From positions 54,189 through 118,188 of the forward strand of contig JAWLAN010000014.1 of NCBI GenBank assembly GCA_041395385.1: DNA of 64,000 bases, written 5' to 3'. This stretch comes from Gammaproteobacteria bacterium (GTDB taxonomy: Bacteria; Pseudomonadota; Gammaproteobacteria; JAJPIJ01). Positions 1 to 64,000 of this stretch are shown here, piece after piece. Each line of letters starts with the position of its first letter. Positions within the stretch are counted from its first letter, which is position 1. The translations under genes were made by a program, and so were the position numbers. Below the pieces are notes generated by a model, which was given only the letters and a program-made list of their open reading frames with translations, made no database searches and was not told where the DNA came from.

Positions 1-831
1 GTCCTCCGGCGCCGCCGCATGGATCGCCATTGCGACCATCGCCGCCTTGTTTTCCTGCGCCGGGTCATTGCCGTCCTCGCTGCGCTCCGCGGCGTAGGAG
101 AACATCGGCCGCAGCAGGTTCAACAGCGTATCGCCGTCCTTGAGGCGGTTGCTCAGGATCCTGGCGAGCTCCTCGTAATGCGCCTGCAGGCGGGCGCGCT
201 CCTCGGCCGGCAGCACAAGCTCGCGCCCGTGCCGCTCGACGCGCCGGGCAAGGTCCCCATGCCATTGCATGACGAACGCGACGCGCCCCGGCTGGAAGTC
301 CACTTCGGAGATGGCCCGCGCAACGTCGCTCGCCTCGCGGTAGCCCGCGACCGCCCGCGCGCGCCCGTGCGCGAACGCGAGCGCACTGCGCAGCAGCCAC
401 CCGGGGACCGGCACGCGTCCGACCCGCAGCGCGTCGACGGCCACGCCGCGCTCGGCGGGGCGCAGGCGCATCGACACGTTGCAGTACTCGCCGAACGGAT
501 TGCCGGGCGTCGGAACGGTCGCCTCGACCGTGGCGTGACCGGCCGCGAGCGCCGTCCGAGCCGCCGCACCCTTCACCAGCGGCAGCCGGGCCAGTATGTA
601 TTCGACGCCGAGATTGATATCGCGCTGGCTCAGCTCGATGCGGCGCGTCTCGCCCGCGCGCAGGTCACGCGGGTCGTTCTGCTCGAGCACGGTCTTGAGC
701 CGCTCGACGTCCTCGACCTCGATCTTCGCGTCGCCGGCGACGCGGGGGACAGCCTCGAACACCATCGGTGCCAGCACCAATGGGCCGAGGAGGATCGCGA
801 TCAGCGCCAGCCAGAATGCATACTTGAGCAT
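1..831 (-). CDS. hypothetical membrane-anchored protein (partial, runs off the left edge)
   Basis: Not in the ORF track because it is open to the window edge. My translation of the minus strand from the ATG at 831 gives 'MLKYAFWLALIAILLGPLVLAP...' with high GC3 codon usage and an N-terminal TM helix. It sits 27 nt downstream of the PQQ-dehydrogenase stop. The 317-aa plus-strand ORF 19..972 looks like its antisense shadow. Confidence 0.55.
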   Translation of the reverse strand, partial: MLKYAFWLALIAILLGPLVLAPMVFEAVPRVAGDAKIEVEDVERLKTVLEQNDPRDLRAGETRRIELSQRDINLGVEYILARLPLVKGAAARTALAAGHATVEATVPTPGNPFGEYCNVSMRLRPAERGVAVDALRVGRVPVPGWLLRSALAFAHGRARAVAGYREASDVARAISEVDFQPGRVAFVMQWHGDLARRVERHGRELVLPAEERARLQAHYEELARILSNRLKDGDTLLNLLRPMFSYAAERSEDGNDPAQENKAAMVAMAIHAAAPED

Positions 832-857
832 TCGCCACACCCGTGGGCACCCCGCGC

Positions 858-2642
858 CTATGGCTCGCCCTCCGGCAGGGCAAAGACGAGGAACCCGTCG
901 CCGGTCTTGAAGTTGAACAATGAATTCCCCCCTGCCGCCACCGCCACGTACTGCCTGCCTTCGGCCTCATAAACGACCGGCGGGGCGTTGACCCCGGCCT
1001 CAGCCTGGTAGCTCCACAGGCGCGCGCCGCTGTCGACGTCGAAGGCGCTGAAGCGGCCGTCGCCTTCCCCGGCGAACACCAGTCCGCCGGCGGTGACCGC
1101 CAGGCCGCCCAGCATCGGCTCCGGCATCCGCTGCTGCCAGCGTATTCGGCCGTTGGCCGCGTCGACGGCCGTCAGCGTGCCGCCGCGCTCGGACTTGGAC
1201 AGTTCCATGTACGTGTAGCTCGTCCACGGCATGCCGGGGGCGGGCGTGAGCGGTTTCGTGTAGTACGTCGCGGGATGGTGGACCCCTTCGATGAAATACG
1301 TGTGGGTCGCGCTGTCGTACGCGGCCGGCGACCATTGCCCTCCGCCCAGTATCGCCGGCGCGATCTCCACGCCCTCGACGGTGGGTCGCGCGAACAGGTT
1401 GCGTTGCGGGACGAACGGCTCGGATTTGTAGAGCAGCTCGCCCGTGCGCCGGTCGAGGACATACACCCAGCCGGTCTTGCCGGCCGCGGCCACGGCGGGG
1501 ATCGCGGTCCCGTCGCGTTGCACGGTGATGAGCACCGGCGGACTGGCGGCGTCGTAGCCCCAGCGATCGTGCGGCACCAGTTGATACGCCCACTTCAGCT
1601 CGCCGCTGTCGGCGTCCAGGGCCACGACGCTGCTGGTGTAGAGGTTGTCGCCCGGACGGGTCTGGTCATCCATCTGCGGGGCGGGATTGCCGGTGCCGAT
1701 GAAAAGCGTGCGCGTCTCGGTGTCGATGGCCGGTGTGGTCCAGATCGATCCGCCGCCGAGCCGCCACGCGTCCCGCCACTTCTCCGCCGCCGCCTTCTCC
1801 GCGTCGAGATCGCGGTTCAGCGCCACGCCGTCGGGCGTGCTCGCGCGCCACTCGCCCACCCAGCGCACGTCCTGCACGGTGTGCCAGCGCCAGAGCTCAC
1901 GGCCCGTCGCCGCCTCGTAGGCCGCCAGAAAGCCGCGCAGGCCGTTCTCGCCGCCGGAGAAGCCGACGACCGAGAGGGCGGCATCGCCCTTGTCCTTAAG
2001 ATCCAGGTGCAGTCCGTAGCCGGTGCCGGTGATGCCGACGTAGACCTTGCCGTCGAACACCTGCGGCGCCATGTTGGCGCTGTAGCCGGTGCCGCCGGTG
2101 ACGGTCGCGTCCTTGAACAGGGCCTCGCCGAGCAGCGGCGCCACCGCCTCGCGCACGCCGGGGTCGGTGTTGGTGATCTCGACGTCCCAGGCGACGGCGC
2201 CGGTCGCCGCCTCGAGCGCGATGAGCCGGTTGTCGATCGTCGCCATGTACACCCTGCCGCCGGACACGCCCGCGCCGCGATTGGCCGGTCCGCAACAGAA
2301 CTCCTCCGCGCGCAGCACGTGGTTGTAGCGCCAGATCTGCTCGCCGGTGGCGGCATTCAGCGCCAGCACGTCGTTGAAGGGGGTCGTGATGTACATGACG
2401 CCGTCGACCACGATCGGCGTTGTCTGGAAGGAGGCCTTCCGGCCGGTGTGGATCTTCCACGCCAGTTGCAGTTTGCCGACGTTCTCGCGCGTCACCTGCC
2501 GCAGCGGACTGAAGCGGGTGTTGCCGTAATCGTAGCCATGCAGCGGCCAGTCACCCTCGCCCGCACACGCCGCCGAAACCGCCAGCAGCGCGAGTAAACT
2601 CACGACCGCGTGCGCCACTCTCGACCTGGAACCCATGCTCAC
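858..2642 (-). CDS. PQQ-dependent dehydrogenase, methanol/ethanol (quinoprotein ADH) family, secreted
   Basis: 594 aa. It has a signal peptide ('LLALLAVSAACAG'), an N-terminal 'WPLHGYDYGNTRFSPLRQV...NVGKLQLAW' and the vicinal Cys pair 'FCCGPANRG' typical of quinoprotein alcohol dehydrogenases, plus repeated beta-propeller W motifs. Confidence 0.85.
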   Translation of the reverse strand: MSMGSRSRVAHAVVSLLALLAVSAACAGEGDWPLHGYDYGNTRFSPLRQVTRENVGKLQLAWKIHTGRKASFQTTPIVVDGVMYITTPFNDVLALNAATGEQIWRYNHVLRAEEFCCGPANRGAGVSGGRVYMATIDNRLIALEAATGAVAWDVEITNTDPGVREAVAPLLGEALFKDATVTGGTGYSANMAPQVFDGKVYVGITGTGYGLHLDLKDKGDAALSVVGFSGGENGLRGFLAAYEAATGRELWRWHTVQDVRWVGEWRASTPDGVALNRDLDAEKAAAEKWRDAWRLGGGSIWTTPAIDTETRTLFIGTGNPAPQMDDQTRPGDNLYTSSVVALDADSGELKWAYQLVPHDRWGYDAASPPVLITVQRDGTAIPAVAAAGKTGWVYVLDRRTGELLYKSEPFVPQRNLFARPTVEGVEIAPAILGGGQWSPAAYDSATHTYFIEGVHHPATYYTKPLTPAPGMPWTSYTYMELSKSERGGTLTAVDAANGRIRWQQRMPEPMLGGLAVTAGGLVFAGEGDGRFSAFDVDSGARLWSYQAEAGVNAPPVVYEAEGRQYVAVAAGGNSLFNFKTGDGFLVFALPEGEP

Positions 2643-3058
2643 TCCCCCTGAACGGTGACGATGACCTGCCGCGCGTGCGCGGCGAGGCGATGCTCATACA
2701 GATAAATCCCCTGCCAGGTGCCCAGCCGCAGGCGCGCCCCGCTCACCGGCAGCACGACGCCCGCATGCGTCAGCACCGAGCGCACGTGCGCGGGCATGTC
2801 GTCGCGCCCCTCGGCCGTGTGCCGGAAGAGCCGATCGCCGTCCGGCACCAGCCGGGCGAGATAGGCCTCCAGGTCGCGCAGCACCTGCGGGTCGGCGTTC
2901 TCGCAGACGATGAGCGAGGCGCTGGTGTGGCTGACGAAGACGTGGCAGGTGCCGACGCGCACGCCGCTCGCCCCGACCACGCGCTCGACCTGCGCGGTGA
3001 TGTCGTGCGCGCCGCGTCCAGCGGTGCGGATACTGATGGATTCCTGCGCCGCTGTCAT
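2639..3058 (-). CDS. YjbQ/UPF0047 family protein (secondary thiamine-phosphate synthase-like)
   Basis: The last 139 codons of the 369-aa track ORF: 'MTAAQESISIRTAGRGAHDITAQVE...CHVFVSHTSASLIVCENADPQV...GTWQGIYLYEHR'. The ATG at 3058 overlaps the upstream stop (ATGA), and its own stop overlaps the downstream start. Confidence 0.75.
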   Translation of the reverse strand: MTAAQESISIRTAGRGAHDITAQVERVVGASGVRVGTCHVFVSHTSASLIVCENADPQVLRDLEAYLARLVPDGDRLFRHTAEGRDDMPAHVRSVLTHAGVVLPVSGARLRLGTWQGIYLYEHRLAAHARQVIVTVQGE

Positions 3059-4086
3059 GCCGGCGACAGCGTGAAGACCGGGATCACCTCGCCCGTGGTC
3101 ACGCCGCGCCAGTTGCGGATCGGCGGCCGCGCATGGCGCTCCAGCGGCGTGTCGGCGAGCTCGCCCACCAGCCCGAGCTGGCGCAGCGTCTCGACGATGA
3201 CCACGTGCAGGGCGCGGGCCGCGCCGTCCGCAACCTTGATGGCGATGCCGATGCCGCGGCCCCGCACCAGCATCGCGTGCACCGCCTCGGCACCGCTCTT
3301 GGGCAGGAAATCGCCGTGGCCGGCATGCGCCAGGGCGAGGTCGATGCGCTTCATGCCCGAGACCATCTCCGGGTGCGCCACCATGGATTCGACGATGATT
3401 CGCGGCGCCTCGCCGTAGGTCTGGTCGGGTTCGGCACGTCCGAGCCGGGCGTAGGCGCGCGCCAGCGCGGCCAGAGGCAGCGCGAAGTTGGGCGCGCTGC
3501 AGCCGTCGATGCCGACCACGAGGTCCTCGGCGGGAACGCCGCTGAAGTGCGCCACCGCGGCGCGTATTGCCCGCTGCACCGGGTGATCGATTTCCACGTA
3601 GCTCTCGATCGGGGCCCCTAACAGCTCGCTCAGCGCCAGCATGCCGGTGTGCTTGCCGGAGCAGTTGTGGTGCACCGGCGCGTAGACGTCCTCGGCGCGG
3701 GGCCGGATGTCCATGGCCTCGAAATACAGCGGCGGATGCGTGCCGCACATCAGGTCCTGCTGTCTGCGTCCTATCTTTTGCAGCATCTCCGCCACCGTCT
3801 CGGCGTGCCGCGGCTCGCCGGAATGACTGGCGCAGCAGAGCGCGATCTCGCGGCTGTCGAAATGCAGCCGTGCGAACTCCGGATGCGCGATGAGCGGCAT
3901 GGCCTGGAAGGGCTTGAGGCTGGAGCGCGGGAAGATGACGGCCTCGCTGTCGCCGCAGGCGTGCAGGGTGCGGCCGCCGGCATCCACCACCGCGATCGAG
4001 CCGTAATGCACCGCCTCGACGATGCCGCCGCGTGTGGCCACCGCGAGCGGGACATGCCCCGGCACCCGCAGCGCGGCGCCCGTCAC
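3055..4086 (-). CDS. asparaginase (Asparaginase_II / rhizobial-type family)
   Basis: 343 aa. Motifs include 'AVIFPRSSLKPFQA', 'CCASHSGEPRH', 'HNCSGKHTGMLA' and 'GIDGCSAPNF'. Confidence 0.75.
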   Translation of the reverse strand: MTGAALRVPGHVPLAVATRGGIVEAVHYGSIAVVDAGGRTLHACGDSEAVIFPRSSLKPFQAMPLIAHPEFARLHFDSREIALCCASHSGEPRHAETVAEMLQKIGRRQQDLMCGTHPPLYFEAMDIRPRAEDVYAPVHHNCSGKHTGMLALSELLGAPIESYVEIDHPVQRAIRAAVAHFSGVPAEDLVVGIDGCSAPNFALPLAALARAYARLGRAEPDQTYGEAPRIIVESMVAHPEMVSGMKRIDLALAHAGHGDFLPKSGAEAVHAMLVRGRGIGIAIKVADGAARALHVVIVETLRQLGLVGELADTPLERHARPPIRNWRGVTTGEVIPVFTLSPA

Positions 4087-4655
4087 GGCAGCCGCACCAG
4101 CACTTCGTCCACCGGTTTGCGCGTCGTGGCCGGTACCTCCGCCGCGTAGCCGTACCAGAACAGCCCCACCACCGTTTCGCGCTCCGGGTCGACCCAGGTC
4201 AGCTCGAAGAAGCGCGGGTCATGAACGACCTGACCGGTCGTCCACTTCACGCCGACACCGGCGCTCCAGAGATACAGCATCATGTTCTGCGCCGCGCAGC
4301 AGCAGGCGGCATAGTCCTCCCGCGCCCGCACCGGGTCCTCCGATCGCTCGCAGGTCAGCAGCAGCCAGCCCGGCACGGCGCGCCACCGCTTGCGTTTTTT
4401 CGCCGCGCCCACGGCGTCGCCGCACTCCGCGATCATCTCGGCATTGAGGTCGGCAATGGCCTCTGCGGTCTCGCGCCCGAGCAGGTAGAAATGCCAGGGC
4501 TCGGTCAGGCGGTGGTTGGGCGCCCAGCGCGCCGCGTCGATGGCGGCGTGGATCAATTCCTGCGGCGGCAATTCGGCCTTGAAGTCGTGGATGGTGCGGC
4601 GCGTCGACAGCAGATGCGCGACGTTCTCCGCAGAGAGCGTGGGCTTCGGTTCCAT
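4083..4655 (-). CDS. nitroreductase family protein
   Basis: 190 aa. 'RRTIHDFKAELPPQELIHAAIDAARWAPNHRLTEPWHFYLL' is a typical nitroreductase N-terminus. There is a 4-nt overlap with the downstream gene. Confidence 0.7.
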   Translation of the reverse strand: MEPKPTLSAENVAHLLSTRRTIHDFKAELPPQELIHAAIDAARWAPNHRLTEPWHFYLLGRETAEAIADLNAEMIAECGDAVGAAKKRKRWRAVPGWLLLTCERSEDPVRAREDYAACCCAAQNMMLYLWSAGVGVKWTTGQVVHDPRFFELTWVDPERETVVGLFWYGYAAEVPATTRKPVDEVLVRLP

Positions 4656-4683
4656 GTAGGTGGTCCGGTCGTGGCCTATGATC

Positions 4684-5115
4684 TCACTGTTCGGCAGTCA
4701 GCCTCTCGAGGATGAGGCCATGAAAGATCGCCTCGCCCGCCTGGTAACGCCAGCCGAGGTGTCCGCCGCACTGTGCGCAGACGGCGATCTGCCACCGATA
4801 GCCCTCGAACCAGGTGTGCTCGGCGACGGGTTCGCCTACCGTCGCACAGCCGACCGCGTCACGAAAGCATCCGATCTCGTAGACCCAGCCGGAGGGATTG
4901 GCGAATCGATGGGCATGGCTGCCGCCGACCACGATGCGCTGCTCGGCCTCGGTGATGGCATGGCCGCATCGGGCGCAGCGCAGCCGCCGTCGCGGCCCGC
5001 GCCGGGTCTCGGCGCCGCGCTCGCGTTCCCGGACGCCCAGCTCGAACGCGCCGACCTTCAGGCAACGCCTGACCGCCGGGATTCCGTACGGGCGAACCTG
5101 TCGAGCTTGCTGCAT
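4684..5115 (-). CDS. cereblon-like CULT-domain protein
   Basis: Two CxxC pairs ('CARCGHAI' and 'CAQCGGHLGWRY') with an intervening 'HTWFEGYRW', as in bacterial cereblon isoforms. The true start may lie inside the 143-aa ORF. Confidence 0.6.
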   Translation of the reverse strand: MQQARQVRPYGIPAVRRCLKVGAFELGVRERERGAETRRGPRRRLRCARCGHAITEAEQRIVVGGSHAHRFANPSGWVYEIGCFRDAVGCATVGEPVAEHTWFEGYRWQIAVCAQCGGHLGWRYQAGEAIFHGLILERLTAEQ

Positions 5116-5154
5116 GCGCCGATCATAACGCCGATGGCGCGCACGGCGACCGCT

Positions 5155-5940
5155 TCAGCCGATGAGCATGCGGATGCCGACGATCGCCAGCACCGCCGCA
5201 AAGATCCGCCTGAGCGCCGCCATCGAGATCGCATGCGCCACGCGCGCCCCCAGCGGCGCGAAGACCACGCTCGCCAGCCCCGTCACGACGACCGCCGGCC
5301 AGTAGACGTATCCGCTCGCCCCCGCGGGCAGCCCGGCCGTGTGCAGCCCGGCCGCCACGTGGCTGAGCGTGGCGGCCAGCGCGATCGGCAGGCCGCAGGC
5401 GGCCGAGGTCGCGACCGCCTGGCGGATCCCGACGTTGCACCACACCAGGAAGGGAACGGTCATCGTGCCGCCGCCGATGCCCAGCACCGCCGAGAGTCCG
5501 CCGATGCCCGCGCCGACGGCCGCCATGGCCCCCGAGGACGGCAATGTGCGCGTCGGCCTGGGCTGCAGGCCGAAGGCAAGCTGCGCGGCGACCAGGAGCT
5601 CGAACAGCCCGAAGAAAATGCGCAGGGCGCTGCCCGCCAGCTGATCCGCGAGCACGCCCCCGGCGAGACTGCCGAGCACGATGCCCGGCGCGAATCGCGC
5701 GACCGCGGGCCATTGCACGGCACCGCGGCGGTGATGCGCCCAGGTCGAGACCGTCGCCGTCAGCACGACCGTGGCGAGCGAGGTGCCAATCGCCATGTGC
5801 ATGATCGCCTCGGGCAGGAATCCCAGGCCGCGGAAGATGAAGAAAAGCGCGGGCACCACCACGATGCCGCCACCCAGACCCAGCAGACCGCCGAGAAATC
5901 CCGCGAACACGCCGAGCAGCAGATAGATGAGTACCGTCAT
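5155..5940 (-). CDS. TauE/SafE family sulfite/anion exporter
   Basis: Starts at internal M81 of the track ORF ('MTVLIYLLLGVFAGFLGGLLGLGGGIVVVP'). It is polytopic, with a second 'LGIGGGTMTVPFL' repeat. Confidence 0.8.
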   Translation of the reverse strand: MTVLIYLLLGVFAGFLGGLLGLGGGIVVVPALFFIFRGLGFLPEAIMHMAIGTSLATVVLTATVSTWAHHRRGAVQWPAVARFAPGIVLGSLAGGVLADQLAGSALRIFFGLFELLVAAQLAFGLQPRPTRTLPSSGAMAAVGAGIGGLSAVLGIGGGTMTVPFLVWCNVGIRQAVATSAACGLPIALAATLSHVAAGLHTAGLPAGASGYVYWPAVVVTGLASVVFAPLGARVAHAISMAALRRIFAAVLAIVGIRMLIG

Positions 5941-6155
5941 GATGGGTTCGAGTCTCCGTGGCCCCGGGGCGAGCGGCCCCATGCGCCGCCGGCGGAATGA
6001 TCGCAGATCTCGCCGCGGATTTGCGCGCGCGGTGAGGCCGCGCTGACCGCTCGCGGCTCGCGGAACTCGCGTCGCATCGTAGCCCCGGCCGCGGCGCGGT
6101 GGCCATCCCGCGCCGGCGTCTTGTGCACGGACCACATGCCGGCAACAATGAGCGC

Positions 6156-8183
6156 ATGCGTGTCCACTGCTTGCCGCCATGGCAGCGCCGCACCGGTCGC
6201 GTCGTGCTGCTGCTCTGCGCCCTGACCACGGGCGCGACGGGACCGGCGTCCGCAGCCGCCGAGGCGGTGCGCGATCAGTTTCGCCGCGCCTACGCCGCCT
6301 TTCAGTCCAAGGACATCGCCAGGGGCAAGAGCCTGAGCGACGGTCTGGAGGACTACCTGCTCTATCCGCATCTGCAGTATGAGTCCTTGCGGCGCGAGCT
6401 GGAGAAGGGCGGTCCCGACGCTGCTCGCGCCGAGGTACGGCAGTTCCTCGCCGCCCATGCCGGGACGATGGTCGGTGAACGCCTGCGTACGCAATGGCTG
6501 ACGATGCTCGCCAAGCAGGGGCGATGGTCGGCGTTTCTCGAGGACTATGCCCGCCAGCAGAAGATCCCGCTGCGGTGTGCGCGCGTCCAGGCGCTGGCGG
6601 CGGCCGGCAATGTGCCCGAGTCCCTCGAGGCCGAGGCGCTCGAACTGTGGATGACCGGGGAGTCGCTGCCGCCGGAGTGCGATATCGTCGACGACTGGCT
6701 CGGCCGCAGGGACGCGTTGACCGCGGACCTCGTGCTGCGGCGTCTCGGCCTGGCGCTCGACGAGGGCAACATCGCGCTGGCGCGGCAACTTGCGCGCGCC
6801 CTGCCTGAATGGGATCCGGCGTTGCTGAAGGTCTGGCAGGACGTCGCCGGCGACCCCCGGACGCATCTCGGCAATCCGCTGCTGCGCGCCGACACGCCGG
6901 TCACCCGCGCCATCGTGCGCAGCGGCATCGAACGTCTCGCGCGCCGCGACGCCGGCAAGGCCTCCGCCGAGTGGCAGAAGCGACAGGAGGACTACCGGTT
7001 CAGTCCCGAGGAGCGGGGACGGATCGCCGCGACCATCGCCATCGCCGCCGTGCGCCAGGATCGCTCCGATGCGCTCGCGATCCTCGATGCGGTTCCGCAG
7101 GGTTACGCCGGCGCGGACCTGCAGCGTGCGCAGTTGATGGCGGCGCTGGAGCATCGCGACTGGGGCCGTATCGAGCGCTGGACCACGCAGCCTGCCGCCG
7201 CCGACATGAACGCCTCGCGCTGGCGGTACTGGCGCGCCCGCGCGCTGCAGCAGCTCGGCAGGCAGGGCGAGGCCGAGGCGCTCTACGGCCAACTGGTCCC
7301 GGAACGCGACTACTACGGCCTGATGTCGGCCGGCATACTCGGTGCCGACTACAGCTTCAATCACCGCCCCCTGCCCGTTTCCGCGGCGCAGGTGGACGCG
7401 TTCCTGGGCAGGCCGGGCATCGAGCGGGCGCGTGAGCTGCACGTCCTCGCGCTCGATGCGCCGGCGCGCGCGGAATGGACCTTCGAGATCGCGGACCTGG
7501 ACAGGCAGGGACTCATGGAGGCGGCGGCGGCGGCGCACCGGCTGCAGTGGCACGACCGCGCGATCGCCTCGCTCGGCAAGGCCAGGGAATACGACGATCT
7601 CGAGGTGCGGTTCCCGCTCGGCTACACCGACGTCGTCGAGCACTACGCGCGCGAGCGCGCCCTGGAGCCGGCCGTGATGCTGAGCTTCATCCGCTCCGAG
7701 AGCGCCTTCAATGAAGTGGCCCGCTCGCCTGCCGGGGCGCTCGGGCTGATGCAGGTCATGCCGGCCACGGGCAAGTTGACCGCCAGGCGCATCGGTCTCG
7801 CCTCGCACACGACTGCGGACCTGCTGCGCGCACGGTCCAACGTCATGATAGGCTCCGCCTACCTGCGCGACATGCTCGACAAGCACGGCGGCAACCTCGC
7901 GATGGCGGCCGCCGCGTACAACGCCGGCCCGCTGCGGGTGAAGAAATGGCGGCCGATGCGCGATTGCATCGAGGCCGACCTGTGGGTGGACACGATCCCG
8001 TTCACCGAGACACGCCGCTACGTGCGCAACATCCTCTTCTACACCGCACTGTACGAGATGCGGCTGCAGGAGAAGGTCCGGCCGCTGCGCGAGCGCGTGG
8101 CCTACGTCGCCGCGGAGAGCACCGCCCCGGCGAGCTGCGGCGCCGGTCCCGGGCTGGCGCAGCTGGGAGCGGGGTCGCCGTGA
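6156..8183 (+). CDS. slt: soluble lytic murein transglycosylase (Slt70-like)
   Basis: Signal peptide from M20 ('MRVHCL...LLLCALTTGATGPASA'). A superhelical N-terminal region is followed by the C-terminal SLT catalytic motifs 'SFIRSESAFN', 'GLMQVMPATG' and 'AAYNAGP'. Confidence 0.8.
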   Translation: MRVHCLPPWQRRTGRVVLLLCALTTGATGPASAAAEAVRDQFRRAYAAFQSKDIARGKSLSDGLEDYLLYPHLQYESLRRELEKGGPDAARAEVRQFLAAHAGTMVGERLRTQWLTMLAKQGRWSAFLEDYARQQKIPLRCARVQALAAAGNVPESLEAEALELWMTGESLPPECDIVDDWLGRRDALTADLVLRRLGLALDEGNIALARQLARALPEWDPALLKVWQDVAGDPRTHLGNPLLRADTPVTRAIVRSGIERLARRDAGKASAEWQKRQEDYRFSPEERGRIAATIAIAAVRQDRSDALAILDAVPQGYAGADLQRAQLMAALEHRDWGRIERWTTQPAAADMNASRWRYWRARALQQLGRQGEAEALYGQLVPERDYYGLMSAGILGADYSFNHRPLPVSAAQVDAFLGRPGIERARELHVLALDAPARAEWTFEIADLDRQGLMEAAAAAHRLQWHDRAIASLGKAREYDDLEVRFPLGYTDVVEHYARERALEPAVMLSFIRSESAFNEVARSPAGALGLMQVMPATGKLTARRIGLASHTTADLLRARSNVMIGSAYLRDMLDKHGGNLAMAAAAYNAGPLRVKKWRPMRDCIEADLWVDTIPFTETRRYVRNILFYTALYEMRLQEKVRPLRERVAYVAAESTAPASCGAGPGLAQLGAGSP

Positions 8184-8232
8184 GCCGCCGCCCGCGCCTT
8201 GCCGCGTAGAACCCGTCAGTCTGGAGGCATCG

Positions 8233-9204
8233 ATGCAGATCCGTAACGTTTGCGTACTGGGAGGCAGCGGTTTCGTCGGCCGCCACCTCGTCAACCGTCT
8301 GCACATGGAAGGTTGCCGCGTGCGCGTGCTGAGCCGCCATCGCGAGCGCAGCCGTCACCTGCTGGTGATCCCCACCGTGGAGGTCGTCGAGGTCGACGTT
8401 CACGACCCGATGCGGCTGCGCGAGGCGATGGACGGGGCCGATGCCGTCATCAACCTGGTCGGAATCCTCAACGAGCGCGGTGATCAGGGGCGCGGCTTCC
8501 ACAAGGCGCACGTCGAGCTCACCACGCGGGTCATCGATTTCTGCAAGCGCAACGGCACCAAGCGGCTGCTGCACATGAGCGCGCTGCACGCCTCGCCGCA
8601 GGGCCCGAGCAATTATCTGCGCAGCAAGGGCATCGCCGAGGAGCACGTGATGGCCGCCGCAGGCGCCGGGCTGCAGGTGACGGTGTTCCGGCCCTCGGTC
8701 ATCTTCGGGCCGGAGGACAGCTTTCTGAACCGCTTCGCCGGCCTGCTGCGGCTGTCCCCGGTGCTGCCGCTCGCCAAGCCCAACGCCCGCTTCGCGCCGG
8801 TCTACGTCGGCGACGTCGTGGAGGCCTACGCGCGCGCGCTGCGCGAGAAGACGACCTTCGGCAGGCGCTACGACCTGTGCGGCCCGCGCACCTACACCCT
8901 GCGCGAGCTGGTCCTCTACACCCGCGCCCTGGTCCGGTCGCGGGCCATGGTCATCGGCCTCGGGGATCTCCTGTCACGCCTGCAGGCCGGCGTCATGGAA
9001 TACGTGCCCGGCAAGCCACTTTCGCGCGACAACCTGCGTTCGTTGAGCATCGACAGCGTTTGCACCGGCGAGAACGGCCTCACGACGCTGGGGATCACGC
9101 CCACCGCCCTGGAGACCATCGCGCCACAATACCTCGCGCACCGCTACTCGCGGGCGCGCTACGCGGAGTACCGCAGCGAGGCGGGCCGCGCGCGCGCCTA
9201 TTGA
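8233..9204 (+). CDS. NAD(P)-binding SDR/epimerase family protein (NDUFA9-like)
   Basis: 323 aa with the Rossmann motif 'VLGGSGFVGRHLV'; 'SALHA...YLRSK' also fits this family. Confidence 0.7.
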   Translation: MQIRNVCVLGGSGFVGRHLVNRLHMEGCRVRVLSRHRERSRHLLVIPTVEVVEVDVHDPMRLREAMDGADAVINLVGILNERGDQGRGFHKAHVELTTRVIDFCKRNGTKRLLHMSALHASPQGPSNYLRSKGIAEEHVMAAAGAGLQVTVFRPSVIFGPEDSFLNRFAGLLRLSPVLPLAKPNARFAPVYVGDVVEAYARALREKTTFGRRYDLCGPRTYTLRELVLYTRALVRSRAMVIGLGDLLSRLQAGVMEYVPGKPLSRDNLRSLSIDSVCTGENGLTTLGITPTALETIAPQYLAHRYSRARYAEYRSEAGRARAY

Positions 9205-9318
9205 TGCGCCGCCCCCCAGCGGCGGCAGCGCGCGCCCGGGCCCGCAAGACCGGGCATCGGATGGCGATGCGCCAACCGCGCCGAGGTCCGCACCGGATCC
9301 GATGACGACCAACCCGCC

Positions 9319-10557
9319 ATGAGTCTGCCCTCGATGCAGGTCTACCGGGTCGGCGGCGCGGTGCGCGACCGCCTGCTCGGCAGACCGGTGCAGGACTGCG
9401 ACTGGGTGGTGGTAGGCGCCACGCCTGCGCAGATGGAGGCGCTCGGCTACAAACCGGTCGGCCGTGACTTCCCCGTCTTCCTGCATCCCGTCACCAAGGA
9501 GGAGTATGCGCTCGCACGCACGGAGCGGAAGTCCGGCCGCGGCTACAAGGGCTTCCTGGTGCACGCCTCCCCGGAGGTCACGCTCGAGGAGGACCTGCGC
9601 CGCCGTGACCTCACCATCAACGCCATGGCGGAGGCCGCGGACGGCACGCTCATCGATCCGTACGACGGCCAGGCCGATCTGAGCGCCGGCGTGCTACGTC
9701 ACGTCTCGCCGGCGTTCGTCGAGGATCCGCTGCGCGTGCTGCGCGTGGCCCGGTTCGCGGCCCGTTTCGATTTCCGTGTCGCCGCGGAGACGATGGACCT
9801 GATGCGGGCGATGAGCGCGGGCGGAGAGCTGGCCGACCTCACGCCCGAGCGCGTCTGGCAGGAACTCGAGCGCGCGCTGGGTGAGTCGCGCCCGCGCCGG
9901 TTTCTGGAGGTGCTCCGGGAGTGCGGCGCGCTTGCCGTGCTGTTTCCCGAGGTCGACCGTTTGTTCGGGGTGCCGCAGCGTGCGGACTATCACCCGGAGG
10001 TCGACACCGGCGTGCACCTGCTGATGGTCATGGACCAGGCGACGCGACTCTCGGGCGAGGCCACCGTGCGCTTCGCCGCGCTCACCCACGACCTCGGCAA
10101 GGGCACCACGCCCGCGGACGTGCTGCCGAGACATTACGGCCACGAGGAACGCAGCGTGACGCTGCTGCGCGAGCTGTGCCGTCGATACCGGGCCCCCAAC
10201 CCCTTTCGCGATCTCGCGCTCATCGTCGCCCGCTTCCACGGCATCTGTCATCGCATCGACGACGTCAAGGCCGCCACCGTGCTCAAGCTGCTGCAGGGCT
10301 GCGACGCGTTCCGCCGCCCGGATCGCTTCGAGCTGTTCCTGCTCGCCTGCGAGGCGGATTTCCGCGGCCGTCTCGGGCTCGAGGACCGGCCCTACCCGCA
10401 GGCGGAGTTCCTGCGCGCCGCGCTGCGGGCGGCACGGGGCGTGGATGCCGGTGCACTGCGGGAGCAGGGGCTGGAAGGCGAGGACTTTGCACAGGAATTG
10501 CAAAAGCGGCGCATCGGCGCCATCGACGAGGTGCGCCGCGCCCACACCAGCGGCTGA
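9319..10557 (+). CDS. cca: multifunctional CCA-adding tRNA nucleotidyltransferase with HD domain
   Basis: 412 aa. Motifs include '[23 protein letters not shown]', 'RDLTINAMA' and the HD-domain 'HDLGKG'. Confidence 0.9.
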
Positions 10558-10571
10558 GCCGAGGAACGCCC

Positions 10572-12053
10572 GTGGACGACTCCCACGATCTCACCGTCAT
10601 CCTGAAGTCGCGCTTCCCGATCGTGCTCATCGAGACGCACGAGGAAAGCCGCGTGCTGGCGCTGCTGGAGCGGGTGACCAATCTCGAGGAGTTGGCGCTG
10701 TTCACCTGGTCGGTGACCGAGGGCCTGAACCGGCGCGGGGCGCAGGCGGCCACGCCGAACACCACGGAGCTCACCGACGCCCTGCGACACATCGACCGAA
10801 CCATCTTCAGCGGCGTGTACGTGTTCCTGGACGCGCATCCCTTTCTCAAGGAACCGCTTAACCTGCGCCTTGTGCGCGAGATCGCGCTCGACTACCAGAA
10901 GTCGCCGCGCACGCTGGTCTTCGTCAGTCCGCAGCTGGAGCTGCCCAAGGAGCTCCTGCGCATGAGCGCCCGCTTCAGCCTGAAGATGCCGGGCACCGGC
11001 CAGCTCTGGCAGCTGCTCATGGAGGAGATCCAGGCGTGGGAACGCGACGCCGGCCAGCGCATACGGACCGAGCCGGACGTCATCCGGCAGTTCGCCCGCC
11101 ACCTCACCGGGCTGTGCTACGAGGACGCGCGCCGTCTCGTGCGCGAGGCCATCGCCCACGACGGCGCCATCACGCGCGAGGACCTGCACCGCATCACCCG
11201 CTACAAGCAGAGCGCTCTCGACGCCGAGAGCACGCTGTCGCTGGAGCTGGACACCTGCAACTTCGACGCGGTCGGCGGACTGAAGGCGCTGAAGCGCTGG
11301 CTGGACGTGCGCCGCAAGGCCTTCGTCGGCGACCCGGAGAAGACCGGGATCGATCGTCCCAAGGGCATCCTGCTGACCGGCGTGCAGGGCAGCGGCAAGA
11401 GCCTGGCGGCGAAGTCCGTGGCTGGCGCCTGGGGGCTGCCGCTGATGCGGCTGGATTTCGCCACGCTGTACAACAAGTTTTTTGGCGAGACCGAGCGCAA
11501 CCTGCGCGAGGCGCTGAAGGCCGCCGAGGGCATGCAGCCCTGCGTGCTGTGGATCGACGAGATCGAGAAGGGCCTGGCCACCGACCACGGCAGCGGTGTG
11601 GACGGCGGCGTGTCGCGGCGCGTCCTCGGCACCCTGCTCACCTGGCTTTCGGAACGGGATACGCGCGTGTTCATCGTCGCCACCGCCAACGACATACAGG
11701 GGCTGCCGCCGGAGCTGCTGCGCAAGGGCCGGTTCGATGAGATCTTCTTCGTCGATCTGCCCGAGGCCGAGGCGCGGCGCGACATCCTGCGCATCCACCT
11801 GAAACGCCGCGGGCTCGACCCGGCGCAATTCGATCTGAACGGGCTGGCGGCGCTCAGCGAGGGCTTCTCGGGCGCGGAGATCGAACAGGCCATCGTCTCC
11901 TCGCTCTACGAGGCTCATGCCGAGGGCAGGCCGCTGACCAGCGCGCTCATCGCCGCGGAGATCCAGCGCACCCGACCGCTGTCGGTGGTGATGGCCGAGC
12001 GCATGGCGGCCCTGCGGGCCTGGGCCCGGGAGCGCGCGGTGCGCGCCGATTGA
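10572..12053 (+). CDS. AAA+ family ATPase
   Basis: GTG start at 10572, 6 nt after 'GAGGA'. Walker A is 'GVQGSGKSLAAK', Walker B is 'VLWIDEIEK', and 'RKGRFDEIFFVDLP' follows. The upstream part of the 710-aa track ORF overlaps cca in another frame. Confidence 0.8.
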   Translation: MDDSHDLTVILKSRFPIVLIETHEESRVLALLERVTNLEELALFTWSVTEGLNRRGAQAATPNTTELTDALRHIDRTIFSGVYVFLDAHPFLKEPLNLRLVREIALDYQKSPRTLVFVSPQLELPKELLRMSARFSLKMPGTGQLWQLLMEEIQAWERDAGQRIRTEPDVIRQFARHLTGLCYEDARRLVREAIAHDGAITREDLHRITRYKQSALDAESTLSLELDTCNFDAVGGLKALKRWLDVRRKAFVGDPEKTGIDRPKGILLTGVQGSGKSLAAKSVAGAWGLPLMRLDFATLYNKFFGETERNLREALKAAEGMQPCVLWIDEIEKGLATDHGSGVDGGVSRRVLGTLLTWLSERDTRVFIVATANDIQGLPPELLRKGRFDEIFFVDLPEAEARRDILRIHLKRRGLDPAQFDLNGLAALSEGFSGAEIEQAIVSSLYEAHAEGRPLTSALIAAEIQRTRPLSVVMAERMAALRAWARERAVRAD

Positions 12054-12137
12054 CCCGCTGCGGCGTGTCGCCTCGACCGCCGAGGACGTCGCGCACCACA
12101 CTGGGACGCGGCCGCTTTCCGGGCTAAGGTTGTGGCT

Positions 12138-12746
12138 ATGGCATCCCTGCCCGCAAAGACCCGACGCTGCCCATGGGTCGACATGGGCAAGCCGGACTAC
12201 GTCGCCTATCACGACGAGGAATGGGGAGTGCCGGTCCACGAGGACCGGCTGATGTTCGAGTTCCTGACGCTCGAGGCGGCGCAGGCGGGCCTGAGCTGGT
12301 ACACGGTGCTGCGCAAGCGCGCAAACTACCGCGCCGCCTTCGACGACTTCGACCCCGCCCGGATCGCCCGTTACGACCGCCGCAAGGTGGCGCGGCTGAT
12401 GCAAAATCCCGGCATCATCCGCAACGAGCAGAAGATCCTCGCCGCCATCAACAACGCGCGGCGCTATCTCGAGCTGCAGGCGCAGACGGGAAGCTTCGCC
12501 GAATTCCTCTGGCAGTTCGTCGACGGCAGGCCCCTCGTGCACAGGCTGCGCACGCTGAGCGACTATCCCGCCCGCACGCCGCAGTCCGACGCCATGAGCA
12601 AGGAGCTCAAGCGGCACGGCTTCAGCTTCGTGGGCTCGACCATCTGCTACGCGCACATGCAGGCCACCGGCCTGGTCAACGACCACAGCATCGCCTGCTT
12701 TCGCCGCCGGCAACTGCTGGGCGACGGTCAGCCGCCGCGAGGCTGA
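12138..12746 (+). CDS. tag: DNA-3-methyladenine glycosylase I
   Basis: Motifs include 'CPWV...YHDEEWGVPVHEDRLMFEFLTLEAAQAGLSW' and 'STICYAHMQATGLVNDH'. Confidence 0.85.
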   Translation: MASLPAKTRRCPWVDMGKPDYVAYHDEEWGVPVHEDRLMFEFLTLEAAQAGLSWYTVLRKRANYRAAFDDFDPARIARYDRRKVARLMQNPGIIRNEQKILAAINNARRYLELQAQTGSFAEFLWQFVDGRPLVHRLRTLSDYPARTPQSDAMSKELKRHGFSFVGSTICYAHMQATGLVNDHSIACFRRRQLLGDGQPPRG

Positions 12747-12923
12747 CCTTCCAGCGCGCGCGTCCGGCGTCGGCCGCCGCGACTCGACCCGCGCGAGGCG
12801 CGTCGCGAGTCAACCGACCGGCGTTTTCCGCGCGCACCTTGCTAGTCAGATTGCGCAGACCTAAACTCCGAAGCGGAGTTGCGGTTCATCCAGTCTTTTC
12901 AATCGTGATCGATGGGGGGATAA

Positions 12924-13256
12924 ATGGCTGCAAAGAAGAAGTCACGTCCGGCAAAGAAGGGCAAGAAGAAAGCGGCGAAGAAGAAGGCACCCGCGCGCAG
13001 GGCGCCGGCGCGCAAGAAGGCCAAGAAGAAGGCCGCTGCACGCAGACCGGCTGCGAAAAAGAGGAAGGCGGCGGCGAGACCAAGGAAGAAGGCCGCTGCG
13101 AAGCCGAAGAAGAAGGCAGCGGCGAGGAAGACCCCGGCTCGCCGGCGGCCCGCGAGGCGAAAGGCCCCCGCCAAGGCGATGCCGGCGGCCATGCCGGCCC
13201 CGGTCATCAGCCAGCCGACCACCGAAGGCGGCGCCGACCAACTTCCGCCGCAGTAG
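12924..13256 (+). CDS. Lys/Ala-rich histone H1-like nucleoid protein
   Basis: 110 aa made almost entirely of AKKK/AAKK/PARR repeats ('KKGKKKAAKKKAPARRAPARKKAKKKAAARR...'), followed by a non-basic tail. Confidence 0.65.
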   Translation: MAAKKKSRPAKKGKKKAAKKKAPARRAPARKKAKKKAAARRPAAKKRKAAARPRKKAAAKPKKKAAARKTPARRRPARRKAPAKAMPAAMPAPVISQPTTEGGADQLPPQ

Positions 13257-13323
13257 AGTCCTGATGCGCGAGGGTGGCGGCCATGCGCACGCCACCCTCG
13301 CGCAGCGCTCGCCCCCTTTCGCC

Positions 13324-14514
13324 TCAAAGCCTGTGCAGCAGGTCGCCGGCGCGGAACCCCTGCAGGTTTGTCTCCACGCCGCGCAGCAGCGCCAGCACCT
13401 TGAAGCGCTCACCCATCTCGGCGGGCAAGGTCAGGCGGCGCACCTGCTGCGCCACCTCGATCTCGCGCCTGCGATCGGCCGCGGCGATCTCGCCGACGAG
13501 GTCCAACAGGCCCAGCGACAGGAGAAACTGGGCCTGGGTGGCATAACCGGCGACGGCGAAGCCTGCATCCTGCGCGGCCTCGGCCGCCGCGGTGAAGTCG
13601 ACCGAGGCGGTGATGTCCTGCAATCCCACATATATCAGTGGATCAGCGTGCGCGCGCTGGCGGTAATGACACAACAGCGTGCCGGTGGCCCGATCCGGAT
13701 GGTAGTACTCGCGCCGGCTGTAACCGTAGTCGATGATCAGTGCAGCGCCGCGGGCCATGGCGGCGGCCAGCGCCTCGAACCACGGACGCAGATCCGCGCA
13801 GACCTCGGTGGTGTATCCGGCCGGCAACGCGCCGTGCTCGCGTTCGATCGCGTCGATGCATGCGGCGAGCGCGGAATCCGCGCCGAGCGGCATCGCCTTC
13901 CAGCAAAAGCCGCCTGCCGCCAGCCCCACGTGCAGTTCGCTCCAGTCGTGCGTGCCCCCCTTGCGCAGCAGGGTCACGGGCATGGCGTCGAGCACCTCGT
14001 TGGCGATCGCCACCCCGGCGAAGTCATCCGGCAACGCGTCCAGCCAGCGCACCCGCCCGGCGAGCGCCGCCGGCAGTCCCGCAAGCAGTCGGCGCTGCCG
14101 CTCACGCAGATCTGCGCTCACTTCGAGGATGAGATAGGTCGCGGGCGGCGCACCGAGGCGCTCGAGCTCCAGTAGGAGGTCGCGTGCCAGCCGCCCGCTG
14201 CCGGCGCCGAACTCCAGCACGTCGCCGCCGCCGAGGCTGCCCAGGATCTGCGCCACCTGGCGCGCGAGACACGCCCCGAACAGGGCCGAGATCTCCGGCG
14301 CCGTGACGAAATCGCCGGCGGCGCCGAACTTGGCGGCGCCCGCGGAATAATAGCCGAGGCCTGGTTCGTACAAGGCCATCGTCATGTACCGCCGGAAGGG
14401 GATGGCGCCGCCCGCGGCGGCGATCGCATCGGAGATGCGTCGGACCAAGGCCTCGCTGACGGCGAGGGCCTCCGGCGAGGGCGGCGGGAGATCCAATCCC
14501 GTGCGCGCGCTCAA
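13324..14514 (-). CDS. SAM-dependent methyltransferase, MidA/NDUFAF7 (DUF185) family
   Basis: Motifs include 'FRRYMTMALYEPGLGYYS', 'GDFVTAPEIS' and 'VLEFGAGSGRLA'. I place the start at a TTG at 14514 overlapping the upstream stop (TTGA), but the start is uncertain. Confidence 0.7.
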   Translation of the reverse strand: MSARTGLDLPPPSPEALAVSEALVRRISDAIAAAGGAIPFRRYMTMALYEPGLGYYSAGAAKFGAAGDFVTAPEISALFGACLARQVAQILGSLGGGDVLEFGAGSGRLARDLLLELERLGAPPATYLILEVSADLRERQRRLLAGLPAALAGRVRWLDALPDDFAGVAIANEVLDAMPVTLLRKGGTHDWSELHVGLAAGGFCWKAMPLGADSALAACIDAIEREHGALPAGYTTEVCADLRPWFEALAAAMARGAALIIDYGYSRREYYHPDRATGTLLCHYRQRAHADPLIYVGLQDITASVDFTAAAEAAQDAGFAVAGYATQAQFLLSLGLLDLVGEIAAADRRREIEVAQQVRRLTLPAEMGERFKVLALLRGVETNLQGFRAGDLLHRL

Positions 14515-14945
14515 CGGTTTTTCTGCATGTTGCCGATGAGGTCCGGGAACTCCGTCTCGAGATACCAGCGACTCCGCTCCTCGTCGTACCACCAGTGCTG
14601 CCTCTGGGCGAGGTTGTGCAGGACGTTGGATTCCTCGTGGTAGTAGGTCATCGCCACCCTGACGTCCGCCTCGGTCTCCTCGGGCGTCAGGATCTGTTCG
14701 ACCACGTCGTAGGACGCGAGCCGCACCTGTTTCAGCGCATCGAGATCGACCTCCGCGAGTTCCTGGACCTTGCCGGGACGGAACCGGACGTAGGTGAGCG
14801 CACCCTCGTAATCCCCCCAGCGCATCAGGATGCGATATTCATTCAGCGTGTCGGACAGCGAGTTGGCCCGCTTCTGCGACTGCAGCCCGCCGCAGCCGCC
14901 CAGCAGCAGACCGACGACGCCCACGAACATGACGAGTTTCTTCAT
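14511..14945 (-). CDS. hypothetical lipoprotein
   Basis: 144 aa with a lipobox ('VGLLLGGC'). No recognisable family. Confidence 0.6.
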   Translation of the reverse strand: MKKLVMFVGVVGLLLGGCGGLQSQKRANSLSDTLNEYRILMRWGDYEGALTYVRFRPGKVQELAEVDLDALKQVRLASYDVVEQILTPEETEADVRVAMTYYHEESNVLHNLAQRQHWWYDEERSRWYLETEFPDLIGNMQKNR

Positions 14946-14976
14946 ACGCTCCCCTCGCTCGCCCGCCGCCGCGTGA

Positions 14977-15330
14977 TCAGCAGTGACCGCGCTCGATGAT
15001 CACGCCGACGTCGCGAACGCCGCGCACCGCGCCCTGCTTGTTGATCTTCAACCGCACCCACGGCACCTTGAATTCGTTGAGCAGCATGTCGGCGATGCGC
15101 TCGGCCAGGGTCTCCACCAGGTTGAAGCGGCTCTCCTCGACGTAGGCGGTGATGCGCGTGGCAACCGCACCGTAATCGATGGTGTCGCTCAGATCGTCGG
15201 TCGCGGCCGGCCTGCGGTTGTCGATGCCGAAGTCCAGATCGATGACCAGCGTCTGGCGTATGCGCCGCTCCCACTCGAACACCCCGATGGTCGCCTCGAT
15301 GCGCAGGTCGTGGATGTAAACGATGTCCAT
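14977..15330 (-). CDS. folB: dihydroneopterin aldolase
   Basis: 117 aa from an internal ATG: 'MDIVYIHDLRIEATIGVFEWERRIRQTLVIDLDF...DYGAV'. Confidence 0.85.
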   Translation of the reverse strand: MDIVYIHDLRIEATIGVFEWERRIRQTLVIDLDFGIDNRRPAATDDLSDTIDYGAVATRITAYVEESRFNLVETLAERIADMLLNEFKVPWVRLKINKQGAVRGVRDVGVIIERGHC

Positions 15331-15426
15331 GGATCTTCTCGAATGTTCTGATCGCCCTGGCCGCCCGCCACTAGAACCGATGCGATCTTGACCTGTCAAG
15401 CGCGAGCCAGTCCAATAGCGGCCGTG

Positions 15427-16038
15427 ATGACCGCGGCCATTCTCATCGTCGTCGCCTATCTGCTCGGCTCCCTGTCCGCGGCCATCATCGTCTGCCGCGC
15501 GATCGGCGCACCGGACCCGCGCACCGTCGGCTCCGGAAACCCCGGCGCCACCAACGTGCTGCGCGTCGCCGGCAAGAAGGCGGCCGCGGCCACGCTGCTC
15601 GGCGATACGCTGAAGGGACTGCTGCCGGTGCTCCTCGGGCGCGCGCTGGGACTGCCGATCGAGGCGCTGGCAGCCGTCGGACTGGCCGCCTTTCTCGGCC
15701 ACCTGTACCCCGTCTTCTTCCAGTTTCAGGGCGGCAAGGGCGTGGCGACGCTCATCGGCGCGCTGCTCGGGATCGCCTGGCCGCTGGCGGTCTTTTTCGT
15801 GGTGATCTGGTTCGTGGTCGCCAGACTGAGCAAGGTATCCTCACTGGCCGCGATCACGGCGGCCGTGCTCACACCGCTGTACGCCTGGTTGCGCGGCTAC
15901 CCCGCGCTGACCGTTCTGGCCATCCTCGCCATGGTCGTGCTGCTCGTGTGGCGGCATCGCTCCAACATCCGCAAGCTCATCGACGGTACGGAATCGCGTA
16001 TCGGCGGCAAGTCTTCCACCGACCCGCAGTCGGAGTAG
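15427..16038 (+). CDS. plsY: glycerol-3-phosphate acyltransferase PlsY
   Basis: Motifs include 'YLLGSLSAAIIV', 'GSGNPGATNVLR' and 'GGKGVAT'. I prefer the ATG at 15427 over the TTG at 15388. Confidence 0.85.
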   Translation: MTAAILIVVAYLLGSLSAAIIVCRAIGAPDPRTVGSGNPGATNVLRVAGKKAAAATLLGDTLKGLLPVLLGRALGLPIEALAAVGLAAFLGHLYPVFFQFQGGKGVATLIGALLGIAWPLAVFFVVIWFVVARLSKVSSLAAITAAVLTPLYAWLRGYPALTVLAILAMVVLLVWRHRSNIRKLIDGTESRIGGKSSTDPQSE

Positions 16039-16106
16039 CGCCACCCTGCGCAGCTTGTGGGCGGGGCGGAGGGCGGTCTGCCCGTGGTAAGCCGCTGCAC
16101 AAGGTT

Positions 16107-16256
16107 TCGGGCGGACTGCCGGTGCTTGCCTGGCGCGCCTCGGCGGCGCGCGCAGCAGGGATGGACGAGCACGACGCCGCGGTAGCAAGCGGTACATGGA
16201 TGTACCGCGCAGCGGTAGCCAGGCAAGCACCGGCGGTCCGCCGGCAGTCCGCCCGA
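16107..16256. repeat. long imperfect inverted repeat (about 27-nt arms) enclosing smaller hairpins, between convergent plsY and tsaD
   Basis: The left arm 'tcgggcggactgccggtgcttgcctgg' (16107-16133) pairs with 'ccaggcaagcaccggc[ggtccgccg]gcagtccgcccga' (16219-16256), which carries a 9-nt insert. Nested palindromes include 'ggtacatggatgtacc'. Confidence 0.5.
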
Positions 16257-16295
16257 GACCCCGTGCCGGCGGTGGGAAAAAAGGCGCTTCGGCGG

Positions 16296-17369
16296 TCAGG
16301 CCGCCGGCGGCAGCTCCGCCATCGGCCAGCGTGGATAGGCCTTGAAGGCGAGCGGCTCGTGATAGCCCGCCGCGAGCCGCAGCGCGCCGGCAAAGGCGAT
16401 CATGGCGCCGTTGTCGGTGCAGAAGGCCGGACGCGGATAGACCACGCGCGCGCCGAGCTCCGCAGCGATCTCCGCCAGGCGCTCCCGCAGCCTCGCGTTC
16501 GCGCTCACCCCGCCGGCGGCGATCAGGCACTTCAGCCCGGTCTCCACGAGCGCGCGGCGGCACTTGATCGCGAGCGTCTCCACGACCGCGTCGGAGAAGG
16601 CCCGCGCGATGTCGGCCCGGGTCTGCCCGTCGTCGCCCTCCTGCTGCAGCGTGTTCAGCGCGTAGGTCTTCAGGCCCGAGAAGCTGAAATCCAGGCCCGG
16701 CCGGTTGGTCATGGGCCGCGGGAAGTCGAAACGATCGGGATTGCCGTCGCGGGCCAGCCGCTCGATCGCCGGCCCCCCCGGGTATCCCAGCCCGAGCAAC
16801 TTGGCGGTCTTGTCGAATGCCTCCCCGGCGGCATCGTCCAGCGACTCCCCGAGCAGGGTGTAGCGGCCCACACCGTCGACCCGGAACAGCTGGGTATGGC
16901 CGCCGGAGACCAGCAGGGCGACGAACGGGAAGGTCGGCGGGTCGGGCTCCAGCAGCGGCGCCAGCAGGTGGGCCTCCATGTGGTGCACGGCGATGGCGGG
17001 GATCCCGAGCGACCAGGCCAGCGAACGACCTATGGCCGCCCCGACCAGCAGCGCGCCGATCAGGCCCGGCCCGGCGGTATACGCCACGCCGCCCAGATCG
17101 CGGGCGGAAATGCCCGCCGCATGAAGGACTTCGCGGATGAGCGGCAGGGTCTTGCGGACGTGGTCGCGGGAGGCCAGCTCCGGCACGATGCCGCCGTACT
17201 TCGCGTGCAGGTCGACCTGGCTGTAGAGCACGTGCGCGAGCAGCCCCTCGCCCGGCCCGCGGCGCGGGTCATAGACGGCCACCCCGGTCTCGTCGCAGGA
17301 GGTTTCCACGCCCAGCACCGGCCCGGCGATGGCGCCCGCGGGCGCCGATTTCGGCTTTGCAATTGCCAT
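16296..17369 (-). CDS. tsaD: tRNA N6-adenosine threonylcarbamoyltransferase TsaD
   Basis: Starts at 'MAIAKPK...[17 protein letters not shown]'. 'HHMEAHL' and 'VSGGHT' are also present. The gene is divergent from rpsU, as in many bacteria. Confidence 0.9.
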
Positions 17370-17427
17370 GTCGTCCACTACAATACCCGCCCTTTCAAAC
17401 ACCTGCCGTTCAGCGTTAGGAGTACGA

Positions 17428-17712
17428 ATGCCGTCAGTCAAAGTCCGTGAGAACGAGCCGTTCGACGTCGCCCTGCGTCGCTTCAAGCGCGCCTGCGAGA
17501 AGGCCGGCATCCTTGCCGAGATCCATCGCCGCGAGTTTTACGAGAAGCCGACCCAGGTGCGCAAGCGCAAGGCCGCCGCGGCGGTGAAACGCTGGCAGAA
17601 GAAGATGATCCGCTCGAACATGACCATGGCCCAGCGCGCCCGCGCCGCCGCGCAGCGCAATGCCGCTCGCGCCGGGGGTCGTGGCGGCTCCCGCGGCCCG
17701 CGTTCATTCTAA
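17428..17712 (+). CDS. rpsU: 30S ribosomal protein S21 (with a basic C-terminal extension)
   Basis: '[48 protein letters not shown]', followed by an extra Ala/Arg/Gly-rich tail. Confidence 0.9.
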
Positions 17713-17770
17713 CCACCGGTATCCTCCCCTGCGGCGTGCCCTCGGGCGCGCCGTGCATTTCCCGCCGACC

Positions 17771-18217
17771 GTGAGTCTAAAGGATCGCATCAACGACGAA
17801 GTGAAGACCGCCATGCGCGCCCAGGACAAGCGGCGCCTGGGGGTACTGCGCCTCATCACCGCGGCCATCAAGCAGAAGGAGGTCGACGAGCGGATCACGC
17901 TCGACGACGCGCAGGTGATGTCGACGCTCGAGAAGATGGTCAAGCAGCGCCGCGACTCCATCCAGCAGTACCAGGCCGGCAACCGGCCGGATCTGGCCGA
18001 GCAGGAGCAGTTCGAGATCGGCATCATCCAGGGCTTCCTTCCCGCGCAACTCTCCGAGGCGGAGATCGACGCGGCCGTCGCCGAGGTCATCGCCGCCACC
18101 GGCGCGGCCAGCGCCAGGGACATGGGCAAGGTGATGGGCGCCCTGAAGTCCAAGCTGGCGGGCAAGGCAGACATGACGGTGGTCTCCGCGCGGGTCAAGC
18201 AGAGACTCGGGGGCTAG
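17771..18217 (+). CDS. GatB/YqeY domain-containing protein
   Basis: GTG start. Motifs include 'LKDRINDEVKTAMRAQDKRRLGVLRL' and 'MGKVMGALK'. Confidence 0.85.
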   Translation: MSLKDRINDEVKTAMRAQDKRRLGVLRLITAAIKQKEVDERITLDDAQVMSTLEKMVKQRRDSIQQYQAGNRPDLAEQEQFEIGIIQGFLPAQLSEAEIDAAVAEVIAATGAASARDMGKVMGALKSKLAGKADMTVVSARVKQRLGG

Positions 18218-18290
18218 TCCCGCCGCCCGTTCGCTCTCGGCCGTCCGCCGGAAACGCAGCGGCCGCCGCCTCGGTTATCCTACGCCCGAC

Positions 18291-20063
18291 ATGGCTGGGC
18301 GCATCCCGGAATCCTTCATCAACGACCTGCTCGCGCGCGTCGACATCGTCGACGTGATCGACGAGCGCGTGCCGCTGAAGAAGGCCGGCAAGAACTACCA
18401 GGCCCGCTGCCCCTTCCACGAGGAGCGCACGCCCTCCTTCACGGTCGCGCCCGACAAGCAGTTCTATTACTGCTTCGGCTGCGGCGCGAGCGGCACCGCG
18501 ATCGGCTTCCTGATGGAGTTCGATCGCCTCGATTTCGTGGAAGCGGTGCACGACCTCGCGGCCAGGGTCGGCATGACGGTGCCGGCCGAATCGGGCGCCG
18601 GCCCGGGCGCAAAGGGCGGCGACGCCGCGCGCCTGTATGCCCTGCTCGAGCAGGCGCAGCAGTATTATTCGCGCGAGCTCAAGGAACATCCGCAGTCGGA
18701 GCGCGCGAAGAATTACCTCAAGGCCCGCGGCCTGGACGGGCAGACGGCCGCCGCCTTCAGGCTCGGCTACGCCCCGCCCGGGTGGGACAGTCTGCTCAAG
18801 GCCCTGGGCACCACGCCGGAGGCGGTGCGCGACCTCGAAGCCGCCGGCATGCTCGTGCCCAAGGAGGGCGCCGGCGCGACCACCGGGCAAAGCCGGCACT
18901 ACGATCGCTTTCGCGACCGCATCATGTTCCCGATCCACGATCACCGCGGCCGCGTCATCGGCTTCGGTGGCCGCATCCTGGACCAGGGCGAACCGAAGTA
19001 TCTCAACTCGCCCGAGACGCCCATCTTCCACAAGGGCCGCGAGCTCTACGGGCTCTATCACGCCCGCAAGGCCAACCGGCAGCTCGCGCGGCTGTTCGTG
19101 GTGGAGGGCTACATGGACGTCATCGCCCTGCACCAGCACGGGGTGACCAACGCCGTGGCCACGCTCGGCACCGCGACCACCCGCGATCACCTCGAGCGGC
19201 TGTTCCGCGTCACGCCCGAGGTGGTGTTCTGCTTCGACGGCGACGAGGCCGGCCGCAAGGCGGCGTGGCGGGCGCTCGAGACCTCCCTGCCCCTGCTCGG
19301 CGAGGGGCACTACGTGAGCTTCCTGTTTCTGCCCACGGGCGAGGACCCCGATACGCTGGTGCGCAAGGACGGCGCCGGCGTCTTCCAGGACCCCGCGCGG
19401 TTCTCGCCGCTCTCGGACTTCCTGTTCGACACGCTCTCCGCGCAGGTCACCCTCACCACCCTCGACGGGCGCGCCCGGTTGGTCGACCTCGCCAAGCCTC
19501 TGCTCTCGCTGGTGCCGAGCGGCGCGCTCAAGCAGATGCTGGCGCAGCGGCTCGCGCGGCTGTCCGATCTCGACCTGCGCACGCTGGCGCCGATGGTGGG
19601 CGGAGTGCGCGCGCCGCCGCCGGCCGGCGACGCGCGCCAGGGCACGATCGCCGCCCCCCGCGAGGGCCGGTCATTGGTCCGCCACGCCGTCACCCTGCTG
19701 CTGCACCGGCCGGCACTGGCGCTCAAGGTGGAGCGGGCCGAGCAGCTCATCCGCTCCGGGCAGAGCGGCGCCGAGCTGCTCGCTGAACTCATCGCGTTCG
19801 TACAGTCAAATCCCAATGCCGGCAGCGGAGCATTGGTCGAGCACTGGCGGGATCGCCCCGAGGGGCGGCACCTGCAGAAGCTGCTGGCGCAGGAACTGGC
19901 CACCCCGGCCGACGGCGTCGAGGCCGAGTTCCTGGCTGCGATAGAACGGCTGCGGGCCCTGGCGCACAAGACCCTGCGCGCCGAGCTTGCCCGCAAGCCG
20001 TTGAAAGACATGACGGAAGAGGAAAAGTCCCTGCTGCGCCAGTTGTCCGCGTCGGAAAAGTGA
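18291..20063 (+). CDS. dnaG: DNA primase
   Basis: Zinc finger 'CPFHEERTPSFTV...YYCFGCG' and the TOPRIM motifs 'VVEGYMDVIAL' and 'FDGDEAGRKAA'. Confidence 0.95.
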   Translation: MAGRIPESFINDLLARVDIVDVIDERVPLKKAGKNYQARCPFHEERTPSFTVAPDKQFYYCFGCGASGTAIGFLMEFDRLDFVEAVHDLAARVGMTVPAESGAGPGAKGGDAARLYALLEQAQQYYSRELKEHPQSERAKNYLKARGLDGQTAAAFRLGYAPPGWDSLLKALGTTPEAVRDLEAAGMLVPKEGAGATTGQSRHYDRFRDRIMFPIHDHRGRVIGFGGRILDQGEPKYLNSPETPIFHKGRELYGLYHARKANRQLARLFVVEGYMDVIALHQHGVTNAVATLGTATTRDHLERLFRVTPEVVFCFDGDEAGRKAAWRALETSLPLLGEGHYVSFLFLPTGEDPDTLVRKDGAGVFQDPARFSPLSDFLFDTLSAQVTLTTLDGRARLVDLAKPLLSLVPSGALKQMLAQRLARLSDLDLRTLAPMVGGVRAPPPAGDARQGTIAAPREGRSLVRHAVTLLLHRPALALKVERAEQLIRSGQSGAELLAELIAFVQSNPNAGSGALVEHWRDRPEGRHLQKLLAQELATPADGVEAEFLAAIERLRALAHKTLRAELARKPLKDMTEEEKSLLRQLSASEK

Positions 20064-20237
20064 CGGACCCGATCGGCGGCTGACAGCCCCTGCCCTGCTC
20101 CTGTAGAATTCGCGGTCCTTTTTTGGTGCCCCCGACCCTGGCGCCCGGCGGTTCCTGGTCTAGACTTAGGTCTCAACAGGAACCCCAAATCGATTTTCAG
20201 ACAGATACTTAAGATTAAGACCCGCCAGAGACCCTTG

Positions 20238-22100
<1,863 letters not shown>

Positions 22101-22120
22101 GGAAAAAGAAAAAAAAAGAA

Positions 22121-22202
22121 AAGGGGTCGGCGTGATTTATCTTCCGTATTGCATTACGGGGCAGGCGTCCGCGTAGCCGAAGATAGATCACGCCGACCCC
22201 TT
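22121..22202 (+). terminator. rpoD terminator: 24-bp stem hairpin flanked by an A-tract and a T-tract
   Basis: 'aaggggtcggcgtgatttatcttc' (22121-22144) pairs with 'gaagatagatcacgccgacccctt' (22179-22202) with one G-U pair. It is preceded by 'gggaaaaagaaaaaaaaagaaa' and followed by 'tttt'. The loop holds a small 'ccgta...tacgg' hairpin. Confidence 0.6.
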
Positions 22203-22307
22203 TTCCCGCTTTTCCCGCGACTGACGCCGCAATGCCGCGGCACCCTCGCTTGCCCTTCCCTCTCCCCCCGGGGAGAGGCCCGGGTTGAGGGGGGGCAATA
22301 TCGCACT

Positions 22308-22383
22308 GGGCCTGTAGCACAACGGTTAGTGCAGGGGACTCATAATCCCTTGGTTGCAGGTTCGAATCCTGCCGGGCCCACCA
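22308..22383 (+). tRNA. tRNA with CAT anticodon (elongator Met or lysidine-modified Ile2)
   Basis: Manually folded cloverleaf: acceptor GGGCCTG/CGGGCCC, D arm GCAC..GTGC, anticodon stem GGGGA/TCCCT with loop CTCATAA, T arm GCAGG-TTCGAAT-CCTGC, discriminator A and an encoded CCA. Confidence 0.9.
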
Positions 22384-22530
22384 TACCAAATGCTTGATCC
22401 GCGGAACGGGCGCGCGGGCTGCCGCGGACCCCTGCGCCCAGGGCGATCGCGCCTTCATGCTTCCGTAGCCATGCAGCAACGCTCGTCCCCCGAAGGCGGC
22501 ACGGGACGCGGCGAGCGGGACGTGCGCCAA

Positions 22531-22544
22531 TTGAGTCCGGTCAA
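22531..22544. promoter_or_regulatory. degenerate FNR/CRP-type box (TTGAG-N4-GTCAA) upstream of the napF-like gene
   Basis: 'ttgagtccggtcaa' matches 8 of 10 positions of TTGAT-N4-ATCAA and lies about 114 nt upstream of the ATG at 22658. Confidence 0.3.
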
Positions 22545-22657
22545 GATGAGTTGACCCCGCAGGCGCTTATGATGTGCGGGACTCTTCCGCGGGCATTGCG
22601 AGCGGTCGCGCCTGCGGCCTTCGTGCTGGACCTGTGTTGCGTAACCGGACTCGAGCA

Positions 22658-23164
22658 ATGGCCACCGACTTTGGCGCAGGGCGTCGCTTCCTCAAGGGTC
22701 GCAGGCCCGAGCAGCGGCTGCCCGTGCGTCCGCCGTGGGCGGTGGCCGAGGAGTTGTTCACGGACATCTGCAACCGCTGCATGGCGTGCGCGGAGATCTG
22801 TCCGCAGGGGATCCTCATCCAGGGCGCAGGCGGCTATCCGGAAGCCGATTTCTCGGAACGCGGCTGCACCTTCTGCGGCGAATGCGTCACCGCCTGCAAG
22901 CCTGCAGCCCTCGTCCGCCCGGCGACGGAAACGGCGCAACGGCCGTGGTCACACCGGGCGTCCATCCAGGGTAGCTGTATCACCAACGCCGGCTCGGTGT
23001 GCCGCACCTGCGTGGATGCCTGCAGTCACAATGCGATCCGGGTCGTGCCCTCGGAGGACGGCGGCGCCTCGCCCGAGGTCTCCGCTGTGGACTGCATGGG
23101 CTGCGGATCCTGCGGCGCCGCCTGCCCCGTGAAGGCCATCACCCTGGTGCCCGCGCCGATCTGA
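22658..23164 (+). CDS. ferredoxin-type protein, NapF-like (multiple 4Fe-4S motifs)
   Basis: Starts at 'MATDFGAGRRFLKG' (twin-Arg-like). Cys clusters are 'CNRCMACAEICP', 'CTFCGECVTAC', 'CRTCVDAC' and 'CMGCGSCGAACP'. Confidence 0.7.
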   Translation: MATDFGAGRRFLKGRRPEQRLPVRPPWAVAEELFTDICNRCMACAEICPQGILIQGAGGYPEADFSERGCTFCGECVTACKPAALVRPATETAQRPWSHRASIQGSCITNAGSVCRTCVDACSHNAIRVVPSEDGGASPEVSAVDCMGCGSCGAACPVKAITLVPAPI

Positions 23165-23619
23165 GGCACGAGATACGACGCCGCGCCGGCCCCGGGGCGC
23201 GCGACGGTCGGCAAACCTCTGCGCGCTACACGGCGACGGGTTTGGCGCCAGTGCCGCGATTGGCTGCACCCACGCTCGAGTGTCTGCCTTGCGCGCATGC
23301 ACCGACGCGGCGCCGATGGCTTTTCAGGATCGAGTACGGGGTGTGCCGGCATGGCCTGAGTGCCAGTGCCGATGACCGGCTTTGGGCCGCAAGCGGGCAC
23401 TCGCCCGAGCCCAGTACCGGACGCCGCAATCCTTCGCGGCGGAGATCCGACTGCGGCATGCCCAATCCGTCGATATGCTAATGTCATAGTTCCGCTGCTG
23501 GATCGAGAGGCTGCGGGAGAATCGGGCGGAAAGGACGACCCAGGTGATGGCAGGAATTCATCGCGCATCGGCGGTTCCACCGCCTTTCACATCGCCACGC
23601 ACATGCCAAGGGAGATCCC

Positions 23620-24192
23620 ATGCGCCAGCTGGCCGTTGTCGCAATCAGTCTCGCTGTCGCCGGGTGCGCGCCCCAACCATATAGGGATACGCCCCAGGCC
23701 AGGTTCACTGGAGTCCTCGAGGTCCGGTGGGTGAGGAACGACTACTTTCTCTTCCTCCCAAACAAGGACGCACCCTTCACGCTAGTTCGAGCGAACGGCG
23801 CCAAACTGCAGCCGGGCCCCATGTACACGGACGGCGGATCCATTCCCCGCTTCCTCTGGGGAGTCGAAGGCTACTCCCCGTGGGGGTACGCCCCTGCCTA
23901 CATAGTCCACGACTGGTTATTCGAGGCGCACCACTGCGGGTACGAGCCGGACGACAAGCACACCTTCGAGGAGTCGGTAGAAGTGATGGCCGAAGGCCTG
24001 AAGGCCGTGATGGAGGCCGCGCCCGAAGTCCGCAATTACTTTGTGTTCGACACCGTCGTCAGCTCGGTGGCGTCACCGATCGCGCGGCGCCTTTGGGACC
24101 AGGGTTCCTGCAAGGCTCCACCCTTCGAGCTCACAGCAGTCCCCGAAACGGCTGCTCCGGGAGAACTGCTGATGACCATTCGCTACGAGTGA
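23620..24192 (+). CDS. DUF1353 domain lipoprotein
   Basis: Lipobox 'LAVAGC', plus 'YTDGGSIPRFLW' and 'IVHDWLF', which I recall as characteristic of DUF1353. Confidence 0.65.
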   Translation: MRQLAVVAISLAVAGCAPQPYRDTPQARFTGVLEVRWVRNDYFLFLPNKDAPFTLVRANGAKLQPGPMYTDGGSIPRFLWGVEGYSPWGYAPAYIVHDWLFEAHHCGYEPDDKHTFEESVEVMAEGLKAVMEAAPEVRNYFVFDTVVSSVASPIARRLWDQGSCKAPPFELTAVPETAAPGELLMTIRYE

Positions 24193-24787
24193 GGCGGCCC
24201 CACCTGCCGGCCAGCCGGACACGCAGTGCCGCCTGCCCGTTCGCGGTGAACGTCCGCTATCGGCCTAAGACCGGCCGCTCGCGCAATTTCAAGAGCAGCC
24301 GGGCGCTCCCTGGAGACGACGACGGCCGGAAGGCGCTGGGCCGTCTTGAGCGCCTCGATGAGCCCTGCGCAGGCGTCGCCGCACTCCTTGCACACTTCAT
24401 GTTTGTCCTCGTGCTCGCGGCATTCCTTCTCGCTGTCTTCGCAGATCGCGATGCATACGTCGCCGAGCACCTTCGCGTGACTCGAGCCCGAGGTGGCAAG
24501 CTGAGCCATGGCGTTACAGAAGGGGATCATTTCTGCCACCGGCCTCGCGCAGTCCGCCAGTCCCGTAGCGCCTGCCTGAAACTTTCCATGCAATGGCTGA
24601 TGCACGCGCGACCACTGCTCACGCATCCCTCGGCTACGTCCACGATGGGCGACCTCGCAGCGCCGTGATGGTGTTGGTGACCACCCTCACCGGCTACCGC
24701 ACCGGCAGCCACGGCAAACAATGCGCCACTCGTCGCCATGGTCAGGGAATCGCGTTTGCCCTGGTTTGGCGGTGTGACATCTTGCAT
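24183..24787 (-). pseudogene. four-helix-bundle copper-binding protein (DUF326, Cys-rich), interrupted by a 1-nt frameshift
   Basis: The N-terminal part is in ORF 24527..24787: a Tat-like leader, 'HQHHHG' and 'CVSSGRACISHCMESF'. The continuation is in ORF 24183..24626: 'QAGATGLADCARPVAEMIPFCNAMAQLA...VCIAICEDSEKECREHEDKHEVCKECGDAC'. The frames switch inside 'atggaaagtttcaggc' (about 24575-24590). Confidence 0.6.
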
Positions 24788-24999
24788 GGCTGGCCTCGCT
24801 CGGAATTGCCAGGGTTATTCGATTGCAGGGGTGATCTCGTGCGCGTCCGACCGGCTCTTGCGAAAAACGGACAAATCACGACCCCCTGCGCTCACATAAG
24901 TACAGGTCGTCACTGGGCGTTCTTACTCAGCGCTGAGCGGCTCCCGCCTGACGACCCGCCGGGTGCGTACGCAGATTGCAGGAAGTCGAACCGTTGATT

Positions 25000-25260
25000 A
25001 TGTCGTCGCGACCGATCGACGCTGCGGGAGTCCGTTACCTCATCAAGAGCACGCTGCAGATGCGCATGGTCATGAGCGAGTGGTAACGGGATAGGATCAG
25101 CCCGCGGACGAAGGCGGCGCTTGCGGCGGTAAAGGCCCGTGAGCTGAAGCTCGGAGAGACCGGATCGGCGAAACTGCGACGGCATCTCGACCAGCGGACA
25201 GCGGAGGCTGTCTCAGGCGCAGCGGGGGATCAGACAGCCGGTGCGACGCGTTGCCTCAGC
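25000..25260 (+). pseudogene. serine recombinase/resolvase relic (truncated, with an in-frame TAA)
   Basis: My translation is '..IDAAGVRYLIKSTLQMRMVMSEW*RDRISPRTKAALAAVKARELKLGETGSAKLRR..'. It resembles the resolvase 'AEFERDLISERTKAALAAAKARGVKLG' region. The TAA is at 25084-25086. There is no catalytic N-terminus and no HTH. The boundaries are approximate. Confidence 0.4.
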
Positions 25261-25295
25261 CAGGAGTGCGGTGCAACTCAAGCGGCCTCGCCCGG

Positions 25296-26312
25296 TCATT
25301 TGTGGACGGCCGATACCCCAGGGTTGGCACCAATTTCACACCGGACCACCGGCGGTCGGCTTCGCGCGATCTCCACAGTGATGTGTGCCAGCTCGTCGTG
25401 CACGGCCAGCGCCTGCCGCACTTCGTCTGCGCGCAGCACCACCTGGGAGTCAAGGCTCAGTATGCATGCGTATTTCGCCTTTCCAACCCGCCAGACGTGC
25501 AGGTCACGCACGATCGCCGCAGGATCCATTTCCCGCACAGCCTGATGTACCTCGTCGACAACCGGCGCATCCATCTCCGCATCGAGCAACACCCGCCCCG
25601 CGTCGTGCAGTAGGCCCCACGCCCAACGACCCACCAGGAGTGCGCCGGCGATCCCCATGGCGGGATCGAGCCAGTGTGCCCCGAAATACTTGCCCCCGAT
25701 CAGAGCGCTGACTGCAAGCACCGATGTCGCGGCATCGGCCACAACGTGCAGGTATGCAGCCCTCAGGTTCAGGTCACGATGATGGGCATGCCCGTGCTTT
25801 TGCCGGTGGCCGTGACCATGATCATGGGCATGCCCGTGATCCCGATGGTGGGTGTGGCCTGACTCGCCCGTGGACAGCAACCATGCCGAGATCACGTTGA
25901 CCGCCAGACCGAGCACGGCGACCGGTATCGCCTCGTCAAAACGGATCGGTGCCGGCGCAATTAGTCTGCTCACGGACTCGAATGCCATGTACGCGGCGAC
26001 CGCCATTAGCAGTACCGCACTCGTATACCCGCCCAGTATCTCGATCTTCCACGTGCCGAACGTGAATCGCGGGTTATTTGCCAGCCGGCGTGCGAGGACG
26101 TACGCACCCGCGGACACCCCAAGCGCCAGGGCATGTGAGCTCATGTGCCACCCGTCGGCCAGCAGCGCCATCGAGCCGAACATCGTGCCGGCTACGATTT
26201 CGATGACCATCATGGCTGCCGTCAGCCACATCACCTGACGGGTTCGGCGTTCCGCCATCGGGTTGTCGGAATGAAACACGTGGTCGTGCAGCGGCGTGAT
26301 TTGTGGAGTCAT
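25296..26312 (-). CDS. cation diffusion facilitator (CDF) metal efflux transporter with a His-rich loop (DmeF/CzcD-like)
   Basis: 338 aa. It has 6 TM segments ('HMSSHALAL', 'HVVADAATS') and the loop 'GHTHHRDHGHAHDHGHGHRQKHGHAHHRD'. Confidence 0.85.
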   Translation of the reverse strand: MTPQITPLHDHVFHSDNPMAERRTRQVMWLTAAMMVIEIVAGTMFGSMALLADGWHMSSHALALGVSAGAYVLARRLANNPRFTFGTWKIEILGGYTSAVLLMAVAAYMAFESVSRLIAPAPIRFDEAIPVAVLGLAVNVISAWLLSTGESGHTHHRDHGHAHDHGHGHRQKHGHAHHRDLNLRAAYLHVVADAATSVLAVSALIGGKYFGAHWLDPAMGIAGALLVGRWAWGLLHDAGRVLLDAEMDAPVVDEVHQAVREMDPAAIVRDLHVWRVGKAKYACILSLDSQVVLRADEVRQALAVHDELAHITVEIARSRPPVVRCEIGANPGVSAVHK

Positions 26313-26326
26313 CTGGCGAGACAGGA

Positions 26327-26351
26327 TGATATACTCCCGGGGAGTATATCA
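26327..26351. promoter_or_regulatory. perfect 25-nt palindrome, TACT-N7-AGTA type operator for the RcnR/CsoR-family repressor
   Basis: 'tgatatactccc g gggagtatatca' has 12-nt arms and lies between the divergent CDF start (26312) and repressor start (26363). Its core is TACT-CCCGGGG-AGTA. Confidence 0.6.
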
Positions 26352-26362
26352 GGGAGACTGCG

Positions 26363-26620
26363 ATGTCACATGTGCAACGTGGCCGGGAGGCGCTATTGAA
26401 GCGAACGCGCCGCCTGAAGGGCCAGATAGACGCGGTCGAGAAGGCCCTTCTGGGTGGTCGCGGCTGCGACGAGGTGCTTCAGCAGCTGGCTGCCATTCGC
26501 GGCGCCGCGAACAGCCTCATGGGCCAGGTGCTCGAAGGGCACGTTCGTGAGCACTTCCGCGCGCGGTCAGAGACGGACCTAAGCGTGGTGGTCGCGGTCC
26601 TCCGGCGCTACTTGCGTTGA
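26363..26620 (+). CDS. metal-sensing transcriptional repressor, CsoR/RcnR/FrmR (DUF156) family
   Basis: 85 aa: 'LLKRTRRLKGQIDAVEKALLGGRGCDEVLQQLAAIRGAANSLMGQVLEGHV'. Confidence 0.8.
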   Translation: MSHVQRGREALLKRTRRLKGQIDAVEKALLGGRGCDEVLQQLAAIRGAANSLMGQVLEGHVREHFRARSETDLSVVVAVLRRYLR

Positions 26621-27286
26621 GGGCTGTCCACGCAATCCGTCACGCAGCAGGGCCGACACGCCGGGATGCAGGCGCCCGCACGCGCCAGCGCTCTCGGAAA
26701 GAGGGTCTGGGCAATGAACGGCGAAGTCGGCTTGCGGAGAACGCCGCGGAAGGTATGCAAGGCTGCGCCCGGTCGAGGGAAGACGGCACTACCGCGCTTC
26801 GCGGCGCCATCGTGCGGGCGCTCGCCGCATTTGATGCCGCTTGCGCTTCGCGGAGCAGGCTCGGGTAGCGAACAGGCGGCGGTCACCGGCTGTTCGATTG
26901 ATCCGAATGCGGGGTGACCTGGCCGTTCCACGGTCGCGAGTCCGGTCTTGCCGGACCCCGGACGGTCTGCAGCTGCGGGTGCAGGACGAATGCCCGCGGC
27001 AGCGCGGGGAGGTGGAACTGCGCTCCGGCCTTGCCACCAGGACGCGCGCGCGGAGGTCACGCAATCGTCGCAGGCGGGCGATTGGCGCGCCTGGTCCTGC
27101 TGCGACGGCAGTTCCGCCACGAGCGAGGTGACTTGCACCGCCGCGCCCTGCCGGCCCAAGACGAGCCGGGACGCGAAGGTGGCAGCGGGTACGGGGCGCT
27201 GCAGCTTGCGCGTGTCTTCGCAAACCGGTCCCTTGGCGAAATGCAGCCGCATGCAACTGCCGCGTGCGGCGTCCGCGGTCAGGCGG

Positions 27287-27739
27287 CTACTGCGCCGCAT
27301 TCCACACGTGGCTGCGCGCGAGCCACGTTCCATCCTTGCCCTGTTCCAGCACGCTGGTGGTGATTCCGCCGAAGCCGGGAGTCTTGCCGTCGGCGGCGAG
27401 GCCCTCCGCGCTCCAGCGCGCCACCTGGAAGATCAGCGTGTCGGTGCGGCCCACTTCGATGATCTCCAGTGTGTGGTTGTGTACACCGGCCTCGACGAAG
27501 CCACGGAACAGCGCTTCGATCTCCACGCGTCCGACCAGCGTCTTGCCATTCCCCGGCGACACGATGGCATCTTCCGCGTAGAGCGCGGCCAACTCCTGCG
27601 GGTTGCCGCTGTTCAGGGCCTGGTTCCACGCCGCGTTGGCGGCCTCGGCGATGGCGCGCGCATCCTCGCCGGCATGGGCGGTAAGCGTAGGACCGAGGGC
27701 CAGGGTTGCAGTGAGGGCGGTTGCACATAACTTGTTCAT
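27287..27739 (-). CDS. secreted NTF2-like/SnoaL (DUF4440-like) protein
   Basis: Starts at the internal 'MNKLCATALTATLALGPTLTAHA' signal peptide, followed by 'AAWNQALNSGNPQELAALYAEDAIV'. Confidence 0.65.
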   Translation of the reverse strand: MNKLCATALTATLALGPTLTAHAGEDARAIAEAANAAWNQALNSGNPQELAALYAEDAIVSPGNGKTLVGRVEIEALFRGFVEAGVHNHTLEIIEVGRTDTLIFQVARWSAEGLAADGKTPGFGGITTSVLEQGKDGTWLARSHVWNAAQ

Positions 27740-27795
27740 GATGACTCCTTGAAGTGAGTTGGGAATGGTCTTTATGGGCTGGTGCGAAAAGGTAA

Positions 27796-27807
27796 TTAGG
27801 CAGCTAA
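27796..27807. promoter_or_regulatory. second copy of the putative MarR box (TTAGGCAGCTAA), upstream of the NTF2-like gene
   Basis: 'ttaggcagctaa' lies in the 86-nt gap between the marR stop and the NTF2-like start. It matches the core of the palindrome at 28341-28360. Confidence 0.35.
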
Positions 27808-27825
27808 CCATAGCGGCAAAAAAAA

Positions 27826-28329
27826 TCACTCGAATACCGTGCTGCGCTCCTTGAGAAGCAGCAGGTTCTGCAGTAGCTGTTCGCGCTGCGCTGCGGACAG
27901 GACTTCCATCATGCGCTTCACTCTCGGGTAGTAATCAGGCATCACTTCGTCCAGCTTGGCCTGCCCCGCCGGGGTCAGCCTGATGGTGTACTTCCTTCGG
28001 TCGTTGCGGTCGTCCAGCCGTTTCACCAGACCCTCGCGCGCCAGCCCGTCGAGCAACCGGGTCATGGTGGCACGGCTGACGCCGGATTTCTCCGCCAGCC
28101 GGGACGGGTTCGAGGTCAGATCGTCCTCGCGCATGAGCAGGATCAGCACCCACCAGCGTCCCTGCAGCAGGCCGTGCCTGGCCAGAAAGCCGTCCAGGGC
28201 TTCGGAAAGATCGGTACCGATGCGAAGTATGCTCAGGAAATGGAGTACCGCATCGACATCCACCTCGCCGTAGCGCTCGGCGAACTTGCCGAGTATCAGG
28301 GCGTTCGGGAGATCTCTCAGCTGCAGCAT
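27826..28329 (-). CDS. MarR family transcriptional regulator
   Basis: 167 aa. 'LAEKSGVSRATMTRLLDGLAREGLVKRLDDRNDRRKYTIRLTPAG' is the winged-helix region. Confidence 0.85.
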   Translation of the reverse strand: MLQLRDLPNALILGKFAERYGEVDVDAVLHFLSILRIGTDLSEALDGFLARHGLLQGRWWVLILLMREDDLTSNPSRLAEKSGVSRATMTRLLDGLAREGLVKRLDDRNDRRKYTIRLTPAGQAKLDEVMPDYYPRVKRMMEVLSAAQREQLLQNLLLLKERSTVFE

Positions 28330-28340
28330 GGCCGCTCATT

Positions 28341-28360
28341 ATAGTTAGGTAGCTAACTAT
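28341..28360. promoter_or_regulatory. putative MarR operator palindrome
   Basis: 'atagttag gtag ctaactat' has 8-nt inverted arms and begins 12 nt upstream of the marR start codon. Confidence 0.45.
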
Positions 28361-28794
28361 GTCAACAGGCCGAGCGCGACATTCGCGATGGTGCGGCAGG
28401 AAGACAGGCTCAGCCTGCAGGCGCCTGGACCTGAAACGATCTGCTGGCTCTGACCGCATTCGGGAATGCAGACCGCGTCCAGCCAACGACCGTTTTAGAC
28501 GGGCGGAAAGGCGAGGTCGCTGCCTGCAGCACCCCGCGGCGCCATCGCGCCGGCGCCGCCCGCATCCAATGCTGCTTCACCAGCGCTCATCTCCGCCGGG
28601 TACGGGGCGAGCGCCTCGAGCGGCCGACCGAATGATTGCCGATATCGCCGGGTAATCGCCCTGCGACCTCTGGACGCGAGTCCCGCTCGCGCCGCCCCTC
28701 CGTCGTCTCGACGGTTGTGCGGAGGTTCTCCACGAGCCCTTGGTGCCGCCCTTGCTGCCCGTGTCCCCTGGCGCGGGCGAATGCCAGCGCGGCC

Positions 28795-29553
28795 TCAGGC
28801 CGTCACGACACGCGTGTGGGATTGCGCGAATCTCCGCGACAGCTTTCGCGGAATGGCGCCGTCGGTGACGAGCAGATCGACCGCCTCGGCGTCGCAGACC
28901 TTGACCGGGGCGCGGGTGCCGAACTTGGAACGATCCGCGACCACGATGACCTCGCTGGCCTGTTCGATGACCGCGCGCGAGAACTCGCCCTCGCAGAGAT
29001 GGTAGTCCATGAACACGCCGGCCTCGTTGATCGCGCCGATGGAGAGTATCGCGTAATCGACATGGAAGCGCCGCACGAAATCCTGCGCCGCCTGCCCGAA
29101 GGCGGCGCCGTCATCGGCGCGCAACTCGCCGCCGGCCATGTAGACGCGATTGCCGTTGCGGCTGGCGAGCGTGCGCGCAATCTCCACCGAGTTGGTGATG
29201 ATGACCAGATTGGAGTGATTGGCGAGCCCGAGCGCGGTGTAGGCGGTGGTCGAGCCGGTGTCCAGCATGAGGGAGTCCCCGTCCTTGATCCGCGCGGCCA
29301 CCGCCGCGGCAATCCGTTGCTTGGCCTCGCGATGCTCCTGCATACGCCGCTGGAATGGCGGCTCCTTCAGCCGATCGGGCAGCACGATGCCGCCGTGGAC
29401 CTTCCTGACCAGGCCGCTGCTGACGAGCGGCTTGACGGTGCGCCGGATGGTTTCCTCCGACACCCCGAAGCGGGCCGCAAGCTCGCCGATGCTGCAGGAG
29501 CCCTGCAGACGCACGGCGTGAAGTATCTCGGACTCCCGACGTGTCGAGAACAT
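28795..29553 (-). CDS. DeoR/GlpR family transcriptional regulator
   Basis: Starts at internal M30: 'MFSTRRESEILHAVRLQGSCSIGELAARFGVSEETIRRTVKPL', with a C-terminal sugar-binding-like domain. Confidence 0.85.
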   Translation of the reverse strand: MFSTRRESEILHAVRLQGSCSIGELAARFGVSEETIRRTVKPLVSSGLVRKVHGGIVLPDRLKEPPFQRRMQEHREAKQRIAAAVAARIKDGDSLMLDTGSTTAYTALGLANHSNLVIITNSVEIARTLASRNGNRVYMAGGELRADDGAAFGQAAQDFVRRFHVDYAILSIGAINEAGVFMDYHLCEGEFSRAVIEQASEVIVVADRSKFGTRAPVKVCDAEAVDLLVTDGAIPRKLSRRFAQSHTRVVTA

Positions 29554-29621
29554 GGACGCGATCGCCTGTACGGCCGGTGTCGCCCGGCTCAATCGGTTGA
29601 GTTCGATGAGCTTAGTTACGA

Positions 29622-29683
29622 ATCCCACACAAAGCAACAAAGCATGATCGTTTCGTGTGGGTTTTATTGACTGTATGTGGGAT
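29622..29683. promoter_or_regulatory. three copies of an ATCCCACA/TGTGGGNT motif in the divergent deoR / ABC-transporter promoter region
   Basis: 'atcccaca' at 29622-29629, 'tgtgggtt' at 29656-29663 and 'tgtgggat' at 29676-29683. This is a candidate DeoR operator. Confidence 0.35.
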
Positions 29684-29833
29684 CAGGAGGAAGATGACGC
29701 GGAACGGGCCCCCGGGAAGATTGCGCACGAAGATCGCGCCGCACAAATCCGGATCCTGCTACCTTCAGGCGGGGCTATGCTGTTTTTGCGGGCAGTTCCG
29801 CGGTTACACGAACCAACAGAGGAGGCGTGTCCG

Positions 29834-30784
29834 ATGAAAACACAGCGGCGCAGATTGATCGGCGGCATGTTGCTGGGGCTGGCGTGCGGGCTCTGCGGCA
29901 GTGCACAAGCCGCCGAGTCGCAGGACCCCATCAAGCTGACCATACATGACTGGACCGGCCAGTACGTCACCACGCACATCATGGGCGAGGTGCTGAAGTC
30001 GATGGGCTACAACGTGGAGTACGTGCAGGCCGACTACCTCGCGCAGTTCAGCGGCCTGGAGTCCGGGGACCTGACGATCGCCATGGAGATCTGGCAGACC
30101 ACGGGCAAGGAGGCGATGGATGCCTCGCTCGCCACGGGCAAGACGATGGATCTCGGTGAGACGGGCATGGAGGCGAAGGAGGAGTGGTGGTTCCCCGCCT
30201 ACATGAAGGAGAAGTGCCCGGGGCTGCCGAACTGGGAGGCGCTGAAGCAGTGCGGGGAGGCGTTCGCCACCCCGGAAACCGCGCCCAAGGGCCGTTATCT
30301 CGGCGGGCCGGTCACCTGGGGCGGTTTCGACGAGGAGCGCGTCGAGGCGCTGGAGCTGCCCTTCGAGGTCGTGCACGCCGGCACCGATGCGGCGATGTTC
30401 GCGGAGCTGGAGTCCGCCTATCAGCGCCAGGCGCCCATCATGCTCTGGATCTACACGCCGCACTGGGCGCCGATCAAGTACGAAGGCGAGTGGGTTGCGT
30501 TCCCCGAGTACGAGGACGCCTGCTACACCGACCCGGCCTGGGGCATCAATCCCGGCAAGACCCATGACTGCGGCAAGCCGCACGGCTGGATCAAGAAGGT
30601 CGCCTGGAAGGGCGGAGAGGAGAAGTGGCCCATGGCGTACGCCGCCGTGCGCAACTTCCGGATCGACAACATGACGATGGGCGGGCTGATCGCCAAGATC
30701 GATCTCGAGGGCGCCAAGCTCGAGGACGTCGTCGCGGAGTGGATGAAGAACAACGAGGCCACCTGGAAGGCATGGACGCAATAA
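29834..30784 (+). CDS. glycine betaine/choline ABC transporter substrate-binding protein (ProX/OpuAC-like)
   Basis: Starts at 'MKTQRRRLIGGMLLGLACGLCGSAQA' after GGAGG. 'IKLTIHDWTGQ' and 'IAMEIWQ' also fit this family. Confidence 0.85.
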   Translation: MKTQRRRLIGGMLLGLACGLCGSAQAAESQDPIKLTIHDWTGQYVTTHIMGEVLKSMGYNVEYVQADYLAQFSGLESGDLTIAMEIWQTTGKEAMDASLATGKTMDLGETGMEAKEEWWFPAYMKEKCPGLPNWEALKQCGEAFATPETAPKGRYLGGPVTWGGFDEERVEALELPFEVVHAGTDAAMFAELESAYQRQAPIMLWIYTPHWAPIKYEGEWVAFPEYEDACYTDPAWGINPGKTHDCGKPHGWIKKVAWKGGEEKWPMAYAAVRNFRIDNMTMGGLIAKIDLEGAKLEDVVAEWMKNNEATWKAWTQ

Positions 30785-30869
30785 AGCCTAGCGAGTGCCG
30801 ATGAGCGACGGACCGCGGGCCGTTCCTCCCGCGGTCCGTTGAACCCTCGAGAAACGGTCCGCAGGAGCC

Positions 30870-31955
30870 ATGGCAGATCCCGCTACCAGTGACGCGGACC
30901 ACCCGGTGCGCGGCACGCGCGCCATCAAGCTCGCCTGCCGCGGTCTCTGGAAGGTCTTCGGGACGAGTGCCGAGCGTTTCCAGCAGATGTTCCCGGGCGC
31001 GCCGTCGGCGGCCGACCTGCACGAGGCGGGCCTGATCGCCGCGGTCCGCAACGCCGAGTTTGCCATCCACGAAGGCGAGATCTTCGTCATCATGGGCCTG
31101 TCGGGCTCCGGCAAGTCCACCCTGGTGCGCTGTCTGTCCCGGCTGGTGGAGCCCTCGGCGGGACAGGTGCTGTTCGACGGCAGGGACCTGCTGAAGGCGA
31201 CCGAGCGGGAGTTGATCGACATCCGGCGCCACAAGATGGGGATGGTGTTTCAGAACTTCGCCCTGCTGCCGCACCTGACCGTCCTCGGCAACGTCGCCTT
31301 TCCGCTGGAGGTGCAGGGCGCGCAGCGGCAGGCGCGCGAGGCGCGCGCTCGCGAGATGATCGAGCTGGTGGGGCTTAAGGGCCGGGAATCCTGCTATCCC
31401 CGCGAGCTCTCCGGTGGGCAGCAGCAGCGCGTCGGGATCGCGCGTTCGCTGGCGGTGAAGCCGGACATCTGGTTCCTGGACGAGCCCTTCTCCGCCCTGG
31501 ATCCGCTGATCCGCCGGGAGATGCAGGACGAGTTCCTGCGGATCCAGAGCGTCCTGAAGAAGACCATCGCGTTCATCACCCACGATTTCGACGAGGCCAT
31601 CCGGCTCGCCGATCGCATCGCGATCATGAAGGACGGCGAGATCATCCAGATCGGCACGCCCGAGCAGCTGATCACGCATCCGGCGACCACGTACGTCTCC
31701 GAGTTCACGCGCGACATCCCGCGCGCGAAGGTCCTGAGCGTGCGGGCGCTGATGCGCGCCCCCGGCGAGCAGGTGGCGTATGCCGGGCAGGTGCGGGCGG
31801 ACGCGCGGATCGCGGCGGTGGCCAGGCAGATCGTCGAGAGCCCGCAGCCTCACGCCGTCGTCGACGGGAGCTCCGCCATCGTCGGGATGATCGATCGCCA
31901 GCAGGTGATCGATCTGCTGGTGCGGCAGGACGGCGGCCAGGAGCGGCCGAAGTGA
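30870..31955 (+). CDS. glycine betaine/proline ABC transporter ATP-binding protein with CBS tail (ProV-like)
   Basis: Walker A 'GLSGSGKST', signature 'LSGGQQQRVGIARS' and Walker B 'IWFLDEPFSALD'. Confidence 0.9.
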   Translation: MADPATSDADHPVRGTRAIKLACRGLWKVFGTSAERFQQMFPGAPSAADLHEAGLIAAVRNAEFAIHEGEIFVIMGLSGSGKSTLVRCLSRLVEPSAGQVLFDGRDLLKATERELIDIRRHKMGMVFQNFALLPHLTVLGNVAFPLEVQGAQRQAREARAREMIELVGLKGRESCYPRELSGGQQQRVGIARSLAVKPDIWFLDEPFSALDPLIRREMQDEFLRIQSVLKKTIAFITHDFDEAIRLADRIAIMKDGEIIQIGTPEQLITHPATTYVSEFTRDIPRAKVLSVRALMRAPGEQVAYAGQVRADARIAAVARQIVESPQPHAVVDGSSAIVGMIDRQQVIDLLVRQDGGQERPK

Positions 31956-33960
31956 CCGCCAGCACTGTCGCGGCATTACGCGCGGAGGCGGCGGCGCCGC
32001 GCTCGGCCGTGCCGTGGGTCTGGGCCGCCATCGCGGCGCTGGCGGTGTGCCTCTACCTCGGCCGCGCCGCGGTGCCCTGGGCGGTGACGTTCCCGGAGGA
32101 GTGGACACTGCCCGCGCAGGGCTGGGTGAGCCGTTTCGTGAAGTGGCTGTACGAGGACGCCAGCCTCGGCCTGTTCACCTTCCAGCAGCTCACGCGCGGC
32201 GTCTCCTGGGTGCTGCAATGGCCGCTGGAGGCCGCCAAGAGCCTGCTGTCCGCCGGTTTCGTGCGCGGCGTGGGCCAGCAGGCCGTGCTCATCTGGCCGC
32301 CGTTGCCGTGGGCGGGGGTGATCGGCGTGGTCACGGTGATGTCCCTCTACGCCCGCGACTGGCGCCTGGCGCTGCTGGTGTGCGGCTGCTTCCTCTACAT
32401 CGCCATCTTCGGGCAGTGGGACAGCGCGATGGTCACGCTGTCGTCGATCGTCATCGCCGTGCCGCTCGGCGTGGCCGGCGGGCTGCTGCTCGGAATCCTC
32501 GCCTTTCGGCACCCCAGTTTCGAGCGCGCCATCACGCCGCTCATGGACCTGATGCAGACGGTGCCCGTGTTCGCCTACCTGGTGCCGATCCTGGTGCTTT
32601 TCGGCTTCAACCCGGTGGCGGCGATGATCGCGACCATCATCTACGCGCTGCCGCCGATGGTGCGCAATACCATTCTCGCGCTGCGTCGCGTGCCCACCGA
32701 GATCGTCGAGTTCGGACGCATGGCCGGCTGCTCGCGCAGGCAGCTGACCTGGCGGGTGATGGTCCCGGCCGCGCGCAACGGGCTGATGATCGGCGTCAAC
32801 CAGGTCATCATGCTGTCGCTCAACATGGTCATCATCGCCTCGATGATCGGCGCCGGCGGGCTGGGGCGCGATGTCCTGAGCGCGCTGCGCAGCCTGAACT
32901 TCGGCGCCGGGCTGGAGGCGAGCATCGCCATCACGCTGCCGCGATCGCGCTGGATCGGCTGAGCCAGGCCTACGCGGCCTGGCCGCCTCGGCGCATCCGC
33001 CGGGCGAGTCCCGCCGCGGATGGCGCCGCCACCTGTATCTCGCTCGCCGCGACCGCGGTGGTCGCGAGCTGGCTGCTCGGCTGGCTGGTCCCCGCCGTGC
33101 AGCAGTATCCCGAGGACCTTCAGATCACCACCGGCCCGCTCATCAACGAGACGATGAAGTGGCTTAACGTCAACTTCTTCGACTACATCGAGGCGCTGAA
33201 GTCCTGGGTGCTGCTCAATCTCATGGTGCCGATCAAGCGCCTGTTCGTCGCGCTGCCGTGGCTCGCGGTGGTTGCCGCGCTGGCGTACGCCGGCTGGCGC
33301 CTGGGGCGCTGGAGGCTCGCGCTGCTCGTGGCCGCGCTGGCGGGCTTCATCGCCGTGACCGGGCAGTGGGAGAAGGCGATGCAGACACTCTATCTCTGCG
33401 GACTGGCCACACTCCTCGCCTGCGCCCTCGGCATCCCCATCGGCATCCTCGCCGCCCGCCACGAACGGCTCAATCGCGTGGTGCAGGTGATCATCGATAC
33501 GCTGCAGACCCTGCCGGCGTTCGCCTACCTGATGCCCGTGGTGATGCTGTTCCGCGTCGGGGACTTCACCGCGATGCTGGCGGTGGTCGCCTATGCCATC
33601 GTCTTCCCCGTCCGCTACACCATCTTCGGCATCCGGCAGATCGATCCGGCGCTCGTCGAGGCGGCCGTCGCCTCCGGCTGCACGCGCAGGCAGCTGCTCT
33701 GGAAGGTCCAGCTGCCCCTGGCGATCCCGGAGATCATGCTCGGGGTGAACCAGACGATACTGATGGCGCTCAGCATGCTGGTGATCACGGCGCTGGTAGG
33801 GACGCGCGAGCTCGGGCAGGAGGTCTACATCGCGCTCGCCAAGGCCGACGTGGGCCGCGGCGTCATCGCCGGCATCTGCATCGCCTTCATGGCCATCATC
33901 GCCGACCGCCTGATCCAGCCGTGGGTCGCGGCGCGCAAGCAGCGGCTCGGCATCGCGTAG
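31952..33960 (+). pseudogene. fused two-domain ABC betaine permease (ProW-ProW), reading frame broken by an apparent 1-nt deletion near 32936-32942
   Basis: Domain 1 is in ORF 31952..32962 ('LMQTVPVFAYLVPILVLFG'). Domain 2 is in the -1 frame ORF ending at 33960 ('LQTLPAFAYLMPVVMLF'). Adding one G restores 'GLEASIAITLAAIALDRLSQAY' across the junction ('acgctgccgcgatcgcg'). Confidence 0.65.
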
Positions 33961-33969
33961 CTCGCTGCC

Positions 33970-34857
33970 ATGGACCAGGCCAGACAGAGGGCGATGCGAC
34001 TGGGCTGCTGGCGGATGCCCGTCGATCCGATGCCGCTCGCCGGCGGGATCACCAACACCAACTTCCTGGTCGAACACGGCGGCGAGCGCTTCGTAGTCCG
34101 CGTCGGCGACGACATACCGGTGCACGGCGTGTCGCGCGCCAACGAGCTGGCCGCCGCCAGGGCGGCGTGCGCGGCGGGGATATCGCCCGAGATCGTGCAC
34201 GCCGAGGCGGGAGCGCTCGTCATGCGCTACATCGAGGGCACGACGCTGACGCCGGAGATGGTGCGCCAGGACGCCGTGCTGCAGCGGATCGTCCCGACGA
34301 TACAGCGCTGCCATCGGGACATTCCGAAGTACTTCCGCGGTCCGGCGGCGATGTTCTGGGTGTTCCAGGTGTTGCGCGACTACGCCATGACGCTGCGGGA
34401 TCGGAACAGTCGCATGGGGCCGGAGCTGCCGCGCCTCGCCCGGATCGCCGAGCAGCTCGAGAGCGCCGTGGGCCCCGTCACCATCGTGTTCGGCCACAAC
34501 GATCTGCTCGCCGCCAACTTCATCGACGACGGCGCCAGGATGTGGCTGGTCGACTGGGACTACGGCGGCTTCAACAGCCCGCTGTTCGATCTCGGCGGCC
34601 TGGCCTCCAACAACGGGCTCGCCCCGGAGCAGGACGAGTGGCTGCTGGAAGCCTACTTCGAGCAGGCGCCGACGGAGGATCTGCGCAGGCGCTACGCGGC
34701 GATGAAGTGCGCCTCGCTGCTGCGCGAGAGCATGTGGAGCATGGTCTCGGAGATCTACTCGACACTCGAATTCGACTACGTCGCCTACACGACCGAGAAC
34801 CTGCAGCGGTTCGAGCGTGCCTGGGCGGAGTTTCAACGGCGGTTCGGAAGACCATAG
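33970..34857 (+). CDS. choline/ethanolamine kinase family phosphotransferase (APH fold)
   Basis: Motifs include 'GGITNTNFLV', the Brenner-like 'FGHNDLLAANFI' and 'LVDWDYGGFNSPLFDLG'. Confidence 0.75.
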   Translation: MDQARQRAMRLGCWRMPVDPMPLAGGITNTNFLVEHGGERFVVRVGDDIPVHGVSRANELAAARAACAAGISPEIVHAEAGALVMRYIEGTTLTPEMVRQDAVLQRIVPTIQRCHRDIPKYFRGPAAMFWVFQVLRDYAMTLRDRNSRMGPELPRLARIAEQLESAVGPVTIVFGHNDLLAANFIDDGARMWLVDWDYGGFNSPLFDLGGLASNNGLAPEQDEWLLEAYFEQAPTEDLRRRYAAMKCASLLRESMWSMVSEIYSTLEFDYVAYTTENLQRFERAWAEFQRRFGRP

Positions 34858-34872
34858 AGGCTGGCGCAGAAC

Positions 34873-37311
34873 ATGACGCTCCCCAGCAGCACGCGCGTTG
34901 TCATCGTCGGCGGAGGCATCATCGGTTGCTCCGTGGCCTACAACCTGGCACGACTCGGCTGGAAGGACGTCGTCCTCCTGGAGCGGCTGAAGCTGGCGGG
35001 CGGAACCAGCTTTCACGCCGCCGGCCTGGTCGGACAGCTGCGGACGTCCGCCAGCATCACGCAGCTGCTCGGGCACTCGGTGGCGCTCTACAAGACCCTG
35101 GAGGCGGAGACCGGCCAGGCGACCGGCTGGAAGATGAACGGGGGGCTGCGCCTGGCCTGCACCGAGGCGCGCATGACGGAGCTCAGGCGACAGGCGACCA
35201 CGGCCCGGAGCTTCGGACTGGAGATGCACCTGCTGACGCCGACGGAGGCGAAGGCGCTGTGGCCGCTGATGGAGATCGACGACGTGGTGGGCGCGGCGTT
35301 CCTCCCCACCGACGGGCAGGCCAGTCCGGCGGACATCACGCAGGCGCTGGCGATCGGCGCGCGCCGGGGCGGCGTGACGATCATCGAGGGATGCAGGGTG
35401 ACGGGTGTGGAGACCGCGGGCGGGCGGGTCGCCGCGGTGACGACCTCCATGGGCCGGATCGCCTGCGAGGTGCTGGTCAACTGCTGCGGCCAGTGGGCGC
35501 GGGAGTTCGGCCGGCTCGCCGGCGTCAACGTGCCGCTGGTCTCGGTGCAGCACCAGTACGTGATCACCGATCCCATCGACGGCGTGGCGTCGACGTTGCC
35601 CACGCTGCGCGATCCGGATCGGCTGACTTACTACAAGGAGGAGGTCGGCGGGCTGGTGATGGGCGGCTACGAGCCCGACCCCCTCCCGCACGACGCGAGC
35701 AAGGGGCCGCCGCGCGCGTTCCGCCTCCTGGAGCCGAACTGGGCCCACTTCCAGCAGCTGACCGACCTGGCGGTCGGCCGGGTGCCGGCGCTGGAGACCG
35801 CCGGCATCAAGCAGCTGGTGAACGGCGCGGAGAGCTTCACGCCCGACGGCAACTTCATCCTCGGCGAGGCGCCGGAGCTGCGGAACTACTATGTCGCCGC
35901 CGGCTTCAACGCCTTCGGGATCGCCTCGGCCGGCGGCGCCGGCAAGGCGCTCGCAGAGTGGATCGTCGGGGGCGAGGCGCCCTACGACCTGTGGCCCGTG
36001 GACATCCGCCGCTTCGGCCGCCCGCATGGCGACGCCGGATGGCTGCGCAAGCGTACGCTCGAGATGTACGGCAAGCACTACACGGTGGCCTGGCCGCACG
36101 AGGAGCATCGCAGCGGGCGGCCGCTGCGGCGTTCGCCGCTCTACGACCGGTTGCAGGCCGCGGGCGCTTGCTTCGGGGAGAAGCTGGGCTGGGAGCGGCC
36201 GAACTGGTTCGCGCCGCCGGGGCAGACCCCGGAGGACGCCTACGGCTTCGGCCGGCAGAACTGGTTCGCCGCCGTGGGCGAGGAGCACCGCGCCGTGCGC
36301 GAACGCGTGGGGCTTTTCGATCAGTCCTCGTTCGCGAAATTCCTGCTCCTCGGCCGCGACGCCGAGTCCTGCCTCGACTGGATATGCGCCAACGACGTAT
36401 CCGGGGCCCCAGGCTCCCTGACCTACACCCAGATGCTGAACAGCCGCGGCGGCATCGAGTGCGACCTGACCGTGGCGCGACTCGCCGGGGATCGGTACTA
36501 CATCGTGACCGGCACCGGCTTTGCCACGCACGACTACGACTGGATCCGGCGCAACGTCCCGGCCGGCGCGCACGCCGAGCTCGTCGACGTCACCTCGGCG
36601 CACGCCGTGCTCTCGTTGTTCGGGCCGCGCGCGCGCGCGGTGCTCGCGGAACTGTGCGAGGACGACCTCTCCAACGCGGCCTTCCCCTTCGCCACGACCC
36701 GGACGCTGCAGGTCGCGGGCGCGCCGGTCACCGCCCTGCGCGTCACCTACGTCGGCGAGCTGGGATGGGAGCTGCACGTCCCCGTGGAGTTCGCGACGGG
36801 CCTCTACGACGCGCTGATGGCCGCGGGGCGCGCGCACGGCATCGCCAACTGCGGCTACCGCGCGATCGAGAGCCTGCGCCTGGAGAAGGGCTACCGGGCC
36901 TGGGGCGCGGACATCACGCCCGGCACCACGCCGCTGGAGGCGGGTCTCGGCTGGGCGGTGAAGCTCGACGCGGACGTCCCGTTCCTGGGGCGCGAGGCGC
37001 TGGTCGATGCGCGGCGGCGGCCGCTCGCCAAGAGGCTGGCGTGCTTCACGGTCGAGGATCCGGAGGTCGTGCTGCTCGGGCGCGAGACCATATACCGGAA
37101 CGGCGAACGCGTGGGCTGGCTGACCAGCGGCGGATTCGGCTACACGGTGAACGCCAATATCGGCTACGGCTACGTGCGCAACCCCGACGGCGTCGATCGC
37201 GCCTACCTCGAGGGCGGCGACTACGAGCTCGAGGTCGCCACGGCACGGGTGCCCGCCCGGGTGCATCTGCGCCCGCTCTACGACCCGACCATGGAACGCA
37301 TCAGGGCATGA
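34873..37311 (+). CDS. FAD-dependent dimethylglycine/sarcosine dehydrogenase (DAO domain plus GcvT folate-binding domain)
   Basis: 812 aa. 'VVIVGGGIIGCSVAYNLA' is the FAD-binding motif. The C-terminal aminomethyltransferase-like region includes 'GYRAIESLRLEKGY'. Confidence 0.85.
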   Translation: MTLPSSTRVVIVGGGIIGCSVAYNLARLGWKDVVLLERLKLAGGTSFHAAGLVGQLRTSASITQLLGHSVALYKTLEAETGQATGWKMNGGLRLACTEARMTELRRQATTARSFGLEMHLLTPTEAKALWPLMEIDDVVGAAFLPTDGQASPADITQALAIGARRGGVTIIEGCRVTGVETAGGRVAAVTTSMGRIACEVLVNCCGQWAREFGRLAGVNVPLVSVQHQYVITDPIDGVASTLPTLRDPDRLTYYKEEVGGLVMGGYEPDPLPHDASKGPPRAFRLLEPNWAHFQQLTDLAVGRVPALETAGIKQLVNGAESFTPDGNFILGEAPELRNYYVAAGFNAFGIASAGGAGKALAEWIVGGEAPYDLWPVDIRRFGRPHGDAGWLRKRTLEMYGKHYTVAWPHEEHRSGRPLRRSPLYDRLQAAGACFGEKLGWERPNWFAPPGQTPEDAYGFGRQNWFAAVGEEHRAVRERVGLFDQSSFAKFLLLGRDAESCLDWICANDVSGAPGSLTYTQMLNSRGGIECDLTVARLAGDRYYIVTGTGFATHDYDWIRRNVPAGAHAELVDVTSAHAVLSLFGPRARAVLAELCEDDLSNAAFPFATTRTLQVAGAPVTALRVTYVGELGWELHVPVEFATGLYDALMAAGRAHGIANCGYRAIESLRLEKGYRAWGADITPGTTPLEAGLGWAVKLDADVPFLGREALVDARRRPLAKRLACFTVEDPEVVLLGRETIYRNGERVGWLTSGGFGYTVNANIGYGYVRNPDGVDRAYLEGGDYELEVATARVPARVHLRPLYDPTMERIRA

Positions 37312-37345
37312 CGCGCGGCGGCGGGCGGGGAGGACGCGGCGGGCC

Positions 37346-38143
37346 ATGAGGATACTCGTCTGCGTGAAACAGGTCCTGAACCTGGACGACGAGTTCGAGA
37401 TGCGCGGCGACGGCCTCGACGTGGACCGGGACTACTGCGACCGCGATCTGAACGAATGGGATGACTACGCCCTGGAGGAGGCGCTGCGCATCCGGGAGCG
37501 CGCCGGCGGCGACATCGAGGTCGTGGCCGCGACGGTCGGACCGGAGGAGGCGGCCGCGGAGCTGCGCAAGTGCCTGGCGAAAGGCGCGGACCGGGGCGTG
37601 CGGGTGTGGGACGAGTGCCTGCAGGACGGCGACGGCATGATGATCGCCCACGTGCTGGCCGCGATCGTGCGCCGCGAGAAGCCGGAGCTGGTGCTGACCG
37701 GGGTCCAGGGCGCCGATCACGGCGAGGCGCAGACGGGCGTGGCGCTCGCGGCGCTGCTGGGCTGGCCGTGGGCGGCCGTCGTGCGGGCGCTCGAGCTCGG
37801 CGCCGATGCCGGCGAGGCGCTCGTACGGCGCGAGCTCGAGGGCGGCCTCGAGGAGTGCATCCGCATACGCTGCCCGGCCGTGCTGACGATCCAGGTCGGC
37901 ATCAATACGCCGCGCTATGCCTCGCTGCGCGGTATCACGCAGGCGGCCGGCAAGCCCGTGGACACGCCGGCGTTCGGGGAGCTGGCGATCGACGGCGCCG
38001 CGATCGCCGCGGCCCGGGCCTCGCGCGTGCGCCGCATGTACGTGCCGCCGAGGCCGAGCCCGAGCATGATCGAGGGCGATGCCGCCGAGCAGGCCGCGGC
38101 GCTGGCGGCGCTGATCCGGGAGATCCGCGGAGGGCCGCGGTGA
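37346..38143 (+). CDS. etfB: electron transfer flavoprotein subunit beta
   Basis: 'MRILVCVKQV' and 'NEWDDYALEEALRI' are present, with typical EtfB length. Confidence 0.9.
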   Translation: MRILVCVKQVLNLDDEFEMRGDGLDVDRDYCDRDLNEWDDYALEEALRIRERAGGDIEVVAATVGPEEAAAELRKCLAKGADRGVRVWDECLQDGDGMMIAHVLAAIVRREKPELVLTGVQGADHGEAQTGVALAALLGWPWAAVVRALELGADAGEALVRRELEGGLEECIRIRCPAVLTIQVGINTPRYASLRGITQAAGKPVDTPAFGELAIDGAAIAAARASRVRRMYVPPRPSPSMIEGDAAEQAAALAALIREIRGGPR

Positions 38144-39102
38144 GCGCGATCCTCCTCATCGCCGAGCACCGCCGCAACGCCGTGCGGCCGGTGACCCTGG
38201 AACTCGTCTCCGCGGCGCTCGCCGTTCGCGGCGAGCTCGGGGCGCGCGTGGAGGTCGCGATCATCGGCGCGCAGCCCGACGCCCTGGCGCCGGCGCTGGG
38301 CCTGGAGGGCGTCGACGAGCTGCTCCTCGTGCCGGCCCCGACCGGCGAGTTCCAGCCGGAGTGCTACGCCACGGTCGCCCAGGCGCTGATCGCGGCGCGC
38401 AGGCCGCGCCTGGTGCTGATCCCGCACAGCGTCGACGGGATCAGCTACGCACCGGCCGTCGCGGCGACCGGGGGCCATGGCTACGCGAGCGACGTCTCTG
38501 CCTTGCGCTGCGTAGGCGGGGCGATCGTCGCGACGCGATCGGCGTACCGGGAGAAGGTGCGCGTGGAGCTGGATTTCCCGGGCAGGCGGACGGTGGTGCT
38601 CACGGTGCGACCGGGAAGCTTCCCCGCGGCGGGCCGGGCCGGCGGCGTGCCGGTGACGACCCTCGCGCCAGCCGGCGGGCCGCTCAACAGCGAGCACCGC
38701 GGCTACATCGAGCCGGAGCCCGGGGGCGATGTCGACGTCAGCGCCGCGGAGTTTCTCGTCGCGGTGGGCCGGGGCATCGGCGACCGGGAGACGACCGAGG
38801 AGGTCTCGAAGCTGGCCGAGCGGATGGGCGCGACGCTCGCCTGCTCGCGGCCGATCGTGGATGCGGGCTGGCTGCCGAAGTCCAGGCAGATCGGGCAATC
38901 CGGCCGCACCGCGACGAACTGCAAGCTGTACCTCGCGCTCGGCATCTCGGGGGCGGTCCAGCACCTGGCCGGAATGAAGCACGTCGAGACCGTCATCGCC
39001 GTCAACAAGGATCCGGATGCGGCGATCTTCAGCGTGGCGAAGTTCGGCGTGGTGGGCGACGTCGCCGAGCTCGTCGCGGAACTGCGCGCGCTGTACCCCT
39101 AG
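38140..39102 (+). CDS. etfA: electron transfer flavoprotein subunit alpha
   Basis: The GTG start overlaps the etfB stop (GTGA). Motifs include 'VAVGRGIG', 'LACSRPIVDAGW' and 'QIGQSGRTATNCKLYLALGISGAVQH'. Confidence 0.9.
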   Translation: MSAILLIAEHRRNAVRPVTLELVSAALAVRGELGARVEVAIIGAQPDALAPALGLEGVDELLLVPAPTGEFQPECYATVAQALIAARRPRLVLIPHSVDGISYAPAVAATGGHGYASDVSALRCVGGAIVATRSAYREKVRVELDFPGRRTVVLTVRPGSFPAAGRAGGVPVTTLAPAGGPLNSEHRGYIEPEPGGDVDVSAAEFLVAVGRGIGDRETTEEVSKLAERMGATLACSRPIVDAGWLPKSRQIGQSGRTATNCKLYLALGISGAVQHLAGMKHVETVIAVNKDPDAAIFSVAKFGVVGDVAELVAELRALYP

Positions 39103-39528
39103 CCGGGAGCCGCCGTCAGATCCCGTTCACCGTCCAGGCCTCGGCCCGGGCGCGCGCCGGCCGGCCACCCCTGCGGCCGGCGTTCGCGCACCTGGCGCCT
39201 GCGGCCGACTGCGCCCATGACCAGCAGCGCACCGCCGAGCAGCCAGAACGCGGCGGGTATGGGCACGGGCGCGCTGCCGAACAGAACATCGGGAACGTGG
39301 GAGCGGATCCAGTCCTGGTAATACGCGACGGAGGTTCCGACGGTCCGGTAGCCATCGTTCCAATCGGGTGCTTCGCGGGGATCCCGCAAGTCGTTCTCGT
39401 CGAAGACGAACGACATGATGGCCGCCACCACCGGGCCGCCGCCGTAGTCGAGCCACATCGGAGGCGATCGGCGACAGCGCGCCGGCCGCCATGAGGATCA
39501 TCCAGATCTGGCCAAGCAGCCTGGACAT
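39099..39528 (-). pseudogene. chimeric remnant: strong SD plus signal-peptide start, out of frame with a duplicated protease C-terminus and CTERM sorting tail
   Basis: The ATG at 39528 is preceded by 'aagggagggg' and encodes 'MSRLLGQIWMILMAAGALSPIASD'. One frame over, 39458..39099 encodes 'MWLDYGGGPVVAAIMSFVFDENDLRDP...VPIPAAFWLLGGALLVMGAVGRRR', followed by a read-through tail that overlaps the etfA stop. Confidence 0.5.
39237..39460. repeat. direct repeat copy A (about 224 nt), paralogous to 40592..40815
   Basis: My manual alignment to copy B shows about 15 mismatches over about 225 nt and no gaps. Confidence 0.7.
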
Positions 39529-39702
39529 CGTGTGTCCCCTCCCTTTTCGGCGTGAGTCCCCCAGGCAGGCTGCATCGTGACCCAGGGTTCGCGTTATCGA
39601 CGGCATGACGATGCCGCATCCGCCGTCTGGACCGATGAATGAATACAGAAGAGTCTAGTCTGCGTGCACGGGATGTCCGTTCTGCGGACACGTCATCCAG
39701 GG

Positions 39703-40212
39703 CTAGCCGGCACCGTGCCGTGCCTCCCCCAGGAGGATCGCCTTGACCCGCGCCGGCCCTATCGCGGCAACGAATTCAGAACTGACGCAGTACAGAAACA
39801 GACCAAACACGGTCCACAGACACGTCACTCCGAACAAGGGCCAGGGGATCTCGTCATACATCGACCGGACACCGGCCCAGAAGCCGCTGTGCTTTTGGAT
39901 CAGTGGTATCGACTCTTCCAGGAGACGGAAAGCGAGCACCACCACGCCGTAGAGGAGCGTCTTCCACAGAACGTGGATGACGCCCGTCCCGGACAGACGT
40001 CTGCTGATCGGGAGGGCATCCACGACGAGTATGGCCTTGGCGACGATAAGCGCGCCTACGGTCGCCGCCGTCGCGCGGAGTGCCGTAATGCTGTACTCGT
40101 CCAGCACGACGGCCTTGGTCAGGGCGATCATGTGAAACAGGATCAGAAAGAAGATTGTCGCCGGCAACGCCTCGCGGATCTCCCGCGCCACCACCCCTGC
40201 CGTCTTGCTCAT
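39703..40212 (-). CDS. hypothetical polytopic membrane protein
   Basis: 169 aa with 4-5 hydrophobic helices and visibly lower GC than its neighbours. It lies between the two repeat copies. Confidence 0.55.
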   Translation of the reverse strand: MSKTAGVVAREIREALPATIFFLILFHMIALTKAVVLDEYSITALRATAATVGALIVAKAILVVDALPISRRLSGTGVIHVLWKTLLYGVVVLAFRLLEESIPLIQKHSGFWAGVRSMYDEIPWPLFGVTCLWTVFGLFLYCVSSEFVAAIGPARVKAILLGEARHGAG

Positions 40213-40546
40213 CTCGACCTCTCCTCAGCTGATTCGAATTCGTTGAATTTCGCGCCGTACACGTTCAATCACCACGTCAGGTGACTCGCGCCGTTCGCCG
40301 GGCCATGACCGTCAGCCACTGTTCGAGAGTTTAGGCCAGGCGCCGGCTGTGCGTTCACGGTCGCTGCCGATCAACCGGACGACGCAACGCACCGGGGCCG
40401 GCAACGTATCAGGGATCCCGCATCGGCACGTGTCGGCCGCGGGGAGCAATGGCGGTCCGGTAACGGCGCCCCTCCACTCACGGCTCCGGAACCGCCGGTG
40501 CCCAGGGAGGATTTCGACCGCGATGGAACGGGCGCAAACGCGCCGG

Positions 40547-41440
40547 CTATTTCCTGTGGCGAATCGCGCCCAGCGCCAACAGCGCGCTGCCGAACAGCCA
40601 GAACGCCGCGGGTACGGGCACTGGGGCGCTGCCGAACTGGACATCGGGAACGTGGGAGCGGATCCAGTCCTGGTAATACGCGACGGAGGTTCCGACGGTC
40701 CAGTAGCCATCGTTCCAGTCGGGCGTCTCGGGCGGATCCCGCAAGTCGTTCTCGTCGAAGACGAACGACATGATGGCCGCCACCACCGGGCCGCCGCCGT
40801 AGTCAAGCCACATCGCGCCGCCGCTGTCGCCCGGCGCGCCACCCGAGGTGCCATACGTGCACAGAAGCATCGGCTGCGAACAATCGAAGGGAAAGCCCGG
40901 ATCGAAAAGCGGCGGCGGCGTCGGACCAACGGGATCGGTGGCGGCAACGCCGATGCGCCGCAGCATCGGGTCGCCCAGGTCCACGGTGCCGTCGACCTGC
41001 GTCAGGCCGTAACCGGTGAGCGTCGCCGTGACCGGCAAGCCGCCGTGCAGGGCGACGTTCGAGAGCATGGCGAAGGAGGCGTCGACGACGCCAGGAACCG
41101 GGATGATAGGCGTGATCAACGCGAGGTTGATCAATGCCAGATCGTCGTGAAACTCGCCGGGCACGTAATCCGGGTGAACGATGACCTGGTCGGGAAGAAA
41201 GATCCCTTCCGCATCGGTGTTCGGGTCGCCCATGACCAGGAACAGCGCACCGGCGTCGACCACGTGCGCCGCCGTCAGGACCCAGTAGGTATCGAGCGCG
41301 ACGACGCTGCCCAACCCGCCGGTAAACACGAAACCGACTGGGGAGTAGGTGTTGTCGACGTCCACCGTGCCGACGGTGATCGCGTGGGCGCTGGAGCTCA
41401 ACGCCAGACAGCACGCCGAACAGCGAAGAAGCCTCTTCAT
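40547..41440 (-). CDS. secreted trypsin-like (S1) serine protease with a PEP-CTERM/VPLPA-CTERM-like sorting tail
   Basis: Starts at 'MKRLLRCSACCLALSSSAHA'. The catalytic triad context is 'LTAAHV', 'DDLALINL' and 'GDSGGAMW'. The C-terminus is 'VPVPAAFWLFGSALLALGAIRHRK'. Confidence 0.8.
   Translation of the reverse strand: MKRLLRCSACCLALSSSAHAITVGTVDVDNTYSPVGFVFTGGLGSVVALDTYWVLTAAHVVDAGALFLVMGDPNTDAEGIFLPDQVIVHPDYVPGEFHDDLALINLALITPIIPVPGVVDASFAMLSNVALHGGLPVTATLTGYGLTQVDGTVDLGDPMLRRIGVAATDPVGPTPPPLFDPGFPFDCSQPMLLCTYGTSGGAPGDSGGAMWLDYGGGPVVAAIMSFVFDENDLRDPPETPDWNDGYWTVGTSVAYYQDWIRSHVPDVQFGSAPVPVPAAFWLFGSALLALGAIRHRK
40592..40815. repeat. direct repeat copy B (the 3' end of the intact protease gene)
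   Basis: See copy A at 39237..39460. Confidence 0.7.
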
Positions 41441-41532
41441 GCATGACCCCGTACGCCTGAGGCGGCGAATACTGGAAGTATAGGCGGTCCTCCTCGGGAT
41501 GATCGGCGGCGCGCCGGCGCCTGGCCGCTGCG

Positions 41533-42342
41533 CTACATCCGAGTCGGTCCCGTCGTTGCAGCGAGCAGCATGTCCGCGATCGCCGGGCCGGATTCGGCGA
41601 GCGCGCTGTAGACCTGCACGAGATCGGCGCCGGCGCGCAGATAGCGGCCCGCGGTGTCCGCCGTGCGCACGCCGCCCACGGCGATGAGCGCGGTGCCCTC
41701 CAACCGCTCGCGCAACCTCGAGATCCGGCCGCAGATCGATTCGACCGACGGCCAGCGCTCGAAGGCCGCGACCACGCCGTCGTATCCCAGCGCGGCGGCG
41801 CGCCCCGCCGCCTCCGGGACGGACTGCGCGTCGTCCGGCAGCGCGGCCACCTTGACCAGCAGGGGAATGCGCCGCGAGAGCGTGCGGCCGGTCGCGTCGA
41901 CCTGGGCTCGCATGCGCTCGAGCAGCGTTTGCAGCGCCCGCCCCTCCGCCACCCCGTCGCGGCACGCGCTTCCGGGGCGGCTCAGGTTCACGACGAGAAA
42001 ATCGGCGAGCAGCGTCAGGGCGTGCGCGCCGACGGCGATCTCGGCCGCGGCAACCGTGTCGAGCTCGTCGCGCTGGCTGCCGATGCTGACCCCGATCACC
42101 GCGCCGCGCCGGCCGCACGCCGGCGCCGACTGCAGGCGATGGCAGGCGAGATTCCTGACGATGGGTTGCAGCATGGCGATCGCGCCCGCCCCGGCCGAGA
42201 CGTTGATCGTACCGACCTCGACGAAGGCGAAGCCCGCCGCCGAGAGCTCGGCCAGCTGGCTGCCGTCGCGGTCGTAGCCCGCCGCCACGCCGATGGGATG
42301 GGCGAACTCGATGCCCATCACCCGCCGCGGGCCGTTCGCCAT
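41533..42342 (-). CDS. dihydroorotate-dehydrogenase-like TIM-barrel protein (short, divergent)
   Basis: 'GIEFAHPIGVAAGYDRDG...GFAFVEVGT' and 'LIAVGGVRTADTAGRYLRAGADLVQVYS' resemble PyrD. The protein lacks the N-terminal membrane domain, and the 'NISSPNT' site reads 'NLSRPGS'. Confidence 0.6.
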   Translation of the reverse strand: MANGPRRVMGIEFAHPIGVAAGYDRDGSQLAELSAAGFAFVEVGTINVSAGAGAIAMLQPIVRNLACHRLQSAPACGRRGAVIGVSIGSQRDELDTVAAAEIAVGAHALTLLADFLVVNLSRPGSACRDGVAEGRALQTLLERMRAQVDATGRTLSRRIPLLVKVAALPDDAQSVPEAAGRAAALGYDGVVAAFERWPSVESICGRISRLRERLEGTALIAVGGVRTADTAGRYLRAGADLVQVYSALAESGPAIADMLLAATTGPTRM

Positions 42343-42355
42343 GGACGTTACCGCC

Positions 42356-43447
42356 TCACGCGGCCGCCTGCCGCCGCGCGGCGAAGTCGCGCATGAACGC
42401 GAGCAGCGCCTCCACCGAGGAATCCGGTGTCGCGTTGTGCAGGCTCACCCGCACGCCGCCGACGGCGGAGTGTCCCTCGAGATGATGCAGGCCGCGCCGC
42501 GCCGCCTCGTCCAGGAACTCGCGCTCCAGCTCGCCGCTGGGCAGGCGGAAGCAGAGGTTCACCTGCGATCGGTGCGCCGGCTCGACCGGGCAGAGATAGA
42601 GCGGGCTGCCGTCGATGACTTCGTACAGCCGCGCGCTGCGGCGCGCCGCGTGCTGCGCGAAGGTCGCCACTCCGCCGTTGCGGCGCATCCAGGCGAACAT
42701 CAGCCCGGCGCAGTAGACGCTGAACGTGGGCGGCGTGTTGACGCAGCCGTTGCACTCGGCCTGCCGGCGGTAGTCGAACGCCGCCGGTGTGACGCCTGCG
42801 GCGCCGCGCAGCATGTCCTCGCGGACGATGACGATGGTCAATCCGGCGCAGCCGGCGTTCTTCTGCGCGCTGGCGTAGAGCAGGCCGCAGCGGGCGACCT
42901 CGATCGGCTGCATGAGAAAGTCCGAGGTCACGTCGGCGACCAGCGGCACCGCGCCCGTGTCTGGCAGCTCGCGGAACTGCACGCCGTGGGCGGTCTCGTT
43001 GGTGGTGAGGTGGCAGTAGGCGGCGGCGGGGTCGAGCTGCCAGCTCTCTCGCGGCGGGATGCCGCAGAAACCCTCGCGCGCGCCGCTGGCCGCGATGCGC
43101 ACATTCCCATGGCGCCCCGCCTCGGCCGCCGCGCGCTCCGACCACAGGCCGGTCACGACGTAGTCGGCGCCGCGGCCGGGCGCCAGGAGATTCATCGCCA
43201 GGATGCCGAAGTGCGCGTAGGCGCCGCCCTGCAGAAAAAGGATGTGATGGCTCGCCGGCACGTCGAGCAAGGCCCGCAGGTCGCGCTCGGCGGCGGCTGC
43301 GATGGCTCGATATTCCGGGCAGGAGAACGGCATCTCCAGGACCGACATGCCGCTGCCGTGCCAGTCGAGCATCTCGTCGCGGATCTCGCGCAGGACCTCC
43401 TCCGGCAGGCACGAGGGGCCGGAGGAGAAGTTGTGGATCCGGCTCAT
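42356..43447 (-). CDS. serC: 3-phosphoserine/phosphohydroxythreonine aminotransferase
   Basis: Motifs include 'IHNFSSGPSCLPEEVL', 'GSGMSVLEM' and 'FLQGGA', with an 'AQKNAG' Lys site. Confidence 0.9.
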   Translation of the reverse strand: MSRIHNFSSGPSCLPEEVLREIRDEMLDWHGSGMSVLEMPFSCPEYRAIAAAAERDLRALLDVPASHHILFLQGGAYAHFGILAMNLLAPGRGADYVVTGLWSERAAAEAGRHGNVRIAASGAREGFCGIPPRESWQLDPAAAYCHLTTNETAHGVQFRELPDTGAVPLVADVTSDFLMQPIEVARCGLLYASAQKNAGCAGLTIVIVREDMLRGAAGVTPAAFDYRRQAECNGCVNTPPTFSVYCAGLMFAWMRRNGGVATFAQHAARRSARLYEVIDGSPLYLCPVEPAHRSQVNLCFRLPSGELEREFLDEAARRGLHHLEGHSAVGGVRVSLHNATPDSSVEALLAFMRDFAARRQAAA

Positions 43448-43472
43448 GACGGACGGGCGAACGGCCCGGTCC

Positions 43473-43970
43473 TCAGAACAGCGTGGGCGCGTGCGCCCCG
43501 GCGGTCATCAGGAAGACCGCGGGGAAGGACAGGATCGTGTTGGTGCGCGAGGACAGGAAGGTGATGCGCGAGCAGCGCACCCGCTCCGCGTGCGCCGCCG
43601 GCACGAAGCCCAGCACCTTCTTCTGGTGCGGCCACAGCACGAACCACAGGTTGGCCGTCATCAGCAGGCCGATCCACACGCCCAGGCCGAGCACGGCGAA
43701 CTGCCCCTGCAGCGTGAGCGCCTCGGTGAGGATGCCGCGGAACCACAGCATGTAGAGCCCGCTCGCCAGCACCACCAGCGAGGCGTACCGGAACGTGCCG
43801 TGCTCGCGCTGCGCGGCCTGCATGAACAGCTGGTCGGCCGCGGCCGTGTCCACGGGATCGACGGGCCGATAGCGCGGCCGCTGAACGACGTTCGCGTAGT
43901 TGTGGCCGATCCACACCAGCAGCCCGAGCAGGTGCAGCCAGCGGGCGAGCACGTACAGCTCCAGCGTCAT
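43473..43970 (-). CDS. hypothetical membrane protein (4 TM)
   Basis: 165 aa: 'LARWLHLLGLLVWIGHNYANVV..'. No confident family assignment. Confidence 0.55.
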   Translation of the reverse strand: MTLELYVLARWLHLLGLLVWIGHNYANVVQRPRYRPVDPVDTAAADQLFMQAAQREHGTFRYASLVVLASGLYMLWFRGILTEALTLQGQFAVLGLGVWIGLLMTANLWFVLWPHQKKVLGFVPAAHAERVRCSRITFLSSRTNTILSFPAVFLMTAGAHAPTLF

Positions 43971-44108
43971 ATCTCCGGCTCCTGATCCGAATCCTCCACC
44001 CGCCCTAGACCATCCAGCGCGCCAGCAGATACAGCAGCGCCGTCAGCAGCAGGCCGCACGCGACGGTGCCGCCCAGCGTCTCGTGCGGCAGCCTGAAGCG
44101 CGGCGGCC

Positions 44109-45257
44109 TCATCCGCCGCAACCCATGAACGCGGTGTTGATGCTGTCGCGCCGCCGCATGACGATCGGGCGGTGGCGGCGGTGCGGCGCCGACGCTTCCG
44201 CGACCGCCTCGACGACCAGGTGATGCTCCGGCGACTTCGCGCACACCGGGTCGGTGTTGGCGGCGTTGCCCGTGAGCAGGTAGGCCTGGCAGCGGCAGCC
44301 GCCGAAGTCCTGCTCCTTCTCCGGGCAGCTGCGGCACGGCTCCTTCATCCAGGCATCGCCGCGAAACTCGTTGAAGACCGGCGACTCGTGCCAGATCCAG
44401 GCGAGCGGCGACTCGCGCACGCTGGGAAACTCGAGGCCGGGGATCACGCGTGCCTCCTGACACGGCAGCGCGCTGCCGTCCGGCGCGATGGTGAGGTGGA
44501 TCGCCCCCCAGCCGTTCATGCAGGCCTTCGGCCGCTCGTCGAAGTAGTCCGGGATGACGAAGTAGATCGTCATCTTCTTGCCCAGCCGCTCCCGCGCACG
44601 CGCCACGGCGGCCTCGGCGGCGGCGATCTGCTCGCGGGTGGGCAGGAACTCCGAGCGGTTCAACAGCGCCCAGTTGTAGTACTGGATGTTGGCGAATTCC
44701 AGGTAGTCCACGCCGATCTCCTCGGCCAGCCTCAGGATCTCCTCGGTCTGATCGATGTTCTGCCGGCAGATCGGCACGTTCAGCACCATGGGGAAGCCGT
44801 GCTTCTTGATCTCGCGCGCCGCGGCGAGCTTGGCGTCGAAGGCCTTCGCCCCGACCAGCGAGTCGGTGATCGCGCGATCGCTGGACTGCAGGCTCAGCTG
44901 GATCTGCTTGAGCCCCGCGGCCTTCAGGGCCTGAAGCCGCTCGCAGCTCAGGCCGATTCCGGAGGTGATGAGGTTGGTGTAGAAGCCGAGGCGATCCGCC
45001 TCGCCCACCAGCTCCTCCAGGTCCTCGCGCAGCAGCGGCTCGCCGCCGGAGAAGCCCAGCTGCAGCGAGCCCATCGCGCGGGCCTCGCCCAGCACGCGCT
45101 TCCATTCCTCCGTGCTCAGCTCGTTGCGGTAGCTGTCGAAGTCCAGCGGATTGTTGCACCAGGCGCAGTGCAACGGGCAGCGGTAGGTGAGCTCGAGGAC
45201 GAGCCACATCGGGATGCGGTCGCCGTCAAGACTTAATCCTGATCCAGCCTTTGGCAT
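44109..45257 (-). CDS. pqqE: PQQ biosynthesis radical SAM/SPASM protein PqqE
   Basis: Motifs include 'LELTYRCPLHCAWCNNP', 'GFSGGEPLL' and the C-terminal 'CRSCPEKEQDFGGCRCQAYLLTGNAANTDPVC'. The start could instead be M17 (45209). Confidence 0.9.
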   Translation of the reverse strand: MPKAGSGLSLDGDRIPMWLVLELTYRCPLHCAWCNNPLDFDSYRNELSTEEWKRVLGEARAMGSLQLGFSGGEPLLREDLEELVGEADRLGFYTNLITSGIGLSCERLQALKAAGLKQIQLSLQSSDRAITDSLVGAKAFDAKLAAAREIKKHGFPMVLNVPICRQNIDQTEEILRLAEEIGVDYLEFANIQYYNWALLNRSEFLPTREQIAAAEAAVARARERLGKKMTIYFVIPDYFDERPKACMNGWGAIHLTIAPDGSALPCQEARVIPGLEFPSVRESPLAWIWHESPVFNEFRGDAWMKEPCRSCPEKEQDFGGCRCQAYLLTGNAANTDPVCAKSPEHHLVVEAVAEASAPHRRHRPIVMRRRDSINTAFMGCGG

Positions 45258-45513
45258 GAGAAGTCTCCAGGAAGCGGTACACGCCGGCGGACACGTCGGC
45301 GTTGGTATAGCGGCTGTTGAGATCGGCGACGATGTCGGCGGCGGTGCGTTGCCCGTCGCACAGCAGCAGGATGGCCGCGGCGGTCTCGTTGAGCTTGACC
45401 ACGCCCTCGGGGTAGAGCATCACGTGGGCCTGCTGGGGTTCCTCCCAGCGCAGCAGGTACAGCGGGTTCAGCAGCGGCACGTCACCGGCCGCGACGGTGT
45501 TGTTCTCGGTCAT
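45226..45513 (-). CDS. pqqD: PQQ biosynthesis peptide chaperone PqqD
   Basis: 95 aa: 'LRWEEPQQAHVMLYPEGVVKLNETAAAILLLCDGQRTAADIVADL'. Confidence 0.85.
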   Translation of the reverse strand: MTENNTVAAGDVPLLNPLYLLRWEEPQQAHVMLYPEGVVKLNETAAAILLLCDGQRTAADIVADLNSRYTNADVSAGVYRFLETSHAKGWIRIKS

Positions 45514-45560
45514 ACGGTGCGGGGAAGGACGGATGGAGCGATGCGCGGGCGCCGGAGGGA

Positions 45561-45590
45561 AAGGCCGGGCAGGATGATCCTCCCGGCCTT
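45561..45590 (-). terminator. GC-rich stem-loop 17 nt downstream of pqqA (attenuator/processing hairpin)
   Basis: On the minus strand, 'aaggccgggaggatcatcctgcccggcctt' forms 9+4 bp with one bulge. There is no T-tract, so it is likely a partial terminator, as described for other pqq operons. Confidence 0.45.
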
Positions 45591-45606
45591 CGCGTGCTCG
45601 CCCTGA

Positions 45607-45681
45607 TCAGCGCACGTACACGTACGCGGTGACTTCGAAGCCAAGACGCAGATCGCAATACGCGGGATCGATCCAGTTCAT
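45607..45681 (-). CDS. pqqA: PQQ precursor peptide PqqA
   Basis: Not in the ORF track because it is too short. My translation is 'MNWIDPAYCDLRLGFEVTAYVYVR' (24 aa), with the conserved E-x3-Y (EVTAY) crosslink pair. Confidence 0.8.
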   Translation of the reverse strand: MNWIDPAYCDLRLGFEVTAYVYVR

Positions 45682-45857
45682 TGCCTACTCCTCTCATCGT
45701 TTGATGTCGTGGGTGCACTACGCATGTCGCCTTCATCTCCTCGTTGCTCGAGCGAAGGCACTGCATGGAGCAGCAATGTCGATGCCACCGCATTTGTACC
45801 TGGTATCACTCGCAAGTCTCTGTCTGCGCGTGATTTGTGTCGGGGCGATCGGGCGTC

Positions 45858-45871
45858 TTGATTCATATCAA
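45858..45871. promoter_or_regulatory. perfect FNR-type box TTGAT-TCAT-ATCAA
   Basis: It lies in the 433-nt lower-GC divergent region between pqqA (start 45681) and the molybdoenzyme gene (start 46115). Confidence 0.6.
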
Positions 45872-46114
45872 GGTTCATCACAACCACGAGGTGGTCGAGA
45901 GCAGCCAAGACAGCGTGTACTCGCGCCGCAGCACGCGCCGCGCGCGATGCGAAGCGTCCAACGAGTCTTGATCAAGGTCATGTCCACGCGATTGCACGGG
46001 TGGAATAGTTGCGCCGCCAAGACTACGCACGCATCCACCGATCGCGCCATTCGCCGCAATGTACGTTCACTCTCTTTACGCGCCATGGCGCGCAGACGGA
46101 TTCGAGGCAGGGGG

Positions 46115-48241
46115 ATGACCGCCAGGATAGAGCGCTCCGACGCCGAACGCTTCACGCCGCCCGTCAACGGCGTGGTGCGCGGCGTGTGCCCGCACGACTG
46201 CCCGGACTGCTGCAGCGTGCTGTATCACGTGCGCGAAGGCAGGCTGCGAAAGATCGAGGGCAACCCCGATCACCCCACGACGCGCGGCTTCATCTGCCGC
46301 AAGTTCGCGCTATCCCCGAAACGCATTCACTCCCTGGACCGCCTGCAGACCCCGCTGCGCCGCTGCGGACCGAAGGGCGACGGGCGATTCGAGCGGATCT
46401 CGTGGCCGGCGGCGATCGAGGAGATCCGCGGGCGATGGCAGTCGATCGTCGCCGAGTCAGGACCGCGGTCGATCCTTCCGTTCTTCGGGTCAGGCACCGA
46501 AGGGCTGGTCAACGGCCGCATCGCCGGGCGGCGCTTCTTCAATCGCCTCGGCTCGCTGCAACTGGAACGCACCATCTGCACGAAGTCAGGGCGCACGGGC
46601 TTCGACTACACCATGGGGTCCTCCATCGGCGCCGACCCGCGCGCCGTCTCCGACTGCGAGCTGATCGTGCTGTGGGGCTGCAACATCGCCTGCACCAACA
46701 TTCATCAGCAGGCGCTGGTGCACGATGCCCAGGCGCGCGGTGCGATAGTGGTGGTCATCAACCCGATGCAGGTGAAGGGAACCGGCCGCGCCGATCTCAT
46801 CGTTCAGCCGCGTCCCGGCACCGACGCGGCGATCGCGCTGGCCATCATGCACGTGATCATCCGCGATCGCCTCCACGACCGATCATTCGTGGAGCGCCAT
46901 ACGCTCGGCTTCGAGCAGCTGCGTGAACGGGTCGCCGACTACGCCCCCGAGACGGTGGAGGGGATCGCCGGCGTGCCGGCCGCGGACATCGAGAAGCTGG
47001 CCGCCTGGTACGCGTCGACGGAGAGCTCGTTCATATACATAGGACCGGGCTGCCAGCGCCACAGCAACGGCGGCATGACGGTGCGCGCCATCTCCTGCCT
47101 GCCGGCGCTGACCGGCGCATGGGCGCAGCGTGGCGGCGGCGCCTACTTTCCCACCAGCACGGTATTCCCCGTGGAGACCGAGGCGCTGGAAGGGGCCTCG
47201 ATGCGGCCCAACCCGCCTGCCGGCTACAACATGATCGAGCTCGGCGCCATGCTGACAGAGCCGGGTCACGGCGTGCGCAGCCTCTACGTGTTCAACGGCA
47301 ATCCCGCGGCGACGCTCTACAACCAGGAGCGGCTGCGCCGCGGGCTGGAGCGCGAGGACCTGTTCACCGTGGCGCACGAGCAGTACCTGACCGACACGGC
47401 GAGGTACGCGGACATCGTGCTGCCAGCGACGTCGCACGTGGAGAATCTCGACCTGCTCTTCTCCTACTATCACTTCGGCGTCATGCTGAACCGCCCCGCC
47501 ATCCAGCCCGTGGGCGAGGCGCTCTCCAATCTCGATACCTTCCGGCTGCTCGCCGAGGCAATGGGCTTCCAGGAGCCCTGCTTCCGCCAGGACGCCTGGC
47601 AGGTGATCGAGGAGATACTGGCGCTGCGGCATCCCGCGCTCACCGGCGTCAGCGCCGAGCGCCTGCTCGAGCACGGCTGGTGTCCGGCCGCCGTCGAGGC
47701 GGCGCACGCGATGGTGCGGGACGGCCGCTTCCCGACGCCGTCGGGACGCATCGAACTGTACTCCCGGCGCATGAGCGATGACGGCTTCGATCCGCTGCCG
47801 GCGTACGTGCCGCTGCGCGAAGGCCTGGAGCGCACGCCGTCGCTCCATCAGCGCTACCCGCTTTATCTCATCACCCCGGCGTCGTGCTCGTTCCACAAGT
47901 CGAGCCATGCGCGCATCCGCGGCTGGGAGCGCTGGGAGGATCGCCCCACCCTTCTCATCCATCCGCGCGACGCGCACGCGCGCGGTATCGCGCATGACGA
48001 CGAGGTGAGGGTATTCAACGACCGGGGCGATTTCGTGCTGTGGGCGGCCATCGACAGCGGCGTGCGCCCCGGCGTCGTCGCCGCCACCGGCCTGTGGTGG
48101 GACGAGCGCTATCCGGAACGCCGCAACGCCAACCACACCACGCCGGACCTGCCGGGCGACATGGGCGGGGGGTCCACCTTCAACACCAACCTCGTGGAGG
48201 TCGCGCGCGGGAGGGGCGCGCCGAGCCATGCAACCGACTGA
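46115..48241 (+). CDS. cytoplasmic molybdopterin (bis-MGD) oxidoreductase, DMSO-reductase superfamily
   Basis: Starts at internal 'MTARIERS', with no Tat signal. The N-terminal Fe-S motif is 'CPHDCPDCCS'. Motifs 'LWGCNIACTNIH' and 'VVINPM' are present, and a C-terminal barrel includes 'LLIHPRDAHARGI'. Confidence 0.85.
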   Translation: MTARIERSDAERFTPPVNGVVRGVCPHDCPDCCSVLYHVREGRLRKIEGNPDHPTTRGFICRKFALSPKRIHSLDRLQTPLRRCGPKGDGRFERISWPAAIEEIRGRWQSIVAESGPRSILPFFGSGTEGLVNGRIAGRRFFNRLGSLQLERTICTKSGRTGFDYTMGSSIGADPRAVSDCELIVLWGCNIACTNIHQQALVHDAQARGAIVVVINPMQVKGTGRADLIVQPRPGTDAAIALAIMHVIIRDRLHDRSFVERHTLGFEQLRERVADYAPETVEGIAGVPAADIEKLAAWYASTESSFIYIGPGCQRHSNGGMTVRAISCLPALTGAWAQRGGGAYFPTSTVFPVETEALEGASMRPNPPAGYNMIELGAMLTEPGHGVRSLYVFNGNPAATLYNQERLRRGLEREDLFTVAHEQYLTDTARYADIVLPATSHVENLDLLFSYYHFGVMLNRPAIQPVGEALSNLDTFRLLAEAMGFQEPCFRQDAWQVIEEILALRHPALTGVSAERLLEHGWCPAAVEAAHAMVRDGRFPTPSGRIELYSRRMSDDGFDPLPAYVPLREGLERTPSLHQRYPLYLITPASCSFHKSSHARIRGWERWEDRPTLLIHPRDAHARGIAHDDEVRVFNDRGDFVLWAAIDSGVRPGVVAATGLWWDERYPERRNANHTTPDLPGDMGGGSTFNTNLVEVARGRGAPSHATD

Positions 48242-49085
48242 AATGATCGGCGAGCGCCTCCTGCATCGCGGCCTGGGCGGCGTGGAGCTGTTCGACTTTC
48301 CGCAGCAGTCCTGTGGCGAGCTGCGCCGCACGCTGGCCGGGCTGAGCCGGGAGGGCTATACGCGACTGAGCTTCCACTCCCCGATGCCGAGGCCGACCTA
48401 CTTCTGCCACAGCGGGGTGAGCTGCTTCTTCCTCCACGAAGACGCGTCGCTGCGCTATCTCTCCTACAGCGTGATCGAGGAGACGCTCAGCCACGCACGC
48501 GCATGGAACGCGGCCTACGTGGTGACGCACCTCACCTATGGGAAGACCGACACCAAGGACCGGGATTACGCGGTGCAACTGGCGCGTGCGGCCTGCATCC
48601 GGCTGGCGGCGCTGAGCGATCGCTACGAGATGCCGATTGACATCGAGTTCGCCGCCTACTCGAGCGCGTTCGCAAGTCCCGGGGACTTCCTCGCGGCCAT
48701 GAGCGGCTATCCGCAGCTCGGGATCTGCATCGACACCGGCCACGCCTCGCTGGGAGCCCGGATCCGGCAGCGCTCGTACATGGAGGACATACGCGCGCTC
48801 GCGCCGCGGGCTCGTTCCATGCACCTGTGGAACACGCGCGGCCCGGAGGATCCGCTGCATCGCGGGCACGTGCCGCTGCACCCGACGCAGAGCCCCGAGC
48901 AGGGCTGGGTCGACATGGAGGAGACCTTGCGCATCGTGCTCGGGCACAACCCGCGCATCAACATCGTCTTCGAGTACCCCGTCGCGGAGCTGACGGCGGA
49001 GATACGCGAGGGCTACGACTGGATCGCCGGGCTGGTCCGGCGCCACGCAAAAGACCAACAACCGCTACCAGGGGCATCGGCATGA
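48228..49085 (+). CDS. xylose-isomerase-like TIM-barrel (sugar phosphate isomerase/epimerase family) protein
   Basis: 285 aa with 'YVVTHL', 'IEFAAY', 'ICIDTGHA' and 'MHLWN', which look like the metal-ligand positions of this fold. It overlaps the molybdoenzyme stop. Confidence 0.65.
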   Translation: MQPTEMIGERLLHRGLGGVELFDFPQQSCGELRRTLAGLSREGYTRLSFHSPMPRPTYFCHSGVSCFFLHEDASLRYLSYSVIEETLSHARAWNAAYVVTHLTYGKTDTKDRDYAVQLARAACIRLAALSDRYEMPIDIEFAAYSSAFASPGDFLAAMSGYPQLGICIDTGHASLGARIRQRSYMEDIRALAPRARSMHLWNTRGPEDPLHRGHVPLHPTQSPEQGWVDMEETLRIVLGHNPRINIVFEYPVAELTAEIREGYDWIAGLVRRHAKDQQPLPGASA

Positions 49086-50566
49086 AGGAATTCAGGGTAC
49101 TGCTCATCAACTGCAACACCATGCTGGACACGCTCGTGACCGCCGGCATCGGGATACTGGCCGCGTGCCTGAAGAACAGCGGCGTCGAGGTGCGACTGTT
49201 CGACACCACCTTCTACAGGACCGCAGAGAAGACCGGCGACGAGGCGCGGGCGCAGGCCCTGCAGGTGAGAAAAACCGACTTCGCCGAGCTGGGCATCGTT
49301 CCCGAGGCCGGCGACGTCGTCGAGGACTTCCGCGACCTCGTCGAGTCCTACCGGCCGGATCTCATCGGTCTGTCCTGCATCGAGGTCACCTTCCCGCTCG
49401 GGCTGAGGCTGCTGAACGCGGTGCGCCACACCGGCATTCCGACGATCGCCGGCGGCGTGTATCCGACCTTCGCGCCGGACATCGTCATGCGCCACGCGGC
49501 GATCGACATGGTGTGCGTGGGCGAGGGCGAGCTGCCGCTCATGGAACTGTGCGAGAAGATGCGCCGGGGCGAGGACATCACCGCCATCCGCAACGTCTGG
49601 ATCAAGTGCGACGGCAAGCTCTACAAGAACCCGGTGCGCCCCGGCATCGACATGCGCCAGCTGCCCTACCAGGACTGGGACGTGTACGACCGTCGGCGGT
49701 TCTGGAAGCCCATGGGAGGGAAGATCTCGGTGACCGGCACCTTCGAGATGAACCGCGGCTGCCCCTACACCTGCACCTACTGCATCAACTCCGGGTTCGA
49801 TCAGCTCTACGGCCCGCTGGGCGGCTACTACCGCGAGCAGGACATCGGGCGGCTCATCGACGAGATGCTGGAGAAGAAGGAGAAGTACAACCTCGCCTAC
49901 GTCTACCTCGTGGCGGAGAGCTTTCTCACCACCAGCCGCAAGCGCGTTGAGGAGTTCGCGCGCCGCTACCCGGAGGTCGGACTGCCGTTCTGGGTGGAGG
50001 CGCGCCCGGAGTCGATCTCGACGGCCAAGGTGCAGGTCCTGAAGGACGTCGGCTGCGAGGGGATCAGCGTCGGTGTGGAGAGCGGCAACGAAGACTTGCG
50101 GCGCAACGTGCTGGGCCGCAACGTCGCCAACGACACCATCATCAAGGCCTTCGACCTGCTCGCCGACACCGGCATCCGGGTGAGCGCCAACAACATCATC
50201 GGCTTCCCCACCGAGACGCGCGAGATGATCTTCGAGACCATCGAGCTCGACCGGCGCATCCAGCCGCACGGCGTCATGGTCAGCTTCTTCAGCCCCTACC
50301 GCGGCTGCACCCTGCGCGAGGTCTGCGAGACCGAGGGCTACATCGGCGCGGAGGACATCGCCCTGGACTACCGCCTCGGGCCGACCATGGACATGCCGCA
50401 GTTGCGCCGTCGCGAGCTCGTCGGCCTGCACCGCGCCTTCCCGCTCTACGTCAAGTTCCCGAAGAGCGAGTGGGACAACATCCGGATCTGCGAAGGCGAA
50501 GGTCCGGAGGCGGAGGCGGCGTTCAGCGAGTACGCGCGCCGCTACGTCGAGACTTTCATGCGCTAG
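49082..50566 (+). CDS. B12-binding-domain radical SAM protein
   Basis: The ATG overlaps the upstream stop (ATGA). The N-terminal B12-like domain includes 'VLLINCN...LIGLSC' and 'IAGGVYPT'. The radical SAM motif is 'RGCPYTCTYC'. Confidence 0.85.
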   Translation: MKEFRVLLINCNTMLDTLVTAGIGILAACLKNSGVEVRLFDTTFYRTAEKTGDEARAQALQVRKTDFAELGIVPEAGDVVEDFRDLVESYRPDLIGLSCIEVTFPLGLRLLNAVRHTGIPTIAGGVYPTFAPDIVMRHAAIDMVCVGEGELPLMELCEKMRRGEDITAIRNVWIKCDGKLYKNPVRPGIDMRQLPYQDWDVYDRRRFWKPMGGKISVTGTFEMNRGCPYTCTYCINSGFDQLYGPLGGYYREQDIGRLIDEMLEKKEKYNLAYVYLVAESFLTTSRKRVEEFARRYPEVGLPFWVEARPESISTAKVQVLKDVGCEGISVGVESGNEDLRRNVLGRNVANDTIIKAFDLLADTGIRVSANNIIGFPTETREMIFETIELDRRIQPHGVMVSFFSPYRGCTLREVCETEGYIGAEDIALDYRLGPTMDMPQLRRRELVGLHRAFPLYVKFPKSEWDNIRICEGEGPEAEAAFSEYARRYVETFMR

Positions 50567-50585
50567 CCGGCGGATCCGCGCGCAC

Positions 50586-51506
50586 ATGTCCAGGGTCGCA
50601 TTTCTCGGCACGGGTATCATGGGATCGGCCATGGTCCGGCGCCTGCTCGCCTGCGGTCACGAGGTCGTCGTCTACAACCGCACGGCCCCCAAGGCCGCGC
50701 CGCTCCAGGAGGCGGGCGCGGTGCTCGCACGCAGTGCGACGGACGCGGTCACCGGGGCGAGCTTCGTCGTTTCCATGGTGGGCGACGACGAGGCCTCGCG
50801 GGAGATCTGGCTGGGCGCGCGCGGGGCGCTGGCGGGGCGTCCCGCCGCCGAGGTGATCGCCATCGAGCACTCCACCCTTTCGCACGACTGGATCCGGGAG
50901 TTGAGTGGCGTGCTCTCGAACGTCGGGGTGCCGTTCATCGACGCTCCCGTCACCGGCGGCCCGGACGGCGCCGCGGCCGGCGAACTGACCGTGCTCGCCG
51001 GGGCCGAAGGCGCGACGCTCGAGCAGGCCCGCGCACTGCTGCAGGCCTACGCGCGCGAGCTGGTGCATTTCGGCCCGCCGGGTGCGGGCACCGCCTACAA
51101 GCTCATCGTCAATCTCATCGCCACGGCGCAGATCACGGCGCTCGCCGAGGGGATGTCGGCCGCGGAGCGGGCGGGCCTGGACCTCGCGCTCGTCGCCGCG
51201 ACGCTGCGCAAGGGCACGGTCGCGAGCCCGGTGGTCAGGTACCTCACCGAGCGGATCGCGCAGGGCGATCACGATCACGTCTATTTCGCCACGCGCTGGC
51301 GATCCAAGGACGCCGGCTACGGGCTGCGGCTGGCCGCCGAGCTCGGCCAGCCGGTACCCACCTGCGAGGCGGCCGGCAAGCTCTTCGAGCTGGCAATGCA
51401 GGCCGGCCTCGGCGAGCGGAACTCCAGCGTGATCGTCGAGGTGCTGCGCCGCCTGGCTGACCGCCAGGGCGACACGGCGTCGACACCGATGATTCCACGA
51501 CCATGA
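50586..51506 (+). CDS. NAD(P)-dependent oxidoreductase, 3-hydroxyisobutyrate/6-phosphogluconate dehydrogenase family
   Basis: Motifs include 'VAFLGTGIMGSAMVRRL', 'FIDAPVTGG' and 'AYKLIVN'. Confidence 0.8.
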   Translation: MSRVAFLGTGIMGSAMVRRLLACGHEVVVYNRTAPKAAPLQEAGAVLARSATDAVTGASFVVSMVGDDEASREIWLGARGALAGRPAAEVIAIEHSTLSHDWIRELSGVLSNVGVPFIDAPVTGGPDGAAAGELTVLAGAEGATLEQARALLQAYARELVHFGPPGAGTAYKLIVNLIATAQITALAEGMSAAERAGLDLALVAATLRKGTVASPVVRYLTERIAQGDHDHVYFATRWRSKDAGYGLRLAAELGQPVPTCEAAGKLFELAMQAGLGERNSSVIVEVLRRLADRQGDTASTPMIPRP

Positions 51507-51560
51507 ACCTGCCCGATTCGCCTCACGCGGCAGACGCCGCCCTCATGCCGGTGCCGATGC

Positions 51561-52563
51561 ATGCGCCCGCGCATTGAGCTGGTGTGCCCGGCCGGCGGCC
51601 TGCCGGCGCTGAAGGCCGCGGTCGACAACGGCGCCGACGCCGTGTACATCGGCTTTCGCGACGGCACCAATGCGCGCAACTTCCCGGGCCTGGGATTCAG
51701 CGCCGAGGAGGCCGCGCAGGGCGTGGACTACGCGCACACGCGCGGCGCGCAGGTGCTGGCGGCGCTCAACACCTACCCGGACACCGAGCGCTGGGGCGCG
51801 GCCACGGCCGCACTCGCGACCGCGGCCTCCGTCGGGGTGGACGCCGTCATCCTCGCCGACCCGGGCCTGATGGCGCACGCCGCGCGCGCGCACCCCGGCC
51901 TGCGGCTGCACCTCTCGGTGCAGGGCTCGGCCACCAACCGCCACGCGATCGCCTTCTATCACCGCCACTTCGGCGTGCGGCGCGTGGTGCTGCCGCGCGT
52001 GCTGTCGCTGGCGCAGGTGCTGAGCCTGGTCGGCAAGGTCCCGGTGGAGATCGGTGTTCTGCTTCGGCAGCCTGGCGTGATGGTCGGGCCGCTGCGCGCT
52101 GTCGGCGTACGTTACCGGCAAGTCGCCCAACGTGCACGGCGTGTGCTCGCCCGCCTCGGCCGTGCGCTGGGAGGAGACTGCCGCGGGCCGGCAGTCGCGC
52201 GTCGGCGGCATGCTGATCGATCGCTACCAGGACGGTCAGCCGGCAGCCTATCCGACCATCTGCAAGGGCCGCTACCGCGTCGGCGACCACGTCTATTACG
52301 CGATCGAGGAGCCCACCAGCCTCAACGTGATCGAGATCCTCCCCGAGCTGGTCCGGGGAGGCGTGGCCGCGCTGAAGGTGGAGGGCCGCCAGCGCGGTCC
52401 CGCCTACGTGGCGCGCGTCACGAAGGTGCTGCGCGCCGCCCTCGATGCCTGCTGCGCCGACCCCGCGCGGTTCACCCCGCGGCAGGAATGGCTGGACGAG
52501 CTCAACTCCATGGCCGAGGGCCGCTGTCACACCCTCGGCGCCTATCACCGCCCATGGCAATGA
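51561..52563 (+). pseudogene. ubiU: UbiU (U32-family O2-independent ubiquinone hydroxylase subunit), disrupted by clustered indels at 52052-52090
   Basis: The N-terminal half is in frame 1: 'ELVCPAGGLPALKAAVDNGADAVYIG...GTNARNF'. The C-terminal half is in frame +1: 'CSPASAVRWEE...LIDRYQDGQPAAYPTICKGRY...LGAYHRPWQ'. The segment for 'FGSLC.M.EGRC' reads 'FGSLA*WSGRC', with a TGA at 52078-52080. Confidence 0.7.
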
Positions 52564-53450
52564 AGCTCTCTCTCGCACCCATACCCTGGTTCTGGGAACG
52601 CGCGCGCGTCTTCGACTTCTACGCGTCGATCGCCGCGACGCCGATCGACATCGTCTATCTCGGCGAGACCGTCTGTTCGAAGCGGCGCGAGCTGCGGCCG
52701 GAGGACTGGCTGCAGATCGCCGCGGCGCTGTCCGAGGCCGGCAAGGAGGCGGTGCTCTCGACGCTGACCCTCATCGAGGCGGAATCCGAGCTCGCGACGC
52801 TGAAGCGCATCGTGGAAAACGGCCGTTACCTGGTCGAGGCCAACGACATGGCCGCCGTGGAGATGCTGAGCGAGCGCGAGCTGCCGTTCGTGATCGGCCC
52901 GCAGGTGAACGTCTACAACGGCGAGACCCTGGCGCTGCTGGCGCGCCTCGGCGCGCGCCGCTGGGTGGTGCCGACGGAGATCTCCAGGGCACAGCTCGCC
53001 GCCCTGCCCGACCGGCGCTTCCTGCAGATGCAGACCGAGGTGCAGATATACGGCGACCTTGCGCTCGCCTACTCGGCGCGCTGCTACACCGCCCGCGCGC
53101 ACAACCTGCAGAAGGACGCCTGCGCCTTCGTCTGCCGCGAGTATCCCGACGGCCTGCCGCTGGCCACCATGGAGGATGAGCCCTTTCTCGTGCTGAACGG
53201 CATCCAGACCCGCTCCGCGGCCGTCTGCGACCTGCTGGCGGATTGGGACGACTTCGGGGCCCTGCAGATCGAGGTCGGCCGCATCGTGCCGCGGTCCACG
53301 GGCACGGCGCGGATCATCGACCTCGCGCACCAGGTGGCCGTGGGCCGCCTGGACGCCGCCGCCGCGGCGCGCGAGCTCGCCGCGCAACGGGCAGCGCCGC
53401 ACTGCAACGGCCACTGGCACGGTGCAGCCGGGATGGAGCAGGTGGGATGA
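52560..53450 (+). CDS. ubiV: UbiV (U32-family partner of UbiU)
   Basis: 'MKLSLAPIPWFWERARVFDFY...YLGETVCSKRR', 'LALAYSARCYTARA...KDAC..VC' and 'VLNGIQT' match my recollection of E. coli YhbV. The ATG overlaps the ubiU stop. Confidence 0.85.
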   Translation: MKLSLAPIPWFWERARVFDFYASIAATPIDIVYLGETVCSKRRELRPEDWLQIAAALSEAGKEAVLSTLTLIEAESELATLKRIVENGRYLVEANDMAAVEMLSERELPFVIGPQVNVYNGETLALLARLGARRWVVPTEISRAQLAALPDRRFLQMQTEVQIYGDLALAYSARCYTARAHNLQKDACAFVCREYPDGLPLATMEDEPFLVLNGIQTRSAAVCDLLADWDDFGALQIEVGRIVPRSTGTARIIDLAHQVAVGRLDAAAAARELAAQRAAPHCNGHWHGAAGMEQVG

Positions 53451-53456
53451 GGGAGG

Positions 53457-53957
53457 CTAGCGCGCGGCGATCGCGGCGCGGGCCCGGCGCAGGCCGCGCA
53501 CCGCATGCCCCGCGATCGGGGCCGGCAGCACCGCGCGCAGGTGCGCCTCCCAGTCGAACTCCTGCGCGTCGAGCAGGTTCTTGACGTGCACGCCGACCTC
53601 GGTGTCACCCTCGATGCACAGCCGGCGCTGGAAGAACAGCGCGTCGGGGTCCTCGCGCCGCGTGGCCAGCCGCAGGAATCCCTCCACGTCGCCGCGGATG
53701 ACGACGTCGGGCGCGCGCGTGTCCACGGCGCGCAGCCGACCGCCATCGATGCGGAAACACACCGTGCGCCTCAGATCGGTGACCTCGATGGCGACGCTGC
53801 GCCCGTCGATCTCGCGCAGGCGCGAGCTGAAGGCCTGGCCGCGCGCGAGGTGGTTGAACAGCAGCGCGCCGGCCGGGGCCTGCAGCGCGCCGGGCACGAT
53901 ACGCAACGACCAGCGCAGCAGTTGCGAGGCGCGTGAGATGCAAGAGGAGGCGGACAT
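53457..53957 (-). CDS. ubiT: UbiT (SCP2-domain ubiquinone biosynthesis accessory factor)
   Basis: The last 166 codons of the 1181-aa track ORF. '[31 protein letters not shown]' matches YhbT 'RKQDPDTLFFQRRLVIEGDTELGLYVKNLMD'. Confidence 0.8.
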
Positions 53958-53994
53958 GCAGATCGCTTTATCGTCCGTCGGCGCGGGCGGCCGG

Positions 53995-54008
53995 TTGATC
54001 CGGATCAG
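53995..54008. promoter_or_regulatory. FNR-type box TTGAT-CCGG-ATCAG in the ubiT/ubiD divergent region
   Basis: It matches 9 of 10 consensus positions. Its centre is about 44 nt upstream of the ubiT ATG, and the box ends 7 nt before the ubiD ATG. Confidence 0.55.
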
Positions 54009-54014
54009 GCGGCG

Positions 54015-55481
54015 ATGATCTTCCGGGACCTGCGCGAGTTCATCGTTTGCCTGGAGGCCATGGGCGATCTGCGCCGCGTTCGCCAGACCCTGGATCCATG
54101 CCTGGAGATCACCGAGGTCTGCCACCGCACGCTGCGCGCCGGCGGACCGGCCCTGCTGTTCGAGCATCCCGCGGGCGGCGAGATGCCCCTGCTCGGCAAC
54201 CTGTTCGGGACGGTGCAGCGCGTGGCGCTGGCGCTGGGCTGCAAGAATACCCGGGAGCTGCGCGAGCTCGGCGAGCTGCTCGCCTTTCTCAAGGAACCGC
54301 GCTGGCCGAACGGCCTGGGCGAGGCCCTGGAGCGGCTGCCGCAGTTCCGCAGGCTGATGCACGTGACGCCGCGCGTGGTCGATCGCGCCGCCTGCCAGGA
54401 GCAGGTGCTGGAAGGCGACGAGGTGGATCTCGCGCGACTGCCGGTGCAGACCTGCTGGCCGGGTGACGCCGGTCGGCTCATCACCTGGGGCATGGTGATC
54501 ACGAGGGGCCCTGCCAAGGAGCGGCTGAACATCGGCATCTACCGCCAGCAGGTCATCGCGCGCAACAAGGTGATCATGCGCTGGCTCCCGCACCGCGGCG
54601 GCGCGATCGACTTCCAGGAGTGGTGCGCGGCCCGCCCGGGCGAGGCGTTTCCGGTCGCGGTGGCCATCGGCGCCGACCCGGCGACCATGCTGGCGGCGGT
54701 GACGCCGATCCCGGACACCATCTCGGAGTTCCAGTTCGCCGGCCTGCTGCGCGGCGCCCGCAGCGAGGTCGTCCGCTGCCGGGGAGTACCGCTGCAGGTC
54801 CCCGCCTCCGCGGAGATCGTGCTGGAGGGCCACATCACTCCCGGCGAGGAGGCGCTGGAGGGCCCGTTCGGCGATCACACCGGCTACTACAATGCGCAGG
54901 CTCGCTTTCCCGTCTTCACCATCGATCGCATCACGCATCGCGGCGGTCCGATCTATCTGGGCACCTACATGGGTCGCTCGCCGCACGACGAACCCTCGGT
55001 CATGGCCTCGGCCCTGAACGAGGTATTCGTGCCGATCCTGCGCAAGGCATTCCCGGAGATCGTGGACTTCTACCTGCCGCCGGAGGCCTGCTCCTATCGG
55101 GTGGCGGTGGTGAGCATCCGCAAGCGCTACGCCGGCCATGCCAGGCGCATCATGTTCGGCGTTTGGTCCTACCTGCGCCAGTTCACCTACACGAAGTTCG
55201 TGATCGTCACCGACGAGGACATCGACGTACGGGACTGGCAGGAGGTGATGTGGGCGATCGCCACGCGCATGGACCCGGCGCGCGACACGGTGCTGGTGGA
55301 GAACACGCCGATCGATTACCTGGATTTCGCCAGCCCCGTGGCCGGCCTCGGCTCCAAGGCCGGCTTCGACGCCACCAGCAAGTGGCCGGGGGAGACGCAG
55401 CGGGATTGGGGACGCCCGATCGCCATGAGCGAGGCCGTCAAGCGGCGCATCGACGCGATCTGGGGGGAGCTCGGCCTCTGA
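54015..55481 (+). CDS. ubiD: 4-hydroxy-3-polyprenylbenzoate decarboxylase UbiD
   Basis: 488 aa. Motifs include '[18 protein letters not shown]', 'GNLFGT', 'YRQQVI' and '[11 protein letters not shown]'. Confidence 0.9.
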
Positions 55482-55661
55482 GCCGCCGGCCGCGCGCGGG
55501 TGGCCGGACCCGCCATCCAGGCCGCGCCTCGGCAGCACCGGGCGATGGCGATCGCGGCCGGGCTCCATGGGCGCGCGGAGATCTTGATCCGGGTCATTTA
55601 CGCGGCCGACCGCAGGCGTATCACGCCTCCTTACAGTCTCCCCGGAGCGGAGGACCCGATC

Positions 55662-57602
55662 GTGCCCGACGCCGCGATGCCGCAGGCGGGGCTTCCGCCG
55701 GGCCGGCCGGTGCCCGTGCGGCTGCTCCTCGTCAACCCGCGCTTCCCTGAAAGCTTCTGGAGCTTTCGCTGGGCACTCGGCCGCATCCTGCCGGGCAAGC
55801 GCGCCCTGAATCCTCCCCTCGGGCTCGCCACGCTGGCGGCCCTGTGCCCGCCGCACTGGTCCGTGGAGATCGTCGACGAGAACGTCGAGACCGTGCCGCT
55901 GCATCCGGCGGCCGATCTCGTCGGCGTCTGCGGCATGGGGGTGCAGTTCCCTCGTCAGCAGGAGCTGCTGCGCTACTATCGCGGCAAGGGCTATTACGTC
56001 GTGGCCGGAGGCAGCTACGCCTCCCTGTGCCCCGAGCGCTACACGGAGACTGCCGACACCGTCGTCGCCGGCGAGGCCGAGAACATCTGGCCCGCGTTCT
56101 GCTCGGATTACGCGTGCGGGCGGCCCAGGCGGCTCTACAAGGAAGAGGGCATCGTGGATCTGCGGCGCTCGCCCGTGCCGCGGTTCGATCTCCTGAAACT
56201 CGGGCGCTACGCGACCGTCGGCGTGCAGTTCTCCCGCGGCTGCCCCTACCGCTGCGACTTCTGCGACATCATCGTGATGTTCGGCCGCCGCCCGCGGACC
56301 AAGGGCCTCGAACAGGTCGCCGCAGAGCTCGACCTGCTGCGCTCGCTGGGCGTCAGCAACCTCTTCTTCGTCGACGACAACCTCATCGGCAACCGGCCCA
56401 AGGCCAGGGAGCTGCTCGACTTCCTGGCCCGGTACCAGCAACGCCACGGCTACCGCTTCCGATTCGGAACGCAGGTCTCGCTGAACCTCGCCGAGGACCG
56501 CGATCTCATGCGGCTGCTCCGCGAGGCCAACTTCAACTGGGTCTTCGTCGGCATCGAATCGCCGGACGAGGCCAGCCTGCGGGAGATGAACAAGGTCCAG
56601 AATCTCCGCCACGACATGCTCGAGGCCGTACGCACGGTCTACGCACATGGCATCGACGTGCTGGCCGGATTCATCGTCGGCTTCGATCACGACACGGCGG
56701 AGACCTTCGAGCGTCAGCACCGCTTCATCGTGGCCTCCGGCATCCAGGTGGCGATGATCGGTCTGCTGACGGCGCTGCCCAGGACGCCGCTGTACGCGCG
56801 GCTCGCTCTCGAGGGCCGCCTGGTCGAGTCCGACGGGTCGCATTGCGACAATGCCAAGCCGCGGACCAACCTGGTGCCGAAGCGCATGAGCTATGCGGAG
56901 ATGATCGCCGGATACAAGTCGCTCTGCCGCCGCCTGTCGGTCGATCGACGCATCGCCCAGCGCATCCGCAACAAGCTGCGCTATCTCGGGGGTCCCTGCC
57001 ACAGCGGGTACTCGCTCGGATCACAAATTCGAATCGTGGCCCGCCTGGTCTTCCATGGATTGCTGCGGGCGCCCGCGAGCCGCCTGCCGTGGTTTCTGCA
57101 CTCCATGATGGCCTGCCCGCCCCGGGCCTGGGCACAGCTGGTCGCCGACTGGATAGCGGGCCTTTCCATCCAGGACTACGTGCAGCGGCACCTCGGCGAT
57201 CCATCCGTCACGGAACTGCGCCGTGCCCGGTCCACCGCCGAGTCGATCCGCCGCCGCTGGTCGCACTGTCTGCAGCGCGGGAGCCTGCAGGTCGCCGTCG
57301 AGGACGGCACTGCCGGCTGCAGCGTAATGCTCGGTTTCAAACGGGGAATCGATCGCCGCTTCTTCGCCGGGGTGGCGGGCTGTCTCAGGCGGCTCCTGCG
57401 GCGCTCCGCCGTGAGCATTACGCTGCGGGTCGATGCCATGAGCCATGGTGAATGCGCCGGACTGGCGCGTCTGCTCCGTCAGCTCGCCGCCGACGGCGAT
57501 CGAATCGCCGTCTACGTGGACGAGAGCATCCGTCACCTGCTTCCGATCGACTCCTCGGTGTTTCACCTCGTTCTAAACGCGCCCGGGGCCGCCTCGGACT
57601 GA
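55662..57602 (+). CDS. B12-binding-domain radical SAM protein with a DUF4070-like region and an extra C-terminal domain
   Basis: Motifs include 'LLLVNPRFPESFW...PPLGLATLAA', 'SRGCPYRCDFCD' and 'GIESPDEASLREMNK'. I chose the GTG at 55662, 8 nt after GGAGG; the ATG at 55677 is an alternative. Confidence 0.8.
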   Translation: MPDAAMPQAGLPPGRPVPVRLLLVNPRFPESFWSFRWALGRILPGKRALNPPLGLATLAALCPPHWSVEIVDENVETVPLHPAADLVGVCGMGVQFPRQQELLRYYRGKGYYVVAGGSYASLCPERYTETADTVVAGEAENIWPAFCSDYACGRPRRLYKEEGIVDLRRSPVPRFDLLKLGRYATVGVQFSRGCPYRCDFCDIIVMFGRRPRTKGLEQVAAELDLLRSLGVSNLFFVDDNLIGNRPKARELLDFLARYQQRHGYRFRFGTQVSLNLAEDRDLMRLLREANFNWVFVGIESPDEASLREMNKVQNLRHDMLEAVRTVYAHGIDVLAGFIVGFDHDTAETFERQHRFIVASGIQVAMIGLLTALPRTPLYARLALEGRLVESDGSHCDNAKPRTNLVPKRMSYAEMIAGYKSLCRRLSVDRRIAQRIRNKLRYLGGPCHSGYSLGSQIRIVARLVFHGLLRAPASRLPWFLHSMMACPPRAWAQLVADWIAGLSIQDYVQRHLGDPSVTELRRARSTAESIRRRWSHCLQRGSLQVAVEDGTAGCSVMLGFKRGIDRRFFAGVAGCLRRLLRRSAVSITLRVDAMSHGECAGLARLLRQLAADGDRIAVYVDESIRHLLPIDSSVFHLVLNAPGAASD

Positions 57603-57712
57603 CCGGCGCGCGCGAACGGCAGCCGGCCGCTGCGTGCGCATCGCGCTGCTCGACCGGCGTGCGACTGACTCGGGCTGTCGTCGACGCGGCGGGCACTGCA
57701 CGCCGGCACACC

Positions 57713-57726
57713 TTGATACGGATCAA
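57713..57726. promoter_or_regulatory. perfect FNR-type box TTGAT-ACGG-ATCAA upstream of the PAS-SARP regulator
   Basis: Its centre is about 73 nt upstream of the ATG at 57793. 'gataat' at 57766-57771 could be a -10 element. Confidence 0.6.
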
Positions 57727-57792
57727 CGTGCGAGCGGGCTTGAACTGCTCGCGGCGTGAACTCAAGATAATGGGTTTTTTGGGGGAGGTCGG

Positions 57793-58962
57793 ATGTCCCG
57801 CGGCCGTCGTCCCGATCTGGTGGAATCTGCCTCGGACGCCGCCCTCGCCGTCGGCGAGGATCTGCGCGTGCTCGCCGGCAACGCGCCCGCCCAGCGGCTG
57901 CTGGGTTACTCCCGTCACGAGATGCAGGGACGGCGCTGCTATGAAGTGCTGCGGGCGGTGCTGCCCACCGGCGCGCCCCTGTGCGGCCCGTCCTGTGACG
58001 GGATTACGTGCGTCGCCCAGTGCAAGCCTTTCTCCGTGCCTGCCTGCCTGGTGCTGCGCAGGGACGGTCAGTGGTTCCCCGTGGCGTTGAGCACCCTCAT
58101 CCTGCCCGGCGCGGTGCGATCGACGGTTCGCATGTTGATACTCATCAGACCGCGCAGCGACCTCGCCGAGGCTGCGGCGTTCGGCTCCTCTCTTCGCATC
58201 TTCACGCTGGGCCGCTTCAGGCTGGTCTTCCGCGGCCGGGACCTGGCCGTGGAGAAGTGGGTGCGCAAGCACGCGGTTCAACTGCTCAAGCTGCTCGCGA
58301 GCTGCCCGGGCCACGCCTTGCATCGCGGGCGCCTGATCGAACGCCTGTGGAGCGAGGCAACCGAGAAGCGCGGGCGCGAGCGCCTGAAGGTCACCGTGTG
58401 CTACCTGCGCCGCCAGTTGATGTCGGTCGGACTGGGCCGCGACGTGGTCGCCAGGGAAGGCGAGTCCTACCTGCTCAGGTGCGAGGCCATGTGGATCGAC
58501 GCGCGCACGTTCGAGCGCCTGGCGGTGCAAGGCATGCGCCTCGCCCAGCAGCACGAGCTCGAGCGCGCCCTGCATTGCTACGAAGACGCCCTGGCGCTCT
58601 ACAAGGGCGATTACCTCGAAGAGGATCTCTACGCCGACTGGTGCGCGGAGGAACGCGAGCGGCTGCGCGAGCTCTGCCTCGAGGTGATCGCGCGGACGGC
58701 GGCCATCCACGCCCGGCTGCGACGCTACGAGCAGGCCGTGCAGCTCTGCCGGCGCGGGCTCATCATGGAGCCGTGCCGCGAGAGCATGCACAGAACGCTG
58801 ATGATGTACCTGTTCCAGCTCGGGCGGCGCAGCTCGGCGCTGGCGCAGTATCGGCGCTGTCGCGAGCTGCTGCGGCGGGAGTTCGGGGTCGAGCCGCTGC
58901 CGATAACCCAGGCCCTTTATCGCCGCATTCTCGAGTCCGGCGCCCTGTCCTTCGACACCTGA
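57793..58962 (+). CDS. transcriptional activator: Cys-rich PAS-like sensor, OmpR-type winged helix and BTAD (SARP family)
   Basis: The PAS-like part is 'LAGNAPAQRLLGYSRHEMQGRRCYEVL', with 'CGPSCDGITCVAQC'. The winged helix is 'LRIFTLGRFRLVFRGRDL'. The BTAD part includes 'ALALYKGDYLEEDLYADW', 'MYLFQLGRRSSALAQYRRCRELLRREFGVEP'. Confidence 0.8.
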   Translation: MSRGRRPDLVESASDAALAVGEDLRVLAGNAPAQRLLGYSRHEMQGRRCYEVLRAVLPTGAPLCGPSCDGITCVAQCKPFSVPACLVLRRDGQWFPVALSTLILPGAVRSTVRMLILIRPRSDLAEAAAFGSSLRIFTLGRFRLVFRGRDLAVEKWVRKHAVQLLKLLASCPGHALHRGRLIERLWSEATEKRGRERLKVTVCYLRRQLMSVGLGRDVVAREGESYLLRCEAMWIDARTFERLAVQGMRLAQQHELERALHCYEDALALYKGDYLEEDLYADWCAEERERLRELCLEVIARTAAIHARLRRYEQAVQLCRRGLIMEPCRESMHRTLMMYLFQLGRRSSALAQYRRCRELLRREFGVEPLPITQALYRRILESGALSFDT

Positions 58963-59173
58963 TCGCCCGGCGACCGCCCGCCGCTCGAACCCGCAATCCC
59001 GCTGCGCATGATCGAGGCGGGCGGCGTTCCCCGCCATCCCCCCGCGGCCCGATCTCCGCCGCGTCTCGCGCCCGCTCCGCCCGTCCGATCGCCACCCGTC
59101 ACACTCGCCGGCGCGGCCATGCGCGCGCGCCGATCAACGCCTGCGCAACGGTGATGCGCCGGGCTCCCGTCGT

Positions 59174-59192
59174 TGTTACCGGACTGTTACCG
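59174..59192 (+). promoter_or_regulatory. tandem direct repeat TGTTACCG x2 with 11-nt periodicity just upstream of a -10-like 'cataca' (candidate SARP binding site)
   Basis: 'TGTTACCGgacTGTTACCG'. The second heptamer ends 7 nt before 'cataca' (59199-59204). The small ORF starts at 59239. Confidence 0.45.
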
Positions 59193-59238
59193 CCGCGCCA
59201 TACACAGTGACTTCAACTCGAGGTCGCGTGCGAGAGCG

Positions 59239-59496
59239 ATGAAGCCGGACGACGACGCTGCGGCATCCTTCGTGGTGCGGATCTGGATGGAACGGACGAC
59301 GAACGGGGAGCCGGCGTGGCGCGGGCACATACGCCACGTCCAGGGCGAGAGCGAGTGCTACTTTCGCGATCTCGGCGAGATGCGCGGGTTCGTCGAGCGG
59401 CTGAGCGGCGTACGCATGGCCTGCCAGCCCACGAGAAGAAAGAGGAGTCAGCGACATGGCGACGCCATCGGCGCGGAAGGGGGTTCGGATGCTTGA
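59239..59496 (+). CDS. small hypothetical protein (85 aa)
   Basis: 'MKPDDDAAASFVVRIWMERTTNGEPAWRGHIRHVQGESECYFRDLGEMRGFVERL'. GC3 is high. Its 3' end contains the SD for the next gene, so the two are probably translationally coupled. Confidence 0.5.
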   Translation: MKPDDDAAASFVVRIWMERTTNGEPAWRGHIRHVQGESECYFRDLGEMRGFVERLSGVRMACQPTRRKRSQRHGDAIGAEGGSDA

Positions 59497-61267
59497 ACGG
59501 TCACCGGCGGCGTCGGCAGCGCGCGCGGCCACGGTGCTGATCGTGGCGACGCTGCCGGGGCTCGCCGCCGCCCAGGGCCTGCCGCCGCCGACGCCCGATT
59601 ACGCGGCGCCGGCGCTCGTGGACAGCCGGCTGGCGGTGTGGGTGGCCGCGCAGTTGCATCTCATGTTCGCCGCCTTCGTCCTGGCCGTCCCGATGTTCGC
59701 GCTGTTCATCGAGTACGTGGGCTGGCGTGCGCGGAAGACCGACCCCGCCTCCGCGCGGCGGCACGACTGGCTCGCCCACGAGATGGCAAGCCTGCTGCCC
59801 ATCGCCTACTCGCTGACGGCGATCACCGGGGCGGCTCTCGGCTTCCTGCTGTTCACCGCCTACCCCCGATTCATGAACTATCTGAGCGGGGTGTTCGGCC
59901 CGACCTTCATCGTCTACCCGCTGTTCTTCATCGCCGAGACCCTTTGCCTCTACTTCTGGTACTACGGCTGGGAGCGCATGCAGGGCGAGCGCAAGTGGCT
60001 GCATCTCGTGCTGGGCCTCGCGCTCAACGTCTTCGGCACCGTCGTCATGTTCATCGCCGACGCCTGGGCCACTTTCATGATGACGCCGGGCGGCGTCGAC
60101 GCGCAGGGGCAGCTGGTCAGCCTCTACGACGCCGTGTGGAACCCCGGCTGGATGCCTCTGAACGTGCACCGACTCATCGCCAACATCACCTTCGGCGCGC
60201 TGCTCTGCTCCGGTTACGCGGCATACCGCTTCCTGCTCGCCCGCACGCGCGCCGAGCGCGCGCTGTACGACTGGATGGGATACACGGGCAACCTGATCGC
60301 GCTGTTTACGATGCTGTTTCTCCCGTTCGCGGGCTACTACTTCGGCTTCGAGCTGTTCGCCTTCTCGGCGACCTACGGCGTGACGCTGATGGGCGGCGTG
60401 CTGTCGTGGCTGTTCATCATCCAGGCGATCGTGATCGCCACGCTGTTCATCGGCGCTGCGTACTACTCCTGGCTCGGTCTGCTGCGCATCCCCGGCTCCG
60501 AGCGGCAGCAGGCCTGGTCCTCCGTGTTCAACGTCCTGCTCATCGGCGGCTTCATGGTCTGGGCCACGCCCCACACCATGGCCGCCTCGCTCGAGGAGTC
60601 CACCGGCGGCTTCCATCCCGTGCTCGGCGCGCTCGGGGTCATGGCGCCGAAGATGATCGCGGTGACGCTGATCCTCGTGGTCCTCTATGGCAGCTACCTG
60701 CTGTACCGGCGCGCCGGCAAGGTGATCACGGTGTCCTGGGGCAGGACCGGGGAGCGGATCCAGTGGAGCCTGGTCGGCCTGACCGGGCTCGTGATCACGG
60801 CGCTCGGCATCTACGGCTACTTCGCGCCGGCCGAGGTCCGCATCCAGACCTCGATCTGGCAGATCGTCGTCCTCATGGCCGGGATCGTGGCGACCTTCAT
60901 ACTCGATCAGTTCCTGATGCGCGGCGCGCGCACCGTCGCGGACGTGCAGTGGGGCGGGATGCCCGGCCGCGGGCAGTACGTGCTGGTCGCGCTCGCCGTC
61001 GTCATCGTGTGGCTGATGGGGCTGATGGGGTATGCACGCAGCGGCGCGCGGCTCAACTGGCACGTCTTCGGCATCATGGAGGACACCTCCGCCGGCGCCG
61101 GGCTGCCCTCCCTGGGTGAGGCGGCCCTCGTCATCACGCTGATCACCGCGATCTTCTTCGCCCTGCTCGCGGTCGGCTTCTACATCTCCGCGCTCGCCCG
61201 TGGAGAAGGCGCGGACGCCGCGGAGCTCGAGTCCGCCGGGCTGCTCGCCGAGGAGGAACGGGCATGA
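59456..61267 (+). CDS. cytochrome bd ubiquinol-oxidase subunit-I-like polytopic membrane protein
   Basis: 603 aa with about 14 TM segments and an ATG preceded by 'aagaggag'. The N-terminal 'AAQLHLMFAAFVLAVPMF' resembles the CydA helix 1 His context, and the C-terminal 'GYARSGARLNWHVFGIM' resembles the CydA 'GRQPW' region. Confidence 0.6.
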   Translation: MATPSARKGVRMLERSPAASAARAATVLIVATLPGLAAAQGLPPPTPDYAAPALVDSRLAVWVAAQLHLMFAAFVLAVPMFALFIEYVGWRARKTDPASARRHDWLAHEMASLLPIAYSLTAITGAALGFLLFTAYPRFMNYLSGVFGPTFIVYPLFFIAETLCLYFWYYGWERMQGERKWLHLVLGLALNVFGTVVMFIADAWATFMMTPGGVDAQGQLVSLYDAVWNPGWMPLNVHRLIANITFGALLCSGYAAYRFLLARTRAERALYDWMGYTGNLIALFTMLFLPFAGYYFGFELFAFSATYGVTLMGGVLSWLFIIQAIVIATLFIGAAYYSWLGLLRIPGSERQQAWSSVFNVLLIGGFMVWATPHTMAASLEESTGGFHPVLGALGVMAPKMIAVTLILVVLYGSYLLYRRAGKVITVSWGRTGERIQWSLVGLTGLVITALGIYGYFAPAEVRIQTSIWQIVVLMAGIVATFILDQFLMRGARTVADVQWGGMPGRGQYVLVALAVVIVWLMGLMGYARSGARLNWHVFGIMEDTSAGAGLPSLGEAALVITLITAIFFALLAVGFYISALARGEGADAAELESAGLLAEEERA

Positions 61268-62103
61268 ACGGGATGCTGCGCCTGTTCACGCCGGCGATCC
61301 CGGCGGCCGTGGCCGTGGGTTTCTTCGTCTCCTTCGCCAACTGGATCCCGCAGACGCACTGGACGCCGCCAAAGAAGCTCGCGCTCACCGCCGATCTCAC
61401 GCCGGCGGAGCTCGCCAGGGCGGGCGCCACCATCGTCCGCGAGCGCGGCTGCATGGCCTGCCACACGATGGAGCCCGGCGCGGGCGTCAAGGGCGGTGGC
61501 CGCGGGCCGAACCTCGACGGCATCGCCGCGCGCCGCGCGCAGGGCGCCGCCGGCGCGGCGGCCAACGCGGTGGATTACCTCGTGCAGAGCCTCTACGAGC
61601 CCGGCGCCCACCTCGTGGAGGGATACCCGAACATCATGCCACCGGCGACCGGCGCCCCCGCCAAGCTCGGCTACGAGGAGGTGACCGCGGTGGTGAACTA
61701 CCTGCAGTCACTCGGGGGCACGGCGTCGGTGAAGATCGGCGAACTGCCCAGACCTGCCGTTGCCGGCACCGCCGCGGCGGCTGAGCCCGCGACCGCGCCG
61801 GCCGTCCCCGCCGCCGCCGGCGGCGCGCAGTTGCTGACCGACATGGGCTGCGTGGCCTGCCACAGCTCGGCGCCCGGCCAGCAGGGGATCGGGCCGGCGC
61901 TCGACGCCGACAGTATCAGGACGGCGGCCGGCGAGCGCCGGATGTCGCCCGAGGCCTACCTCATCGAATCCATCGTCGAGCCGGGGGCATATCAGCGCGA
62001 GGGCTTTCAGGCCGGGCTGATGCCGGCCGACTACGGCGCCAAGCTGACGGCGGCGCAGCTCAAGTCGCTCGTGGACTACCTGCTCGGGGAGGCCGGCTCA
62101 TGA
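61264..62103 (+). CDS. membrane-anchored dihaem c-type cytochrome
   Basis: One N-terminal TM segment and two CxxCH motifs ('CMACH' and 'CVACH'), separated by an Ala/Pro linker. It overlaps the stop of the bd-like gene. Confidence 0.8.
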   Translation: MNGMLRLFTPAIPAAVAVGFFVSFANWIPQTHWTPPKKLALTADLTPAELARAGATIVRERGCMACHTMEPGAGVKGGGRGPNLDGIAARRAQGAAGAAANAVDYLVQSLYEPGAHLVEGYPNIMPPATGAPAKLGYEEVTAVVNYLQSLGGTASVKIGELPRPAVAGTAAAAEPATAPAVPAAAGGAQLLTDMGCVACHSSAPGQQGIGPALDADSIRTAAGERRMSPEAYLIESIVEPGAYQREGFQAGLMPADYGAKLTAAQLKSLVDYLLGEAGS

Positions 62104-62879
62104 AACCCGGTGCCCTCGCCCGCCTCTGCGCGGCCACTCCTCTGCCGACCGGCGTGTTCCTGGTCGCCGCGGGCATCTACGTCGTCCTGAAGCTGGTGCG
62201 GCCGGTGATCCCGCACAGCGTCATCCTGCTGTACATGGGCTTCGTCGTCCTCGGCCTCGTCATCCACGTGACGCTGCGCGACGAACGGATCGAGCGCTTC
62301 AAGGCGTTCTTCGTCGAACAGCGGCCCGGTGAACCGCGCGCCATCCGCGCGCAGCGCTGGGGCCTGCTTGCCGTCCTGCCCCTGTTGCTCGGCTGGTGGG
62401 TATACGACGCCTACCGCCCGCGCTACGCCCCGCCGGTGGAGATCTTCCAGCGCCATCCCACCGTCGGCGAGGAGGTGCTAGGCCGCATCGAGGTCCCGCA
62501 GTGGATCGCAGCCGCGCCGGCGCAGTGGAACGCCGAGCTCGTCAGCGAGGGCAAGAAACTCTACGAGGCCAACTGCGCCGTCTGCCACGGCGAGAAGCTC
62601 GACGGACAGGGCGCGGCGGCCGAGGGGTTCCGCTATCCGATCCGCCCCGCGAACTTCCAGGACCCGGGCACGATCGCCCAGCTCACGCTGCCGTACATGT
62701 ACTGGCGGCTGACCGTCGGCGGCATCCAGAACCAGTTCAACAGCGCGATGCCGCGCTGGGTCGCCCCGTCGGACAACCCCGACGTCTCCACGCTGCACAG
62801 TTACGACTTCACGGAAGAGGAAGCGTGGAAGGTGATCGCCTATCTCTACAAGGCCACCGGCCACGAGCCGAGGCGCTGA
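62100..62879 (+). CDS. membrane-anchored (about 3 TM) monohaem c-type cytochrome
   Basis: 'CAVCHGEKLDGQG' follows three hydrophobic helices. There is an ATGA overlap with the upstream gene. Confidence 0.8.
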   Translation: MKPGALARLCAATPLPTGVFLVAAGIYVVLKLVRPVIPHSVILLYMGFVVLGLVIHVTLRDERIERFKAFFVEQRPGEPRAIRAQRWGLLAVLPLLLGWWVYDAYRPRYAPPVEIFQRHPTVGEEVLGRIEVPQWIAAAPAQWNAELVSEGKKLYEANCAVCHGEKLDGQGAAAEGFRYPIRPANFQDPGTIAQLTLPYMYWRLTVGGIQNQFNSAMPRWVAPSDNPDVSTLHSYDFTEEEAWKVIAYLYKATGHEPRR

Positions 62880-62901
62880 CACGGCAGCGAGGACACGAAC
62901 G

Positions 62902-64000
62902 ATGAGCGAGCGGGAGTTCACGCGAAGGCAGTTCCTGAAGCGTACCGGCGTGCTCGCGGGCGGGGCGCTCGCCGGCTTGTCGGCGGATCTCGCGTTCGCG
63001 GGCCAGGCGCTCGCGCCGGTGCCGGACATCGCCAATCCGCTCGAGTACTACCCGGATCGCGACTGGGAGGAGGTCTATCGCGATCAGTACCGCTACGACC
63101 GCAGCTTCACCTACATCTGCGCGCCGAACGACACCCACATGTGCCGCGTGCGCGCCTTCGTGCGCAACGGCGTCATGGTCCGCATGGAACAGAACTACGA
63201 TCATCAGAAGTACAAGGACCTGTACGGCAACCAGGCGACCCAAGCCTGGAATCCGCGCATGTGCCTGAAGGGCTTCACCATGCACCGGCGCGTCTACGGT
63301 CCCTATCGCGCCAAGGGCCCCATGATACGCAAGGGCTGGAAGGAGTGGGCCGACGATGGCTTTCCAGCCCTGTCCGACGATCCGGCGCTGCGCAGCAAGT
63401 ACCGGTTCGACGCCCGCGGCACCGATCAATTCGTGCGCGCAAGCTGGGAGGAGGCGAGCGGTTACCTCGCCCGCGCGCTGATCGCCATCGCCAGGACCTA
63501 CAGCGGCGAGGAAGGCCGCCGGCGGCTGATCGAGAAGGACGGCTACCCCGAGGAGATGCTCGAGCACTGGGAGGACGCGGGCACCCGGGTGATGAAACTC
63601 GGCAGTTCACTGCCGCTGCACGGCGTGGTGGGCAAGTTCGGCATCTTCCGCATGGCCAACCTGATCGGACTGATCGACGCCCATGTGCGCGGGGTGGGGC
63701 CGGAGGAGGCCCGCGGCGCGCGCGAGTGGTCCGAGTACACGTGGCGCGGCGACCAGGCGCCCGGGCAGCCCTTCGTCCACGGCCTGCAGACCTCCGACAT
63801 CGATCTGAACGACCTGCGCTTCAGCAAGTTCACGGTGCAGGTCGGCAAGAACCTGATCGAGAACAAGATGCCGGAGGCGCACTGGCTGACCGAGATCATG
63901 GAGCGCGGCGGCCGCATCGCGGTGATCGCTCCCGAGTACAACCCCTCGGCGAGCAAGGCCGACTACTGGATCTCGGTGCGGCCGGGACTCTCCGACACGG
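62902..64000 (+). CDS. Tat-exported type II DMSO-reductase-family molybdoenzyme alpha subunit (NarG/NxrA-like), partial
   Basis: Not in the ORF track because it is open to the right edge. My translation is 'MSEREFTRRQFLKRTGVLAGGALAGL...', giving a Tat motif. 'FTYICAPNDTHMCRVRAFVRNGVMVRMEQNYD' gives C-x3-D-x3-C where NarG has H-x3-C-x3-C. 'YTWRGDQAPGQPFVHGLQTSD' and 'RIAVIAPEYN' are also present. Confidence 0.8.
   Translation, partial: MSEREFTRRQFLKRTGVLAGGALAGLSADLAFAGQALAPVPDIANPLEYYPDRDWEEVYRDQYRYDRSFTYICAPNDTHMCRVRAFVRNGVMVRMEQNYDHQKYKDLYGNQATQAWNPRMCLKGFTMHRRVYGPYRAKGPMIRKGWKEWADDGFPALSDDPALRSKYRFDARGTDQFVRASWEEASGYLARALIAIARTYSGEEGRRRLIEKDGYPEEMLEHWEDAGTRVMKLGSSLPLHGVVGKFGIFRMANLIGLIDAHVRGVGPEEARGAREWSEYTWRGDQAPGQPFVHGLQTSDIDLNDLRFSKFTVQVGKNLIENKMPEAHWLTEIMERGGRIAVIAPEYNPSASKADYWISVRPGLSDT

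Follow-up and report, generated by a model that had tools for sequence, protein, structure and literature searches.

Why do ubiU and ubiV, the genes of O2-independent ubiquinone hydroxylation, stand behind four enzymes of other families in a gammaproteobacterial genome, and do the six genes serve one pathway? The first-pass annotation of this locus, which lies in a 64-kb stretch of DNA (the window), proposed that the four enzymes modify a quinone or a similar ring. We found instead that the Mo enzyme, TIM barrel, B12-type radical SAM enzyme (rSAM) and β-hydroxyacid dehydrogenase make up a conserved cassette with no characterised relative. Its features are given below in window coordinates; L001 and L009 are relatives about 93% identical in DNA, which served as references for the lesion in ubiU.

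45607-45681, minus strand: pqqA, upstream of the cassette and divergent from it
45858-45871, no strand: perfect FNR/CRP-family palindrome TTGATTCATATCAA (motif scan), conserved in L001 and L009
45968-45981, no strand: weak second FNR-like site TTGATCAAGGTCAT with 2 mismatches, read from the sequence
46115-48241, plus strand: cytoplasmic Mo/W-bis-PGD oxidoreductase, 708 aa (Pfam Molybdopterin and Molydop_binding domains)
48228-49085, plus strand: xylose-isomerase-like TIM barrel (AP_endonuc_2), 285 aa (Pfam)
49082-50566, plus strand: B12-binding-domain radical SAM enzyme, 494 aa (Pfam), with CxxxCxxC at C227/C231/C234
50586-51506, plus strand: NAD(P)-dependent β-hydroxyacid dehydrogenase of the HIBADH/tartronate-semialdehyde reductase family, 306 aa (Pfam, NCBIfam)
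51561-52563, plus strand: ubiU, disrupted, matching the NCBIfam UbiU equivalog model in two pieces (237 and 234 bits)
52053-52086, plus strand: ubiU lesion in VEIEVFCFGSLCVMVEGRC, where two Glu codons and the Cys codon between them are partly lost and a TGA arises
52560-53450, plus strand: ubiV, intact, with an alternative start at 52554 (370 bits for the NCBIfam UbiV model, above its cut-off of 275)
53457-53957, minus strand: ubiT, with an SCP2 domain and in convergent orientation to ubiV (122.6 bits for the NCBIfam UbiT model, whose cut-off is 46.9)
53995-54008, no strand: FNR-like box TTGATCCGGATCAG with 1 mismatch, lying between ubiT and ubiD and likewise conserved in both relatives
54015-55481, plus strand: ubiD, 4-hydroxy-3-polyprenylbenzoate decarboxylase (803 bits for its NCBIfam model, above the cut-off of 788)

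All six coding regions lie on the same strand and are recognisable by the domain content described earlier (Pfam and NCBIfam searches), although ubiU is disrupted by deletions in the window. Re-measurement of the junctions reproduced the earlier values exactly: −14 nt (48241/48228), −4 nt (49085/49082), +19 nt (50566/50586), +54 nt (51506/51561) and −4 nt (52563/52560). A scan between the six genes found no terminator-like site, in line with the first description; the sole plus-strand match, at 52041, is internal to ubiU. The 54 nt ahead of ubiU hold no FNR-like site, and with these tight junctions the six genes are packed like one operon. Position 45858, where the range given earlier begins, is that of the FNR box and not a gene start, and it lies outside the Mo-enzyme reading frame; the gene starts at ATG 46115, 244 nt past the box and behind an AGGGGG Shine–Dalgarno-like motif. 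The box TTGATTCATATCAA itself was confirmed. It stands in the 433 nt that separate the divergent pqqA (ATG 45681) and Mo-enzyme genes and is one of only 2 perfect FNR palindromes in the whole window, where 4 matches at ≤1 mismatch were observed against 0.33 expected. The counterpart of TTGATCAAGGTCAT in L001 has 1 mismatch. FNR-type boxes were also found 70–160 nt 5′ of the cassette in ubiUV-free loci (perfect in L017, L036, L038 and L034; 1 mismatch in L072). At its distance from the Mo-enzyme start codon, the box in the window could serve the divergent pqqA operon instead.

The first-pass annotation had left the four enzymes unassigned, and so they stay: none has a characterised orthologue, and every NCBIfam equivalog score is far under its cut-off. 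The Mo/W enzyme, which reached no equivalog model, carries an Fe4S4 domain at its N terminus (CPHDCPDCC), lacks a Tat signal and has acetylene hydratase as its nearest solved relative (2e7z, E 1e-53). The Cys of its TICTKSG motif is likely a metal ligand; it aligns with the Cys of T. kivui FdhF in 7qv7, which we take to be the counterpart of the Sec/Cys metal ligand. Its orthologues, 50–61% identical, are spread over Alpha- and Gammaproteobacteria, Planctomycetota and Binatia. The TIM barrel belongs to a narrow family of only 91 homologues, always partnered with the rSAM and with invariant His/Asp/Glu residues. Its predicted structure (pLDDT 92) gave generic fold matches (TM about 0.6), its ligand alignment with Endo IV is weak (45% probability), and its sole NCBIfam match is a weak one to the CbiR phosphodiesterase (27 bits against a cut-off of 105). 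The rSAM has a Pfam B12-binding domain above threshold and cysteines that are invariant among its homologues, which are 70–77% identical across phyla. Its best NCBIfam matches were HpnJ, BchE and BzaD-type models, all weak, and the search placed it in no characterised subfamily. Its nearest PDB relatives are AprD4 (6fd2, E 4e-16, a match limited to the rSAM core, residues 195–425) and QCMT (8e-10). Because AprD4 is a dehydratase that binds no cobalamin, the methyltransferase label given earlier is not established. In apramycin deoxygenation, the rSAM diol dehydratase AprD4 works with the NADPH reductase AprD3, and the window similarly has a dehydrogenase gene directly after the rSAM gene, as do cassettes in Proteobacteria, Gemmatimonadota, Rokubacteria and Binatia.

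In L001 and L009, ubiU is intact and encodes 335 aa. Compared with them, the window has three deletions within 34 nt (2 nt at 52053, a single nt at 52075 and another 2 nt at 52086), which shift the frame, create an in-frame TGA and remove the first Cys codon of the Cx6Cx16Cx38C Fe–S motif, the counterpart of C169 in E. coli UbiU (PMC6747719). The two matching pieces of the UbiU model are 1–162 and 174–331, and the frame shift leaves frame 1 from 51561 stop-free into ubiV as a 629-aa chimeric ORF. No frameshifting indel relative to L001 and L009 was found in 46170–51470, so the lesion is local and not general assembly noise. Barring a local assembly error, ubiU appears to carry an inactivating lesion in this genome. 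An assembly or consensus artefact in an organism with functional UbiUV is nevertheless a substantial possibility, for three small deletions in 34 nt are an odd pattern for nature, two of them drop GA from TCGAGG, and ubiV, ubiT and ubiD are all intact and conserved; the 5.3 kb of cassette coding sequence free of any other frameshift speaks against it. In E. coli, ubiUV and ubiT form an FNR-activated system of O2-independent ubiquinone hydroxylation, and the window resembles it in the 4-nt overlap of ubiU and ubiV, the adjacent ubiT, the FNR-type boxes, and a UbiV and UbiT that pass the NCBIfam equivalog cut-offs. Unlike in E. coli, ubiUV here has no proximal FNR site, stands behind four unrelated genes and is broken in the Fe–S cysteine region of ubiU.

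The TIM barrel and rSAM genes are adjacent in almost all loci at ≥55% rSAM identity, usually together with the Mo enzyme and dehydrogenase. As for conservation of the neighbourhood, raised as a check earlier, the cassette recurs beside true ubiU, ubiV and ubiT in differing orders: of 60 Proteobacteria-type loci, 14 have ubiUV next to the cassette, and among the 19 with at least 4 kb on both flanks, 6 have it and the other 13 lack it. In Gammaproteobacteria, ubiUV lies downstream of the cassette or inverted upstream, whereas in Alphaproteobacteria ubiT-U-V lies upstream and its products pass the NCBIfam cut-offs; this unlike gene order indicates that the link, for which we found no published account, is real. 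As the sole neighbour recurring across proteobacterial lineages, ubiUV could be functionally coupled to the cassette rather than commonly regulated. In a relative whose rSAM is 91% identical, the cassette stands beside an IS110 transposase and without ubiUV. Brocadiales/Scalindua, Rokubacteria, Binatia and Gemmatimonadota all have cassette orthologues (50–77% identity), while ubiquinone pathways are limited to Pseudomonadota (PMC11707229). The presence of the cassette in bacteria that make no ubiquinone, at times next to genes of phosphonate synthesis, suggests that it is probably a separate anaerobic pathway sharing a switch with ubiUV.

Neighbouring genes at some other loci may point to phosphonates. 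In one alphaproteobacterial locus (L085), the cassette lies immediately 3′ of PEP mutase–cytidylyltransferase (Ppm-CyT) and phosphonopyruvate decarboxylase (Ppd) genes on the same strand, in the order PEP_mutase+NTP_transferase fusion, Ppd, Mo, TIM, rSAM, DH, then PEPCK. In another (L024), Ppm-CyT and Ppd are divergent from it; these are the only 2 of the 60 Proteobacteria-type loci with adjoining Ppm/Ppd. An NJ tree rooted on one of their number places rSAM homologues of 40–48% identity as basal; these stand amid genes for Ppm-CyT, Ppd and aminotransferases in six loci, which belong to Omnitrophota, Planctomycetia, Victivallales and DPANN-type archaea. Counting both the cassette and its deeper rSAM relatives, eight loci of at least six lineages have true PEP-mutase genes alongside. 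In Brocadiales loci, genes for a Ppd-like protein, a class-V aminotransferase, an NTP transferase and two CDP-OH transferases precede a series of Mo, Iso_dh, TIM, rSAM and LPG_synthase_TM; these loci showed no PEP mutase within 10 kb, and the gene 5′ of the Ppd-like gene in L008 is not one. The 64-kb window, as partially annotated, has no PEP mutase, Ppd or cytidylyltransferase.

Streptomyces fosfomycin biosynthesis uses Fom1 (PEP mutase and cytidylyltransferase), Fom2 (Ppd), FomC (reductase), Fom3 (B12-rSAM C-methylase), FomD (hydrolase) and Fom4 (epoxidase). Fom3 is listed as a Csp3 methylase (PMC12931638). The L085 string parallels this set with its PEP mutase–nucleotidyltransferase fusion, Ppd, B12-domain rSAM, NAD(P) dehydrogenase and possible phosphodiesterase, the rSAM being likened to Fom3 by gene content. 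Unlike FomC and FomD, the cassette dehydrogenase and TIM barrel come from other families, a Mo/W enzyme takes the place of the O2/H2O2-dependent epoxidase, and Ppm, Ppd and cytidylyltransferase are all missing from the window as annotated. Burkholderiales Group 1 phosphonolipid clusters combine Ppm, Ppd, AEP transaminase, 2-oxoglutarate oxygenase, cytidylyltransferases and CDP-alcohol transferases (PMC8942020). The Brocadiales loci similarly pair Ppd-like, class-V aminotransferase, NTP transferase and CDP-alcohol transferase genes with the cassette, but differ in having no PEP mutase in that 10-kb range and no O2-dependent oxygenase, with Mo enzyme, Iso_dh, TIM barrel and rSAM at the tailoring positions.

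We tentatively favour, at slightly less than an even chance, an FNR-type oxygen-limitation operon in which an autonomous cassette of phosphonate or polar head-group origin and a separate ubiUV are joined by regulation. The operon would thus unite two separate things: the O2-independent ubiquinone hydroxylase genes and a cassette of Cys-ligated Mo/W-bis-PGD enzyme, putatively metal-dependent TIM barrel, B12-domain rSAM and β-hydroxyacid dehydrogenase, whose evolutionary home would be phosphonate or polar head-group biosynthesis and not ubiquinone. In this lineage ubiUV, having no FNR site of its own, would be transcribed from the cassette promoter. The cassette is probably an anaerobically induced module that tailors some phosphonate or head-group metabolite and was drawn into an O2-independent biosynthesis island, which here would also include a putative anaerobic PQQ cluster, ubiT and ubiD; we propose that it adjoins ubiUV because such modules cluster under common anaerobic regulation. 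The chemical steps that we infer for the four enzymes all follow analogy. The dehydrogenase may interconvert aldehyde and alcohol beside an acidic group, as in the pair phosphonoacetaldehyde/2-hydroxyethylphosphonate; the rSAM may act on an unactivated carbon of a (cytidylyl-)phosphonate, by Fom3-like methylation or by AprD4-like dehydration followed by reduction. The TIM barrel may be an Endo IV/CbiR-like phosphodiesterase or isomerase, and the Mo/W enzyme may catalyse a water-dependent oxidation or hydration, replacing the O2-dependent tailoring of aerobic phosphonate clusters.

A purely regulatory adjacency, as in the favoured reading, could also go with a non-phosphonate substrate, such as an amino-alcohol phosphate, a cobamide (CbiR-like remodelling with a BzaD-like rSAM), a hopanoid or lipid, or a lipid head group. 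Most proteobacterial cassettes stand alone without Ppm/Ppd, the Planctomycetota flanks hold LPG_synthase_TM and CDP-alcohol transferases with Ppm not seen, and the weak model matches (CbiR for the TIM barrel; HpnJ, BchE and BzaD types for the rSAM) agree with such substrates. Given the eight PEP-mutase loci and that neither cobamide nor hopanoid genes recur beside the cassette, we regard this as possible but rather unlikely. Improbable, in our judgement, is that the cassette joins UbiU, UbiV and UbiT in modifying ubiquinone, or some related prenylated aromatic, by an accessory or alternative route that needs no O2, whether by extra hydroxylation or C-methylation, by ring-precursor supply, or by supplying the oxygen donor or electron acceptor of the U32 hydroxylases. 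The recurrence of ubiUV in 14 of 60 loci, in at least three gene orders over Alpha- and Gammaproteobacteria, always with tight junctions and with genuine alphaproteobacterial UbiT/U/V, argues for it; published work, moreover, has yet to identify the oxygen donor of UbiUV (PMC6747719, PMC10470549) and the 4-hydroxybenzoate source in some Alphaproteobacteria (PMC12423496). Against it stand the orthologous cassettes in ubiquinone-free phyla, the 13 well-flanked loci and the 91% relative without nearby ubiUV, the same-strand Ppm/Ppd of L085, and the gammaproteobacterial cases, which share one ancestral block (below). E. coli, moreover, makes anaerobic ubiquinone from UbiTUV and common enzymes only, UbiE and UbiG providing C- and O-methylation in both the aerobic and anaerobic routes, which differ in their hydroxylases alone (PMC6747719), so an extra methylase or hydroxylase is not needed, contrary to the first-pass rationale, and a quinone-modification role is not supported.

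Immediately 5′ of the cassette, the window holds a cluster of pqqA-D-E, puuD-N, serC-like and pyrD-like genes, and neither pqqB nor pqqC. L001, L009 and L090 share this neighbourhood, as does a distinct lineage, L013/L094; a rearranged ancestral block is common to L013 and the window clade, so the gammaproteobacterial ubiUV–cassette cases are not independent. That the cassette performs O2-independent late PQQ steps in place of PqqB/PqqC, for the divergent pqqA-pqqD-pqqE and under an FNR box common to both, would fit this neighbourhood, the box in the divergent region and the postulated, still unidentified anaerobic PQQ route (PMC12423496). We consider it very improbable: pqq adjacency is restricted to two related gammaproteobacterial lineages, the cassette is widespread across loci and phyla where pqq genes are not nearby, and the published late-step candidates are puuD-N, serC-like and pyrD-like genes (PMC12423496), which the window carries on the same strand as pqq. 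A published precedent for islands of co-regulated anaerobic biosyntheses is Hyphomicrobium denitrificans, where pqqAED-puuD-serC-pyrD and ubiXDTUV are near each other and regulation has been studied via SoxR/sHdrR (PMC12423496); the window has the same cluster beside its anaerobic ubi genes, and where H. denitrificans has fatty-acid synthesis genes between the pqq and ubi blocks, the window has the Mo–TIM–rSAM–DH cassette.

The four cassette genes stand ahead of ubiU and ubiV on a single strand of the window (G+C about 70%), with short gaps or overlaps and, by a simple sequence scan, no terminator-like site between any of the six genes. The junction distances match exactly those of the first-pass annotation, which had likewise reported a perfect FNR box and no obvious terminator. 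The features of the locus, including those on the opposite strand, are:

41533-42444, minus strand: PyrD-like gene
42356-43447, minus strand: SerC-like gene
43473-43970, minus strand: gene for a PuuD-N-like membrane protein
45607-45681, minus strand: pqqA, MNWIDPAYCDLRLGFEVTAYVYVR
45858-45871, palindrome match: perfect FNR box, TTGATTCATATCAA
46115-48241, plus strand: Mo/W-bis-PGD oxidoreductase gene
48228-49085, plus strand: xylose-isomerase-like TIM barrel gene
49082-50566, plus strand: gene for a radical SAM enzyme with a B12-binding domain
50586-51506, plus strand: beta-hydroxyacid dehydrogenase gene
51561-52563, plus strand: ubiU (disrupted)
52560-53450, plus strand: ubiV

The perfect box, a TTGAT-N4-ATCAA palindrome of the FNR/CRP type that is kept in orthologous loci, lies within a 433-nt divergent region on whose opposite side pqqA begins, 177 nt from the box to the pqqA ATG. 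The block had been described as starting at 45858; the box does begin there, but the Mo gene starts at the ATG at 46115, 244 nt downstream. No sigma-70-like hexamers were found for an FNR/CRP-type promoter at this box, and the 244-nt leader matched no Rfam family even at E <= 1, on which ground a Moco or cobalamin riboswitch was rejected. FNR-type boxes are found 70–160 nt 5′ of the cassette in many loci, ubiUV-less ones included. In the clade of the window no FNR-like site occurs in the 54-nt gap ahead of ubiU, so that ubiUV would most simply be transcribed from the cassette promoter. The sequence favours reading the six genes as a putative anaerobic operon.

Both ubiU and ubiV had been listed as genes of this block. 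UbiV scores 370 bits against an equivalog cut-off of 275, its gene directly following ubiU with a 4-nt overlap, and UbiT scores 122.6 bits against 46.9; ubiU, however, is broken. Compared with L001 and L009, near relatives with about 93% DNA identity to the window and an intact 335-aa UbiU, the window is short by 2 nt at 52053, 1 nt at 52075 and 2 nt at 52086; the losses put the reading frame out of register, introduce a TGA and abolish the first Fe-S cysteine codon. The UbiU equivalog model accordingly matches in two pieces (1-162 and 174-331; 237 and 234 bits against a cut-off of 440) parted by the frameshifts and the TGA, and the gene as read gives no full-length match to it. UbiU has four conserved Fe-S cysteine ligands, known from E. 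coli (PMC6747719), in a Cx6Cx16Cx38C motif; L001 and L009 retain it, and in the window it is incomplete, the first Cys codon lacking its T at 52075. Because the 5.3 kb of cassette coding sequence carries no other frameshifting indel relative to L001 and L009, the lesion is local, and we rejected general assembly noise as its source; the gene is either truly inactivated or locally misassembled. Since the shifted frame is free of stops, frame 1 from the ubiU start reads through into ubiV as a 629-aa chimeric ORF (51561-53450, plus strand), composed of the N-terminal half of UbiU, about 165 Arg/Pro-rich out-of-frame residues and the whole of UbiV, which an automatic annotator would call a single fused U32 protein.

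On the other side of the divergent region, the minus strand (41533-45681) carries pqqA followed by pqqD, pqqE and the PuuD-N-like, SerC-like and PyrD-like genes, and neither pqqB nor pqqC was found among the window ORFs scanned. This set matches the pqqAED-puuD-serC-pyrD cluster of Hyphomicrobium denitrificans, which has been put forward as a candidate for making PQQ anaerobically in denitrifiers and which in that organism lies near ubiXDTUV with a fatty-acid gene set between (PMC12423496). The PyrD-like gene, for which a pyrD pseudogene was considered, is better explained as a member of this published cluster (PMC12423496). The pqq-side cluster and the cassette have the divergent FNR-box region in common, and the cluster is found again in L001, L009, L090 and the distinct gammaproteobacterial lineage L013/L094, of which L013 has the same blocks as the window in rearranged order. 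In L013/L094, from Guaymas Basin gammaproteobacteria, a single strand carries ubiD, pqqA, pqqD and pqqE in tandem, 3′ of an FNR-like box that they share with ubiT, an arrangement in which the candidate anaerobic PQQ genes may be co-transcribed with ubiD. On the 3′ side of ubiV follow, in order, ubiT (minus strand), an FNR-like box, ubiD, a second B12-binding radical SAM gene, a perfect FNR box, a PAS-BTAD regulator and a cytochrome bd-like oxidase. Given the FNR boxes and the pqq, ubi, regulator and oxidase neighbours, the cassette region is an island of oxygen-limitation functions. The second radical SAM protein (55500-57602, plus strand, 19 nt past ubiD) has a DUF4070 domain; L001 and L010 have it too, and no copy was detected in L009. 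The downstream perfect FNR palindrome, TTGATACGGATCAA (57713-57726), lies just 5′ of the regulator, a PAS + Trans_reg_C + BTAD (SARP-type) protein whose gene is followed by that for the oxidase. Box and downstream stretch (57760-61267) look like part of the same island.

Sequence comparison places no characterised orthologue beside any of the four cassette proteins. The Mo enzyme, with Fe4S4, Molybdopterin and Molydop_binding domains, belongs to the Mo/W-bis-PGD (DMSO reductase) family and lacks a Tat signal; the Cys in its TICTKSG aligns with the Cys of T. kivui FdhF in 7qv7, presumably the metal-ligand position. Its NCBIfam scores (none above 259 bits, with cut-offs of 440 or more) fall outside the Fdh, Nas, BisC, Dms, Phs and acetylene hydratase subfamilies, acetylene hydratase being its closest solved structure and the nearest structure only. 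The radical SAM enzyme has an invariant CxxxCxxC (C227, C231, C234) and an N-terminal B12-binding Rossmann domain, with Pfam scores above gathering for both Radical_SAM (71.9 bits) and B12-binding (56.1 bits), and so has the motif and domains of cobalamin-dependent (class B) radical SAM enzymes. Classification against the known class B methylases, suggested in the first-pass annotation, placed it by NCBIfam score in none of them (such as Fom3, PhpK and HpnR), nor with the cyclase BchE, HpnJ or BzaD; the best score, for HpnJ, was 107 bits where 578 is required. Among solved structures its closest relative is AprD4, a dehydratase without bound cobalamin, followed by the methylase QCMT. The TIM barrel family is narrow, with only 91 detectable homologues; a sequence search of solved structures gave no match, and a fold search with the confident predicted model (pLDDT 92) returned nothing beyond generic matches to sugar epimerases/isomerases and Endo IV. 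An invariant His/Asp/Glu pattern, a weak CbiR match and a weak profile match to E. coli Endo IV (45% probability) hint at an Endo IV-like metal phosphoesterase, which is a lead rather than a result. The dehydrogenase is a generic member of the HIBADH/tartronate-semialdehyde-reductase family.

We collected 76 genome and 38 metagenome loci, plus the contexts of individual homologues, and assessed them with tblastn, using one fixed set of defined queries, an approach chosen because greedy ORF calls in high-GC loci gave antisense artefacts. Nearly every locus whose radical SAM identity is 55% or more has the TIM barrel and radical SAM genes side by side, usually with the Mo gene upstream. A radical SAM protein 65% identical to that of the window is encoded by the cultivable Magnetospirillum sp. 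XM-1. A HIBADH-type dehydrogenase gene follows in Proteobacteria, Gemmatimonadota, Rokubacteria and Binatia and is replaced in Planctomycetota by genes for an Iso_dh-family dehydrogenase and an LPG_synthase_TM protein. This recurring adjacency and gene order, with 50–77% identity across at least five phyla, indicates that the four genes are a conserved cassette. In L086, with 91% radical SAM identity to the window, an IS110-family transposase gene (321-1394) lies directly 5′ of the cassette, a hint that the cassette is mobile as a whole.

The link between the cassette and ubiUV is real but partial. The two genes adjoin the cassette in 14 of 60 Proteobacteria-type loci and, among the 19 loci whose two flanks each extend for 4 kb or more, stand beside it in 6 and not in 13. 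In Gammaproteobacteria ubiUV lies downstream of the cassette, or inverted upstream in L013; in Alphaproteobacteria ubiT-ubiU-ubiV, whose products exceed the NCBIfam cut-offs, lies upstream of a cassette with or without the Mo gene. No neighbour other than ubiUV(+ubiD) recurs across proteobacterial lineages. We found no paper on the cassette next to ubiUV, nor on the cassette with phosphonate genes, and the ubiTUV neighbourhood is a real pattern that is apparently undescribed. About 5 kb downstream of one such alphaproteobacterial arrangement (L089, ubiT-U-V-TIM-radical SAM-dehydrogenase) are genes for a RACo activase, a pterin-binding protein and a corrinoid protein (16714-21017), a corrinoid methyltransferase set whose presence may be coincidental.

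From this adjacency the first-pass annotation had proposed that the cassette may act in anaerobic quinone (or aromatic cofactor) modification, a proposal that the wider distribution speaks against. Phyla carrying the cassette include ones altogether without ubiquinone (PMC11707229), and the cassette beside the IS110 transposase in the 91%-identity relative has no ubiUV; with cassettes in ubiquinone-free phyla and in ubiUV-less close relatives, the four upstream enzymes do not qualify as members of the UbiU-UbiV-UbiT pathway. Furthermore, in E. coli UbiE and UbiG carry out the ubiquinone methylations under both regimes and only the hydroxylases differ (PMC6747719). Shared anaerobic regulation within a biosynthetic island accounts best for the position of the cassette next to ubiUV. 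We give low probability to a functional coupling of the cassette to the U32 hydroxylases, and likewise to the fuller reading, in which a previously unrecognised O2-independent module is attached repeatedly to ubiT-ubiU-ubiV in Alpha- and Gammaproteobacteria through real functional coupling. Were coupling true, the ubiTUV neighbourhood would mark a new anaerobic pathway beyond a shared switch, the anaerobic respiratory quinone system might, for example, depend on a membrane-associated phosphonate/head-group compound or cosubstrate made or modified by the cassette, and the cassette would bear on the oxygen donor of the UbiTUV hydroxylases.

The comparison indicates that the cassette is an autonomous module whose deeper associations lie with C-P and head-group biosynthesis. 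A phosphonate cluster is recognised by PEP mutase, as a rule accompanied by phosphonopyruvate decarboxylase (Ppd), and the related loci L085, L024, L063, L067, L069, L074, L081 and L082 have it; the 64-kb window itself gave no tblastn match to PEP mutase. In L085 (Rhodospirillales) the order is PEP mutase-nucleotidyltransferase fusion, Ppd, Mo enzyme, TIM barrel, radical SAM enzyme, dehydrogenase and PEP carboxykinase, and in L024 genes for PEP mutase-cytidylyltransferase and Ppd are divergent from the cassette. Brocadiales loci combine the cassette with genes for a Ppd-like protein, a class-V aminotransferase, an NTP transferase and a pair of CDP-alcohol transferases; a PEP mutase gene was not observed within 10 kb there, and the gene 5′ of the Ppd-like one in L008 is not one. 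Radical SAM relatives at 40–48% identity, basal in a neighbour-joining tree for which one of their number served as root, lack the TIM partner and, in six loci, lie among PEP mutase-cytidylyltransferase, Ppd and aminotransferase genes. In aerobic phosphonolipid clusters a 2-oxoglutarate oxygenase occupies the tailoring position (PMC8942020), and by analogy the cassette may be the O2-independent counterpart of this tailoring. Enzyme by enzyme, we infer its putative chemistry by analogy with the fosfomycin enzymes Fom1-4, FomC and FomD and the apramycin dehydratase/reductase pair AprD4/AprD3, with Fom3 likened by description only.

Oxygen-free replacements for oxygen-requiring biosynthetic steps are still being discovered: UbiUV has been known only since 2019, and to our knowledge anaerobic PQQ synthesis is unsolved. 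If the cassette tailors phosphonates without oxygen, it would open an anaerobic C-P chemistry, with a Mo/W enzyme doing work hitherto left to iron oxygenases; this chemistry might extend to phosphonolipids of anammox bacteria. The locus also cautions against neighbourhood-based inference, in that anaerobic modules cluster for regulatory reasons.

Elsewhere in the window, G+C falls to 0.63–0.66 (about 0.70 elsewhere) at 20000-30000, from the rpoD region past a tRNA gene (22308-22380), and few ORFs at 22100-27800 passed the codon-bias filter; the lower-G+C stretch may be an inserted segment. At 29648-38143 (plus strand), 8–16 kb 5′ of the cassette, lies a choline/betaine-type metabolism cluster with genes for a ProV-like ABC ATPase, a choline/aminoglycoside-kinase-like protein (GntI-like) and an FAD oxidase-GcvT fusion of the sarcosine/dimethylglycine oxidase type, which in L001 is followed by ETF genes.

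Follow-up and report, generated by a model that had tools for sequence, protein, structure and literature searches.

The locus described here raises the question of what a periplasmic molybdoenzyme of the nitrite oxidoreductase (NXR) type does in a heterotrophic proteobacterium, next to a cytochrome-bd-like membrane protein and apparently under low-oxygen control. The window (the whole stretch of DNA analyzed, 64,000 nt) holds the regulatory part and the 5′ half of a ~13-gene, horizontally spread operon, which we tentatively read as encoding a membrane-tethered periplasmic nitrite:nitrate oxidoreductase with a bd-like/cytochrome c module, induced at low oxygen and perhaps nitrate-reducing, at a probability of about 0.45. 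A sequence-only reading of the same DNA had listed an FNR box, a PAS-SARP activator, an 85-aa ORF, a bd-like protein, a diheme and a monoheme cytochrome c, and a Tat-signal alpha subunit. All of these were recovered, gene for gene, on the + strand at the following coordinates:

57713–57726, + strand: FNR/CRP-type box TTGATACGGATCAA, a perfect TTGAT-N4-ATCAA centered ~74 nt 5′ of the regulator ATG
57793–58962, + strand: PAS, OmpR-type winged helix, BTAD (SARP-type) activator, 389 aa, with a Cys-rich sensor domain
59174–59192, + strand: direct repeat TGTTACCG-gac-TGTTACCG with 11-nt periodicity, likely SARP site and structural-operon promoter
59239–59496, + strand: conserved 85-aa protein, first gene of the operon, with 17 related loci
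59456–61267, + strand: cytochrome-bd-subunit-I-like (bd-like) polytopic membrane protein, 603 aa, probable b-heme carrier
61264–62103, + strand: membrane-anchored diheme cytochrome c, 279 aa, with two Cytochrom_C domains
62100–62879, + strand: membrane-anchored monoheme cytochrome c, 259 aa (Cytochrom_C, 4.6e-9)
62902–64000 (window end), + strand: 5′ third of nxrA (366 of 1176 codons), encoding the Tat-exported Mo-bisPGD catalytic subunit

GC3 values of 0.82–0.93 back the coding status of every ORF listed. ATGA start/stop overlaps at 61264 (bd-like/diheme cytochrome c) and 62100 (diheme/monoheme cytochrome c) were read directly; a GAGGA ribosome-binding site, likewise read directly, precedes the nxrA start at 62902. 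Because of these overlaps and a gene order that is invariant in ~30 loci, we treat the genes as a single transcription unit. The genes ubiU-ubiV-SCP2-ubiD, an oxygen-independent ubiquinone route, lie directly upstream of the cassette, and this adjacency points to a low-oxygen lifestyle. The window also carries betaine/dimethylglycine catabolism and PQQ dehydrogenase genes, which mark the host as heterotrophic. The host is a heterotrophic, facultatively anaerobic, uncultured high-GC gammaproteobacterium.

The window stops inside nxrA, and NxrB, NxrC and the accessory genes were read in 94–97%-identical relatives. The 366 residues of the alpha subunit in the window are 100% identical to the start of P0121 (1176 aa), and a 97%-identical full-length copy aligns over its full length with Kuenenia stuttgartiensis NxrA (KsNXR-A, 7b04_B) at 1634 bits; the next-best reference is PcrA at 184 bits, so that the Kuenenia score is ninefold that of PcrA and 13-fold that of EbdA. 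The subunit carries the Tat motif TRRQFLK (TIGR01409, 19.8 bits against a cut-off of 16.7) and the FS0 motif C73-x3-D77-x3-C81 (3Cys/1Asp). Residues C73, N76, D77, C81, C121 and D284 have counterparts in the Kuenenia enzyme (Cys67, Asn70, Asp71 and Cys75 for the first four, Asp275 for the last) and are invariant in 16 diverse homologues, with the substrate Asn and the Mo-ligand Asp both kept. Identity to Nitrospina and Brocadia NxrA is 61–66%, and in a midpoint-rooted neighbor-joining tree built without Nitrospira, Nitrotoga and Nar outgroups the NxrA sequences of 26 cassettes group together with 100% bootstrap support within the radiation holding Nitrospina and Brocadia. The alpha subunit groups with none of SerA, ClrA and DdhA. 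By these sequence comparisons it is a true Nitrospina/anammox-type periplasmic NxrA, an enzyme type also reported for Nitrospira (the label ‘Nitrospira-type’ comes from the literature). Since the active-site residues are those of NxrA, the substrate is narrowed to nitrite/nitrate; the earlier proposal of a periplasmic oxyanion module holds as regards a periplasmic NXR-type enzyme, with its open list of substrates shortened.

The beta subunit, gamma subunit and chaperone that were sought beyond the window edge are present in near-identical contigs, where nxrA is followed by a small ORF, NxrB, a NarJ-like chaperone and a membrane-anchored NxrC and, further downstream, by Usp-PCP_red, an AhbD-like radical-SAM enzyme and a HemY-like oxidase. 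This gives an alpha-beta-delta-gamma set of genes, in which the gamma subunit is of the EB_dh type. The relatives’ NxrB and NxrC match the Kuenenia NXR structure 7b04 (624 bits and E = 1e-18, respectively), and NxrC Met138/Lys291 correspond to Met155/Lys305, the heme-b ligand residues of KsNXR-C (PMC8387239). Every cassette NxrC has a C-terminal TM helix, which is absent from Nitrospina and anammox NxrC. The same cassette occurs on ~30 MAG/metagenome contigs of Alpha-, Beta- and Gammaproteobacteria and Dehalococcoidia and is spread among many non-nitrifying bacteria; its habitats comprise partial-nitritation/anammox reactors, groundwater and oxygen minimum zones, and GAM_9R and GAM_33, to which the window is most closely related, were obtained from a reactor similar to the partial-nitritation/anammox reactor of PMC9306079 (PMC9202391). 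The module is thus less exotic than first assumed, all the more as Nitrospira/anammox-clade periplasmic Nxr genes had already been reported in proteobacterial MAGs from anammox reactors, their function being stated as unknown (PMC9306079). One carrier, DTUPRO3 (locus L015), holds the bd-like end of the cassette and also encodes narGHI, nirS, norBC, nosZ and the CBB cycle.

The 603-aa protein, whose start can be placed in more than one way (in a close relative the annotated protein is 25 residues shorter), has ~13–14 predicted TM helices and matches Pfam Cyt_bd_oxida_I (7.7e-18) over residues 57–293 only, in its N-terminal half. Alignment to Geobacillus CydA (5doq_A, 5.7e-11) pairs H68 with His21, H238 with His186 and E161 with Glu108, and places Tyr154 at Glu101; these four residues are invariant in 39 homologues, across which five histidines in all are invariant. 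H68 and H238 are the equivalents of the heme-b ligands His19 and His186, both kept, and the protein probably carries b heme. The ten best Foldseek matches of its AF2 model (pLDDT 78.5) in the PDB are all cytochrome bd subunit I (CydA/AppC, probability 1.00), in line with the bd-subunit-I-like character that the sequence-only reading had given it. The model has neither a Q-loop nor a long periplasmic loop after the H238 helix, the essential Glu99/101 of CydA is replaced by Tyr, the quinol-binding residues of CydA are absent and no quinone site was identified in the protein; lack of the Q-loop and of these residues has been described for the bd-like protein before (PMC3578206). In these features the 603-aa protein agrees with descriptions of the bd-like protein that accompanies NXR in Nitrospira, Nitrospina and Kuenenia. 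In Nitrospira, a bd-like protein, two cytochromes c and an alternative NxrC form a conserved, highly transcribed cluster that was proposed to anchor NXR and link it to quinone (PMC3578206, PMC6606698). The earlier view that bd-like proteins go with NXR of the Nitrospira and anammox type agrees with these papers; Nitrotoga NXR, which that view also included, forms a separate clade (PMC12823411). For the module studied here the quinone-pool link is putative; the canonical Q-loop and its quinol-binding residues are missing.

The diheme cytochrome c follows the bd-like gene in every related locus. Its two Pfam domains (1.6e-18) contain the heme motifs CMACH at residue 63 and CVACH at residue 196, and a hydrophobic N-terminal helix (residues 4–25) serves as the predicted anchor; the monoheme cytochrome c carries CAVCH at residue 159 and N-terminal hydrophobic segments within residues 10–61 and near 87–102. 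AhbD-like and HemY-like tetrapyrrole genes accompany the bd-like gene across phyla, and this linkage of tetrapyrrole-maturation genes to the module is new here. The 85-aa protein has no Pfam or NCBIfam match; its core SFVxRIWLE...WRGHxxHVQ...F is kept in 17 loci, its family comprises 356 representative clusters at E ≤ 1e-3, and its AF2 model (beta3-alpha, core pLDDT >93) finds no fold match in the PDB.

Three regulatory features have not been described before: an FNR box kept in gammaproteobacterial copies of the cassette, five conserved PAS-domain cysteines in the regulator, and a conserved TGTTACC direct repeat with 11-nt spacing. Two perfect TTGAT-N4-ATCAA boxes occur in the window against 0.01 expected by chance. 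A perfect box stands at the same position 5′ of the orthologous regulator in L001, L008 and L019 (two copies) and was not found upstream of that gene in L007 or in alphaproteobacterial loci. Measured to the start codon, the spacing of the box is not a clean match to either class I or class II. The activator matches Pfam BTAD (7e-31), Trans_reg_C (8.9e-7) and PAS_4 (1.9e-5) as well as the NCBIfam SARP models and sensory_box, and its PAS-domain cysteines C49, C64, C68, C73 and C85 are kept in 12 orthologues from Gamma- and Alphaproteobacteria. FNR and this Cys-rich PAS domain probably constitute two O2-labile regulatory layers. The TGTTACC-type repeat is unique in the window (0.04 expected at ≤2 mismatches), and of 220 loci fetched, 14 contain TGTYACC-N4-TGTYACC, each time just 5′ of the 85-aa ORF in a locus that carries the PAS-BTAD gene; across these 220 loci the 11-nt-spaced repeat is kept across classes and found nowhere else. 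It is likely the SARP binding site and the structural-operon promoter.

Taken as a mechanism, NxrA and NxrB would be exported jointly via Tat and would interconvert nitrite and nitrate at the Mo-bisPGD site, with electrons moving between FS0 (3Cys/1Asp), FS1–4 in NxrB and the Met/Lys-ligated heme b of NxrC, which would be tethered to the membrane through its C-terminal helix. The path would then run through the three c-hemes of the two anchored cytochromes c to the b-hemes of the bd-like protein, in this putative order, and the bd-like protein may exchange electrons with the quinone pool. At low oxygen FNR would act at the candidate box 5′ of the regulator gene, whereupon the PAS-SARP activator would bind its candidate site, the TGTTACC repeats, and drive the operon. 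One low-oxygen-regulated operon would in this way unite a periplasmic NXR and its bd-like partner.

The reaction is reversible, and we rate electron flow from quinol to nitrate, which would make the enzyme an anaerobic nitrate reductase comparable to Nap, slightly above nitrite oxidation in likelihood. In its putative FNR control the cassette is like nar and nap operons, and the host, being heterotrophic, does not obviously need reverse electron flow. The reactor that yielded DTUPRO3, in which anammox fully accounted for nitrate production (PMC9306079), also favors nitrate reduction. On the other side, every characterized member of the clade oxidizes nitrite in vivo, and DTUPRO3 has narGHI, so that a second nitrate reductase would seem redundant.

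It is doubtful, on balance, that the operon encodes a micro-aerobic nitrite oxidase in which the bd-like protein, supplied with electrons from periplasmic nitrite by way of NxrC and both anchored cytochromes c, itself reduces O2 as a high-affinity terminal oxidase of a new kind; were it so, one mobile operon would give a heterotroph an extra source of proton-motive energy from nitrite. Low-oxygen activation of the FNR type is typical of high-affinity oxidases as well, the cassette habitats are nitrite-rich and micro-oxic, and the presence of NarGHI in DTUPRO3 also speaks for an oxidase. In the bd-like protein the ligand equivalent to His19 and the channel residue equivalent to Glu107 are kept, and three more histidines are invariant, as is the Tyr that occupies the Glu99 position, while the AhbD-/HemY-like enzymes that travel with the bd-like gene hint at a special heme; the five invariant histidines and these linked genes would fit an O2-reducing or otherwise specialized heme center. 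The characterized members of the clade are nitrite oxidizers (PMC8387239, PMC3578206), and a bd-like paralogue has been proposed as the Nitrospira terminal oxidase. That paralogue, however, is a different one with Cu-binding residues, whereas for the cluster type seen here, which contains an alternative NxrC besides two cytochromes c, an interaction with quinone was suggested (PMC6606698). Neither a copper site nor O2 chemistry can be deduced from the bd-like sequence, the two probably O2-labile regulatory layers point to anoxia and not micro-oxia, and the DTUPRO3 reactor showed no net nitrite oxidation beyond anammox (PMC9306079).

Nitrite dismutation, in which anaerobic nitrite oxidation would feed the cytochrome c pool and the host’s own NirS/NirK, Nor and Nos while the bd-like protein balances with the quinone pool, strikes us as improbable. 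It would reconcile anoxia-type regulation with an enzyme of a nitrite-oxidizing clade, and the cassette components are all periplasm-facing and cytochrome c-based, like denitrification enzymes; DTUPRO3 has nirS, norBC and nosZ in addition to the cassette. One cassette copy (L036) belongs to a Dehalococcoidia MAG from the eastern tropical North Pacific oxygen-deficient zone, a setting where apparently anaerobic nitrite oxidation has been measured and dismutation put forward with no organism assigned to it (PMC8114937, PMC11373643). Growth by nitrite dismutation is not known from any organism, however, and the window and the fetched flanks are free of nir, nor and nos genes; part of the anaerobic nitrite oxidation signal can already be put down to anammox NXR, and recent work assigns the oxygen-minimum-zone signal mainly to low-O2 Nitrospinota. 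A different substrate (chlorate, perchlorate, selenate, dimethylsulfide or a hydrocarbon), as in other periplasmic type II DMSO-reductase enzymes, is very hard to credit: superfamily and alpha-beta-delta-gamma set with EB_dh gamma subunit are shared and no named enzyme’s NCBIfam equivalog cut-off is reached, but the bit scores and identities given above favor NxrA, the substrate-positioning Asn, Mo-ligand Asp and unusual Asp-ligated FS0 of NXR are all kept, and no cld or other pathway-specific genes lie nearby.

The preferred reading, a low-oxygen-induced and perhaps nitrate-reducing NXR, may be set against known systems. Canonical CydA/AppC share the N-terminal helix fold and the His19, His186 and Glu107 equivalents with the bd-like protein, which differs from them in lacking the Q-loop, in having Tyr for Glu99/101 and ~5 extra TM helices, and in having c-type cytochromes, not an adjacent cydB, as partners. 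SerABC, ClrABC, PcrABCD and haloarchaeal pNar (NarB/NarC) are periplasmic type II DMSO-reductase reductases fed by cytochrome c or a quinol dehydrogenase, and they share with the cassette the alpha-beta-gamma(-delta) composition, Tat export, an EB_dh-type heme b gamma subunit and separate membrane heme electron donors. They offer a functional analogy for the quinol-to-nitrate reading, although the cassette alpha subunit is far closer to NxrA and its membrane partner resembles cytochrome bd and neither bc1 nor NapC. Stand-alone bd-like modules occur in NC10/Methylomirabilota, Rokubacteria and Gemmatimonadota (loci L040–L060 and L140–L219) in the common order Usp-PCP_red, AhbD-like radical SAM, bd-like, diheme c, monoheme c and anchored EB_dh protein, with bd-like proteins at 44–50% identity and no nxrA within 8–10 kb; in the window’s cassette, by contrast, nxrA-small ORF-nxrB-narJ lies between the monoheme cytochrome c and NxrC. 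The MAGs with periplasmic Nxr in PMC9306079 (PRO3, PRO6, PRO11, PRO12, CFX1, CFX9 and ARM1) are the same kind of observation; that paper covers only the phylogenetic placement of NxrA, and operon structure, bd-like fusion, regulators, anchored NxrC and heme-maturation genes are absent from it.

All three subunits of Kuenenia NXR (NxrABC, PDB 7B04) are similar over their full length to those of the cassette, and common to both are a Tat-exported NxrA, the 3Cys/1Asp FS0, the Asn70 and Asp275 equivalents and the Met/Lys heme b in NxrC. The 15-gene Kuenenia cluster kustd1699-1713 likewise holds a bd-like protein and mono-/diheme cytochromes c (PMC3578206). Kuenenia NxrC is soluble, whereas that of the cassette has a C-terminal membrane helix; Kuenenia NXR forms NXR-T-dependent tubules inside the anammoxosome of an anammox host, whereas the host of the window’s cassette is a proteobacterium and no NXR-T homologue was seen. 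The cassette’s bd-like genes lie directly 5′ of nxrA, while no bd-like gene was found in the fetched flanks (≤10 kb, short on some contigs) of Brocadia and Subterrananammoxibius loci. The Nitrospira cluster ‘bd-like_3 / two cytochromes c / alt_NxrC_2’ (N. defluvii, N. moscoviensis), likened here by its description, has the same set of parts: a 14-TM bd-like protein with a CydA-like N-terminal half, heme-b ligands kept and helices instead of the Q-loop, membrane-bound mono-/diheme cytochromes c and a membrane-anchored EB_dh-type gamma subunit (PMC6606698). In Nitrospira, an obligate chemolithoautotroph (rTCA cycle), nxrAB and the membrane cluster lie at separate loci, whereas in the heterotroph studied here all stand in one operon, accompanied by an FNR box and a SARP-type regulator.

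The sequence-only reading had proposed, in order, an FNR box, a Cys-rich PAS-SARP activator, an 85-aa ORF, a bd-subunit-I-like membrane protein, a dihaem and a monohaem cytochrome c and a Tat-signal alpha subunit, and each of these was recovered on the plus strand by ORF, Pfam and NCBIfam analysis and direct motif reads:

57713-57726 (+): FNR-type box TTGATACGGATCAA, a perfect TTGAT-N4-ATCAA
57793-58962 (+): PAS/winged-helix/BTAD regulator, 389 aa (Pfam Trans_reg_C at residues 159-226, BTAD at 235-380)
59174-59192 (+): direct repeat TGTTACCG-gac-TGTTACCG, 11-nt periodicity, between the regulator and the 85-aa ORF
59239-59496 (+): 85-aa ORF
59456-61267 (+): polytopic (bd-like) membrane protein, 603 aa
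61264-62103 (+): dihaem cytochrome c (CMACH, CVACH) with a hydrophobic N-terminal anchor
62100-62879 (+): monohaem cytochrome c (CAVCH) with a hydrophobic N-terminal anchor
62902 to window end (+): nxrA, a Tat-exported molybdoenzyme, first 366 codons

In line with the suggested translational coupling, ATGA start/stop overlaps at 61264 and 62100 were read directly in the sequence, together with a GAGGA ribosome-binding site preceding 62902. GC3 values of 0.82-0.93 for all ORFs of the locus are as expected of genuine genes (genome GC 69%), and the presence of dnaG, rpoD, tsaD and plsY in the window indicates that the locus is chromosomal.

The window stops within nxrA, and the 3' half of the operon was read from contigs with 94-97% identity (L001, L007, L008 and L220); the last three belong to GAM_33 and GAM_9R, two unclassified gammaproteobacterial MAGs recovered from a partial-nitritation/anammox reactor (PMC9202391). 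Genes for beta and gamma subunits and a chaperone, for which the sequence-only reading had advised looking beyond the window, are all present in these relatives, in the following order:

directly after nxrA: conserved ~90-aa ORF
after the small ORF: NxrB, 624 bits to 7b04_A
after NxrB: NarJ/TorD-type chaperone
after the chaperone: EB_dh-type NxrC, E = 1e-18 to 7b04_C
next after nxrC: tandem Usp + PCP_red protein (Pfam)
after Usp-PCP_red: radical-SAM/SPASM/PCP_red protein, aligning end-to-end with AhbD/NirJ2 haem-synthesis enzymes
last: HemY-like enzyme of the protoporphyrinogen/coproporphyrinogen-oxidase family (TIGR00562, 259 bits, cut-off 98)

Met138 and Lys291 of NxrC align to the haem b ligands Met155 and Lys305 of the Kuenenia stuttgartiensis nitrite oxidoreductase (KsNXR, 7b04), and the alignment of the radical-SAM protein to AhbD/NirJ2 reaches 308 bits, under the equivalog cut-off. 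A C-terminal TM helix and a basic stretch were seen in every cassette NxrC and group-2 alternative NxrC of the relatives. The cytoplasmic ORF of ~85-90 aa between nxrA and nxrB (16974-17246 in L008) occupies the equivalent spot in most loci for periplasmic nitrite oxidoreductase (pNXR; L061-L139). Its product carries the motif DPMELVGV...CLxEEYLLxGW...RPCFxATHxIY with 30-60% identity across the pNXR family, Nitrospina included, had no match in Pfam or NCBIfam, and might serve in assembly. In GAM_9R (L220, 21413-23531) the cassette is followed by Iron_transport (PF10634), OprB porin and cupredoxin genes; cupredoxins also belong to the nxr clusters of Nitrospina and Kuenenia (PMC3578206).

For the alpha subunit, the first 366 residues of a 1176-aa database NxrA, P0121, are 100% identical to the window fragment, and P0121 is evidently the product of the window's own nxrA. 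The 97%-identical NxrA of L001, a 12-kb metagenome contig, scored 1634 bits over its full length against K. stuttgartiensis NxrA (7b04_B), compared with 184 bits against PcrA, 124 against EbdA (ethylbenzene dehydrogenase) and ~100 against E. coli NarG. The Tat motif TRRQFLK lies at residues 7-13 (TIGR01409, 19.8 bits versus a cut-off of 16.7), and the FS0 motif C-x3-D-x3-C, a 3Cys/1Asp set, comprises C73, D77 and C81 together with C121. In the alignment to KsNXR, C73, N76, D77, C81 and D284 correspond to Cys67, Asn70, Asp71, Cys75 and Asp275; these five residues and C121 do not vary across 16 diverse homologues, and the window fragment includes every one of them. In KsNXR the unusual 3Cys/1Asp FS0 ligands, a substrate-positioning Asn and a Mo-ligand Asp have been described (PMC8387239). 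At least 600 stretches matching the pNXR NxrA family were found in one-genome-per-species bacterial and archaeal genomes of many phyla, in keeping with the Microflora Danica study, which counted 665 'Nitrospira-clade periplasmic NxrA/NarG' sequences (PMC12823411). In a midpoint-rooted neighbour-joining tree of 101 NxrA proteins, built without Nitrospira, Nitrotoga or a Nar outgroup, the window protein falls in a 26-member clade with 100% bootstrap and short branches, nested in a radiation with Nitrospina, other Nitrospinota, Brocadia and Ca. Subterrananammoxibius, and is 61-66% identical to the Nitrospina, Brocadia and related references. Judged from these sequences, the catalytic subunits belong to the Nitrospira/Nitrospina/anammox pNXR family, with every defining feature that could be tested in place.

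Two other identities were considered for the alpha subunit. NarGHI is marked by a cytoplasmic NarG without a functional Tat signal, an H-x3-C-x3-C FS0 and the NarI dihaem b anchor. This assignment was rejected on the presence of a Tat signal, the Asp-type FS0 and an EB_dh gamma subunit instead of NarI; the NarG equivalog model gives 83-135 bits versus a cut-off of 1084. Enzymes of the Ser, Clr, Pcr, Ddh and Ebd types were rejected by their bit-score ratios relative to Kuenenia NxrA.

For the 603-aa membrane protein, only the N-terminal half matches cytochrome bd subunit I (Pfam, 7.7e-18, residues 57-293; Geobacillus CydA, 5.7e-11, residues 57-259). H68, H238 and E161 align to Geobacillus His21, His186 and Glu108 and, as equivalents of E. 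coli His19, His186 and Glu107, are invariant in 39 homologues, while an invariant Tyr154 occupies the column of the essential CydA Glu99/Glu101 of the di-haem site. An AlphaFold2 model (pLDDT 78.5, pTM 0.78) has ~13-14 TM helices, and a Foldseek search of the PDB with it gave CydA or AppC chains for all of the top ten matches (probability 1.00, E 3e-8 to 2e-5). This fold and the kept haem ligands support the bd-subunit-I-like assignment of the sequence-only reading. The Q-loop with its quinol-binding residues is missing: Pfam and PDB matches end at about residue 293, and beyond the H238 helix the modelled chain runs on through TM helices without any long loop on the periplasmic side, in agreement with PMC3578206. 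No cydB accompanies the gene in the window or in any related locus, the next genes being the two cytochromes c. A canonical cytochrome bd (CydA) was thus rejected, since Q-loop, Glu99 and cydB are all missing.

To place the cassette, 219 fetched loci were mapped by tblastn synteny, which distinguished three situations. The full cassette, with bd-like, c2 (dihaem), c1 (monohaem), NxrA, small ORF, NxrB, NarJ and NxrC in this order, occurs at ~30 loci in Gammaproteobacteria, Burkholderiales and other Betaproteobacteria, Hyphomicrobiales, Xanthobacteraceae and Rhodobacteraceae, and also in an eastern tropical North Pacific MAG of the Dehalococcoidia. None of the hosts found is in culture, all being known as MAGs or metagenome sequences. 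Cross-class identities of 73-86% for bd-like, 75-84% for NxrA and 75-85% for NxrB imply horizontal spread. One sub-variant (Gamma- and Alphaproteobacteria, Dehalococcoidia) has the PAS-BTAD gene and 85-aa ORF upstream and Usp, AhbD-like and HemY-like genes downstream; the other, mostly in Burkholderiales, has HemY-like and Usp-PCP_red genes divergently upstream. L033, L036 and L038/L065 keep the same gene order with bd-like and NxrB 78-83% identical, and their NxrA is of a second, divergent type, 66-68% identical and elsewhere in the tree; on sequence, the divergent NxrA of L033, L036 and L065 points either to exchange of the catalytic subunit or to a second, older lineage of the cassette. In the second situation, pNXR loci of Planctomycetota, Acidobacteriota, Acidimicrobiia, Nitrospina, anammox bacteria and others have only (NxrC-)NxrA-small ORF-NxrB-NarJ(-NxrC), with no bd-like gene within 10 kb. 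In the third, NC10, Rokubacteria and Gemmatimonadota carry Usp-PCP_red, AhbD-like, bd-like, c2 and c1 genes, often followed by one for an anchored EB_dh protein, with no nxrA nearby in the fetched loci. There are at least 572 bd-like loci overall, and among related loci the order bd-like, dihaem, monohaem cytochrome c holds wherever the contig extends far enough. As NXR-only and bd-like-only loci both exist, we read the window cassette as an operon-level fusion of an NXR module and a bd-like membrane module.

The haem-synthesis-like genes follow the membrane module. Usp-PCP_red and AhbD-like genes accompany bd-like in 51 of 80 stand-alone distant loci (Gemmatimonadota, NC10, Rokubacteria), independent of nxrA (sites: L220, 16868-20884; L004, 6903-9622 and 20360-21688; L140-L219, ~4700-8000), and a HemY-type oxidase is likewise linked to bd-like in both cassette variants. 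That the first two travel with bd-like without nxrA suggests a dedicated tetrapyrrole or haem maturation step for the bd-like module. We found no link between bd-like proteins and AhbD-like enzymes in the open-access literature.

The 85-aa protein returned a single near-identical protein in a word-indexed homologue search and a family of 356 clusters in an exhaustive HMMER search; its predicted fold had no match in the PDB. In L070, a short contig from another gammaproteobacterial MAG, a homologue at 1955-2101 (-), 69% identical over 49 residues, and Usp-PCP_red lie divergently upstream of a distant nxrA (65% identical), and the sequence present has no bd-like gene; the 85-aa protein is therefore not strictly tied to bd-like genes.

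The regulatory region was examined for oxygen-responsive elements. Perfect TTGAT-N4-ATCAA boxes number 2 in the window versus 0.01 expected by chance, and a perfect box precedes the orthologous regulator in L001, L008 and L019 (two there); the box is kept in three of the four close gammaproteobacterial loci and is absent from L007 and from the alphaproteobacterial cassettes. At FNR-dependent promoters the box is centred at -41.5 or -61.5 from the transcription start. A scan of 57550-59500 for sigma-70 and terminator consensus sequences found nothing, and a search upstream of the betaproteobacterial cassette variant, which has an NtrC-type system nearby, found no sigma-54 promoter. The two copies of TGTTACCG begin 11 nt apart and lie ~47 nt before the first structural gene; as a direct repeat the element is unique in the window (0.04 expected). 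TGTYACC-N4-TGTYACC is present in 14 of 220 fetched loci, always at this position and always with the PAS-BTAD gene (Gamma- and Alphaproteobacteria), and near-variants occur in most remaining PAS-BTAD loci. Classical SARP operators of Streptomyces are tandem repeats one helical turn (11 nt) apart near the -10 region, and by analogy we take the TGTTACC direct repeat to be the predicted binding site of the PAS-SARP regulator. Five cysteines of the PAS-like domain (C49, C64, C68, C73, C85) are conserved in 12 orthologues and would fit a redox sensor of the Fe-S or thiol kind, for which NreB offers an analogy. With these cysteines, the BTAD and Trans_reg_C domains and the perfect box, the earlier description of a Cys-rich PAS-SARP activator preceded by an FNR-type box proved accurate. 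Immediately upstream of the regulator lie ubiU/ubiV, an SCP2/UbiT-like gene and ubiD, an O2-independent ubiquinone route whose arrangement is kept in L220 (GAM_9R). This neighbourhood, the FNR box and the Cys-rich PAS-SARP together point to expression at low or zero oxygen.

The upstream genes and further features of the window are as follows:

22308-22383: tRNA-Met gene, directly after rpoD
46115-48241 (+): unclassified Mo-bisPGD enzyme, best matches DmsA/YnfE- and Fdh-like, under every NCBIfam cut-off
48827-50566: second B12 radical-SAM gene
51561-55481 (+): ubiU/ubiV-ubiD set (NCBIfam UbiV 368 bits, UbiU partial)
near 53457-53960 (-): SCP2-like ORF
55500-57602 (+): gene for a B12-binding radical-SAM protein carrying DUF4070, located between ubiD and the regulator

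The window's other perfect FNR box, TTGATTCATATCAA at 45858-45871, precedes the likely true start (MTARIERSD...) of the Mo-bisPGD enzyme by ~250 nt. This enzyme lacks a Tat signal and could be another molybdoenzyme induced under anaerobic conditions. The DUF4070 gene, present in the window, L001 and L007, is missing from L008/L220 and is thus a variable insertion. After the tRNA-Met gene, ~22400-29000 has a GC of 0.63-0.66 versus ~0.70 and few high-GC3 ORFs, and could represent an island inserted at the tRNA gene. A PQQ-dependent dehydrogenase (858-2642, -), PqqE (44109-45257, -) and a betaine/choline cluster (29657-38143, +) with OpuAC, ABC ATPase, a choline-kinase-like gene, a DAO+GCV_T dimethylglycine/sarcosine-type dehydrogenase and ETF point to a heterotrophic host.

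Characterised NXRs catalyse a reversible reaction (PMC8387239), which makes the direction of the reaction the main point at issue. Taking the parts, cofactor ligands, export and anchor signals, bd-like fold, operon structure and conserved regulatory motifs as observed, we tentatively favour a reversible NXR-quinone supercomplex whose main role is anaerobic nitrate reduction, with a probability of roughly 45%. Electrons would pass between Mo, FS0-4, the NxrC haem b, three c-haems, the bd-like b-haems and quinone, and FNR and the PAS-SARP regulator would control expression. Flow from quinol to nitrate would be Nap-like and non-electrogenic, yet would permit anaerobic respiration. This direction is favoured by the anoxia-type regulation of the operon and by the signs of heterotrophy in the window (betaine/dimethylglycine catabolism, a PQQ dehydrogenase), since a heterotrophic host would have no need for reverse electron flow. 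It is also favoured by the reactor of DTUPRO3, a MAG bearing the bd-like end of the cassette, in which no nitrate was produced beyond that of anammox (PMC9306079).

The opposite direction has its own evidence: every characterised member of the pNXR clade oxidises nitrite, DTUPRO3 already carries narGHI, nirS, norBC, nosZ and the CBB cycle, the cassette habitats are nitrite-rich and micro-oxic, and oxidase activity of the bd-like protein itself is conceivable. A self-contained micro-aerobic nitrite oxidase seems to us unlikely, and nitrite oxidation coupled to denitrification enzymes distinctly improbable. Activity on another substrate is very improbable. A broader form of the nitrite-oxidizing proposal, likewise doubtful, is that the cassette serves as a plug-in nitrite-oxidation module for facultatively anaerobic heterotrophs or denitrifiers at very low or no O2, passing electrons to bd-like as a new terminal oxidase or to NO2-, NO or N2O reductases (nitrite dismutation). 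In that case a large unrecognised guild of non-nitrifier nitrite oxidisers would live in anammox reactors, aquifers and ocean oxygen-deficient zones, and its key component would be the bd-like module, for which the AhbD-like and HemY-like enzymes would provide dedicated haem maturation.

NXR makes almost all of Earth's nitrate, and the known pNXR hosts (Nitrospira, Nitrospina and anammox bacteria) grow slowly and are genetically intractable. For periplasmic NXR generally, the points of interest are the connection to the respiratory chain, the role of bd-like and what sets enzyme direction. Here one compact operon holds a regulator, a candidate operator, membrane and catalytic modules, a chaperone and haem-maturation genes, and it has been moved repeatedly by nature between Alpha-, Beta- and Gammaproteobacteria and Chloroflexi, making heterologous expression in a tractable proteobacterium a realistic way to test bd-like function and the electron path. 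The cassette occurs in dozens of non-nitrifier lineages from anammox reactors, aquifers, soils and one oxygen-deficient zone; since these carry Nitrospira-clade nxrA, surveys that equate nxrA with nitrifiers miscount. Nitrite oxidation at very low O2 would bear on the control of nitrogen-removal processes and on unexplained 'anaerobic' nitrite oxidation in the ocean; if the enzyme is merely another periplasmic nitrate reductase, interest would be for specialists. The proposal of an uncharacterised periplasmic redox module holds in observation and interpretation; its novelty is reduced, as Nitrospira/anammox-clade periplasmic Nxr in proteobacterial reactor MAGs was already published by authors who left nitrite oxidation versus nitrate reduction undecided (PMC9306079). 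Among open-access papers we found no description of this cassette's architecture: the fused mobile cassette, anchored NxrC, control by FNR, PAS-SARP and the TGTTACC repeat, the conserved 85-aa protein, or the linkage of haem maturation to bd-like.

Compared with known systems, the membrane protein fits the published 'bd-like' class. The 'bd-like oxidase' beside NXR in Nitrospira, Nitrospina and Kuenenia has 14 TM helices, keeps its haem-b ligands, has helices in place of the Q-loop and lacks quinol-binding residues; its gene clusters with those for mono- and dihaem cytochromes c and an alternative NxrC, the N. moscoviensis cluster is among the 40 most transcribed genes, and the usual proposal is an NXR anchor linking to the quinone pool (PMC3578206, PMC6606698). 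The view of the sequence-only reading that bd-like membrane proteins go with NXR of the Nitrospira/anammox lineage agrees with these descriptions, from which the likeness to the window protein is taken; the 80 best loci of either of two genome-collection scans contained no Nitrospira, Nitrospina or Kuenenia bd-like locus and came from other phyla. At FS0, NarG and EbdA have H-x3-C-x3-C, whereas the window NxrA has the Asp-type C-x3-D-x3-C. Finally, the NxrC of Nitrospina, anammox bacteria and Planctomycetota is without a C-terminal TM helix, in contrast to the NxrC of the cassette and the alternative NxrC of the stand-alone modules, which have one.
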